This document shows positions 1 through 32,000 of a stretch of 32,000 bases of DNA, piece after piece. The notes beneath the pieces were generated by a model that saw only the letters and a list, made by a program, of their open reading frames with translations, searched no databases and had not been told where the DNA came from. Every line of letters begins with the position of its first letter. Position 1 is the first letter of the stretch. Source of the stretch: Candidatus Electrothrix sp. GW3-4 (GTDB lineage Bacteria > Desulfobacterota > Desulfobulbia > Desulfobulbales > Desulfobulbaceae); NCBI RefSeq assembly GCF_037902255.1, contig NZ_CP147990.1, forward strand, positions 360,001-392,000. The letters are read 5' to 3'. Made by a program: the position numbers and the translations under genes.

Positions 1-914
1 TGGCGATAAGCGGTTACCTGAATCGACACATATGAGGGTACCGGGATGAACTGAGGACATTGCTCATCCTCAATTTTCAGACTTTTAAAAAGATCAGGAA
101 AAGAAGCTACCTGCATTCGTATAATAAGTGCATAACCTCCTCAGGTATCTGATACCGGAAACATCTTTGAGTAACCTGTATTATCAATGGTTCGGTAAAT
201 TTTGCTTCAGATTATGCAAGTGCAGACGCTGTATTCAACAGTTCTTCATAATCGAAGTTGAATTTATCTGAAACTAGCTCAATATCCAGTTTGGATAAAA
301 TTCGGTCGAGAAATACAATACCTTCGCCATTCAGCGAGCAGATTCATGGCTAGATCTCCTTCCGAATTGCTTGCTAATTGGGCTGTAATACGTGCCGTGC
401 GTTGTCACTGTAACTCGCTGAGTATAGCTGGAAATAATTAAAACTCTGTCCGCCAAATGCCGGACCGTTTTTTAAGTTACAGGTCAATTATTAACTCTTT
501 GAAACACTGTAACCTCTGCTGAAAGATCGCCATTCAGAATGGCGAAGGTATTGCAAATTCCAGAAGGTATTTCTATTCAATCCATCGCTAACCAAGTTGC
601 CGTTCTTGGGCGGGTTAACACGCTAAAAGAGGTGATTTAATGGCGATGGTATTGAGTTATCATGGTAGTTATGATGTTGCGATCTAACTTTCCAATGATA
701 ATCATATGGTTGTTTATGTCAAAGCCCCCTCCCCTAAATCCGTAACAGTCAGAAAAAAAACGCACCTCTCGTTATATTCTCCTTCTGCTTACAGCTGGAT
801 ATCCTTCCTCTGTCTTCTCTTCATAGCCCGAATGATGAGGTCCTGGAATATATCTTGGGAAGAGATTCTCTTGGCGCTCTTTTTCTTGAATCAAAAGGGG
901 ATAAAGAACCTTTT

Positions 915-1202
915 CTACCAATAAGGTCCCCATTGGGAATACGTTGACCCGGAAGCATTGTATACTCCCCCCTTGTCTTGACAGACAGCCACAGCCCGGG
1001 CCCAAAGCGCTGTCAGCGCCTCGTTGTGGTGTGTATAGCTCATGCCAACCCAGATGGGGATATTATCGTAATTGTTGCAGTAGGCAGCTCCTGAGGCCCC
1101 CCAGAAGGCAGTTGCTGAGCCTTTCCACTCAGCAAGGCCTTGGTTGCTCAACACGAAGGAGCAGGAAAGAACTATTCCGATGATTGTTTTGTTGAACGGC
1201 AT
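915..1202 (-). CDS. small secreted hypothetical protein (95 aa)
   Basis: An internal ATG at 1202 of the tracked 915..1556 ORF is preceded by AGGGAGGA (rc of 1209-1216) with a 6-nt spacer. The product MPFNKTIIGIVLSCSFVLSNQGLA... has a signal-peptide-like N-terminus. The 118 codons upstream in the tracked ORF look non-coding. Confidence 0.5.
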   Translation of the reverse strand: MPFNKTIIGIVLSCSFVLSNQGLAEWKGSATAFWGASGAAYCNNYDNIPIWVGMSYTHHNEALTALWARAVAVCQDKGGVYNASGSTYSQWGPYW

Positions 1203-1697
1203 GGTATTTCCTCCCTTGTAGGATTTTTTATTATTATAAAGGGTGGGGTTGGAAAAGGGAAATCTTTTTCCAGAGCGTGCTGAATTATGGGGGAAAATAT
1301 GTGTAGTCAGGAAGACGCTGTCCTGCGAACGAGCATCAGGATAACTGGCCTTGGTCAAGGGGCGATCAAGATAACGCAGGGCACGGGTGCTTGTCCCGGT
1401 TATATGAGCATGTCGCAACAGGGCCGTCCATGGGCGCTTTGAGTGATTCAGGGCTATCCGAAAACCAGATCCGTCGCCCACTCGCTCTGCCCCCACGTCA
1501 CAGAGCGGTTCTCCTGTGCTCTCCGCCAGATACAGGAGCACATCTCCGTACCTCAATTGTTATTTTTTATTTACTTTTACATCCCAGATGGTAAAAACTT
1601 GAACGAGTACAAAAAAGTACCGTGACGTGTTCGACTCATCTGTCAATTTTTATTGTCCCGATCCGCTGGCCAGGATGGGGATGAGCCTGGAACGACT

Positions 1698-2438
1698 ATG
1701 GAAGATAAGAAAAAAAACCGTGCGCATCTCCTTGCTGAAATAAAACTTCTGCAAGGAAAACTCGTCGAGCTGGAGTCTGTCCAACAAGAAAAACAAGAAA
1801 TTGAAGTGGCGCTTCAGCAATCAAAAGAACTTCTCGAAATGCTGATGAATAACATTCCAAGTCAGGTCTTTTGGAAAAACCGTGCGCTTATCTACACGGG
1901 GTGCAACCAAACCTTTGCCGAAGTGGTCGGTATGAGTAGCCCCTCAGAAGTGATTGGAAAGTCTGATTATGATTTCCAGAGGAACTCGACCCACGCGAAG
2001 TCATACAGAGCGTGGGACAAGAAGATCATGGAGAAAGGGGAACCTGTCCTTGACTTAGAGGAATCCTATCACAATGCAGAGGGGGATGAAGGGACGGTCC
2101 TTACAAGCAAAGTTCCTCTGAAAGATCAAGAAGGTAACGTATATGGAATTCTCGGGATATGTACCGATATATCTGCGCGGAAAAAAATTGAGCTCGAAAA
2201 TGAATCACTTATAAGAGAATTGAAAGACGCCATTGCGGAGGTAAAAACCCTTGAGGGGTTTCTCCCCATCTGCTCAAATTGCAAAAAGATACGGGATGAT
2301 CAGGGATATTGGAAGCAAATTGAATTATTCATCATGGAGCACTCTGATGCCGAATTTAGTCACAGTATTTGTCAGGAATGTGTCCAAAAGCTCTATCCTG
2401 GACTTGTCGATAAGGATGGGAATTTTTCTACGCCATGA
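1698..2438 (+). CDS. PAS-domain sensor protein with C-terminal Cys-rich LPICSxCKKIRDDxGYW...SHxICxxC tail
   Basis: The ORF has an N-terminal coiled coil (LLAEIKLLQGKLVELESVQQEKQEIE) and a PAS-like core (NNIPSQVFWKNRALIYTGCNQTFAEVVG...GILGICTDISARK). The C-terminus is LPICSNCKKIRDDQGYWKQIELFIMEHSDAEFSHSICQECVQKLYP. I chose the ATG at 1698 over the TTG at 1653 given in the track. Confidence 0.8.
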   Translation: MEDKKKNRAHLLAEIKLLQGKLVELESVQQEKQEIEVALQQSKELLEMLMNNIPSQVFWKNRALIYTGCNQTFAEVVGMSSPSEVIGKSDYDFQRNSTHAKSYRAWDKKIMEKGEPVLDLEESYHNAEGDEGTVLTSKVPLKDQEGNVYGILGICTDISARKKIELENESLIRELKDAIAEVKTLEGFLPICSNCKKIRDDQGYWKQIELFIMEHSDAEFSHSICQECVQKLYPGLVDKDGNFSTP

Positions 2439-2543
2439 GCGATACGGTACAGCTCTCTGCTGAGGTTCTTTACAAAACAGAGACCCTCGCCTTCATGTTC
2501 GAGCCAGGAATAGGCAGAACGATATTGCTCTCCTGCTCTGTTT

Positions 2544-2635
2544 CTCGATACGAGTCGGTCGTGATACTCGATACGAATTTGCCGTTATAGGTATAACGAA
2601 TCTGCCGTTATACATATAACGATTTTTTCGTGATA
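2544..2635. repeat. four tandem degenerate 23-bp direct repeats (iteron-like)
   Basis: The units start at 2544, 2567, 2590 and 2613. They read ctcgatacgagtcggtcgtgata / ctcgatacgaatttgccgttata / ggtataacgaatctgccgttata / catataacgattttttcgtgata. The conserved cores are ACGA and CGT.ATA. Confidence 0.6.
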
Positions 2636-2842
2636 CCTATGACGATGTTGAATGGTGCAGGTTCGCTATGGGGAAGTGGTGGGATTTGAGGGAATACTGT
2701 CTATAAGCAGGAGGATAGAGACGGTAGGTGCTTTAGGTGGGATTTATGGAGGGGGTAGATAACCTTTGCCAATGATCGACCAGGGAACTAGTAAACGAGA
2801 CAATGCGATTTTATCCATCGGGTTGTTCAAGGCCTCGATTTA

Positions 2843-3109
2843 TTAATCTATCTGGATCAATAAAGAAATTCCTTGAGCCAGTGCTGCAATCGAAGCAAAT
2901 AAGGCTGCGTATCTATTCCATAGGTTTTGCTGTCTACCTGTTTCAATAACGTCTGCTCCGTCTGACATTATCGTTGCTTCTTGCCATCCATTCTCGTTAA
3001 CCTCCTTTGAAGGCTGAACTTTCACCAATGTAGATTTAAACCAAAGGTAAGCCGCTATTATGGCTGAGATGGCAGACAATATGTCTAGGATGGCTTTAAA
3101 CTTAATCAT
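2843..3109 (-). CDS. small two-helix membrane protein, hypothetical
   Basis: The ORF MIKFKAILDILSAISAIIAAYLWF...YAALFASIAALAQGISLLIQID has two hydrophobic helices. I chose the ATG at 3109; the track uses the TTG at 3121. No family is recognised. Confidence 0.45.
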   Translation of the reverse strand: MIKFKAILDILSAISAIIAAYLWFKSTLVKVQPSKEVNENGWQEATIMSDGADVIETGRQQNLWNRYAALFASIAALAQGISLLIQID

Positions 3110-3271
3110 CAATTGCTCCAAAATAATGTTAACAAATGGAAGCTTTTCATGCTAGCTTCAGTATTTCGATTCTCTACAAGGACATTTAATCAAACAGAAT
3201 AACTACGGGAAATTCCTTTGTCAACAAGGACTGTTTTCCGATAAGGACGGTCATTCGGGCAACAGGTGGCT

Positions 3272-3634
3272 CTATAGGATCTCAGCAGAAAGCTGCACAG
3301 TATCCGTGGACAGCGCAGCCTTTAATTCCGGCAGAATAACCTCCAGATCCACCTCGGAGCCACAGGTGGTGACGTCAATCACCAGCTTGTTGAATTCCGG
3401 CCAGGTATGGAGGGTCAGGCTGGATTGCTGGAGAACATAGACACCCGTGATGCCGATAGGCGAGTAGTAATGCCAATGCACATCCACCACATCCAGGCGG
3501 AAATGCTCAACGATGCGCTCTGCCACCTTCTGCAAGAGCTTCTTATCACCGAGATCCGCTCCCACGTCCCGAAAGGAGAGCGCAGCATGGAACACGGTGC
3601 CATTTTCCATTTTCACGTCTTTTGGGTGTCCCAT
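3272..3634 (-). CDS. S-adenosylmethionine decarboxylase-like (small pyruvoyl-enzyme family) protein
   Basis: The segment GITGVYVLQQSSLTLHTWPEFNKLVIDVTTCG matches the class-1 AdoMetDC core (..SESH[LI][ST]IHTWPE...D[VI]FTCG). The processing motif reads QSS instead of ESH. It is the last gene of a polyamine-type operon. Confidence 0.7.
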   Translation of the reverse strand: MGHPKDVKMENGTVFHAALSFRDVGADLGDKKLLQKVAERIVEHFRLDVVDVHWHYYSPIGITGVYVLQQSSLTLHTWPEFNKLVIDVTTCGSEVDLEVILPELKAALSTDTVQLSAEIL

Positions 3635-3639
3635 AACTC

Positions 3640-4506
3640 TTACAGCAGAAAGAAGATGAGCGCAGCAATACCGACGCTCATGGTGCCGCCAATCCAGGCG
3701 ATGTTCAGGTTGCGGTCACGACTGATCTCTTCCTCAATATTGGCACCAGGCAGAAAGATGATCAGGATCATCTTTTGTAAGACTGCCAGCCCGAGAAAAC
3801 CGATGACGGCATAGCCAGCAAACCAGGAGAGATTATAGCCCCAGCTGATAAAATCGCCCGCTGTGGCCTTGAGCACGATAATGCCCAGGGCCACCAGGGA
3901 AAAGCCGAGATAGGCCCCGGCAGCCACGTTATCTTTTTCAATCTCAGCATGGTCATCATAGGGGGTCAGAAAGGCATGGAAATGGCTGAACAGGATGAGT
4001 AGCAGCAGGCCAAGGACAAAGAAGACCAAGGTGGAGAGAAAGGAGCCTGTCCCCTGCACTGCTCCGGCGATCATCAGGGCGGTGGCGATCATGGCGCCTG
4101 CCTCCACGGCCCCGGTACCGATGTTGCGGTCGGTTATGATCTCTTTGACTGTGCTGAATCGATAGAGGATGGCCAGATCCACCAGCTTGCGACAGAGGTT
4201 AAGGACAAAGATGCCTAAGACGGCATAGCCCAGGTCCATCCCGGCCTCAACCACCAGATCAGTGAGATTGTCCAGCTCTCTGGAGCTGTCCCCGATAACC
4301 GCCCCAAGGAAGACGATGACCACCCCGGCGTAATAGCCAGCCAGGGTCACGCCCAGGGCCTGGTTATCGGAATGGACCAGCTCCTTATTGATCTTGTAGG
4401 GGGTCATCAGGTTGACGATAACCTTACTGAGCGCCAGCACGGCAATCCCCAGGACAATGTACAGCATACCGTAATAGAGCTCAGCGGTTTCTGTGAAATT
4501 GATCAT
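3640..4506 (-). CDS. integral membrane protein with four DUF350-type repeats
   Basis: There are four repeats of a TM helix followed by the short polar motif x-E-[IL]-x-x-D-[NR]-N-x-[AG]. They are INKELVHSDNQALG, VKEIITDRNIGTGA, HAEIEKDNVAAGA and EEEISRDRNLNIA. This resembles E. coli YjfL-type DUF350. Confidence 0.7.
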   Translation of the reverse strand: MINFTETAELYYGMLYIVLGIAVLALSKVIVNLMTPYKINKELVHSDNQALGVTLAGYYAGVVIVFLGAVIGDSSRELDNLTDLVVEAGMDLGYAVLGIFVLNLCRKLVDLAILYRFSTVKEIITDRNIGTGAVEAGAMIATALMIAGAVQGTGSFLSTLVFFVLGLLLLILFSHFHAFLTPYDDHAEIEKDNVAAGAYLGFSLVALGIIVLKATAGDFISWGYNLSWFAGYAVIGFLGLAVLQKMILIIFLPGANIEEEISRDRNLNIAWIGGTMSVGIAALIFFLL

Positions 4507-4531
4507 GACATGCTCCTCCTCATAAAATGAT

Positions 4532-6065
4532 TTACCAACGGGCAGCTTCCCGGTTATAGGTCAGGTAGAGTTTGGGTTCAAAGATAGAATTGGTCAGGGC
4601 CGAGGGCACCTGCTCATCCTTGGCAAAGACTGTGGCCGCCGCCATCACCTGACGGGTGAGAAAGCGGGTCTTGGCCTCCGGGATGGGAAAGGCCGTGGGC
4701 AGAGAGCCAGGACGACCAGCCAGGGTGAAGCCCCAGTCCCCGGCAAAGGAGGGCACATTGACTTGGTAGCGCAGGACCTCAAGGCCCGCACTGCCCATGG
4801 TTGCACCCACCGCCCAGAAGGTCTTCTTGGTCATCAGGGGCGAGGTGGATTGACTGACCACCAAGCCCTTCGGAGCCAGCCGCCAGGCCAGCAGGGTATA
4901 GAATTCGACGCTGTACAGCTTGCTCAAGGCCTCGTTATGGGGGTCGGGCAGATCGATAATGACCCGATCAAAGGACTCCTTGCTCTGGCGCAGGAAGGCA
5001 AAGGCGTCCTCATTGCGGATCCGCACCCGAGGGTCCTGCAGGGCACCCTGATTGAGGCGGGTGATCGGGGCCAGGGTGGAACAGATCCGGGTGATGGCCG
5101 GGTCAATGTCCACCAGGGTGATCCGCTTGACCTCTGCATATTTGAGGATCTCCCGTACCGCCAGCCCATCCCCCCAAGGATGAGCACCTCCTGGCGAGGT
5201 CCTGGAACAGAGAGCACCGGATGGACCAGGGCCTCATGATAGCGGTATTCATCTGCTTCGGCAAACTGGATATGGCCATCCAGATAGAGGCGATGGCGGT
5301 TGGTCCCTGCTTCCCTGGTCAGGACGATCTTCTGGTACGGGGTCTGCTCAGAGAAGATGATGCGGTCGGCATAGAGCTGGCCTTCGGCAAAGGCGGTGAT
5401 CCGTTCGCTGGTCACCAGCACCGAGACCAGCAGGGCGCAGACCAGAACGGCTAAGGCCGTATATCGCCTTGGAAAGCGGAGCAGGGAAGAAAAAACAGCA
5501 ACATTGAACAGGGCCACCCCGGCATTAAAGAAGCCGATAACAAAGCTGGCCCGGAACAGGCCGAGAAAGGGCAAGAGAAAGAGGGGAAAGGCCACAGAGC
5601 CGATCAGGGCCCCGAGGTAATCTAAGGACAGGACGTCTGCGATGGAGCGGCGGATATCCGTGCTTTCGCTCAGGACCCGGGTCAGGAGGGGATCTCCATC
5701 CCTACCAGGGTGCCGATGATAATGATCAGCCCGTACATGGTGGGCTGATAAAAGCCTGACCAGGGAAAGACCAGAAAGAGGATGACCGTGGACAGACCAC
5801 CGGTCAGGGCTACCAGAATCTCAATAATCACGAAACGGGCAATGAGATGGCGGGTAACAAAGCGGGTGATATAGGCCCCAAGGCCCATGGCTGCCATGAA
5901 CAGGCCGATGGTGATGGAGAATTGGCGGACTGAATCACCGAGCAGATAGGAGGAAACCGTGGCGATGAGCAGCTCGTAGACAATACCGCAGAGCGCGACT
6001 ACCAGCACAGAGACCTGCAGCACCGCTGCCCGCGATCCGGTCAGGCGGAATTGATCAGAAGGCAT
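4532..6065 (-). pseudogene. speE: membrane-anchored polyamine aminopropyltransferase (spermidine synthase-like), interrupted by two 1-nt frameshifts
   Basis: Three consecutive ORFs (5682..6065, 4924..5595, 4532..5113) together encode one protein. It has an N-terminal multi-TM domain followed by ...YQKIVLTREAGTNRHRLYLDGHIQFAEADEYRYHEALVHP...VLILGG|DGLAVREILKY..VDIDPAIT...DLPDP.... The frames join at G4 (5688-5691) and C6 (5170-5175). Adding one base at each site restores a protein of about 511 aa. Confidence 0.75.
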
Positions 6066-6074
6066 GGGCGAAGA

Positions 6075-6332
6075 TTATTTACCGCTCCGATAGCTCCGGG
6101 AACCGCCTGCGGAACGGACGCTTCGTGCAAAGGAACTCCCTGTGGAGGTCTTCTTGCGGCGTTTTTTGAAGTCGATATCAAAGTCGTCCCCACCGTCTGC
6201 ATCGCCCTCGTAGTTTTCGCTATAATATTGCTCTTCTGCCTGACTGGCATAATACGAGGGGAGGAGGAACGGAATCACTAAGATTGCGATAAAGAGCAAA
6301 ATCACCAATCCCCAAAAGATTTTTCCCAGCAT
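6075..6332 (-). CDS. small single-pass membrane protein with acidic then basic tail, hypothetical
   Basis: The ORF is MLGKIFWGLVILLFIAILVIPFLL... followed by an acidic segment DADGGDDFDIDF and a basic segment KKRRKK..SRSYRSGK. It is the first gene of the polyamine operon and ends 10 nt before the speE-like start. Confidence 0.5.
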   Translation of the reverse strand: MLGKIFWGLVILLFIAILVIPFLLPSYYASQAEEQYYSENYEGDADGGDDFDIDFKKRRKKTSTGSSFARSVRSAGGSRSYRSGK

Positions 6333-6413
6333 GCTTCACCCTATAACTTGAGTTCTCTTCCGACAATCTTTTCCTGATGCCGATTCAACTTGATGCGTAT
6401 CTTTTTTTACAAA

Positions 6414-6442
6414 ATACTAGCCTGCTTTTTTCATAATTTCAA
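6414..6442 (-). promoter_or_regulatory. candidate sigma70-type promoter of the polyamine operon
   Basis: The minus strand reads TTGAAA (6442-6437), a 17-nt spacer, then TAGTAT (6419-6414). This lies about 80 nt upstream of the start at 6332. Confidence 0.35.
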
Positions 6443-6546
6443 TGCTTGTTGGTGATTTTTGCTCTCCTGTTGGAGTGATGAGGGGAGAGTCAGGGGACGT
6501 TTATGGGGCTTTCATGAATTAATTCAGTAAGATTTTAGTCTATATA

Positions 6547-6575
6547 TGAAAAACCGGAGGAAAGTTCCCCCGGTT
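6547..6575 (-). terminator. intrinsic terminator after the transglutaminase/rhodanese gene
   Basis: The minus strand reads AACCGGGGG-aacttt-CCTCCGGTT (a 9-bp stem including one G-U pair) followed by TTTTCAT. A second perfect hairpin, GTTCCTC-aga-GAGGAAC, lies at 6581-6597 just after the stop. Confidence 0.6.
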
Positions 6576-6603
6576 CTTTTAGTTCCTCAGAGAGGAACGG
6601 ATC

Positions 6604-8208
6604 TTATTCCTCGGATTTCTCTACAGGAAACCCTGCTTCCTGCCAATCAAAGAACAGGGTCTGGCGGATATCCTTATAGCCCAGCTTCATCAGCTTGCGA
6701 TAGGCATTATAGCTCCGGCCGCCGCCGTTGCAATAGACGATGATCTGTTTCTTTTTATCCAGCACCTCGGACTGAGAGGCAAAGGTGGGGGAGGGGATAT
6801 TGATGGCTCCGGGAATATGTCCCTTCTTGAATTCCTCTGGACCACGGACATCAACCACGGTAAAGGTATCGGTCTTGCTTTGGATCAGGGTGTTCAGTTC
6901 GGCCGGAGAGAGCTTGTCCGTTTCAATCCGTTTTTCATAGTCAGGGCCAGCATAGATGGGCATTCCTGTTTCTTCCCAGACCGGCATCCCCTCGGCATAG
7001 ACAAAGATATGTTTGTAGCCCATTTCTAGAGCGGCTTTGGCTGCCTTGCGACTTTTACCGCATTTTACTCCGTTGCAGTAAAAGATGATCCGGGCGGATT
7101 TCTCCTTGGGCAGGAGGTCCGCATGTTCCTTGAAGCTTTTCTGGGGAACATTGATTGCACCTTTGATATGCACTTCCTGAAATTCCTCTGGATTACGGGC
7201 ATCCACGACCACCAGATCCGCTGGTTCCATATCAAGGAGCTTTTTCAGGGCAGAGGTGTTAATCAGGGCGTAGCCGTCCTGGTGTAGTTGATGGTAACTG
7301 ATGCTGTAGCTGAATTTTGCCGGATCAAGCCAGTCCAGGGTCTCTTCGCCGACCTGGGCAAAGGGATACATAAGATAGTTCACCGGCTCGCCATGTTGAG
7401 GCGGATTCAGCACCAGATCTCGGCCCTCACCCAGTTTGACGCGGAAAGGATCAAGTCCACCCCAGAAGTATTCCCGGTATGCCTCGGTCTTGGGATCCTT
7501 CAGCTCCAGTTTTTCCTTGAGCATCTTTTTGCGTACATCAGCCGGATCAATTGCAACCCAGCCATGACCGGGCAGGTAGAATTCTGCCCAGCAATGCTGC
7601 CAGGAGGTGATATCCTGCACCTCCTTCTTTCCCATACGAATACCGAGTACCTCACGGCAGGGCACGCCAGCAGCACGGGCCAGGGCAACATAGACAGAAC
7701 TGATATCTGCACATTTTCCACCAGGCCTTTTTAGAAGCTTGCAGACATCTCCCACGCCACAACCTCTGGTTTCCGGATCACGGAAGGTGTTTTCCACGGT
7801 CCAGTCATAGATGGCCTTGGCCTTCTCCAGCACCGTGGTCTTACCCTTGGTGATCTTGTCAGCCAGCTTTTTGACCTCTCCGTCAAGGGGTCCCAGCTTA
7901 GTGGGAGCGAGATATTTGGCAAAGTCTTCTGGATTCCAGTCAGCTTCTTTTGCCGGGAACTCGGGCCGGGTGACTTCCTTGCGCTCTGCCTGAAAGGAAA
8001 GGGTCAGCTTTCTGCTGGTGGCATCCTTGTCCCAGCGGGCATAGAGCATGGGAGTGTTGAAGACCTTGTCACGATGGACCGTGGCCTCGGCATAATCGCC
8101 GTGCAGGAGGATGTTGCTGATGGTTTGATTATCATCTGATTCAGGATACGGGAGCCAGAGCTGGACTTCCTTGTCCTGGGCATGTTGGGACAGATTCATG
8201 TCCATCAT
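6604..8208 (-). CDS. transglutaminase-like Cys-His-Asp fold protein fused to two rhodanese domains (probably exported)
   Basis: GKCADIS / HCWAEFY / IDPAD are the transglutaminase-core motifs. There are two rhodanese modules: VVDARNPEEFQEVHIKGAINVP...YCNGVKCGKS and VVDVRGPEEFKKGHIPGAINIP...YCNGGGRS. A signal peptide and an AAGGAG-ATG start at 8294 lie upstream but 1 nt out of frame (see findings). Confidence 0.8.
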   Translation of the reverse strand: MMDMNLSQHAQDKEVQLWLPYPESDDNQTISNILLHGDYAEATVHRDKVFNTPMLYARWDKDATSRKLTLSFQAERKEVTRPEFPAKEADWNPEDFAKYLAPTKLGPLDGEVKKLADKITKGKTTVLEKAKAIYDWTVENTFRDPETRGCGVGDVCKLLKRPGGKCADISSVYVALARAAGVPCREVLGIRMGKKEVQDITSWQHCWAEFYLPGHGWVAIDPADVRKKMLKEKLELKDPKTEAYREYFWGGLDPFRVKLGEGRDLVLNPPQHGEPVNYLMYPFAQVGEETLDWLDPAKFSYSISYHQLHQDGYALINTSALKKLLDMEPADLVVVDARNPEEFQEVHIKGAINVPQKSFKEHADLLPKEKSARIIFYCNGVKCGKSRKAAKAALEMGYKHIFVYAEGMPVWEETGMPIYAGPDYEKRIETDKLSPAELNTLIQSKTDTFTVVDVRGPEEFKKGHIPGAINIPSPTFASQSEVLDKKKQIIVYCNGGGRSYNAYRKLMKLGYKDIRQTLFFDWQEAGFPVEKSEE

Positions 8209-8330
8209 GATGATCCCGGAGGCTGTTTTTCCCCATGCCCCTGCAACGGACAGGGCAGAAAACAGCAGGGTGAGTAATGCGATTTTTTCCTCATTGTTAC
8301 TCCTTTTGTTTGTGGTTATTGAATGTATTT

Positions 8331-9083
8331 TTACTTGGAGTTCGGACGCCCGAACTGAATGGCGTCACGGGGGCAGGCGCTTTGGCAGTCCCCGCAGTTG
8401 GTGCAGTTGCTTTCTGCCGGTCGGGTTCCCATGTCGCAGGCACCTTGACAGGCATTGCAGTTGTTGCATTGCTCGGTGGTGTAGAAGCTGAAAAGAACCG
8501 GACGCCTGAACAGCTCCAGCAAGCCGCCAGTGGGGCAGGCAATCCGGCACCAGAGGTTGGAGAAGATGAGCCCGGCAGCGAGAAAAGCGAGCACCGTCAG
8601 GCTGCGGATCAACCAAGCGGTATTTGCGTGTTCAAAGGTCAGGTGGATGGAGTTCATGAACTCGCCGATTCGGATCGGTATTGCCCACCGCGGATTGTTC
8701 AATACGAGCCAGAGTACCAGAGCCGTAAGCAGGGCCAGGTATTTTCCGTACGGAGCAAAGCGATTGAATGCGTTCTTGCCTGCGAGTTTGAACGGCGCCA
8801 CCTTGGCAGAGAGCTGAGATAGCAGTCCTCCAGGGCAGCCCCAGCCACAAAAGGCCCGGCCAAAGAGCAGGCCGATGATGGGCAGGGAAAGCCAGAAACC
8901 CCAAAACAGGCTGGTAATCCTGCCCGAGCAGGTGATGACCGGGCAGCTCTGGCAGTTGAGAAAGGGCACGGCAAAGGGGCACCGGAAAACCCCATAAAAA
9001 GACCATTGGCCGAGCAGCAGGAGCATACCGCCCTGCACCGTACGGCGAAACAGGATCAGACGGCTTTTCTTTTTCTCAGGCAT
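8331..9083 (-). CDS. NapH/MauN-like integral membrane 4Fe-4S (polyferredoxin) protein
   Basis: The protein has TM helices with Cys motifs CPFAVPFLNCQSCP, FCGWGCPGG and WCRIACPTGG. The C-terminus has two ferredoxin motifs, CNNCNACQGACD and CTNCGDCQSACP. Its start overlaps the upstream gene stop (9076-9083). Confidence 0.75.
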   Translation of the reverse strand: MPEKKKSRLILFRRTVQGGMLLLLGQWSFYGVFRCPFAVPFLNCQSCPVITCSGRITSLFWGFWLSLPIIGLLFGRAFCGWGCPGGLLSQLSAKVAPFKLAGKNAFNRFAPYGKYLALLTALVLWLVLNNPRWAIPIRIGEFMNSIHLTFEHANTAWLIRSLTVLAFLAAGLIFSNLWCRIACPTGGLLELFRRPVLFSFYTTEQCNNCNACQGACDMGTRPAESNCTNCGDCQSACPRDAIQFGRPNSK

Positions 9084-9945
9084 CTTTCACCCCTAGTTTT
9101 TCAACCAACTCCTGTCCCTTGGCAGAGAGGGCCGGGATAAATCCCTGTTGTTCAAAGCAGGCCTGTCCCTGTTCCGAGAGGATAAAGGCTATATAGTCAC
9201 GGGCTAAGTCAGGATTCTGGGCATCCTCCATCATGCCGATGGTAAAGGGCAGGGGAGGAGGCGGTTGTTGGTTGTCCGGTAGGGGGACAACCTCAGTTTG
9301 CCCCTGGAAATTGGGAATCCGGGTCAGGCGTTTTTCCACCACAGCCACATCGCCGGTGCCATCAATGACACTTGTCATAATTTCCTGCACGCAGGAACCT
9401 TGAACCACGGTATTGGCCAGGGCTGCGTCTTTCACTCCGGTCTTTTCCAGCAGCTTGAGCACTGCTGCCCCACCAGGCGGTGAGGCATCCGGGGCCAGCA
9501 CCACCTTAACACCGGGCCGGGCCAGATCCTGGATCGTGTTGATCCCGGCTGGATTGCCCTTAGGGGTGATCATGACGTACTGGGTGAAGCAGAGGGGGTT
9601 GAAAAAGACCATCTTGCCCGCAGAGCGGAGCTTCTGAGCCAGTTCTAAAACCCGTCCGGCAAAGACCTCTGTCCGGCCATTGGCCAGGAGGGACTTGCCC
9701 AGGGCCGCAGCAAAGGCCCCGGTATAGCTGATGGTGGTCCCGGTTCGCTCCTCGTAGAGTTGATTGGCCTGCATAAATGCCTCAGCCAAACCACCACAGG
9801 ACCAAACCTGGAGGCTCTGTCCGGCAAACTCGCTGGTTCTAGCCCTCGCTTGGTTCCAGGGAACTGCGCTGGCCAGCATGGCGGCTCCGGCAGTTTTCAG
9901 GAAATCTCTTCGTTGTCCGTTGGTCGAATTACTCCTCGTTACCAT
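9076..9945 (-). CDS. Tat-exported periplasmic substrate-binding protein, ModA (molybdate/tungstate)-like
   Basis: I chose the ATG at 9945, giving MVTRSNSTNGQRRDFLKTAGAAMLASA with a twin-arginine motif. The mature part LQVWSCGGLAEAF..YEERTGTTISYTGAFAAALGKSLL..EVFAG resembles type-II binding proteins of the ModA family. No ABC permease or ATPase gene is nearby. Confidence 0.7.
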   Translation of the reverse strand: MVTRSNSTNGQRRDFLKTAGAAMLASAVPWNQARARTSEFAGQSLQVWSCGGLAEAFMQANQLYEERTGTTISYTGAFAAALGKSLLANGRTEVFAGRVLELAQKLRSAGKMVFFNPLCFTQYVMITPKGNPAGINTIQDLARPGVKVVLAPDASPPGGAAVLKLLEKTGVKDAALANTVVQGSCVQEIMTSVIDGTGDVAVVEKRLTRIPNFQGQTEVVPLPDNQQPPPPLPFTIGMMEDAQNPDLARDYIAFILSEQGQACFEQQGFIPALSAKGQELVEKLGVKDA

Positions 9946-10501
9946 GGTTCTCTCTTTTCTGTTGTTCAGATGTTCAACATTGTGCTCAGCTGGATGCTCA
10001 GGATAACAAGGAGGTCTCGTCTGTTGCGCTTGCGGCGTGATGAAGAAATGAGCTCGCGGAGCAGTAAACGGCATTCCTCAACGCAAGAGCGATGGGTTAA
10101 CTCTCCCGTTGATCCTGTTATCGTGAACAGCAGCTGGGAAATGGATGGAACAGAAAGGGCTGTTTCAATCCTTCAATAACCTTGATGGGCCTGCAAAGGA
10201 CAGGCGAGATCTCATCTACGGCTTCTTGAAGGCTGAAACTCTGAGAAAGTTGGTTCAGGAAGAGAAGAGGGAAATGCGCCTGCGATTCGTCCACCCGACC
10301 CGGGGCGGCTCCTTGCGGCACATTCAGTAAGAAAAGTATAATAAAGCAGTCATATGTGTTGGTGTGTTCATAAGATGGTTCTGCAAAATAACTCGCACAG
10401 TATACGGGAAATTACAGGTTTCGTCAAAGTTCTTTGAGTGACAGATGGATTTGTCTTGATTCTAGGTGGTCGTTATGTGGCGTAGAGAATACTTGCGGAG
10501 T

Positions 10502-10613
10502 AAACTTTGATGGTTTGGCAAAAAGTCAAAAAACGGCAAATCGATAACGATAACTCAATGAGTTGCGAGGTGTTTTTCGCAAAACTGGACTTTTTACGAA
10601 ACCATCAACTTTC
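10502..10613. repeat. about 110-bp element bounded by imperfect 26-bp inverted repeats (REP/MITE-like)
   Basis: The left arm is aaactttgatggtttggcaaaaagtc (10502-10527). The right arm is gactttttacgaaaccatcaactttc (10588-10613). The inner 19 nt match 17/19, and there is an inner hairpin TTGCGA..TCGCAA. Confidence 0.45.
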
Positions 10614-10888
10614 CCAGTCTGATAGCTAGCTGAAACAGCACTTTTGAGTACAAATCTTACCCCGACCTGTGTTCCGCTAGCTGCGTGGTTTGATTTTGTG
10701 TTGTGATAACGGAAGGGGGGATCTCTTTTAGCTAATTTTATCCTTTTTGTACTTGTATACTTTGCTATATACTATAATATACCTTTCATTGACGGGTATT
10801 ACTGAGTAACTTTCTTTGGTTTCGGTATCCGTTTAGTGAATCAATATAAGCGGGTACTTAACTATGAGCAGTACTCAACTTTAATCAT

Positions 10889-11476
10889 ATGAATGGATCA
10901 TTGGACTTAGTTGGAACACATGGGACAACTGTATCACGCTACGAATCAATAGGTTCAGATGGATTTAAATGTCGTAATTCTGGTTTACGCGGAGCAGGTG
11001 CATATTTTTGGGTTAAATCTGCTTACGCAGAGGAACTTGCTGTAGGGTGGTATTTAAAATGCATTAAAGCAGGGACGTTCAGTAAAAACCCAGATAAAAG
11101 ATGTGTTGTTATAACGGCATCATTTGATGTGTTACCTGAGCAATATCTTGATATTGAATCAGATGAAGTAAAAAGCATATTCCTTAATCTTATCAAACAG
11201 CATAATGCTGAGGATTCACGCGAATGCAGTGAAAAATTTTATGATTTGTTTATTGAGCTAATGGAAAAAGAGCTTGATGTAATCATTAAGCTATATAAAG
11301 TTCGTGCTTATGCGCCAACTAAAGCGTTACCAAACTGCTACCCTACTCAGCTTGCCGGGTCTCCGCTATGTTATGTAGCAAGAGATTCGCAATGCATTCT
11401 GATAAATGGAGCTAAAACGTTGGAAAACGTGGGGGTGAAAAATGAAAAACAGCGAGAAGGTAAAGGCAGCAGCTAA
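10889..11476 (+). CDS. hypothetical protein, candidate toxin with ADP-ribosyltransferase-like (H-Y-E / PARP / DUF3990-type) N-terminal motifs
   Basis: This 195-aa ORF is the first in an AT-rich three-gene operon. The motifs are LVGTHGTT...IGSDGF...GLRGAGAYFW. No Shine-Dalgarno sequence is visible. The fold assignment rests on motif resemblance only. Confidence 0.55.
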   Translation: MNGSLDLVGTHGTTVSRYESIGSDGFKCRNSGLRGAGAYFWVKSAYAEELAVGWYLKCIKAGTFSKNPDKRCVVITASFDVLPEQYLDIESDEVKSIFLNLIKQHNAEDSRECSEKFYDLFIELMEKELDVIIKLYKVRAYAPTKALPNCYPTQLAGSPLCYVARDSQCILINGAKTLENVGVKNEKQREGKGSS

Positions 11477-11726
11477 ACGAGTTTTTGACAAGCTGAGCAA
11501 GATGGACTCTGAGGCTTTTAAAGCTCTTCTGGAAACACGTACCGAAGGGGATGTATATAAAAGTATGAAAGAGCTTTATTCATTCGATGAGTGTGGAAAA
11601 ATAACCAATCGTTATGACAATAAATTGCGTATGATTTCCTCTATACCTTCGGGTTTTACAGTAGATTCGTCTTCTACTAATGATTACTCTGTAACGACTG
11701 AACCATTATGGGCATTAGCAGCATAA
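11442..11726 (+). CDS. hypothetical 94-aa protein, candidate antitoxin with chaperone-dependent tail
   Basis: The start is preceded by GGGGGTGA. The ORF overlaps the upstream ORF by 35 nt and the downstream ORF by 19 nt. It has a Lys/Glu-rich N-terminal half that looks helical and a Ser/Thr-rich C-terminal tail ending EPLWALAA. Confidence 0.55.
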   Translation: MKNSEKVKAAAKRVFDKLSKMDSEAFKALLETRTEGDVYKSMKELYSFDECGKITNRYDNKLRMISSIPSGFTVDSSSTNDYSVTTEPLWALAA

Positions 11727-12199
11727 CATCACAATTTCAGTTCGTATCATACAAGGTTGACAGACTTCAATTTGATATCAAACCAGATCTGGCCTTGTTG
11801 GCTAGTACCAGAAATCTGCCTGTTGACATGTGGGATATTGTTTTCTCTATTAGACAACCATCCTTCTTTTCTCAGGAAAAAAGTTACGTAGCGGGGCTTG
11901 ATATTAAAATTGAACTGAAAGCTGACAATGAAAGATCAGATGGAGAGTCAGAATCTTTAATCTCGCTATCTGCTGGAATAGCTGGCCTTTTTCAAGTGTC
12001 AGATGAGCGGCTTGAAGCTGGACTAGAAGAGAAAATAGTAAAAAATCATTTTCCTGTTTTGCTACTGCCTTATTTGCGTTCTACTATAACGTCATTATTG
12101 GCTAACGCAGGTTTTACTCCTTTCATATTTCCGTTAATTAATTTGCACAAATTAACTGAAGATGCGCTTAAAGACATCGAAGTAAAGGTGATTAACTAG
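11708..12199 (+). CDS. SecB-like chaperone (stand-alone paralogue, TAC-type context)
   Basis: The 163-aa product aligns by eye with E. coli SecB. [35 protein letters not shown] aligns with [49 protein letters not shown] aligns with TFQIQRIYTKDISF. Confidence 0.75.
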   Translation: [163 protein letters not shown]

Positions 12200-12220
12200 T
12201 ACAGCGCGGCGCAAATAATC

Positions 12221-12976
12221 CTATGCTTTTAACGGCAACCCATTAAATGTCCATTTGTATGGTTTTGCCATTGTCGCATTAAAGTAATCAATAAAGTCGA
12301 GCAATTTGCTCCTGAGATCTTTTTTTGATGTAAAATTACCTCTTTTAATGATTTTCTTAGTAAGAATACCAAACCAAATTTCTACTTGATTGAGCCATGA
12401 ACAGTGTTTTGGGGTATAAACAAAGCGAATTGCATGGTCTTTCTTCCTGAGAAATTCGGCTCTGCTTTTCATTGATTTCAAAATGCCTTGTTTCCCTTTG
12501 ACGCCTAAATTATCTTTTATTTCGCATAATTCACTGACCAACTTGACAAGTGATTCCGACTTATGAGTATTGAGCTGATCAGCCACAAAGACCCACTCCC
12601 GAGTTTCCGGATCGCTTAATATAAGGCTTCGAATATGTTCGCAAAAATCATGTTCGTCCCGAGTGTCTCCTATGCTGGGAGAGACGACTTCACCGGTCAC
12701 TACGTCAAAGTTTGCAATGAGCGAGAGTGTTCCGTGCCTGATGTACTCAAACTCAATCCGCTCCGGCTTTCCCGGCTCTATCTTTTTTGTCGGATTTTTC
12801 CTCTCAAGAGCCTGTATTCCGGTATTTTCATCAATACTGATGGTTCGCCTGCCGTTTATTACCGCCTTTCGGGGAGCTTCGTGGTATGTTTCACAGACAT
12901 CTTTCACTTCTAAAACAAACAGTTCTTCATTGTCATGATTGGGATTGAGCCAATACCGACTATGATGAGGTTTCAC
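12221..12976 (-). CDS. IS630-family transposase, DDE catalytic part (orfB)
   Basis: KPHHSRYWLNP follows the usual FLK..D[LV]KPH junction. The DDE residues lie in ISIDENTG, FVADQLNTH and SWLNQVEIWF. Confidence 0.8.
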   Translation of the reverse strand: MKPHHSRYWLNPNHDNEELFVLEVKDVCETYHEAPRKAVINGRRTISIDENTGIQALERKNPTKKIEPGKPERIEFEYIRHGTLSLIANFDVVTGEVVSPSIGDTRDEHDFCEHIRSLILSDPETREWVFVADQLNTHKSESLVKLVSELCEIKDNLGVKGKQGILKSMKSRAEFLRKKDHAIRFVYTPKHCSWLNQVEIWFGILTKKIIKRGNFTSKKDLRSKLLDFIDYFNATMAKPYKWTFNGLPLKA

Positions 12977-13517
12977 ATCGGTTTCTTTTTAAAAATCGGC
13001 CCACTTGACGGTCCGAAATTCCAGAGGTTATCCCACGCTTATTGCATTCATCCGCCAATTCCCTACTGCTCCATTGAGAAATTGGACGACCGCTTTCTTC
13101 GGGATGCTCCAGTGCAACTGCTAAAATCTGACAATATTGTTCTGAAGAATAAGTTACTGGTGCTCCCGGACGCGGATTATCTTTTAAAACTTCTCGAATA
13201 CTTTTTTCCAACTGATTGGCATTTTGGGGATCAGTCTCTATTTGCATTAAAGTATCTTGGTTGGCCAGCCACTTGTATCTCCAATGTTTAACCTTGTCGA
13301 TACTGCAACTCATGACTTTTGCAATCTTTGAGTTCGGTTTTCCTTTCTCAATCTCCAATATTAAAGAAGCCCGACTTACCTCACGAAAATCAGCTGTTGA
13401 TTGTCGAGCTATTTTTGACAAAATTTCTTTCTGTTGTTCGGAAACAGCAATTGATGGCGATTTGGGTGTAGGCATTTTCGAATCCATGTGTTGCAAGATT
13501 GTTGTCAATATACGCAA
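12960..13517 (-). CDS. IS630-family transposase, N-terminal HTH part (orfA)
   Basis: The ORF carries HTH-type segments (SEQQKEILSKIARQ..., SKIAKVMSCSIDKVKHWRYKW, ...ISDRQVGRFLKR). It ends in the T5A5 run where the frame changes to orfB. Confidence 0.8.
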   Translation of the reverse strand: MRILTTILQHMDSKMPTPKSPSIAVSEQQKEILSKIARQSTADFREVSRASLILEIEKGKPNSKIAKVMSCSIDKVKHWRYKWLANQDTLMQIETDPQNANQLEKSIREVLKDNPRPGAPVTYSSEQYCQILAVALEHPEESGRPISQWSSRELADECNKRGITSGISDRQVGRFLKRNRCETSS

Positions 13518-13615
13518 TCAAAAAGGATTCATGATACAATATTATTGTGCAAAAAAGCAGTGTTTAATTTACGCTGAGCTGTACTAGACAGTTATGTAAG
13601 TTTTTCTTACAATTG

Positions 13616-13653
13616 ACCGGGTACGTGCTCAGTACGTAACCCGGTTTTAATTT
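13616..13653 (+). terminator. intrinsic terminator, probably the displaced terminator of the SecB-like operon
   Basis: ACCGGGTACGTG-ctcag-TACGTAACCCGGT forms a 12-bp stem with one bulge, followed by TTTTAATTT. It lies 30 nt beyond the right end of the IS. Confidence 0.65.
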
Positions 13654-13766
13654 GTCCCTGCGGTTGTTTAGATTAAATCCCACCTGTAAATAACCCTCAA
13701 TCAGTAGGTTAGCGTGCGTTTGAGGTCACCTGTCATTCTGCGGTATCTTTTCGTGAGCGGCAGGAG

Positions 13767-15194
13767 TTACCTCTTTTCCAGTTTCACCCGGTTCTGTTTG
13801 GCATTATAGCCGTTCCTTGTGATGATTTCATGGAGGAGATCAACCCGTCCTGCCTCCGGCACCTCTGTGGAGAACTCCACTGTTTTATAATCGTGCAGCT
13901 TCGGATTCAGCTCGCTGCGAAAGGTGATATCGCCGTTGTAACTGCGGCGCACAGCCACCTTGATGGGCTTGCCGGTGTAATTACGGATGCGTTGGCTGAA
14001 TTCCTTATGCTCATCCCAACCTGACACCCGGTTTTTTACATCCAGCTGGAGCTCCCTGCTGCCCACCTTGTGATAAATGCTGCCCCCTTTGACCTGCATC
14101 CAGATATTATCCCGGAATGTCTTGAGCCTGATCAGTTCAAAGACGACCTCAGGATCAGGACCGAGATTGAGTTCAATGCGATCCCCGATGGGGACATATT
14201 TGATTTCACGCGAGGTGAGGAAACTGAGACCGCCTTGTCCATTGGCCCGCAGCGCCTGCACCCGGCCATTGGGCAGAGGGGTGGTACCCAGCCCTGATGC
14301 AGTCTCGTTTTCCAGGAGGTAGAGTCGTACCAACTCGTCACCATATTCCCTGGGGCGGTAGCGGTATTCCACCTTGACGGGCACCTTGGCCGCTTCAAAG
14401 CTGCGGAGCCGTTTGGCCCAACCATTGGGAATGGTTTCAGTGCCTTCAATGGTGTAGATGAAGTATTCTCCCAACCCCTCTTTGGCTACTTCCTTGGGTT
14501 CTGCCAGCGCTTCATCTTCCATGACAGCACCTAACGAGAAGATTGCTGCGGGAGCCTCCATCATTTGTCGGGCGGCTTTTTGTTTATAGCCCCTGAAAGT
14601 CTGCTCCTCAAGTACTTCTACCTTGCCTGGTGGAAGCTGGGCCAGTTCGGCAATCTTCTCCACCAGATTAATGTTGCCGACAACCAGGCGCACCTGGGCA
14701 TCTTCGTATTCTTCACCGGACTGGTTATGTATCCGGACAAAGCCCTCCAAGCTCAGGAAGGTCTCCTCTGGGTTGGCAATGGCGGTGTAGTCGGCAGACC
14801 AGCTGATGCCAGAGGTGAAATAGCTGATCTCAATCTTCGCTTCCTGTTCCTGCTCACTGGCTACATTCCAATAGAGCATCTGTGGTTTATCATGGGGGAA
14901 GGTGGTGTCCAGCACCTGGATGGAGTGTGCCTTGCCTGGGAACTGGAGTTCCACTGAGGTCGGGTCGATCAGGGTGTTGGCCCAGGAGAATTGCAAGGGG
15001 TTGATACCTTTTTTGAAGCTGATCACCCGGGTTTCGCGGACCAGGGTCAGGTCTTCCGAGTTATAGATGGTGAGTTGCACCGCGTTGCGTTTGGGCACGG
15101 TTGAGAGATCCAGGTTGCGTGCTGTTGCCGTGCTGCCGAAGGATATAATAAAGGGCGTAAGAACAAGCAGGGCGAGAAAGAGTATTCTTTTCAT
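13767..15194 (-). CDS. secreted DUF4139/DUF4140-like (MuiA-type) protein
   Basis: I chose the ATG at 15194, giving MKRILFLALLVLTPFIISFG with a signal peptide. The N-terminal pattern VQLTIYNSEDLTLVRETRVISFKKGINPLQFSWANTLIDPTSVELQF is typical of this family. Confidence 0.65.
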   Translation of the reverse strand: MKRILFLALLVLTPFIISFGSTATARNLDLSTVPKRNAVQLTIYNSEDLTLVRETRVISFKKGINPLQFSWANTLIDPTSVELQFPGKAHSIQVLDTTFPHDKPQMLYWNVASEQEQEAKIEISYFTSGISWSADYTAIANPEETFLSLEGFVRIHNQSGEEYEDAQVRLVVGNINLVEKIAELAQLPPGKVEVLEEQTFRGYKQKAARQMMEAPAAIFSLGAVMEDEALAEPKEVAKEGLGEYFIYTIEGTETIPNGWAKRLRSFEAAKVPVKVEYRYRPREYGDELVRLYLLENETASGLGTTPLPNGRVQALRANGQGGLSFLTSREIKYVPIGDRIELNLGPDPEVVFELIRLKTFRDNIWMQVKGGSIYHKVGSRELQLDVKNRVSGWDEHKEFSQRIRNYTGKPIKVAVRRSYNGDITFRSELNPKLHDYKTVEFSTEVPEAGRVDLLHEIITRNGYNAKQNRVKLEKR

Positions 15195-15199
15195 AGCGA

Positions 15200-16402
15200 T
15201 CACCATTCGTTTTTCATCAGGATATGGAGCTTGCATATCTGCTTGTCCGGTTTGCTTTCAGGCTTTTTGGCTGGCAGATCGACATGGAAGAGGAGATGAT
15301 CCGCATCACTTTTTTCTGCGTCCGGCTTGCCCAGGAGGGTGGTCTCCGGGCCCAGTTCACACTCCACATCCCGTTGATTTTGATAGCCCAGTTCCGCCCG
15401 CAGTTCGCGCAAGGTTTCGCCGATATCAAGGGTGACAGGGCTTTCCTTAAAATTCTCTATCTCATATTTCACGATCAGGTCGTAGTCATATAGATTGCCG
15501 TTAATGCGCTTGCGCTCATTACGATCGATAGTACGCTTGACCACAATATCGCGTGCCACTCCGAGATAGAGGGACATTTCGTCATCCTGAGGAGTGAATT
15601 TTCCCCAGTCCTCACCCACAAAAGCGGTACCGCCATGACCGTCCTCCTGAAAGATGCGGGTCTTGCCAAAGGGCAGGGATGCTTTACCCAGGCCGTTGGT
15701 CGTGTCGTTCTTGAGCACATAGTGCATGGGGATCTTGAGTTTTTTCTTGGCCGCATCAAGATAACCGTATTGGGCCAGGTCTGCGGTGTAGGTCTTTCGG
15801 ACCATGACCTCGGGGTACCTTGTTACCAGGAGATCCTTGGTCTCATCAATCCCTACCGAGCGGGTAAGCTGGTCTCCAAAACCAACCGAGATGCTGCTCT
15901 CTTTGTACTCTTCATTGGCTAGGTTTTTCAGGCGGAGGTATTGAGCAAGGTTAAGCTTTTTTTCATCATGGGTGGCGGTTGCCCTATAGTGAAACTCTTT
16001 CTCCAGTCCGTCCAGGATATAGCTGATGCGTACCTGAGCTGAACCGGAATGGGGGGAGGAAACAGCCCATACCAAGCTATTTTCATTGGGGGGATAGCTG
16101 ACCGACAGGACCTTCACTGCCTGGTCGGGAGTCTCTGAGGTATTCAGGACCCGAAAGATCAGGGAGTCAGGAGAAATACGGGTATTGGCCCAGGAAAAAT
16201 CAACCTGGTTGATGCCCTTGACCAGCGGAACAATGCGTTCTTCTTCTACTAAGGTGGCCTGGGGGTGATCAAGCTGGATCTCCACCCGCTCCCGTACCGG
16301 CAGGGTGATGAGTTTGATGCGCGCCCAGGCCTCAAGCGGGACTATGGGGAGAGCGAGGAAAAGTAGGGCGAAGATGACGTGGGGTCTGGATATGTTTATC
16401 AT
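15200..16402 (-). CDS. secreted DUF4139/DUF4140-like protein, paralogue of the downstream gene
   Basis: I chose the ATG at 16402, preceded by AAGGAA. The product starts with the signal peptide MINISRPHVIFALLFLALPIVPLEAWA. It shares the N-terminal pattern VEIQLDHPQATLVEEERIVPLVKGINQVDFSWANTRISPDSLIFRV. Confidence 0.65.
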   Translation of the reverse strand: MINISRPHVIFALLFLALPIVPLEAWARIKLITLPVRERVEIQLDHPQATLVEEERIVPLVKGINQVDFSWANTRISPDSLIFRVLNTSETPDQAVKVLSVSYPPNENSLVWAVSSPHSGSAQVRISYILDGLEKEFHYRATATHDEKKLNLAQYLRLKNLANEEYKESSISVGFGDQLTRSVGIDETKDLLVTRYPEVMVRKTYTADLAQYGYLDAAKKKLKIPMHYVLKNDTTNGLGKASLPFGKTRIFQEDGHGGTAFVGEDWGKFTPQDDEMSLYLGVARDIVVKRTIDRNERKRINGNLYDYDLIVKYEIENFKESPVTLDIGETLRELRAELGYQNQRDVECELGPETTLLGKPDAEKSDADHLLFHVDLPAKKPESKPDKQICKLHILMKNEW

Positions 16403-16513
16403 GTGCCGTTCCTTGGTGTTGGAGCATACCTGCCATCTCCTCGGCAAATATGTTGGTTCGGACTGCTTTACCGTGTTTTATCCTGTCAGCGTATCGACAG
16501 GAATCTTTCTTGA

Positions 16514-17368
16514 TCAGCTTTCATCCTGATTATTTCCTCTGGGCAGGGTCGTCTTCAGGTAATCTTCGTTGGTCTCAAAAATTGGTTCCACCCCATTTTG
16601 CTGGCGCATCAGGGGGATGACCTTGGTACGCACGCCCATACCTCTGGCATCAACATAGCCGTAATCACGGAGAATTTCCATGATTAGAGGATTGCGGGGA
16701 GAGCGCTGGCCTGCAATCATCTTGGCAATGGTCATGGAGTTTTGCAGGGCTCCCGGACTGATGACCTCCAGCCGATCCGCATAGCCACTGACCTCAATAT
16801 CCACGGACCGCGACCAGTCTCGATGGGCCAAGGCATTGATTACCGTCTCCCGGACCGCCTGCATGGGGTAGAAAAACTCTTTGCCCCGGTGCATGTTTTC
16901 GTCGATGTCATCGTCTTCGCAGGAGATAAAAGGAAGGATCGCTGCTGAGAACTGTTCGATTATCCCCTGATCCACCAGTTCCCGGCGTTTATTCGCCATG
17001 CGCCAGCGCCCCACCAGCGGGCCGTCAAGCACGGTGTCCAGACGGGCTTGGTATTCCTTGTCCCCGCCGGTAAAGGCCATGACCCGCAGTCCGGCTTGGG
17101 GCAGAAATCGTCTCGGGCGGATGCCGAAGCAGACCAGCCCGGCAATGGAACAGACCGTATTGCCCAGCCCGTCTTCCGCCATCAGGCCAAGGCCCAGGAG
17201 ACGTTCGATCCACTGCTCGCGGTTGGTCGGTACTTCCGGGTCTTCAATGATTGCAGCGAGGTAGAAGTTGAGTCGGTCCAGATCCAGGGAATCTATCGAG
17301 GTCCCGGCGACAGGCAGGGTTTCAACGTGGAGCATGCCGCCGCTTTCAAGGAGTTCTGCTTTGCGCAT
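16514..17368 (-). CDS. HATPase_c_4-type ATP-binding putative transcriptional regulator (RecG-C-like), lacking the usual N-terminal AlbA_2 domain
   Basis: The motif AVRETVINALAHRDWSRSVDIEVSGYADRLEVISPGAL...RNPLIMEILRDYGYVDARGMGV is present. The 284-aa product starts inside the 3' end of the upstream SGNH gene. Confidence 0.65.
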   Translation of the reverse strand: MRKAELLESGGMLHVETLPVAGTSIDSLDLDRLNFYLAAIIEDPEVPTNREQWIERLLGLGLMAEDGLGNTVCSIAGLVCFGIRPRRFLPQAGLRVMAFTGGDKEYQARLDTVLDGPLVGRWRMANKRRELVDQGIIEQFSAAILPFISCEDDDIDENMHRGKEFFYPMQAVRETVINALAHRDWSRSVDIEVSGYADRLEVISPGALQNSMTIAKMIAGQRSPRNPLIMEILRDYGYVDARGMGVRTKVIPLMRQQNGVEPIFETNEDYLKTTLPRGNNQDES

Positions 17369-18161
17369 TGGGCCTGGTTGAAGATGTGTTCATACGATGA
17401 GGCGCTGTGTCGTCCACGGAAAGATTGGCGATGAACTGCCCAAGTTCCCGATTCAGCACCTTATACCCTTCTTGGTTGAGATGCAAGAGGTCCCGGCTAT
17501 ACTGGGGACGGATTTTTCCATCCTCGCCGACAAGGATGGAATATGCATCAAACACAAGGATGTTTTTTGCCTGCAAGGAGGAAATAAAGGTATTGGCCTT
17601 AACAATAGCGGCCTCCACATCTTTTGACCAGAAGAGTTTGCGGGCCAGCGGGACTTTTCCTGCCGGGAAGATCGTTGTCAGCAGGACGGTTATTCCCTGG
17701 TCAACAGCGCGTTGGGTGAGTGCAGCAAGATTTTTTTGGAGATCGGTAAGGATTTTGTCACGCTGCTCCGGGAAGAGGGCAATGGTTTTGAGATCATTGA
17801 TGCCTGCCTGGATCAGGATGATATCCGGGGCCAGAGGACGGACATGGGCGTCGTAGCGCATGAGGATTTGGGTGGATGTTTGGCCGCCGATTCCCCGGTT
17901 GAATAGCTCATATCCGGTAAGATCGGGTTGCGTCCACTGCTCAATCCTTGAATCGCCAAAGAAAACGATCCGTTGTGCTTTGCGCTTTTTCTCTGGATAA
18001 AGTGCTGGCGTTGCAGGGAATAAGGATACGCCGATGGGGTCCAGTTGAGTTGCATTGAGTTGAAGGTAGAACTGTCTGGCCTGTTTGAATAAGGCGAAAC
18101 AGAGGAGCAGAGATGCTGCCAGCAGGGTTGTCAGGAGGAGAATGGTCAGTTTGGAGAGCAT
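17346..18161 (-). CDS. SGNH/GDSL-family hydrolase with N-terminal membrane anchor or signal
   Basis: The four family blocks are present: FFGDSR, GIGGQTS, AGINDL and DLLHLN. The N-terminus is MLSKLTILLLTTLLAASLLLCFALF. Confidence 0.75.
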   Translation of the reverse strand: MLSKLTILLLTTLLAASLLLCFALFKQARQFYLQLNATQLDPIGVSLFPATPALYPEKKRKAQRIVFFGDSRIEQWTQPDLTGYELFNRGIGGQTSTQILMRYDAHVRPLAPDIILIQAGINDLKTIALFPEQRDKILTDLQKNLAALTQRAVDQGITVLLTTIFPAGKVPLARKLFWSKDVEAAIVKANTFISSLQAKNILVFDAYSILVGEDGKIRPQYSRDLLHLNQEGYKVLNRELGQFIANLSVDDTAPHRMNTSSTRPNAQSRTP

Positions 18162-18193
18162 TGAGTTGTTATATCCCTATGGCGTCAAATTGG

Positions 18194-18219
18194 AAAAAAA
18201 ATTTAAACGCATGGCGTTT
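18194..18219 (-). terminator. weak hairpin plus T8 tract after the FGE paralogue
   Basis: The minus strand reads AAACGC-cat-GCGTTT followed by AAATTTTTTTT. The stem is short and AT-rich. Confidence 0.3.
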
Positions 18220-18326
18220 ACTCCGCGCTTTAGCACGGCCCTGGGGTCGGCTCCGCTTTTCGACCCTGCATGGCCTTACGGGCGCTCCGTTTTTCTGATG
18301 TTACTTGATCCGGGCCTGGGCTTGGC

Positions 18327-19232
18327 TCACACCTGAACTCGGGCACAACGAAAGCCGAAACTGCCGAGGCGGAGGTCAGGCTCGATCCAGTCCCGGCAGG
18401 CGGAACGGCAGAACCTCGCCTTGCTGAGCCAGGAGCCACCGCGTACAACGCGGTCCTCGTCGGGCTTATCGTCCTCCCAAATACTGCCGTCTTCAGGTGC
18501 GTCGTGATAATTCTCATGCCAAGGATCAGTAACCCATTCCCAGACATTACCCAGCATGTCATAGAGTCCCCAGTCATTGGCCTGCTTTTGTGCAACCGGA
18601 TGAGTGCCGCAGGGATTGCTGTTGAATTGACGATCGTCGAGATATGAGATTTCATAGCCGTTGTCCAGCTCAAAACCTTCCCCGCTGTTCCCGCCGTACC
18701 AAGCAAGAGGGTGAAGGGCAGGGGCGTTGCCGTCACCGATAATGTCTATTGGGCCGGTATACAGAGCAGTGCTGCTCCCTGCCCGGCAGGCGTATTCCCA
18801 CTGGGCCTCGTTGGGCAGGCTCAGCTCCAGGCCGGGGAGTTGCTGATTAATCTTTTGTACGAATTTTTGACAATCCCCCCAGCTTACTGTCTCCACTGGC
18901 CGAACGGGGGATTTAAAATTACTCGGATTCTCTCCCATCACAGCCAGCCAAAGGGCCTGAGTGACTGGGGTTTCGAAGAGCCAGAAACCTTTGCTGATGC
19001 TCACCCAATGCTGCGGTCCTTCATAACCCAAACGCCCTGGTTCATCCTCGGGTGAACCCATGAGAAAGCGACCCGGTCGTATCCAGCGCATCCGTTGGGT
19101 CACCGGTCCGTCTTTTCCCTCCACGGTGAATTCTACCCAGACCCCATAGCTGTCCTGGCCCCAGCCACTGGCCCAGGGGGGCGGGGTGCCGTTGGCAAGA
19201 GGGTGCTGCGCTGTGTTGATCGGTGTGGTCAT
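18327..19232 (-). CDS. stand-alone FGE/SUMF1-type (formylglycine-generating-enzyme fold) domain protein
   Basis: The 301-aa product contains RMRWIRPGRFLMGSPEDEPGR...WEYACRAGSSTALY...GLYDMLGNVWEWV...RGGSW...FGFRCARV. By eye, roughly three quarters of its residues match the C-terminal domain of the upstream 895-aa protein. Confidence 0.8.
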   Translation of the reverse strand: MTTPINTAQHPLANGTPPPWASGWGQDSYGVWVEFTVEGKDGPVTQRMRWIRPGRFLMGSPEDEPGRLGYEGPQHWVSISKGFWLFETPVTQALWLAVMGENPSNFKSPVRPVETVSWGDCQKFVQKINQQLPGLELSLPNEAQWEYACRAGSSTALYTGPIDIIGDGNAPALHPLAWYGGNSGEGFELDNGYEISYLDDRQFNSNPCGTHPVAQKQANDWGLYDMLGNVWEWVTDPWHENYHDAPEDGSIWEDDKPDEDRVVRGGSWLSKARFCRSACRDWIEPDLRLGSFGFRCARVQV

Positions 19233-19248
19233 AGGGAGAATCTATACC

Positions 19249-19267
19249 CCCAGGGTGTTACCCTGGG
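19249..19267 (-). other. perfect 8-bp hairpin in the leader of the FGE paralogue
   Basis: CCCAGGGT-gtt-ACCCTGGG lies 17 nt upstream of the start codon at 19232. Confidence 0.4.
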
Positions 19268-19431
19268 CTTGATACATACAGCCCCGTTGGGGCATTTTGC
19301 TGATCCGGTAAAAAACGACCAGCCGGTGAGGGTTCGCCAGGCATCCGCCGCAGGCTACTAACACACCGGGGGCCATTGTGTTTTGCCATTCAAGTGCGAA
19401 TGGCTTGGAATGTGGCCTGTTCAGGTACGGG

Positions 19432-22119
19432 TCATCCAACCCGTTCGTGAGCTCGGGCACAACGAAAGCCGATATTGTCGTTGCGGTTGTCAGGCTCGTT
19501 CCTGTTCCGGCAGGCGGAACGGCAGTTCCTCGCCTTGTTGTTCCAGGAGCCACCGCGTATAACGCGGTTCTCGTCGGGCTTATCATTCTCCCAAATTTTG
19601 CCGTCTTCAGGTGCTCCATCATAATCCTCATGCCAGGGATCGGCAACCCATTCCCAGACATTTCCTAACATATCATAAAGGCCCCAGTCATTAGCCTGCT
19701 TCAGACCTACCGGATGGGTTCCGGCCCGTTTGTCGTCATACTGCTTTTCTTTCCAGTCCGAGGTATCATAACCGTTATCCAGCTCAAAATTTCTACCACT
19801 GTTGCCTCCATACCAGGCAATATCATCTAAGGCCGGGGCATTACGTTTCCCGATGATTTCAATCTCCCCAGTATACAAGGCTGTACTGCTTCCTGCCCGG
19901 CAGGCATATTCCCATTGGGCTTCGCTGGGTAAGCTGAGGTTAAGTCTTGATATCTGTTGATTAATCTCTTGCACGAACTTTTGACAATCCTCCCAACTTA
20001 CCTGCTCTACCGGGCGGTCAGGGCTTTTAAATTTACTTGGATTCTCTCCCGTAACTGCTTGCCAAAGTGCCTGAGTGACCGGGGTATCAAACAGCCAGAA
20101 GCCCTTGTTGATAGTCACCCAATGTTGCGGTCCTTCGTCATCATAACGTCCCGGTTCATCCTCCGGTGACCCCATCAAAAAACGCCCCGGCGGAATCCAG
20201 CGCATTCGTTGACGCACCGGGCCGTCCTTCCCTTCAACCACAAACTCCGCCCATAGCCCGAAGCGATCCCGGCCCATTGCATCTGCCCAGGAAAAATCAG
20301 GCAAGGTGCAACGGCGCAGGGTGAGCTGTTCGCAGTCGGTTTGTATGCGAAGTTGGTCGGCAGTAGTGGGCAAGGAGAGATGTTCCTGCTGCCCGGAATC
20401 TCTCGCCTGCAAATGATGAATCCTGCTCTGTCCTGCTACAAGATCGTGAGAATCACCATCCACATCCTTTTGCTCAGAAAAAGAATACTGCACAATCCCG
20501 TTGCGGCTCGACAACAGAGCCAAGGGACTGCCGTCCCCTGTCCGGGACAGGGAATGCGGAACAAACTGCAACTCACCCCCTGCCTGCACAGCAATAAACT
20601 TCCTGAGCGGCGCATCCCCACCATCAATCATCCCCGGTTCAAATCCCTCAGGAGGCTGATAGTCCGGCTCATGGCGATGCAGGGCATACACGGTTTGCAC
20701 AAGCTGCTTGCCGATACGAGAATCAGCCCAGAGACGTTGATCAGCCCGCGCTTCAATGCGTTTCAACCACTCCTGATCAGCAGCAACTTCAGCACCCGAG
20801 GCCGCTGCTATTTCAGCACAGAATTCCTGAAAATATTGGCGGGCGTTCTCCCGATCTTGTCCGGGAATACCGTCCAAAGACTCCCTGTCCAGATTCAGCA
20901 GCTCCTCATACCAGATCTCTTCAGGGAGATAGCCCCGCCATTGCCGCAAAATTGCGAGGACCTGTTGTCGTAACGCTTCCGGTTCCTTGCTGATAAAGGC
21001 TTTTCGCAGCTTCTGTGTATATTCAGGATGCAGACTTGCTCCGGCACTGGAGCGGCTGGATATGGCGGGGTGGTTCCAGGTATCAAGCTCAGTTGTGATA
21101 TCCGCATCTCTGCCGAGCAGCCGCCGGACAGCACGTAAAAGGCCCGGCTCAATCCGTATCGCCGGAGAAATCAGGCACAGGAGGCGTTCGCAATGTTTTT
21201 CTCGGTTATCGACAGATTGGGAAATTTTGGTCCAGGGAATGATTTTCCAGACCGAGGTTAACTCCTGCGGAAGATGTGCTCTCCCGAGCGGGCAAAGGGC
21301 CAGAGGACGGCATTCGGCAGCCTGTATTTCCCTGCCGAATGCAAGCCACCATTGCCATAGGCTGCTCTTTCCCTGTATCGATGCTCCGAGATCTCCGGCA
21401 ATAAGTACGGTGCTGCCGGGCGGGGGCAGGCAATACCCTTGCCTGTAATCATCTCTGTTCTGAGGAACTGACAGACCTCTGCCGTCGCGCCAGATTGCCC
21501 GCGATAATCTGTCAGCGGCTATGGTCTGTATAAGCTTTTTGCGGAGATATTGTTGATCCTGCCAGAGGGGGACAAGGCGTATGCTACGGTCTTCTATGAA
21601 CTGGACATGCGGTCCCCAACGACGTCGGCGTTGCCGGGGGAGTTCAGCAAGAAAATGTCCCCGGCATATCCTGCGGACAGCAAGATCAACATCAAGGGCA
21701 TGACCGGTACGTAATGCACTCAGGTGAGAACGGAGGCGGGGGTGGAGTTCGCTCCAGGGTGCAAGCAGGTGCTGCTCAGGTGCTTGCAGCGGACGTTGTG
21801 TCCAGCCCTGATACCCGGTTGAGCCGGTGGAAGATGGGGGAGGAGTTTCCTCCTTTTCTTCGGCAAGGTATTCGTATTCTTCAGGGCGCCAGAAAGGGAT
21901 GTCCGCCAGCGGCTCCTTACTGAATTCGACCTCCTGATTATCTTCAGAATCGGAAAGAGGGGCAGAATACCTTTCTTGCTGAGAGAGGAGAGTTTGCTCC
22001 GGTTGCGGTGCCTGCCAATCGTACTCCAACAGTTCAGCAAGCTCCTGAGCCGCCTCAAGACCTTGACTGCCGAGAATTTCGGCAAGATCGGCTCGACCGC
22101 AAAGCCCTTGGTGTTTCAA
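19432..22119 (-). CDS. large multidomain protein: possible degenerate vWA-like module, helical and beta-rich middle, C-terminal FGE/SUMF1-type domain
   Basis: The 895-aa ORF has a TTG start that overlaps the MoxR stop (cTTGA). VQFIEDRSIRL ... STVLIAGDLG loosely resembles the vWA first strand/MIDAS and the last strand. The C-terminal part of about 275 aa is FGE-type (RMRWIPPGRFLMGSPEDEPGR...RGGSW...IGFRCA). Confidence 0.75.
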   Translation of the reverse strand: MKHQGLCGRADLAEILGSQGLEAAQELAELLEYDWQAPQPEQTLLSQQERYSAPLSDSEDNQEVEFSKEPLADIPFWRPEEYEYLAEEKEETPPPSSTGSTGYQGWTQRPLQAPEQHLLAPWSELHPRLRSHLSALRTGHALDVDLAVRRICRGHFLAELPRQRRRRWGPHVQFIEDRSIRLVPLWQDQQYLRKKLIQTIAADRLSRAIWRDGRGLSVPQNRDDYRQGYCLPPPGSTVLIAGDLGASIQGKSSLWQWWLAFGREIQAAECRPLALCPLGRAHLPQELTSVWKIIPWTKISQSVDNREKHCERLLCLISPAIRIEPGLLRAVRRLLGRDADITTELDTWNHPAISSRSSAGASLHPEYTQKLRKAFISKEPEALRQQVLAILRQWRGYLPEEIWYEELLNLDRESLDGIPGQDRENARQYFQEFCAEIAAASGAEVAADQEWLKRIEARADQRLWADSRIGKQLVQTVYALHRHEPDYQPPEGFEPGMIDGGDAPLRKFIAVQAGGELQFVPHSLSRTGDGSPLALLSSRNGIVQYSFSEQKDVDGDSHDLVAGQSRIHHLQARDSGQQEHLSLPTTADQLRIQTDCEQLTLRRCTLPDFSWADAMGRDRFGLWAEFVVEGKDGPVRQRMRWIPPGRFLMGSPEDEPGRYDDEGPQHWVTINKGFWLFDTPVTQALWQAVTGENPSKFKSPDRPVEQVSWEDCQKFVQEINQQISRLNLSLPSEAQWEYACRAGSSTALYTGEIEIIGKRNAPALDDIAWYGGNSGRNFELDNGYDTSDWKEKQYDDKRAGTHPVGLKQANDWGLYDMLGNVWEWVADPWHEDYDGAPEDGKIWENDKPDENRVIRGGSWNNKARNCRSACRNRNEPDNRNDNIGFRCARAHERVG

Positions 22120-23192
22120 GGGATGGCCTCCAGATTTGCTGCTGTTTCCTCTGTCCTCATATCTTCTGTAGCGGCATCAGGATGCTTTCGCAAGATAAAA
22201 CGTTTGATTTCGGCAAGCAGTTCTTCTTGGGCAGAGTGATCATTCGAGCGTTGTCCGATAACTGCACGGAGTAGGTCCAGGTACTCGGCCTGGCCAGGGA
22301 GAGGGTGCCAATGCTGTTGAGCGGCCTCTTGTCGGTCATCAATCAGGCAGTCAGCAGCTGTTTGCAAAACATTGTTGGAGGTCATTCCCTCAAAATGAGC
22401 CTGACCCCTGCTGATCAGGTGTTCTTTCAGGCGATTGCGTTCCTTGGGAAGCTGTAGATGTAGCACCAGGCAACGTCGGACAAAGGCATCGGGCAGGGCA
22501 CGCTCTTCATTGGTGGTGATAATAACCAGCGGCGGTGTTGATGAGGCCACAACAGGGCGGCCCAGGCCCTGGGGATGAAAGGAATGGGCACCCAAGGCCT
22601 CAAGCAGCCCGTTGGGTACATCTGATTCTGCCTTGTCAATTTCATCAATCAGTACCACGCAGCCATGTTTAGGCTCCCAGCCTTCCGGGTTCTTGGGGAT
22701 GCCGATTCCTGCTTTTTCAGCTCTCCCTTTCGCATCCTCCCAGGCAAAGGCCCACCAGAGCGCACGAGGACGGAGATAATCAGCAGGTGGCAGAAGCTGG
22801 GTGCTGACCTTGCAGGCAGCTGTTTGTTTCTTATCCTCTTTTGCTTCAGAGGAGTTGTCTATGCTCGCTTTAGGTTGGCAGCCGAGTATCTGGGCATCTG
22901 CCAACCGGGCAACCGCATCAAAATGATAGAGGAGATCACGGGATTCAGTTCTGGAGTCCACGGTCTGAGAGATAAAGGCCCGTTGCAGTTCTCCGGCAAC
23001 AGCCTTGGCTAATTGGCTTTTACCTATGCCCGGCTCGCCACGAACCAGAAGAGGGCGTCCTGCTGCCAGGGCAGCATTGACTGCTCGGATCTGATCCCGT
23101 TCAAACTGATGGACTAAGGCGGGCAATCCGGGCTGCGGTACCGAGGATTTGGGTCTGTAAATATGGCCGGGTTGGATTGTAAGAAAGTTCAT
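22116..23192 (-). CDS. MoxR/AAA_5-type AAA+ ATPase
   Basis: The Walker A motif is GEPGIGKS and the Walker B motif is CVVLIDEIDKA, followed by LLEALG and ...IITTNEERALPDAFVRRC. Confidence 0.8.
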   Translation of the reverse strand: MNFLTIQPGHIYRPKSSVPQPGLPALVHQFERDQIRAVNAALAAGRPLLVRGEPGIGKSQLAKAVAGELQRAFISQTVDSRTESRDLLYHFDAVARLADAQILGCQPKASIDNSSEAKEDKKQTAACKVSTQLLPPADYLRPRALWWAFAWEDAKGRAEKAGIGIPKNPEGWEPKHGCVVLIDEIDKAESDVPNGLLEALGAHSFHPQGLGRPVVASSTPPLVIITTNEERALPDAFVRRCLVLHLQLPKERNRLKEHLISRGQAHFEGMTSNNVLQTAADCLIDDRQEAAQQHWHPLPGQAEYLDLLRAVIGQRSNDHSAQEELLAEIKRFILRKHPDAATEDMRTEETAANLEAIP

Positions 23193-23208
23193 GGGAAATT
23201 TAGCGGTA

Positions 23209-24759
23209 TCAGGTGATAAAGTCTCTTAGGGGGCGGTAACGTCTTTGTTCTTCAATGAGATCGTTGTCTCTGCTGAAGGTCAGAAAGACGACATGGGGAT
23301 ACCTCTTTTTTAACGATGCGATACAGTTGGTAGCAGCAGGATTGTTTTCTGCGCCAGGAACGAGCAGGTAATATGTCCTTCTTTCGTCTTCATATGGAGC
23401 TTCTGACTGATATTTCAGTTCATTGTCAATGTATTGGTCAATATCATTATCCTCTTTGCTCATAACCCGTGGCCGAATATCATCACCGATAAAGCGCCAA
23501 CGTATATAATCATCAAATTTTTTTTCCAGAAAGGGATCAGTTACATCTGGAGCTATCCAGTCTGTCAGATGAGATCGAAGATCTTTTGCAAGCTGCTCCC
23601 CGTCCTTATCTCGTCCGGCTTCCGGCTGTTGCGGAAGGCTGAATTCTCCTTCCGGCCAGTCCTGCCCAGGTATTTTTGAGCGATACTTGGCAGCACGCCG
23701 ATCAACACCGGCCATGATGACTTCAGCAACTGTGGCCAATTCTGTCGGTAACGTCTGTAGGGCAACCGTCACATCATCTTTACAGAGATGCAAATCTTCC
23801 ACTACTTTGGGATTAAACAGGACCGGCAGAACATAATGCACTATTGTATTGCATAGGGATACTCCTGCGGCATTATCCTCTATACGCATTTTTCTCCGAA
23901 TTTCTCCAAGGACCGTGAATAATATTTCAATATGGAGTTTCAGTAATTCTTCAGCTACTGGTGTGCAACTTTTTTTACCGCACCACGGCAGGTTAAGTTT
24001 ATCAGCAAGCAGACGTGCCGGACAGCGGCTGTCCTCCTTAGCTTCCATTCCTGAATCACGCAGTATTCTCGCAATAGCATCCTTAATCTCTGTCAGGTAT
24101 TCCTGGCGTTTGTCCAGCCCCAGCTGTTTTTGAAATGCTTCATCCTCAAACATTTTCCAGGTCGGGATAGCATGCAGTTTTTTACCGCTAAAGTTTCCCG
24201 GTACACGGCAAACCAGACCCAAGATTTCATTACCTACAAAGACCGGCATTCCGGATGTACCCTTCCACATGGCTGGATTTTCCGGGTTGCTGGTCACATT
24301 GAGGGAAAAATGATCTGCCCCGTCAGCCATTGATTCCGTGGTGCCGCTGATATCATCAGGTTCTCGTAAATTGTCGTATCGGGTGGCTTTGGAGAACCCG
24401 AGGCTATACCATATCTTGGCGACAGACGGTTTTTTATCCGCAATCATCCCCCATCCTTTTCCTAGCGCCTTTTCAGGTCGTGGGCAGCGAAGCAAAGCGG
24501 CATCCAATTTGCCTTCACCTTCCCAGACAATATCCTCAACGGAGAGGGTGATCCAACCGTTATCTGGATCATATTTGTCGAACAAGTGATGCCAGCGCAC
24601 TTGAATCTCTCCGTTACCTTGTTCCGGTCTGACCGTATGGCGGGCAGTCAGGATCAGATCCTCGGCTACAGGGTAACCCGTGCCGATTTTACCTTCCGTA
24701 CTTCCATCGGTTCCTTGTTTCGTCGGAACAAAGATGGTGATAATAAGATCCTTGTTCAT
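23209..24759 (-). CDS. cytoplasmic trypsin-like serine protease with about 300-aa C-terminal domain of unknown family (VMAP-like position)
   Basis: The catalytic triad contexts are LTARHTV (His), DAALLRC (Asp) and GTSGMPVF (Ser). There is no signal peptide. The C-terminal region looks helical and I cannot assign it by eye. Confidence 0.75.
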   Translation of the reverse strand: MNKDLIITIFVPTKQGTDGSTEGKIGTGYPVAEDLILTARHTVRPEQGNGEIQVRWHHLFDKYDPDNGWITLSVEDIVWEGEGKLDAALLRCPRPEKALGKGWGMIADKKPSVAKIWYSLGFSKATRYDNLREPDDISGTTESMADGADHFSLNVTSNPENPAMWKGTSGMPVFVGNEILGLVCRVPGNFSGKKLHAIPTWKMFEDEAFQKQLGLDKRQEYLTEIKDAIARILRDSGMEAKEDSRCPARLLADKLNLPWCGKKSCTPVAEELLKLHIEILFTVLGEIRRKMRIEDNAAGVSLCNTIVHYVLPVLFNPKVVEDLHLCKDDVTVALQTLPTELATVAEVIMAGVDRRAAKYRSKIPGQDWPEGEFSLPQQPEAGRDKDGEQLAKDLRSHLTDWIAPDVTDPFLEKKFDDYIRWRFIGDDIRPRVMSKEDNDIDQYIDNELKYQSEAPYEDERRTYYLLVPGAENNPAATNCIASLKKRYPHVVFLTFSRDNDLIEEQRRYRPLRDFIT

Positions 24760-24790
24760 TACTCAGTTTTTTATGGGAAAGATTGGATGA

Positions 24791-25105
24791 TCAATCGGGG
24801 CGTTGCCCATGATCAGATACCTGAACAGAGCCGCCATCGGCTTTTTCTGCCTTCAACTTGAGTTTCAACTTCTGGGTAACCGTATCCTTTTTGCTGACAT
24901 CGACTTTGCTGGTCAGCACATAGAATTTGGCGGCCACACCACCTTTTGCCTGTCCTTCTGTGGTAATTTGCAACTCCAGCTCTACGTCTTCCACCGTGAA
25001 CCGAATGTCTTTGTCTTCTCCTTCCCGCTGCGCCTCAGCAAGTTGCGCACGCAACCCCTTGATCATTTCTGCAAGCTCAAGCCGTCCTTGTTCTTCTTCC
25101 GACAT
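24791..25105 (-). CDS. trypco2 (trypsin co-occurring domain 2) family protein
   Basis: I chose the ATG at 25105, preceded by AGGAGG with a 5-nt spacer. The pattern LAEMIKGLRAQLAEAQ...DIRFTVEDVELELQITTEGQAKGGVAAKFYVLTSKVDVSKKDTVTQKLKLKLK fits what I recall for trypco2. Confidence 0.7.
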   Translation of the reverse strand: MSEEEQGRLELAEMIKGLRAQLAEAQREGEDKDIRFTVEDVELELQITTEGQAKGGVAAKFYVLTSKVDVSKKDTVTQKLKLKLKAEKADGGSVQVSDHGQRPD

Positions 25106-25151
25106 GACATCCTCCTGATAGAGTTTTGATGAAATTAACAAAACATACCCT

Positions 25152-25189
25152 GAAAAATAAAAAGCCGGAACAGAAAATTCCGTCCCGGC
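25152..25189 (-). terminator. strong intrinsic terminator after hemB
   Basis: The minus strand reads GCCGGGACGG-aatttt-CTGTTCCGGC (a 10-bp stem with two G-U pairs) followed by TTTTTATTTTT. Confidence 0.75.
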
Positions 25190-25259
25190 CTTAGCTCGTT
25201 AGCGATAGCGCCACTTAACAACTCCCGACAGCTCTAGCCGGTACTGATATGCTTAAAAA

Positions 25260-26234
25260 TTACCCCAGAAGCATCTTCGCCATATCCTTAGCAAAATAGG
25301 TCAGGATAATATCCGCGCCAGCCCGACGGATGGAAAGCAGGGTCTCGGCCATGACCCGATCCCCGTCAATCCAACCCTTATCCGCTGCTGCCTTGATCAT
25401 GGCATACTCCCCGCTGACATGATAGGCTGCAATGGGCAGGTCGAACTCATCTCGTAGGCGGCTGATGATATCCAGATAGGCCACAGCTGGCTTGACCATC
25501 AGGATATCCGCGCCTTCATCCACATCCAGGGTGGCCTCGCGCAGGGCCTCGCGGCTGTTGGCAGGGTCCATCTGATAGCTGCGCCGATCCCCGAACTGGG
25601 GCGCGCAGTCTGCCGCATCCCGGAACGGGCCGTAAAAGGCCGAAGCATACTTCACTGCATAGGACATGATGGGCACATTATGAAAATCATTTTCATCCAG
25701 GGTGCTGCGAATCTCGCTCACCCGTCCGTCCATCATGTCGGAAGGCGCGACCATGTCTGCTCCGGCCTTAGCATGGGAAAGCGCGGTGCGGGCCAGTAGC
25801 TCCAGGGTGGTGTCGTTATCCACCTCATTACCGCTCAGGCAGCCGCAATGACCGTGATCTGTGTACTCACAGAGACAGACGTCGGTGATCACAGTCAGGT
25901 CCGGGCTTGTGTTTTTCAGCTCCTTGATCGCCTGCTGGACAATGCCGTTAGTGGCATGGGCACCGGAGCCCATAGGGTCTTTTTTCTCCGGCAGTCCGAA
26001 CAGGATAACCGAGCGTACCCCAACCTCCAGACAGGATTGCGCCTCTTTTTTGAGCTGATCCACGGAAATGCGGAAGACGCCGGGCATGGAAGAGACCTCT
26101 TCCCGTTTTCCTTTGCCCGGCATGACAAAGAGGGGGTAAATCAACTGATCCGGGGTAAGATGGGTCTCGCGCACCAGAGCACGAAAGTTTTCATTCCGTC
26201 GCATCCGACGGGGACGATATTCTGGAAAGACCAT
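25260..26234 (-). CDS. hemB: porphobilinogen synthase (delta-aminolevulinate dehydratase)
   Basis: I chose the ATG at 26234, preceded by AGGAGA. The product [37 protein letters not shown]...[11 protein letters not shown]...[17 protein letters not shown]...MVKPA is the classical HemB pattern. Confidence 0.9.
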
Positions 26235-26282
26235 GTCTGTTCTCCTGTATTTACGAAATATTTTTTTTTGATAGAGAATGGG

Positions 26283-26346
26283 AATACCGTTCAAGGGTGC
26301 CGTAGGGGCGAACCTTGTGTTCGCCCTGAATGTCCAGAACGGTATT
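26283..26346. repeat. nested hairpin element (REP-like) between the sigma54 regulator and hemB
   Basis: The outer 10-bp inverted repeat is AATACCGTTC (26283-26292) / GAACGGTATT (26337-26346). It encloses the inner hairpin GGGCGAAC-cttgt-GTTCGCCC (26306-26326). Confidence 0.5.
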
Positions 26347-26390
26347 AAACGGGCAAGCCAAGAGGCTGCCCCTTGTCTTTTTTTCAGGGA

Positions 26391-27758
26391 TTAGAGCTTG
26401 ATCCCTAAGGCCTTAACTTTTTTATGGAGATGACTCCGTTCCATCCCGATGGCTTCAGCGGTCTTGGACACATTACCCTCATTTTCCTCAAGTTTTTTCT
26501 TGAGATAATCGTGCTCAAACTGTTTGCGGGCATCTTTGAAGGCCAGATGACTGTACCCTGCTTCAAAGCTCCCGGACAGCGGTTGAAAGGCGCCGGGGTT
26601 GAGAAAGACAGCCACATCCTTGGCCGTAATGAGCTCCCCCGGAACCATGATCATTAGTCGTTCCACCATATTGCGCAGCTCCCGGATATTGCCGGGCCAG
26701 GGATGCTGGATGAGCATGCTCAGGGCATCACCGGCAAAGCGTTTCTCGCCAAGCCCCTTGCTGCGAAATTGTTCCAAAAAGCTTGCAACCAAGGCCGGGA
26801 TATCTTCCAGACGCTCTTTCAGATCAGGCAGCTGGATGGGAACCACGTTGAGCCGGTAAAAGAGATCTGCCCGGAAGTTCCCTTCTTCAATCTCCTGCTC
26901 TAAATTCTTATTGGTGGCCGCCAGGATTCGCACATCCACCTCAATGGTCTTGGCGCCTCCCACCCGCTCAAACTTCCGTTCCTGGAGGATGCGGAGGACC
27001 TTGGCCTGACTTTTTAGGCTCATATCACCGATCTCATCAAGAAACAGTGTGGAGCCGTCCGCCTGATCAAACTTCCCCTTCTTGCCCTTGTCAGCTCCGG
27101 TAAAGGCCCCTTGTTCATAGCCAAAGAGCTCTGATTCAATCAGCTCTTCCGGGATGGCCGCACAGTTGACCTCAATCATGGGGCTTTCTGTCCGGTTTGA
27201 CTGGCTGTGAATGGCCTGGGCAACCAGTTCCTTGCCCGTACCATGTCCACCAAGGATGAGCACCGAGGCATCTGTGGGGGCGACCCGTTCGATTTGCAGG
27301 CGGAGATGTTGGACCACAGCAGAATCACCGATGATGGCTGATGCCGATCCAGCAGGCTTGGTTGCCCGCAGGAGCTTGTTTTCTCGTTCAAGCCGGGCCA
27401 CGCGCAGTCCCTGGTTAATGGCAAGGATTACCTTGTCATAGGAGAGCGGTTTTTCTATGAAGTCAAAGGCTCCGATCCGGGTGGCCTGGACAGCAGTCTC
27501 AATGGTGCCGTGTCCTGAGATCATAATCACCGGCACCTCATTACCGTCCTGCTTTATTTTTTCCAAGGCCGCGATTCCGTCCATGCCAGGCAGCCAGATG
27601 TCCAGCAGGACCAGATGGACATCCTGTTGCTCCAACATGGTCAGTCCTTCTTCCGCAGAAGCGGCACTGAGCGGTTGAAAACCCTCGTCGCTCAAGATAC
27701 CGGACAGGACTTCTCGGATAGGGGCTTCGTCGTCGATGATCAGAATAGTTGGACGCAT
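26391..27758 (-). CDS. sigma54-dependent response regulator (NtrC/NtrX/AtoC class)
   Basis: The receiver domain is ILIIDDE...LLDIWLPGMDG. The AAA+ domain carries GGHGTGKE and GAFTGA. The C-terminal Fis-type HTH is NVSKTAEAIGMERSHLHKKVKALGI. Confidence 0.9.
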   Translation of the reverse strand: MRPTILIIDDEAPIREVLSGILSDEGFQPLSAASAEEGLTMLEQQDVHLVLLDIWLPGMDGIAALEKIKQDGNEVPVIMISGHGTIETAVQATRIGAFDFIEKPLSYDKVILAINQGLRVARLERENKLLRATKPAGSASAIIGDSAVVQHLRLQIERVAPTDASVLILGGHGTGKELVAQAIHSQSNRTESPMIEVNCAAIPEELIESELFGYEQGAFTGADKGKKGKFDQADGSTLFLDEIGDMSLKSQAKVLRILQERKFERVGGAKTIEVDVRILAATNKNLEQEIEEGNFRADLFYRLNVVPIQLPDLKERLEDIPALVASFLEQFRSKGLGEKRFAGDALSMLIQHPWPGNIRELRNMVERLMIMVPGELITAKDVAVFLNPGAFQPLSGSFEAGYSHLAFKDARKQFEHDYLKKKLEENEGNVSKTAEAIGMERSHLHKKVKALGIKL

Positions 27759-27774
27759 AGAAACTGATTAGAAT

Positions 27775-27860
27775 TTATATGAAAGTAGCGACGACTCTTT
27801 GGAGTCGTCTGATCAACTTTCATGCTTTGTTGTCCCTCCCCAGAGGGGAGAGATAGGGGT
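27775..27860 (-). repeat. bipartite hairpin repeat, copy A (in the kinase-regulator spacer)
   Basis: The minus strand reads ...ctctcccCTCtggGGAGGGacaacaaagcATGAAAGttgatcaGACGACTCcaaaGAGTCGTCgctaCTTTCATata. It is near-identical to 31225-31308. Confidence 0.7.
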
Positions 27861-27875
27861 TATAAGGTAGACGGT

Positions 27876-30113
27876 TCACTCCGCCCTGCTTGTTTTCCTG
27901 GCCGGATGAAAGGGCAGCTCAATGGTGAAAACAGTGCCTGAGGGGGTGTTGTCATGCACCTGAATTGCCCCATTATGCTCGGTAATAATGGTATGGGCAA
28001 TGGCAAGCCCCAGTCCGGTCCCTGATTTACGGGTGGAAAAATAGGGTTCAAAGAGGCGTTGCCTGACCTGATCAGACATACCAGGGCCGTCATCCCGGAC
28101 AATGATGCTCACCGTCTCTTCTTCCCTGTGCAGACGTATTTCATTAGAGACTGTTCCGCCGTGGGCAAGGACGCTGACGGCATTATCCAACAGGTTGATC
28201 AGCACCCGTTTAATCTGCACCGGATCAAAGGCGAACAGGGGCACTTCATCATGTTCCAAGAGAAAGTTGATATGCTTATGGCCCTCACGATACAGCACCA
28301 AGGTATCAGCGGCAATAGCGATAATATCTGCTGGTTGCTTTTTGACCCTTGGCATGCGGGCAAAATCAGAGAACTCTGTGACCAGTCGTTTGATTTCATC
28401 CACCTGACTGATGATGGTGCCAGTGCATTGCTCAAAGATCTCGCGGTCGTTTTTTATGGTCGTCAGGTAGCGCTTACGGAGTCGTTGGGCTGAGAGCTGG
28501 ATCGGCGTCAAGGGATTCTTGATCTCATGAGCGATCCTGCGGGCAACTTCCTGCCAGGCCGCCAGGCGTTGGGCCTTTTCCAACTTGGTCAGGTTATCGA
28601 ACACGATGACATAGCCTATGGAACGTTCTTGTTCATCAATCAGCCGCGTGATATTGACCAGGAGCGAATAGGTCTCACCCCTGCGCACGGTAAGATTGAG
28701 GTGCCGTTCAATAGAGCGCTTGCCGGATTCAAGCAGGTCATTGAAAAAATTTTCAATCACAGTGACGTGGGAGCGGGGCAGGGCCCTGTGGAAATCTTTA
28801 TGGAGGAAGGCTGTGGTATCAATCTTAAGCAGTTTCTCTGCAAAGGGATTAATCGTGGTGACCTCGTTGTGTTCATTAATGGCAATAACCCCTGCCGCAA
28901 CGTTTTTCAGGATAGTCTCCAGGTAGCGCCTGCGTTGTTTCGAGATCAGGTTGGATTGCTGGAGGGCCTTATGGGTCTCTGCCAGTTCTCTATTACTTTT
29001 CAGCAGGTCAGAGGTCATTGAGTTGAAGGAATCAACCAGCAGTCCCATTTCATCATCGGATTCTTTTTCAATGGTAAAATCAAGGTCACCACCTGCAACC
29101 CGCTGGGTTCCCTCGGCCAGCTTATTGATGGAGGCGGTCATGGAGCGGGCAATAAAGAAACCAAACCAGATCGCCCCGAAAAGGATGAGCAGGGTGATGA
29201 TGAGCAGCATGATGATCATGCTGAGCTTGATCGGGGCCTTGAGCATGACCAGCTGCTTATAGTCGGTAATTCCCTGGGAGACCGATTGCATCAGGGTTAA
29301 TTTTTCTATGGGAATAAGCAGGGTGGTGACGAGAAAGGTCTTGTTGGGCTCTGCTGATTGGATGGGGACGATGGCCTGGATCAGTTCGCCTGCTGGAACC
29401 TGACGGGTAATAACCTCTGGTTCCTGGTTGTTAGCCGCCTTCCGCAGGGCCTCTGTCGGAATTTCTGGCAGGGAAATCGCCGCCAAACGCTCTCCTTTGG
29501 CTGCAACTGCCAGGCCCAGCTGAGGGTTGATCAAGGATAAGGCGTCTGGAGCGCCGAGCGGGACCAGAGAGATAGTTTTATCAAAGAGCTGCTGTAATTT
29601 GATGTTATCATGCATACTCACCTCGCCTTTTTCCAGGAGCCGCCCTATATGGCTGCCCATATTCGCTGCCCGGTTTTCCGTCTCATGAAAGAGATTGCGG
29701 GCCAGGGTCAGAGAGGACTGGAGGGATTCCTCCACATTGGAGTTGAACCAATACTCCATTGCCGTGGATACGGACCCCAGCGATACGAGAAATAAGATGA
29801 CCGTAGGGATCATGGACAGCGAGACAAAGGCGATAACCAGTCGTACCCGAAGGCGCGAGCCAAGGATCCTGTTTCGCCGCTCAAAGACCAGCTCCACCAG
29901 ATTGCGGAGAATCAGGTAGAGCATAAGCAAGAGCAGTAAGCCGTTAATATTGATGAGGGCAAAGATCAGGACTGTGCTGGAAAGGGGGAGGTTGAGTTCT
30001 CCTCTGAGTAAATTACGCTGGGTATAGGCAAGAAGAGGGATCAGCAGCATACAAAAGACAATAACATAGCGCGTCAGTCGTCGTTTTTGTGTGCGCTGTT
30101 CAGGGGTAAGCAT
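27876..30113 (-). CDS. NtrY-like sensor histidine kinase (TM, HAMP, PAS, HisKA, HATPase)
   Basis: The protein has N-terminal TM helices and a HAMP domain (INKLAEGTQRVAGGDLDF...). The H-box is IAHEIKNPLTPIQLSAQRL and the G-boxes are DDGPGM and GTGLGLAI. Confidence 0.85.
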   Translation of the reverse strand: MLTPEQRTQKRRLTRYVIVFCMLLIPLLAYTQRNLLRGELNLPLSSTVLIFALININGLLLLLMLYLILRNLVELVFERRNRILGSRLRVRLVIAFVSLSMIPTVILFLVSLGSVSTAMEYWFNSNVEESLQSSLTLARNLFHETENRAANMGSHIGRLLEKGEVSMHDNIKLQQLFDKTISLVPLGAPDALSLINPQLGLAVAAKGERLAAISLPEIPTEALRKAANNQEPEVITRQVPAGELIQAIVPIQSAEPNKTFLVTTLLIPIEKLTLMQSVSQGITDYKQLVMLKAPIKLSMIIMLLIITLLILFGAIWFGFFIARSMTASINKLAEGTQRVAGGDLDFTIEKESDDEMGLLVDSFNSMTSDLLKSNRELAETHKALQQSNLISKQRRRYLETILKNVAAGVIAINEHNEVTTINPFAEKLLKIDTTAFLHKDFHRALPRSHVTVIENFFNDLLESGKRSIERHLNLTVRRGETYSLLVNITRLIDEQERSIGYVIVFDNLTKLEKAQRLAAWQEVARRIAHEIKNPLTPIQLSAQRLRKRYLTTIKNDREIFEQCTGTIISQVDEIKRLVTEFSDFARMPRVKKQPADIIAIAADTLVLYREGHKHINFLLEHDEVPLFAFDPVQIKRVLINLLDNAVSVLAHGGTVSNEIRLHREEETVSIIVRDDGPGMSDQVRQRLFEPYFSTRKSGTGLGLAIAHTIITEHNGAIQVHDNTPSGTVFTIELPFHPARKTSRAE

Positions 30114-30178
30114 CAGGGCAGATGTCTGGCAGTGATTATCAGGGGAACGCGAATGATTTTTGGAGATGATTTTGTGGA

Positions 30179-30808
30179 TTAATAGTTGAACTCGACGATG
30201 CGCCAGTCGGTCTCAAAGTTCCATAATGAGGTAAAGGGGATGATGGAGTGCATGCCAAGGGGAAAGGTGTTTTCAACCAGCGTGGCCTTTATTTCCAAGG
30301 AATAAGGGGACTCCACCTGTAATTCGTTAAGGGGGGTGAGTTCAAGCCTGTTAATATCCGCCATCATCTCTTTGGCTTCTGCCAATGATCTGGTCACCTC
30401 GGGCCGATCCTTCTCGGCAAAGGCGACCTGGTACTCCTCTTTTAATGGGTCATAACTCAAGGTATGGTTAATCTTATATTCAACCAATTCCGAATCAAAC
30501 CAGTTTTTTCGTATCTTGTTAAGACGAATATCAAAGCGAAAGGTGAGCGGAATGCCATTGCGCACGCCCTCAAGCATCTCATCGGTAAAACAATGGCGCA
30601 CTGTCGCAAAAAGGAGCAAATGTCCATCTGTAGCGCTAATCACGATTTCATCTATAATCGGTTCCTTCTCTGTCTCTGTTGTAGCCTGAGGTGCAGAGAA
30701 GACCGGGAGGCAAAAAAACAGGCCAGAGAGACAGAGAAAACAAAGCGGAGTGTGAAGTTTTTTTCTGCGCACAGCACGAGTGTATAGGGCTCGGAGGTTA
30801 TAAACCAT
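30179..30808 (-). CDS. DUF4390-like exported protein (typical upstream partner of NtrY-like kinases)
   Basis: The 209-aa ORF has a signal-like N-terminus (LCFLCLSGLFFCLPVFSA). The family call comes from its position in front of the NtrY-like kinase plus general resemblance, so it has moderate certainty. Confidence 0.55.
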   Translation of the reverse strand: MVYNLRALYTRAVRRKKLHTPLCFLCLSGLFFCLPVFSAPQATTETEKEPIIDEIVISATDGHLLLFATVRHCFTDEMLEGVRNGIPLTFRFDIRLNKIRKNWFDSELVEYKINHTLSYDPLKEEYQVAFAEKDRPEVTRSLAEAKEMMADINRLELTPLNELQVESPYSLEIKATLVENTFPLGMHSIIPFTSLWNFETDWRIVEFNY

Positions 30809-31026
30809 GAAAGGAGTACCTGGTGAATATCTGTTTGGAAATACAGGGGTGTAATCTATTGTTCAATGAGCCTCAGGTCCGCAGGAGCAAAGCAAAGGGA
30901 CAAGGAACGGCTCTCTGCATAGATCTTTTTTGTTGAATCCAATTGAACAGGTAAATTTACTCTATTGCTCTGCCGTTGTCTATGCATTGCGGTCTTTTTT
31001 CAAGATGAGCCCTATGGATTTTTTTA

Positions 31027-31055
31027 TTGACAGTAGGGGGAAAAATAACTATCAA
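31027..31055 (+). promoter_or_regulatory. candidate sigma70-type promoter upstream of the repeat pair and NifX-like gene
   Basis: TTGACA (31027-31032), a 17-nt spacer, then TATCAA (31050-31055). It is followed by the near-palindrome TGTGCATATACACA (31057-31070). Confidence 0.35.
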
Positions 31056-31150
31056 TTGTGCATATACACATATTGCCCGCTGTGTTTTTTTACGGAGTCC
31101 CTTTGAACAAGGATATACGCAGTTACTCTGGCAACGGGAATAAACGCCCA

Positions 31151-31224
31151 TCCCTCTTTCTGGGAGGGACAACAAGACATGAAAGATGGTAAGCTTGGTT
31201 GGCTTCAGCGACCACTTTCATATA
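31151..31224 (+). repeat. bipartite hairpin repeat, copy B1 (variant inner loop)
   Basis: The sequence is tCCCTCtttctggGAGGGacaacaagacATGAAAGatggtaagcttggttggcttcagcgaccaCTTTCATata. The outer stems are conserved and the inner segment is replaced. Confidence 0.6.
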
Positions 31225-31308
31225 CCCCCCTCTCTCCCCTCTGGGGAGGGACAACAAGGCATGAAAGTTGATTGGCCGACTCCAAGGAGTCGTCGGTACT
31301 TTCATATA
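31225..31308 (+). repeat. bipartite hairpin repeat, copy B2
   Basis: The sequence is ...ctctcccCTCtggGGAGGGacaacaaggcATGAAAGttgattggcCGACTCCaaGGAGTCGtcggtaCTTTCATata. It follows B1 in direct tandem. Confidence 0.7.
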
Positions 31309-31357
31309 ACATGAAGCGCAGATTATATAAAAAAAATTTAACTGGAGATAGCCACAA

Positions 31358-31756
31358 ATGAGTTCATCACTTTTTCTTGCCGTTCCTTCAAATACCCCGG
31401 GTGGTCTTGAGGCAGAAATTTCAGAGCATTTCGGCCATTGTGATCTTTTCACCCTGATCAATATTCAAGAGGGGAAAGTCACCAAAGTTGATACTGTTGC
31501 CAATGTGGAGCATGGTGCAGGAGGTTGCATGGAGCCTGTCCTTTTGTTAAAAGATCAGGGGGTGCAGGCCATTATTGTTGGCGGTATGGGGGCTCGTCCT
31601 ATGCAGGCACTTGCTGAGGTGAATATTGACGTCTATTTTGCAGAAAAAAAGAGCCTGAAAAAAGTTCAGGAAGCGGTTGATGGTATCGTCCAAGGAAATT
31701 TTCCGGTCATGCGGGCCGAGCAGACCTGCAAGGGTGCTGGTACCTGCCATCATTGA
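31358..31756 (+). CDS. NifB/NifX/NafY-family (dinitrogenase FeMo-cofactor-binding domain) protein
   Basis: The start is preceded by GGAGA. The product shows the family pattern ...ISEHFGHCDLFTLINIQEGKV...LLLKDQGVQAIIVGGMGARPMQALAEVNIDVY. Confidence 0.8.
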   Translation: MSSSLFLAVPSNTPGGLEAEISEHFGHCDLFTLINIQEGKVTKVDTVANVEHGAGGCMEPVLLLKDQGVQAIIVGGMGARPMQALAEVNIDVYFAEKKSLKKVQEAVDGIVQGNFPVMRAEQTCKGAGTCHH

Positions 31757-31790
31757 TATCCTTTTTTGGGGCTAGGGCTTAACAAACGGA

Positions 31791-31856
31791 GAAGAGGTTG
31801 CAAAGGAGTAGGAAGTACGATATTCTTTCTCCTCCTTGTAACCTCTTCCTTTTGTT
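31791..31856 (+). terminator. long imperfect hairpin plus T-tract between the NifX-like and DUF134 genes
   Basis: GAAGAGGTTGCAAAGGAGTAGGAAG (31791-31815) pairs with CTTTCTCCTCCTTGTAACCTCTTC (31825-31848), about 24 bp with one bulge and one mismatch. CTTTTGTT follows. The structure ends 7-14 nt before the next start codon. Confidence 0.5.
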
Positions 31857-31862
31857 GAGAAC

Positions 31863-32000
31863 ATGTCTCCACGTCTGAAAAAAAAACGATGCTGTGAAGG
31901 TGACTTTTGCGGTCAGGCCTTTAAACCTGTTGGGCTGCCGTTGCGCAAGCTCAACCAGATTGTTTTGTACCGCGATGAGCTGGAAGCGCTCAAACTTTGC
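31863..32000 (+). CDS. DUF134 (UPF0251) family putative DNA-binding protein, 3'-truncated by the window end
   Basis: MSPRLKKKRCCEGDFCGQAFKPVGLPLRKLNQIVLYRDELEALKLC matches the DUF134 N-terminus (basic-Cys segment, FKP.G.P, L..DE.EAL[RK]L.D). It is commonly adjacent to NifX-like genes. Confidence 0.7.
   Translation, partial: MSPRLKKKRCCEGDFCGQAFKPVGLPLRKLNQIVLYRDELEALKLC

Follow-up and report, generated by a model that had tools for sequence, protein, structure and literature searches.

A probable divergent CmdTAC-type module (toxin, antitoxin and chaperone) within a strain-variable insertion in the cable bacterium Candidatus Electrothrix

A probable CmdTAC-type locus

The three-gene cassette ORF1-ORF3 is very likely a divergent CmdTAC-type module, most probably serving anti-phage defence by abortive infection, and is located in a strain-variable insertion of the cable bacterium Candidatus Electrothrix. 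This reading is directly supported by the homology of its three components, by the ADP-ribosyltransferase (ART) fold and the conserved H and Y of the toxin, by the conserved, overlapping gene order and by the conserved Ala-Ala ends of the antitoxin tails. The window below is the whole analysed stretch of 32,000 nt.

The discovery of CmdTAC, which is the same system as PD-T4-9, dates from 2022 (Vassallo et al., PMC9519451), and the elucidation of its mechanism from 2024 (PMC11618068; bioRxiv 10.1101/2024.02.24.581848). The sequence-only reading of this DNA proposed a new type of toxin-antitoxin-chaperone (TAC) system. Its cassette of an ART toxin, an antitoxin and a SecB-like chaperone stands, given the fold, homology and gene order; the novelty of the type does not, because an ART toxin under a SecB-dependent antitoxin is already known as CmdTAC (PMC9519451; PMC11618068; bioRxiv 10.1101/2024.02.24.581848). 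The list of TAC families given there (HigBA, MqsRA and HicAB) mirrors the literature before 2022. The locus is a divergent member of CmdTAC and no new kind of system.

Cassette layout and genomic setting

The features of the locus are as follows.

10889..11476, plus strand: ORF1, predicted CmdT-like ADP-ribosyltransferase toxin, 195 aa
11442..11726, plus strand: ORF2, predicted CmdA-like antitoxin, 94 aa
11708..12199, plus strand: ORF3, predicted CmdC-like SecB-family chaperone (SecB-TA type), 163 aa
12197..13586, minus strand: IS630-family insertion sequence (NCBIfam transpos_IS630, Pfam domains and terminal inverted repeats)
13615..13654, plus strand: GC-rich hairpin followed by UUUUAAUUU (RNA fold)

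The three plus-strand ORFs are tightly packed, and the coordinates are exactly those claimed from the sequence alone. ORF1 and ORF2 overlap by 35 nt (11442-11476), ORF2 and ORF3 by 19 nt (11708-11726), and GGGGGTGA precedes ORF2. The description of an AT-rich islet amid minus-strand, GC-richer neighbours also agrees with the data: the GC content is 0.36-0.44 across ~10,500-13,500 and 0.48-0.59 in adjoining intervals, and the genes flanking the cassette are on the minus strand. The AT-rich insertion with the cassette is missing in a related Electrothrix genome; the cassette-bearing insertion is strain-variable in the Candidatus Electrothrix chromosome. No tRNA was found within the 32,000-nt window and no Rfam family within the islet, and a consensus promoter scan gave nothing convincing upstream of ORF1.

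Judged by their sequences, ORF1-ORF3 are not chance ORFs, because ORF1 has homologues in at least 334 clusters and the overlapping three-gene layout recurs elsewhere. Assemblies of two separate sequencing runs yielded identical ORF1 proteins.

Family, conserved residues and fold of ORF1

An exhaustive HMMER search placed at least 334 homologous 50%-identity clusters in the ORF1 family at E<=1e-3, and 186 at E<=1e-10. The exhaustive search was needed: a word-indexed homologue search returned two relatives with ORF1 alone and five with the family alignment. Conservation was counted in a 132-sequence alignment. Residues H11, T13, Y39 and W41 are invariant, and they coincide with the N-terminal motifs that had been read as ART strands. 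Residue E126 is near-invariant (E in 122 of the 132 homologues), and position 166, D in ORF1, is occupied by D in 72, N in 23 and E in nine of them. Both E126 and D166 are candidates for the third catalytic residue.

The AlphaFold2 model of ORF1 (pLDDT 95, pTM 0.89) has NatT, MbcT, PARP1/2/4 and cholix toxin as its leading Foldseek matches, and phage ART-PolyVal and PARP-like proteins also match it. With TM-scores of 0.42-0.43, NatT and MbcT are no closer to ORF1 than PARP2 and cholix toxin are, and they resemble it in fold alone. According to this model ORF1 has an ART fold, and its conserved residues are of the H-Y type; a PARP resemblance had been suggested earlier from the N-terminus. The kinship with DUF3990 suggested at the same time gained no support, as ORF1 has no Pfam match at E<=1, DUF3990, RES and DarT included. 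Nothing meaningful was found for it in NCBIfam or PADLOC, and phmmer searches with ORF1 and ORF3 against PDB sequences gave no match. ORF1 was also rightly said to be unlike the HigB, MqsR and HicA toxins, none of which it matches in Pfam or NCBIfam at E<=1.

A primary reading of ORF1 as a RES-type NADase was rejected, given that there is no Pfam RES match and that invariance falls on H, T, Y and W instead of R-E-S. The missing RES match follows from there being no Pfam match of any kind at E<=1.

Relation of ORF1 to the characterised CmdT toxins

The nearest characterised sequence relative of ORF1 is the CmdT toxin of E. coli O112ab:H26 (WP_097333619.1), with a BLASTP E-value of 2e-9 and an alignment of 172 columns at 26% identity. 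Experiments have demonstrated that this CmdT ADP-ribosylates mRNA (Mets et al., bioRxiv 10.1101/2024.02.24.581848). Its sequence was taken from Dataset S1 of the preprint (bioRxiv 10.1101/2024.02.24.581848). The two proteins share the GxHGT, GxGAYF[WF] and EQYLD[LI] motifs and a C-terminal GxPxC...V[RK]D. The O112ab toxin scores 38.7 bits against the ORF1-family HMM, with the match confined to its N-terminal ~100 residues, and 19.3 bits against the ECOR22-type HMM. This borderline protein is the sole experimentally characterised member of the ORF1 subfamily. Another candidate for an O112ab-type CmdT, P0162, was rejected as a different P2-hotspot system with a CmdA of 81 aa.

The CmdT toxin of ECOR22 is related to ORF1 at the profile-profile level only. 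Pairwise BLASTP gave nothing significant (best HSP E 0.13), and the hhalign alignment of the two families has 96.9-97.4% probability with E 2e-10 to 5e-11 and is colinear, 1-183 against 1-190. The HMM cross-scores between the families are at most 24 bits. H11 of ORF1 is aligned to the CmdT histidine, and Y39 to the second of the two tyrosines in the CmdT motif GYYFW. We infer that this second Y is the catalytic Y41 of PMC11618068, because the RefSeq start and the cloning primers differ by a 2-residue N-terminal offset; Y41 is essential in CmdT (PMC11618068). In the C-terminal half each family has conserved motifs of its own, the ORF1 family E126 and GxPxCYVVRD and the ECOR22 type AIKAQD and TRQQxCVFE. 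E126 and D166 are alternative candidates for the third catalytic residue, and therefore the substrate specificity of ORF1 could differ from that of CmdT.

The PADLOC model PD-T4-9_A has no match in ORF1 at E<=1 and touches only four of the 132 family members (best E 0.004). With the validated O112ab CmdT itself close to failing (E 0.007, 14.5 bits), the model covers less than the named CmdT family does. Pairwise and profile comparisons make ORF1 a homologue of the two CmdT toxins validated by experiment; it falls in a distinct subfamily that PADLOC toxin models miss.

The antitoxin ORF2

ORF2 had been described as having no recognisable HTH, a helical N-terminal half and a Ser/Thr-rich tail, and the results agree with this. 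Pfam finds no domain in it, HTH included, and NCBIfam and PADLOC find none. In a low-confidence single-sequence AlphaFold2 model, helices span approximately residues 3-65 and are followed by coil, with the lowest pLDDT at 66-89. The tail, approximately residues 66-94, is Ser/Thr-rich and ends in LAA, and spaced aromatic residues are found at Y58, F72, Y82 and W90. The spaced aromatics and the LAA end agree with the proposal of a chaperone-addiction segment, and the tail is a putative ChAD element and ClpX degron.

BLASTP compares ORF2 with its positional homologues in related loci at E-values of 6e-24, 1e-8 and 3e-7. Ala-Ala ends were found in 11 of the 15 antitoxin tails, and all 15 have several aromatic residues among the last 40. 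No sequence similarity of ORF2 to the two E. coli CmdA proteins was detectable by BLASTP, and there was no match to PADLOC PD-T4-9_B at E<=1. The latter result is expected because the authors of CmdTAC left CmdA out of system calling as too variable; their rule asks for DefenseFinder HMM matches to CmdT and CmdC at most two genes apart. ORF2 shares the position and size class of CmdA, and its layout, as given by the low-confidence model, resembles that of the ECOR22 CmdA, with helices at the N-terminus and then a disordered tail that ends in LAA. The O112ab antitoxin also ends in Ala-Ala (QAA). In E. coli, the terminal Ala-Ala of CmdA is needed for ClpXP-dependent triggering (PMC11618068; Mets et al., bioRxiv 10.1101/2024.02.24.581848).

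The chaperone ORF3

The SecB-like nature of ORF3, first seen by eye, was confirmed by Pfam SecB, which scores 29.3 bits (cut-off 26; E 9e-7) over residues 68-152. PADLOC PD-T4-9_C matches ORF3 with E 1.2e-7 and 9.8e-7, and it also matches the O112ab chaperone. BLASTP relates ORF3 to the ECOR22 CmdC with E 2e-7 to 3e-6 and to the O112ab CmdC with E 5e-6. Its residues 2-162 align with residues 4-166 of a 167-aa homologue. A housekeeping SecB was considered and rejected, because the NCBIfam scores are far under the equivalog cut-offs (SecB, best 28.5 bits, cut-off 143; TIGR00809, 23.5, cut-off 102.8) and ORF3 belongs to a three-gene cassette in an AT-rich islet. A tblastn search of plasmids with ORF3 found nothing at E<=0.01, though CmdC-like genes adjoin ORF1 homologues there.

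Gene order in related loci and in known systems

Neighbourhoods were sampled from contigs encoding homologues and by tblastn of plasmids and phages. Ten of the 12 other ORF1-family loci have the toxin gene followed by a small gene and then a CmdC-like gene. The third gene matches PD-T4-9_C in these ten, and one more locus ends at a contig edge. The expected linkage of ORF1 homologues to SecB-like genes is thus present in 10 of 12 other loci. The toxin-antitoxin-chaperone order, also noted earlier, is seen here, in both E. coli CmdTAC loci and in the related loci.

The O112ab:H26 system is like the present one in having three genes in the T-A-C order with overlapping or abutting frames; its CmdA and CmdC are 121 and 128 aa long, compared with 94 and 163 aa for ORF2 and ORF3. 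The ECOR22 system has the same order, with proteins of 192, 77 and 129 aa compared with 195, 94 and 163 aa here, and likewise combines a SecB-like chaperone with an ART toxin whose conserved H and Y can be aligned. The E. coli CmdTAC systems are located in prophages, that of O112ab in an enterobacterium, whereas the islet with the present cassette is part of the chromosome of a cable bacterium.

Classical TACs (M. tuberculosis HigBA1-Rv1957, MqsRAC, HicAB-type systems and E. coli NT1F31 HigBAC) also have a SecB-like third gene, and their antitoxins, as is predicted for ORF2, have a C-terminal chaperone-addiction tail with spaced aromatics (for the principle, see Mets et al., bioRxiv 10.1101/2024.02.24.581848). 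Their toxins, however, are RNases (HigB, MqsR or HicA) and their antitoxins contain a DNA-binding domain, whereas ORF1 has an ART fold and ORF2 lacks an HTH. Identity with the classical TACs was rejected, since ORF1 and ORF2 have no HigB, MqsR, HicA or HTH matches in Pfam or NCBIfam at E<=1. DarTG and the RES-Xre modules (MbcTA and NatRT) share with the cassette an ART-superfamily toxin within a toxin-antitoxin module. They differ in having two genes and no chaperone, and their antitoxin is the DarG macrodomain enzyme or an Xre-type protein.

Proposed mechanism and alternatives

In E. coli, CmdTAC combines NAD+-dependent ADP-ribosylation of mRNA with control by the chaperone and ClpXP, and a phage structural protein is the trigger; CmdT acts on GA in ssRNA. 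Both characterised systems give strong anti-phage protection via abortive infection. By analogy we infer an enzymatic activity of ORF1, an RNA target, ClpXP dependence, a phage trigger and a defence phenotype for the module described here.

By homology with E. coli CmdTAC, ORF1 would belong to the H-Y-[E/D/Q] clade of ADP-ribosyltransferases and use NAD+. The helical N-terminal part of ORF2 would bind and neutralise it. The disordered aromatic LAA tail of ORF2 would make it a ClpXP substrate unless held by the chaperone, and ORF3, as a CmdC-like tetramer of the SecB family, would hold this tail. A newly made phage structural protein may compete for ORF3, leading to degradation of ORF2 and release of the toxin. 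The freed ORF1 would then modify a nucleic acid, most likely single-stranded mRNA, and shut down translation.

The cassette could have the same T-A-C organisation and an ORF1 subfamily activity of another kind, directed to another RNA sequence or class, to DNA or to protein, or consuming NAD+ in the manner of the RES-domain toxins MbcT and NatT; we consider this unlikely. NatT and MbcT, the best PDB fold matches of ORF1, are NAD+-degrading enzymes, not transferases. Residues of the C-terminal half are unlike those of the ECOR22-type CmdT, E126 is a family-specific near-invariant residue, and the two families are sharply apart by HMM scores. However, the invariant H and Y place ORF1 with the H-Y-E clade and not with the R-E-S type, no RES domain is matched (nor any Pfam family at E<=1), and the NatT and MbcT TM-scores do not exceed those of PARP2 or cholix toxin. 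The closeness of ORF1 to the O112ab CmdT, an mRNA ADP-ribosyltransferase, also argues for the mRNA-directed reading.

Still less probable is that the chief role of the cassette is addiction or stabilisation of the mobile DNA around it (plasmid, prophage or genomic islet), in place of phage defence. Classical TA modules often stabilise mobile elements. Relatives of the cassette occur on small plasmids, and the copy in the window lies within an AT-rich, IS-associated, strain-variable insertion. However, the plasmid-borne relatives have defence genes as neighbours, for an Abi-family protein and for a restriction-modification enzyme of type ISP; a RelE/ParE pair also adjoins them. One ORF1-family relative is carried by Pseudomonas phage Turba. 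The abortive-infection phenotype of both characterised CmdTAC systems points to defence, and the stabilisation and defence roles are compatible with each other.

Implications for the CmdT family

With this locus, a CmdTAC-type module is placed in a cable bacterium, Candidatus Electrothrix. At least two sequence families go under the name CmdT, sharply set apart and bridged by the validated O112ab:H26 toxin. Because PADLOC toxin models miss one of them, counts of CmdTAC-type systems are probably too low; the 132-sequence alignment could serve to build an HMM that recovers the missed ones. The differences between the subfamilies in the C-terminal half offer a natural comparison for the basis of CmdT RNA specificity. 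We tentatively speculate, with considerable doubt, that the ORF1 subfamily forms a branch of its own among chaperone-controlled ARTs, distinct in function, with a substrate or sequence specificity unlike GA in ssRNA and with a chaperone tuned to the structural proteins of phages of cable bacteria and other environmental hosts. If so, this branch would be a widespread defence family in its own right that has so far not been counted.

The IS630 element and a probable displaced terminator

The IS630 element is outside the system, yet it sets its present 3' boundary. Its transposase is split into two overlapping minus-strand ORFs (12960-13517 and 12221-12976) that match NCBIfam transpos_IS630 with E 3.9e-27 and 2.2e-12 and contain the Pfam domains DDE_3 and HTH_32. 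The terminal inverted repeats of 35 nt occupy 12196-12230 and 13553-13587. The insertion point is the TA of the TAG stop codon of ORF3. Both junctions read CTAG, and ORF3 keeps its stop in the present sequence as well as in the reconstructed pre-insertion sequence.

The GC-rich hairpin at 13615..13654 begins 28 nt beyond the right end of the element. Its folding energy is -21.2 kcal/mol (z -4.83), and none of 200 shuffled sequences folds as well. A simple consensus terminator scan made no call at this position, and the fold has one unpaired stem base. The hairpin is probably the original intrinsic terminator of the operon, shifted by 1.39 kb through insertion of IS630.

That the cassette is a decaying, non-functional remnant broken by IS630 is highly improbable: the element abuts ORF3 and parts the cassette from its probable terminator, and a consensus promoter was not found upstream of ORF1, but the three ORFs are intact with lengths equal to those of their relatives, ORF1 carries every invariant family residue and was identical in both sequencing runs, and the insertion into the ORF3 stop codon preserved the stop.

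A divergent CmdTAC cassette

The sequence-only reading had described three overlapping plus-strand ORFs, and their positions and lengths match exactly. ORF1 and ORF2 overlap by 35 nt, ORF2 and ORF3 by 19 nt.

Genes of the cassette
10889-11476, plus strand: ORF1, CmdT-like toxin, 195 aa
11442-11726, plus strand: ORF2, CmdA-like antitoxin, 94 aa
11708-12199, plus strand: ORF3, CmdC-like SecB-family chaperone, 163 aa

The SecB likeness proposed for ORF3 is borne out by its match to Pfam SecB (29.3 bits against a gathering score of 26; E 9e-7; residues 68-152). The protein also matches seven NCBIfam SecB models, all far under the equivalog cut-offs (e.g. 28.5 versus 143); by these scores ORF3 is a SecB paralogue rather than the housekeeping SecB. 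Matches to both PADLOC models of CmdC, PD-T4-9_C (E 1.2e-7 and 9.8e-7), pointed to the known anti-phage system PD-T4-9.

PD-T4-9 was discovered in 2022 in E. coli ECOR22 and later renamed CmdTAC (PMC9519451). Its toxin CmdT, for which Y41 is essential, modifies adenines at N6 where they occur in GA dinucleotides of single-stranded RNA, and blocks translation. CmdA carries two N-terminal helices, and its long, unstructured C-terminal part finishes in LAA, which ClpXP recognises. CmdC, a tetramer resembling SecB, keeps CmdA stable and is drawn away by T4 capsid protein as this is synthesised (Vassallo, Doering and Laub, Nature 2024, PMC11618068). A second CmdTAC was validated from E. coli O112ab:H26: its CmdT is an NAD+-dependent mRNA ADP-ribosyltransferase, its 121-aa CmdA requires the terminal Ala-Ala for ClpXP-dependent triggering, and in the ChAD tails spaced aromatics fit chaperone pockets (Mets et al., bioRxiv 10.1101/2024.02.24.581848).

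The toxin-antitoxin-chaperone (TAC) system with an ADP-ribosyltransferase (ART) toxin suggested from the sequence is thus real, intact and correctly interpreted. The pairing of an ART toxin with a SecB-dependent antitoxin had also been put forward as an undescribed combination and a new TAC type; this does not hold, because the combination is published as CmdTAC (PMC9519451, PMC11618068, bioRxiv 10.1101/2024.02.24.581848). The cassette is a divergent CmdTAC member with a toxin subfamily missed by the toxin models of PADLOC, and its host, a cable bacterium, is unusual.

Fold and conserved residues of the toxin

Searches of Pfam, NCBIfam, PADLOC and PDB sequences with ORF1 as a single sequence gave no match. 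When 1.84 billion cluster representatives were searched exhaustively with HMMER, ORF1 proved to belong to a family of 334 clusters at E<=1e-3 (186 at E<=1e-10); among the 150 matches listed, nearly all are 170-210 aa long and aligned across most of their length. In an alignment of 132 family sequences, H11, T13, Y39 and W41 are invariant, and G9, G12, G35, G37, F40, E126, P143, G157 and P159 are near-invariant. The AlphaFold2 model built from this alignment (pLDDT 95.0, pTM 0.89) was compared with PDB by Foldseek and matched almost exclusively ART-superfamily structures at modest TM-scores of 0.40-0.45. The matches include NatT (8qnl, E 2.5e-4), MbcT (6fkg, 3.6e-4), PARP1/2/4, tankyrase, PARP14/15 and cholix toxin; the sole exception near the top of the list is a cyanophage A4 pre-ejectosome chain (9k3a_B, E 3.2e-4). 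Among viral models, ART-PolyVal-like and PARP-catalytic-domain proteins were found. The alignment invariants and the structural matches together support an ART fold and the H and Y positions, in agreement with the ART-like nature first proposed for ORF1. Candidates for the third catalytic residue are E126, for which only 38 of 119 ECOR22-type sequences carry E, and D166, which aligns with K-D of O112ab CmdT and R-Q-Q of the ECOR22 type.

Relation to validated CmdT toxins

The ECOR22-type E. coli locus (L005) was located by rebuilding the cmdT-cmdA junction from published primers; its proteins of 192, 77 and 129 aa match PADLOC PD-T4-9_A, PD-T4-9_B and PD-T4-9_C at 4e-97, 3e-38 and 7e-61, which confirms its identity. 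The O112ab:H26 locus (L021) was located via the DNA fragments that the Mets preprint gives in its Dataset S1, and encodes WP_097333619.1, the accession given by its authors.

By BLASTP, ORF1 has no significant match to the ECOR22-type CmdT; the best HSP, which covers the G-YFW motif, has E 0.13. Profile-profile comparison of the ORF1 family with the 119-sequence ECOR22-type family aligned the N-terminal 78 columns at 96.9% probability (E 2e-10), and under permissive or global settings the alignment is colinear over 1-183 versus 1-190 (97.2-97.4%, E about 5e-11). H11 of ORF1 pairs with the CmdT histidine and Y39 with the second Y of GYYFW, which we infer to be the published catalytic Y41 because the RefSeq start lies two residues away from the one that the cloning primers imply.

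The O112ab:H26 toxin is directly linked to ORF1 by BLASTP (E 2e-9, 26% identity over 172 columns) and scores 38.7 bits against the ORF1-family HMM versus 19.3 against the ECOR22-type HMM. ORF1-family members reach 137-219 bits on their own HMM and 18 or less on the ECOR22-type one; ECOR22-type members reach 157-249 on theirs and 24 or less on that of the ORF1 family, so that the two families are sharply separated. The motifs GxH, GxYF[WF] and [EQ]xLD[LI] are common to ORF1, O112ab and the ECOR22 type in a multiple alignment. O112ab CmdT shares with ORF1 a C-terminal GxPxC...V[RK]D motif, whereas ECOR22-type CmdT carries TRQQxC in its place. By these comparisons ORF1 is a CmdT homologue of a subfamily distinct from the founding ECOR22 type, and the validated O112ab toxin stands between the two families, nearer the ORF1 side. 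On PD-T4-9_A, O112ab CmdT barely registers (14.5 bits, E 0.007), while its CmdC scores strongly on its own model (3.7e-35); toxin-HMM detection thus under-calls even experimentally proven CmdTAC systems.

The main alternative to the RNA target of CmdT is that ORF1 modifies a different substrate or simply consumes NAD+. The subfamily-specific C-terminal motifs of the family and the fold matches to NatT and MbcT are in line with it, but it is disfavoured by the H-Y signature and by the sequence similarity that ties ORF1 to O112ab CmdT.

Antitoxin tails and predicted mechanism

ORF2 has no match in Pfam, NCBIfam or PADLOC, and BLASTP detects no similarity to either E. coli CmdA; this fits the remark of the CmdTAC authors, who considered CmdA too variable, and too often missing from annotation, to serve for system calling. 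Positional homologues in the closest loci are found by BLASTP at 6e-24, 1e-8 and 3e-7. One 98-aa homologue ending in QAAAA, at 1211-1507 of metagenomic contig L007, was missed by the source gene finder and found by translation, again as those authors noted for annotation.

A helical N-terminal half followed by a tail had been proposed for ORF2. Its low-confidence single-sequence AlphaFold2 model (pLDDT 51.7), with helices at 3-65 and then coil, of lowest confidence at 66-89, hints at such a helical head and disordered tail; the tail aromatics are Y58, F72, Y82 and W90. We compared 15 antitoxin-position proteins, from the window, 12 other ORF1-family loci and the two E. coli systems. Several aromatics lie within the last 40 residues in all 15, and 11 end in Ala-Ala (LAA in five, AAA in two, and IAA, WAA, YAA and QAA); the other four end in AAS, LAS, WVA and RVC.

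By homology, the CmdTAC mechanism is the most likely one for the cassette; homology, fold, conserved residues, tails and architecture are observed, and activity, target, protease, trigger and phenotype are inferred from that system. ORF3 would hold the aromatic, LAA-tipped tail of ORF2 and shield it from ClpXP, while the helical part of ORF2 would hold ORF1 in a folded, inactive state. Once a phage structural protein competed for ORF3, ORF2 would be degraded, and the freed ORF1 would ADP-ribosylate RNA, stopping translation and aborting infection.

Conservation of the cassette

The 12 other ORF1-family loci come from metagenomic contigs (L006, L007, L009, L011, L012, L013, L015), plasmids of Acinetobacter baumannii, A. 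indicus, Candidatus Thiodictyon syntrophicum and Polaromonas, and Pseudomonas phage Turba. All 12 have a small middle gene (93-150 aa), and in 10 the third gene matches PD-T4-9_C (E 2e-36 to 1e-6), so that the linkage to SecB-like genes implied by the sequence-only reading is found. Contig L006 ends within the locus. The sole locus that breaks the pattern, L012:743-1501, has a 142-aa third gene with no SecB or PD-T4-9_C match and only a weak DndG match (E 2e-4), and the protein of the middle gene finishes in RVC, not Ala-Ala; something else may here have taken the place of the chaperone. The toxin-antitoxin and antitoxin-chaperone overlaps recur in the closest relatives. Relatives rank much alike for all three proteins, in line with the genes being inherited together.

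Neighbours include a RelE/ParE pair and an 'abortive infection family protein' on the A. indicus plasmid and a type ISP restriction-modification enzyme on the Polaromonas plasmid. The E. coli CmdTAC systems lie in prophage regions, at a P2-like hotspot and at a site adjoining an integrase. In phage Turba (L016:1289-1867, OR683412.1) the tblastn match to ORF1 starts 21 nt ahead of position 1310, where the annotated CDS begins, and the protein as annotated aligns without the N-terminal GxHGT motif; the start codon in the record was probably set too far downstream.

Genomic context and insertion

The AT-rich islet noted amid minus-strand, GC-richer DNA agrees with the GC profile (0.36-0.44 over about 10,500-13,500 versus 0.48-0.59 in adjoining windows) and with the gene strands. 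The surrounding minus-strand genes have ordinary chromosomal functions, encoding a transglutaminase/rhodanese protein, a 4Fe-4S protein, a solute-binding protein, a histidine kinase and an FGE-sulfatase-domain protein.

Features outside the cassette
10507-10608, plus strand: inverted repeat, 21-nt arms, 90% complementary, 60 nt apart (-33 kcal/mol, z -4.6)
12196-13587, minus strand (transposase ORFs): IS630-family element with 35-nt inverted repeats and transposase
13615-13654, plus strand: hairpin followed by UUUUAAUUU (fold -21.2 kcal/mol, z -4.8)
13767-15236, minus strand: DUF4139 protein, within the extra DNA relative to L023
15200-16447, minus strand: 415-aa protein, no Pfam match

The flanking proteins share 80-89% identity with their counterparts in Candidatus Electrothrix laxa (L022, OW818652.1) and in another Electrothrix MAG (L023), a 534-aa protein showing 88% and 87%, respectively; this assigns the window to a cable bacterium. 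In L023, about 560 nt separate the solute-binding-protein gene from the homologue of window gene 16514-17368; in the window 10,075-16,513 lies between them, ~6.4 kb of extra DNA. All three cassette ORFs are absent from all 80 related loci retrieved. The cassette therefore lies within a strain-variable insertion. Candidatus Electrothrix laxa has no homologues of the 10075-16513 genes within the region retrieved. The extra DNA holds the cassette, the IS630 element and the genes of the DUF4139 and 415-aa proteins; because the GC of these last two genes is native-like (about 0.52-0.54), the region may have arisen through more than one insertion.

The terminal inverted repeats of the IS630 element (12196-12230 and 13553-13587) are 77% complementary, and its transposase is encoded in two pieces, the overlapping minus-strand ORFs at 12960-13517 and 12221-12976. 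Insertion of IS630 elements duplicates a TA target. CTAG stands at both junctions, and the insertion point is exactly the TA of the ORF3 TAG stop codon, which is kept both today and in the reconstructed pre-insertion sequence. The hairpin, not called by a simple consensus terminator scan, starts 28 nt past the right IS630 end and is probably the operon's original terminator, displaced 1.39 kb by the element.

Upstream of ORF1 a consensus sigma-70 scan called no promoter; by eye, TATAAT occurs at 10773-10778 with no good -35 element. The inverted repeat, which sits at the left edge of the islet and some 280 nt before ORF1, has no Rfam match and could be a mobile-element remnant or a terminator. 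Elsewhere in the window, an AAA_5/AAA ATPase gene (358 aa, 22116-23192, minus strand) directly precedes, with a 4-nt overlap, the gene of an 895-aa protein (19432-22119, minus strand) with an FGE-sulfatase domain at its C-terminal end.

Follow-up and report, generated by a model that had tools for sequence, protein, structure and literature searches.

The closest described systems are the clade 5A loci that link diversity-generating retroelements (DGRs) to MoxR-like ATPases, e.g., DGR8 of Thiohalocapsa PB-PSB1 (Doré et al., PNAS 2024, PMC10907252). In clade 5A a MoxR-like ATPase lies directly 5' of a long C-type-lectin (CLec) target whose N-terminus carries no annotation; these loci also have a short target made of CLec alone, and Trypco and peptidase genes are found nearby (PMC10907252). 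In DGR8 an HTH gene takes the place of the protease. FGS domains had already been tied to DGRs by Kaur, Burroughs, Iyer and Aravind (eLife 2020, PMC7159879), who described MoxR-vWA-VMAP systems with FGS effectors. The Trypco1/2 ("Pepco") proteins are reported to be beta-barrel pore effectors that a neighbouring protease activates by C-terminal cleavage (bioRxiv 10.1101/2025.11.14.688446). A CLec/FGE-fold variable protein is also known from the HRDC-type "Architecture C" DGRs, namely Treponema denticola TvpA (Wu et al., NAR 2018, PMC5758913).

The cassette described here lies in a 32-kb stretch of Candidatus Electrothrix sp. GW3-4 DNA, the whole of which was analysed (the window), and comprises five co-directional minus-strand ORFs (g1 to g5) in the order Trypco2, protease, AAA_5 ATPase, long FGE and short FGE, with intergenic spacings of 31, 16, -4 and 199 nt. 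The host is a cable bacterium of the Desulfobulbaceae. The architecture is one already described for the clade 5A DGR loci (PMC10907252), with which the cassette shares the order of MoxR-like ATPase and long CLec gene, the short CLec gene, the pairing of Trypco2 with a trypsin-like peptidase, and a multicellular host. It differs in lacking an RT, an HRDC gene and a free-standing template repeat (TR), its TR having become an in-frame part of the long target, and in that Desulfobulbaceae cable bacteria are a group unmentioned in PMC10907252. The GW3-4 cassette is thus a degenerate clade-5A-like locus that has lost its RT by deletion and whose template is now part of the main sensor gene. Doré et al. 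(PMC10907252) found degenerate or remote DGR loci, without an RT or TR, beside intact ones and ascribed the loss to transposons and MITE-like arrays, whereas the loss in GW3-4 looks like a clean recombination between variable repeat (VR) and TR that kept the target ORF open.

All five ORFs were present at the coordinates and lengths given in a first-pass annotation of this DNA, an independent gene call on a Logan contig of identical sequence yielded the same five products, and every motif that had been quoted was found (LTARHTV, DAALLRC, GTSGMPVF, GEPGIGKS and VVLIDEIDKA). The two hairpins it had claimed were likewise detected: a terminator-like hairpin 3' of hemB (25161..25192, minus strand), with a 14-pair stem and a T-rich tail, which sets the cassette apart from upstream transcription, and a hairpin followed by T8 at the cassette end (18204..18220, minus strand). 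Its statement that signal peptides are lacking agreed with our finding of no TM-like stretch or hydrophobic N-terminus in any of the five proteins (maximum 19-residue Kyte-Doolittle mean of 1.58), and we too saw no sulfatase among the scanned neighbour genes. These neighbours are of a housekeeping kind, i.e., hemB (identified as ALAD by Pfam), an NtrY/NtrX-like two-component pair and a GDSL lipase, not a defence island, and PADLOC recognised no complete defence system at the cassette.

The first gene, g1 (24791..25105, minus strand), encodes a small Trypco2/Pepco-type protein of 104 aa from its ATG (116 aa from an alternative upstream TTG start), and the trypco2 assignment originally made by pattern was borne out by the Pfam profile PF19631 (E = 9.5e-21). 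An alignment of seven orthologues showed an N-terminal amphipathic helix, then beta strands of which the last, QKLKLKLK, is invariant, and finally a charged tail of ~18 aa that varies in sequence. The Pepco module has the same layout of amphipathic N-terminal helix, beta strands and charged disordered C-terminal tail, and it too has a small Trypco protein immediately 5' of a trypsin-like serine protease (10.1101/2025.11.14.688446); g1 is predicted to be a latent pore effector. However, the protease in the Pepco experiments, which came from Streptomyces and sits as the head domain at the N-terminus of an Avs4 STAND sensor, is of a different family from g2, which is a separate protein (10.1101/2025.11.14.688446). 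The GW3-4 cassette also differs from the Pepco module in having CLec proteins as its sensors and a MoxR-like AAA+ protein as its NTPase, and the cleavage site is not obviously conserved: nothing in g1 clearly corresponds to the Ile conserved before the Pepco site, and A, V or P follows the KLKLKLK strand.

The product of g2 (23209..24759, minus strand), a cytoplasmic serine protease of 516 aa, has a trypsin fold over residues 1-212, with His41, Asp86 and Ser169, followed by a mostly helical domain (residues ~215-516) with no family match. The Pfam Trypsin_2 score was only 17.9 bits, below the cut-off of 27.6; the trypsin assignment, which had been proposed from motifs, nevertheless stands because 43 of the 45 family members match Trypsin_2, the triad is invariant across 45 homologues, and the AlphaFold (AF2) model (pLDDT 86) has Foldseek matches to HtrA1, SplA and chymase at probability 1.0. 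A VMAP domain, which had been considered for the C-terminal region, was not found, as profile searches gave no VMAP-C match in g2 or its family members. The substrate of the protease had been called unknown, and a candidate is now at hand in the report that Trypco1/2 proteins are cleaved by a neighbouring protease (10.1101/2025.11.14.688446).

The following gene, g3 (22116..23192, minus strand), encodes a MoxR-like AAA+ ATPase of 358 aa with GEPGIGKS as Walker A and VVLIDEID as Walker B. It had been annotated as MoxR/AAA_5, and the second half of that label was upheld by a Pfam match to AAA_5 above the gathering score (42.7 bits against a cut-off of 22, E = 7e-11), whereas bpMoxR reached only 20.5 bits, under its cut-off; the best solved relatives are the AAA modules of midasin. 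As had been noted, the stop of g3 overlaps the TTG start of g4, by 4 nt (..CCTTGAAAC..), and we propose that the two are translationally coupled. The long sensor g4 (19432..22119, minus strand; 895 aa from the TTG) has a conserved N-terminal module of ~550 aa, with 1318 representative homologues and no family match, which contains an alpha/beta core at residues ~130-300, and a C-terminal CLec/FGE-fold domain at residues 639-889 (nt 19453-20205; FGE-sulfatase, E = 3e-50); its AF2 model has a pLDDT of 73.5, rising to 85-95 in the N-terminal module. The short CLec-only target g5 (18327..19232, minus strand; 301 aa) matches the same Pfam profile (E = 2e-44), and its best solved relatives are PvdO (1e-23) and TvpA (8e-20), both ahead of the FGEs, TvpA being second-best for the domains of both genes. 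The FGE-fold assignment was therefore sound, and the role of these domains, previously left as unknown, can be stated: they are C-type-lectin-fold targets of a DGR that carry its variable and template regions. TvpA is a surface lipoprotein, whereas g4 and g5 are cytoplasmic and encoded within an ATPase-protease operon.

When the 3' ends of g4 and g5 (~120 nt) were compared we found 17 mismatches, at all 17 of which g4 has an A at codon position 1 or 2 (P = 5.7e-13). The VR of g5 (18338..18455, minus strand) equals the repeat of g4 at every non-A position and has substitutions at 17 of the 31 template adenines, and the in-frame 3' end of g4 (19452..19569, minus strand), by its mismatch pattern and flank, is the TR of a former DGR. 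This TR has nine AAC/AAT Asn codons, and its AAC positions and 3' flank GAGCTCACGAA.GGGTTGGATGACCCG agree with the TRs, not the VRs, of the related loci L007, L006 and L009; the 3' flank of the g5 repeat, GAGTTCAGGTGTGAGCCAAG, is of a type common to the VRs of orthologous long targets. Moreover, orthologues of g4 (P0002, 85% identical; P0003, 75-78%) have diversified VRs ending ..RVQV, while g4 itself ends ..ARAHERVG and not ..ARVQV.

In L007, an intact relative, the space between the two repeats is exactly where the HRDC and RT genes lie. Positions 23194-19445 of the window are colinear with L007 11558-15304, and 19577-18682 with L007 16941-17857; the intervening L007 15305-16940 (1.6 kb, with HRDC and RT) is missing from the window, and colinearity breaks exactly at the VR/TR repeat. 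At the approximate junction (19570..19584, minus strand) the 5' side is target-gene-like and the 3' side TR-like. On this comparison HRDC and RT were most probably deleted by homologous recombination between the g4 VR and the TR, which would explain both why g4 ends in a TR and why an RNA element directly follows it. No YxDD motif occurred in any frame of the 32-kb window. The search for RT homologues in the protein database gave 1498 matches; of the best 120, each at least 54% identical, none lies on the 4.64-Mb GW3-4 contig, where g2 and g4 are indexed, and these 120 included no close RT paralogue from the GW3-4 genome. The nearest RTs looked up, P0128 (97%) and P0129 (88%), are both from other samples. 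An RT less than ~54% identical to the query could lie elsewhere in the genome. We infer that diversification is now switched off in GW3-4. The original picture, which had no retroelement, needs both a DGR and its breakage added.

The orphaned RNA element after the TR (19300..19462, minus strand) is a structured RNA conserved behind the TR across this RT clade, the 3' element of the DGR RNA (model R1, ~160 nt), for which Rfam gave no match. Of 80 loci anchored on an RT, 73 had a match to model R1, which in nearly every case lay on the same strand as the RT and ~150 nt past its stop codon; the RT-less loci L003-L005 had none. In the alignment 91.8% of cells are paired, double changes are seen in 37 of the 40 pairs, and covariation scores 0.442, compared with 0.167 in shuffles; the GW3-4 element forms 40 of the 40 modelled pairs, a figure biased by the window having belonged to the seed alignment. 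That the TR and RNA element are fully intact is compatible with a deletion that happened very recently or with their still being used. Some 60 nt downstream of the g5 VR there is also a centroid-fold hairpin (18238..18275, minus strand) that shares conserved sequence with the stretch following the VR of L003; the z of only -0.55 for its region, where the equivalent L007 region folds strongly (z = -3.8), makes this a tentative candidate for the DGR target-site hairpin.

Conservation of the neighbourhood was clear: the order Trypco2, ~510-aa protease, AAA_5 and long FGE recurs in six syntenic loci (L003-L007 and L009) from Candidatus Electrothrix relatives and Gammaproteobacteria, with a second FGE-fold gene next wherever the contig reaches far enough. 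In L003, the closest relative, a MITE-like repeat pair follows the long target. We counted co-occurrence over 44 RT-anchored genome loci whose upstream sequence extended for 7 kb or more. Of these, 43 have HRDC, 40 a g3-like ATPase upstream of the RT, 39 a CLec gene downstream of it, 37 a gene like the N-terminal part of g4, and 11 Trypco2 with the protease. As in Architecture C (PMC5758913), the intact relatives use an HRDC accessory gene in place of Avd.

Collapse of the VR and TR in assembly, these being repeats of ~130 nt, might have removed HRDC and RT artefactually; this is very improbable, as the two copies would differ at ~17 positions, the source contig is 4.64 Mb in length, and an independent short-read assembly (Logan, SRR28154589) agrees at 100% identity along 14.3 kb that include the junction. 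The DGR might instead be active in trans, with the RT and accessory protein elsewhere and the 3' end of the g4 mRNA templating g5, so that g4 would be both sensor and germline template. The TR retains all its adenines, the RNA element makes all 40 modelled pairs, RT-less Thiohalocapsa loci have been reported as diversified in trans (PMC10907252), and L003, L004 and L005 are further RT-less relatives. We nevertheless consider it unlikely, given that no RT at least 54% identical to the cognate clade was on the GW3-4 contig among the best 120 of 1498 matches and that the element sits directly beside its own RT in 73 of 80 loci, which suggests coupling in cis; the TR within the ORF is also best read as derived and not designed, because orthologous long targets are ordinary diversified VRs.

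The cassette has in common with the systems of Kaur et al. (PMC7159879) a MoxR-type AAA+, the trypsin-Trypco pairing, C-terminal FGS/CLec domains, DGR association and multicellular enrichment, and a strict MoxR-vWA-VMAP ternary system, in which g4 would be the vWA, g2 the VMAP and the FGE domains an effector or decoy with no retroelement, would suit the presence, beside an AAA_5 ATPase, of a trypsin protease with Trypco2 and of a large protein with several domains. In support of the vWA-like module claimed for g4, a DxS...GD pattern occurs in its alpha/beta core, and Foldseek placed the vWA domain of ANTXR1 (E = 0.02, probability 0.99) next after PvdO, TvpA and FGEs, as the first match to g4 outside the CLec fold, which is a weak structural hint. 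However, sequence profiles detected no vWA in g4, a profile of its core found none in the PDB, and vWA/VMAP profiles run over g4, g2 and ~90 relatives gave nothing except single marginal matches (E >0.02); nor is vWA reported for clade 5A by Doré et al. (PMC10907252), and with bpMoxR under its cut-off in g3 and an unmistakable DGR signature in the FGE domains we regard this reading as quite doubtful. The earlier placement among NTP-dependent conflict systems of multicellular bacteria was broadly right, given a cable bacterium and conserved synteny, with strict MoxR-vWA-VMAP membership unsupported. That g4 and g5 are enzymes (formylglycine-generating, PvdO-like or EgtB-like oxidases) modifying a cassette substrate is scarcely credible. 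In its favour, both score highly with the Pfam FGE-sulfatase profile and NCBIfam gives partial matches to PvdO, GldK and EgtB, but all of the NCBIfam scores fall far short of their cut-offs, g5 has Ser and g4 has Asn where FGEs have the catalytic Cys336, a position that is itself hypervariable, adenine mutagenesis rewrites this same region, and no sulfatase is among the neighbours scanned. Lastly, the cassette might be a non-immune module for ligand sensing or kin recognition in the multicellular filament, sensing for instance molecules of self or of the surroundings, with proteolysis as a regulatory output, as its housekeeping surroundings, the absence of a PADLOC system and the fusion of the short CLec target of L004 to a receiver domain would allow. 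We think this rather unlikely too, since cleaved Trypco2/Pepco is a toxic pore (10.1101/2025.11.14.688446), PADLOC protease-domain matches show that of g2 to be most like the protease heads found in LmuA, HamA and Avs1b, all of them defence proteins, TIR domains occur in family members, and in Competibacter a copy is carried by an integrase/AlpA/primase element.

We therefore favour, with a probability of about 0.72, a cytoplasmic DGR-linked cassette of clade 5A type, its diversifier deleted, in which an antigen sensor would signal through an AAA+ ATPase and a protease to a pore; the direction of signalling is our model for MoxR-CLec cassettes of this type. In this model g4 and g5 would bind a ligand through a C-type-lectin (FGE-fold) binding face written by the DGR, g3 would respond to a ligand-bound sensor by activating g2, a trypsin-fold protease with what may be a private helical docking domain, and active g2 would remove the charged C-terminal tail of g1 after the invariant KLKLKLK strand. 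Cut g1 might then pass from a latent beta-barrel oligomer to a membrane pore and kill the infected cell, and we propose that the clonal filament would be protected because of that death. In GW3-4 itself, the binding site of g4 would be the Asn-coded "germline" form taken from the TR, while g5 would retain the last diversified VR that it held when the diversifier was lost.

The five minus-strand ORFs, from the cable bacterium Candidatus Electrothrix sp. GW3-4, lie where the first-pass annotation had placed them and have the lengths it gave, and a 14.3-kb contig of identical sequence, assembled independently, carries the same five calls: the Trypco2 gene g1 (24791–25105, 104 aa), the protease gene g2 (23209–24759, 516 aa; locus tag WGN25_01720), the AAA_5 ATPase gene g3 (22116–23192, 358 aa), the long sensor gene g4 (19432–22119, 895 aa, TTG start), and g5 (18327–19232, 301 aa), which encodes a short target protein with a C-type-lectin (CLec) fold. 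The intergenic gaps from g1 to g5 are 31, 16, −4 and 199 nt, the negative value being the claimed overlap of the g3 stop with the g4 TTG start. The cassette is insulated by a strong terminator-like hairpin after hemB and closed by a hairpin and T8, as described, and the statement that signal peptides are absent agrees with our finding a hydrophobic N-terminus or transmembrane-like segment in none of the five proteins. A contig from a second sample, SRR28154590 (L002), corresponds to window positions 20479–23975 at 99.9% identity; gaps of one base at two sites disrupt its g4 call and are either an assembly error or a genuine variant. Elsewhere in the window, a DDE_3 (IS630-type) transposase ORF and a second overlapping ORF (12221–13517, minus strand) sit in a low-GC stretch (10000–13500, 38–43% GC vs. 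~54% elsewhere) and are probably an insertion sequence unconnected with the cassette. The downstream minus-strand neighbors (16514–17368 and 13767–16447) encode an HATPase_c_4 protein (the tail of a Schlafen/AlbA-type regulator), a DUF4139 protein and an unannotated paralogue that looks secreted. A 40-nt repeat (14972 and 16180) is common to them, and no link to the cassette was seen.

The FGE-type domains recognized earlier in g4 and g5 gave strong matches to the FGE-sulfatase profile, and their role, which had been left blank, can now be filled in as that of the template and variable regions of a diversity-generating retroelement (DGR). Over most of the FGE-type domain the two genes are 73–84% identical in DNA and differ by all kinds of substitution; however, over the last ~120 nt (19452–19569 in g4, with the variable positions of g5 at 18359–18455) there are just 17 differences in otherwise identical sequence, and all 17 are an A in g4 and another base in g5, at codon position 1 or 2 (P = 5.7e-13 for 17 of 17 mismatches falling on A by chance, with 31 A in 126 nt). 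These adenine-only mismatches are the signature of a DGR, i.e., an AAC-rich template repeat (TR) and an adenine-rewritten variable repeat (VR); in this region the g4 protein reads SWNNKARNCRSACRNRNEPDNRNDNIGF and the g5 protein SWLSKARFCRSACRDWIEPDLRLGSFGF. The VR lies at the C-terminus of a C-type-lectin fold, as in DGR targets, that fold being supplied here by the FGE-sulfatase domain, and among solved relatives of the domain PvdO and the Treponema DGR variable protein TvpA outrank the true formylglycine-generating enzymes. An enzymatic reading of g4 and g5 was rejected after aligning their active sites to that of human FGE: where the human enzyme has Cys336, g5 has Ser and g4 has Asn, and this site is one of the variable ones, so that of the catalytic Cys pair the equivalent of Cys341 alone is kept. 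The two proteins appear to be ligand-binding scaffolds, not sulfatase maturases. The link between FGE-sulfatase domains and DGRs was already described by Kaur et al. (eLife 2020, PMC7159879).

In this cassette an open sensor gene ends in the template. The g4 orthologues P0002 (85% identical) and P0003 (75–78%) have ordinary diversified VRs and the C-terminus ..RVQV, whereas g4 of the window has A at every variable position and the C-terminus ..ARAHERVG. The 3′ flanks of the two kinds of repeat (IMH vs. IMH*) consistently differ, VRs being followed by GAGTTCAGG.. and TRs by GAGCTCACG... The g4 flank (GAGCTCACGAACGGGTTGGATGACCCGTACCTGAACAGG) is near-identical to that of the L007 TR (L007 being an intact E. 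marina-type relative) and clearly related to those of the TRs in L006 (a Competibacter copy) and L009, whereas all VRs, including that of g5, have GAGTTCAGGTGTGAGCCAAG in its place; the g5 VR has a weak hairpin downstream (z = −0.55). In intact relatives the gene order is Trypco2, protease, AAA+ ATPase, long CLec target, HRDC, reverse transcriptase (RT), TR and short CLec target, some loci having a further short CLec target between the long one and HRDC. Aligned to the window at 79% DNA identity, the L007 cassette falls into two colinear blocks, the first (window 23194–19445, L007 11558–15304) ending at the long-target VR and the second (window 19577–18682, L007 16941–17857) running from the TR into the short target. 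Between the blocks L007 has a further 1.6 kb, which holds HRDC and the RT and is missing from the window, and it is exactly at the repeat that the alignments overlap: before ~19570 the window resembles the flank of a target gene, and from there on it resembles a TR. The simplest history suggested by these comparisons is a single homologous crossover between the g4 VR and the TR, which would have deleted HRDC and the RT and left the TR in frame. The same gap could in principle have arisen if the assembler had collapsed the VR and TR repeats; however, this is unlikely because the two repeats would differ at ~17 sites and because the independent assembly, made from short reads, has the same junction.

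The sequence that follows the TR also belongs to the retroelement. Conservation from Electrothrix to gammaproteobacterial loci is seen over ~160 nt directly 3′ of the TR (19300–19462, minus strand), which fold into three helices with compensatory changes. A covariance model (R1) built from four copies and searched against 1.18 Mb of related loci matched 73 of 80 RT-anchored genome loci, with few exceptions on the same strand as the RT and ~150 nt past its stop (e.g., L010 11164–11326 in a Ca. Electrothrix marina contig, and L027 11236–11397); there was no match in L003, L004 or L005, three related loci that lack the RT. In an alignment of 74 sequences 91.8% of cells pair and 37 of 40 pairs show double changes, with a covariation score of 0.442 vs. 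0.167 for shuffled alignments (0 of 500 reach it) and 0.03–0.07 when the partners are slid. No Rfam 15 model matched the element at either gathering or E-value thresholds, and Weinberg's RT-1 to RT-19 motifs are already published. The window copy forms 40 of 40 pairs, a figure that is biased by its presence in the seed alignment. As this element is typical of RT loci, where it follows the TR, and is intact in the window, it marks the 3′ end of g4 as an orphaned TR with its DGR RNA. If it acts like the spacer RNA in the DGR of Bordetella phage BPP-1, the element probably recruits or primes the RT of HRDC-type DGRs, for which, to our knowledge, there is no biochemical model.

The RT itself is present in the relatives L006, L007, L009 and L010, but we found no RT motif (YxDD, LTSQ) in six frames of the 32-kb window and no HRDC gene, the Avd/HRDC accessory, between g4 and g5. 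Because the locus has neither RT nor accessory gene, the cassette as it stands is not a complete DGR. A search with the L007 RT, in a database in which other GW3-4 proteins (g2 and g4) are indexed, placed no close RT paralogue on the 4.64-Mb GW3-4 contig among the best 120 of 1498 matches (at least 54% identical). The closest RTs among the matches listed were P0127 (99%, from a Ca. Electrothrix marina contig) and P0130 (83%, from another Electrothrix MAG contig), and P0128 (97%) and P0129 (88%) come from samples other than GW3-4; a more distant RT may be encoded elsewhere in the GW3-4 genome. Such losses recur in the family: L004 and L005 are RT-less versions of the cassette as well, and in L003, the closest relative of the window, no HRDC gene start was found after the long target, its place being taken by two direct copies of a ~48-nt repeat (GGTAGGGTGGGCAATATTTGTTCATCCAACC.TGTTTTGATAAAAAAG, 12740–12916) that resemble the MITE-like arrays replacing DGR parts in Thiohalocapsa. 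These RT-less cassettes echo the "degenerate" loci of Doré et al. (PNAS 2024, PMC10907252). The repertoire in GW3-4 is most likely frozen, g4 keeping the germline Asn-coded site and g5 one diversified site. An improbable alternative is that the locus is no fossil: the g4 transcript would still be the DGR template for an RT encoded elsewhere, making g4 both a sensor and the donor that rewrites g5, and, separately, the 160-nt RNA would be an undescribed class that recruits HRDC-type DGR RTs. This would explain why the TR has been kept in frame and why the covariation-supported RNA element at the 3′ end of g4 is fully intact.

Next to this probably frozen retroelement, the genes of the presumed output arm are complete. 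The Trypco2 assignment of g1 proved unambiguous (PF19631, E-value 9.5e-21); in the protein an amphipathic helix at the N-terminus precedes beta strands that end with an invariant QKLKLKLK, and the ~18 residues beyond form a charged tail that varies. It lies 31 nt from g2, a serine protease with an invariant triad, the two together having the composition of a Pepco/Trypco-protease module. The trypsin fold proposed earlier for g2 is secure even though its Trypsin_2 score falls below the Pfam cut-off, because the Trypsin_2 profile is matched by 43 of 45 family members, His41, Asp86 and Ser169 are invariant across the 45, and an AlphaFold model (pLDDT 86) matches HtrA1, SplA, DegQ and chymases with probability 1.0. 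The C-terminal 300 residues of g2 are mostly helical and confidently modelled, and they matched no family; the VMAP domain that had been suspected there was not matched in g2 or its 44 relatives. We also considered whether this C-terminal half was the part that g2 has in common with caspase and STAND proteins of Electrothrix, and rejected it, as BlastP showed the match to be to the N-terminal protease domain (67% identity). In P0042 (Electrothrix sp. AUS4) and P0033 (Electrothrix sp. AR1) this protease head, at 67% identity over residues 1–211 and 1–260, is fused to a caspase domain in one MAG and to a STAND NTPase in the other; the protease is thus a shuffled effector head within the cable bacteria. 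For g3, AAA_5 scored above its gathering threshold, which upholds the MoxR-clade part of the original MoxR/AAA_5 call, but the bpMoxR sub-family model fell below its cut-off, and among solved sequences midasin AAA modules are nearest. PADLOC 2.0 returned no full-length match to components of any named anti-phage system; its partial matches were to the protease heads of LmuA, HamA and Avs1b, for g2, and to the Walker-A regions of IetA and TRIP13.

The N-terminal module of g4 (~550 aa) has 1318 representative homologs in 1.84 billion proteins, and single marginal hits aside (VWA_CoxE and, in one relative, VMAP-M8), no Pfam family was found for it in the window protein, in 22 close relatives or in 45 diverse relatives. 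A profile of its alpha/beta core searched against PDB sequences identified no vWA, yielding just chance matches to purple acid phosphatase. In the AlphaFold model the module has a pLDDT of 85–95; Foldseek matches to the whole g4 model are dominated by FGE folds, and the first match of another fold is the vWA of anthrax toxin receptor 1 (6cx1_E), with an E-value of 0.02 and a TM score of 0.44. The degenerate vWA-like module that the first-pass annotation suspected in g4 is therefore tentative, with this one weak structural match in its favor and, against it, no more than a marginal vWA profile match in g4 and its relatives. With no VMAP match in g2 and at most a tentative vWA core in g4, strict membership of the MoxR-vWA-VMAP ternary class is not supported for the g1–g5 cassette.

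Conservation across the family separates a core from its attachments. Of the RT-anchored genome loci, 44 extend 7 kb or more upstream; HRDC is present in 43 of them, a g3-like ATPase in 40 and a gene like the g4 N-terminal module in 37 (these last two together in 36). In 39 the RT is followed by a CLec gene, and Trypco2 and a g2-like protease occur in 11. The core therefore consists of the ATPase, the retroelement and both sensors, long and short, and Trypco2 with its protease is one of several exchangeable output modules. This view fits the TIR domains seen in some family members, the caspase and STAND fusions of the protease head, and a paralogous cassette in the Ca. Electrothrix marina MAG contig CBEVHG010000023.1 (L010 3685–12255). 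There, Trypco2 is 71% identical to g1, whereas the protease head, ATPase and long-sensor N-terminus are 26%, 48% and 31% identical to those of g2, g3 and g4 (71%, 82% and 81%, respectively, for L007). The HRDC-RT modules of L010 and L007 are nevertheless 97–98.5% identical (98.5% for the RT), reflecting either recent copying of the retroelement module between sensor cassettes or a contig that is chimeric across the repeat. One relative, L004 (11220–13034), carries a response-regulator receiver domain at the N-terminus of its short CLec target, a hint of some connection with two-component signalling. The Competibacter cassette (L006 669–6874) comes directly after genes for an integrase, AlpA and a D5-type primase and is thus carried by an integrative mobile element; on this MAG contig many genes look frameshifted, probably as a result of long-read errors.

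Computational work has already described cassettes of this kind, Doré et al. (2024) under the name of clade 5A DGR-MoxR loci and Kaur et al. (2020) through the link between FGE-sulfatase domains and DGRs, and the effector pair has been characterized experimentally elsewhere, in a different context; ours is a degenerate member of that known kind. It matches the description of clade 5A loci and is placed there by its gene layout, the RT being absent. Doré et al. proposed that the CLec target is a sensor that relays via the MoxR ATPase to a peptidase or other effector (PMC10907252). Pepco, the name given in a recent preprint to Trypco1 and Trypco2, forms 9–10-mer beta barrels, from which a neighboring serine protease strips a charged C-terminal tail of ~2 kDa; exactly truncated Pepco kills E. 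coli, which the authors consider consistent with pore formation (10.1101/2025.11.14.688446). The likeness of g1 to Pepco is one of architecture (a conserved strand, then a charged tail), and the preprint experiment used a Streptomyces homolog. On the account we favor, a ligand would bind g4 and/or g5, ATP-dependent remodelling by g3 would come next, and activation of g2 would follow; g2 would then trim the tail of g1, the trimmed g1 would form a membrane pore, and the infected cell would die while the rest of the filament is spared. The parts and the history of the retroelement are documented by the data presented here; the order of these events, the protease substrate and the role in defense are inferred.

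Cable bacteria are centimeter-long clonal filaments. The literature we searched contained no publication joining them with DGRs, and they are not mentioned by Doré et al. (PMC10907252). New here are the host, the clean VR × TR decapitation that left a TR inside an open sensor gene, and the covarying RNA after the TR. The last of these, strongly covarying as it is, offers a concrete way into the question of how template choice and priming work in HRDC-type DGRs, and the crossover reveals a route of DGR decay in which one VR × TR exchange removes the RT cleanly and the target gene stays open. Among bacterial systems, DGR-diversified CLec sensors combined with MoxR ATPases and death effectors come closest to an anticipatory repertoire of antibody-like receptors, and we know of no such cassette that has been experimentally tested. 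GW3-4 provides a natural frozen pair, the unmutated template-encoded site of g4 and the diversified site of g5, beside a complete ATPase-protease-pore arm, and its RT-bearing close relatives supply ready-made contrasts between intact and decapitated cassettes and between naive and diversified sensors. Our findings extend this class to the cable bacteria, in which sacrificing one infected cell for the filament would make sense.
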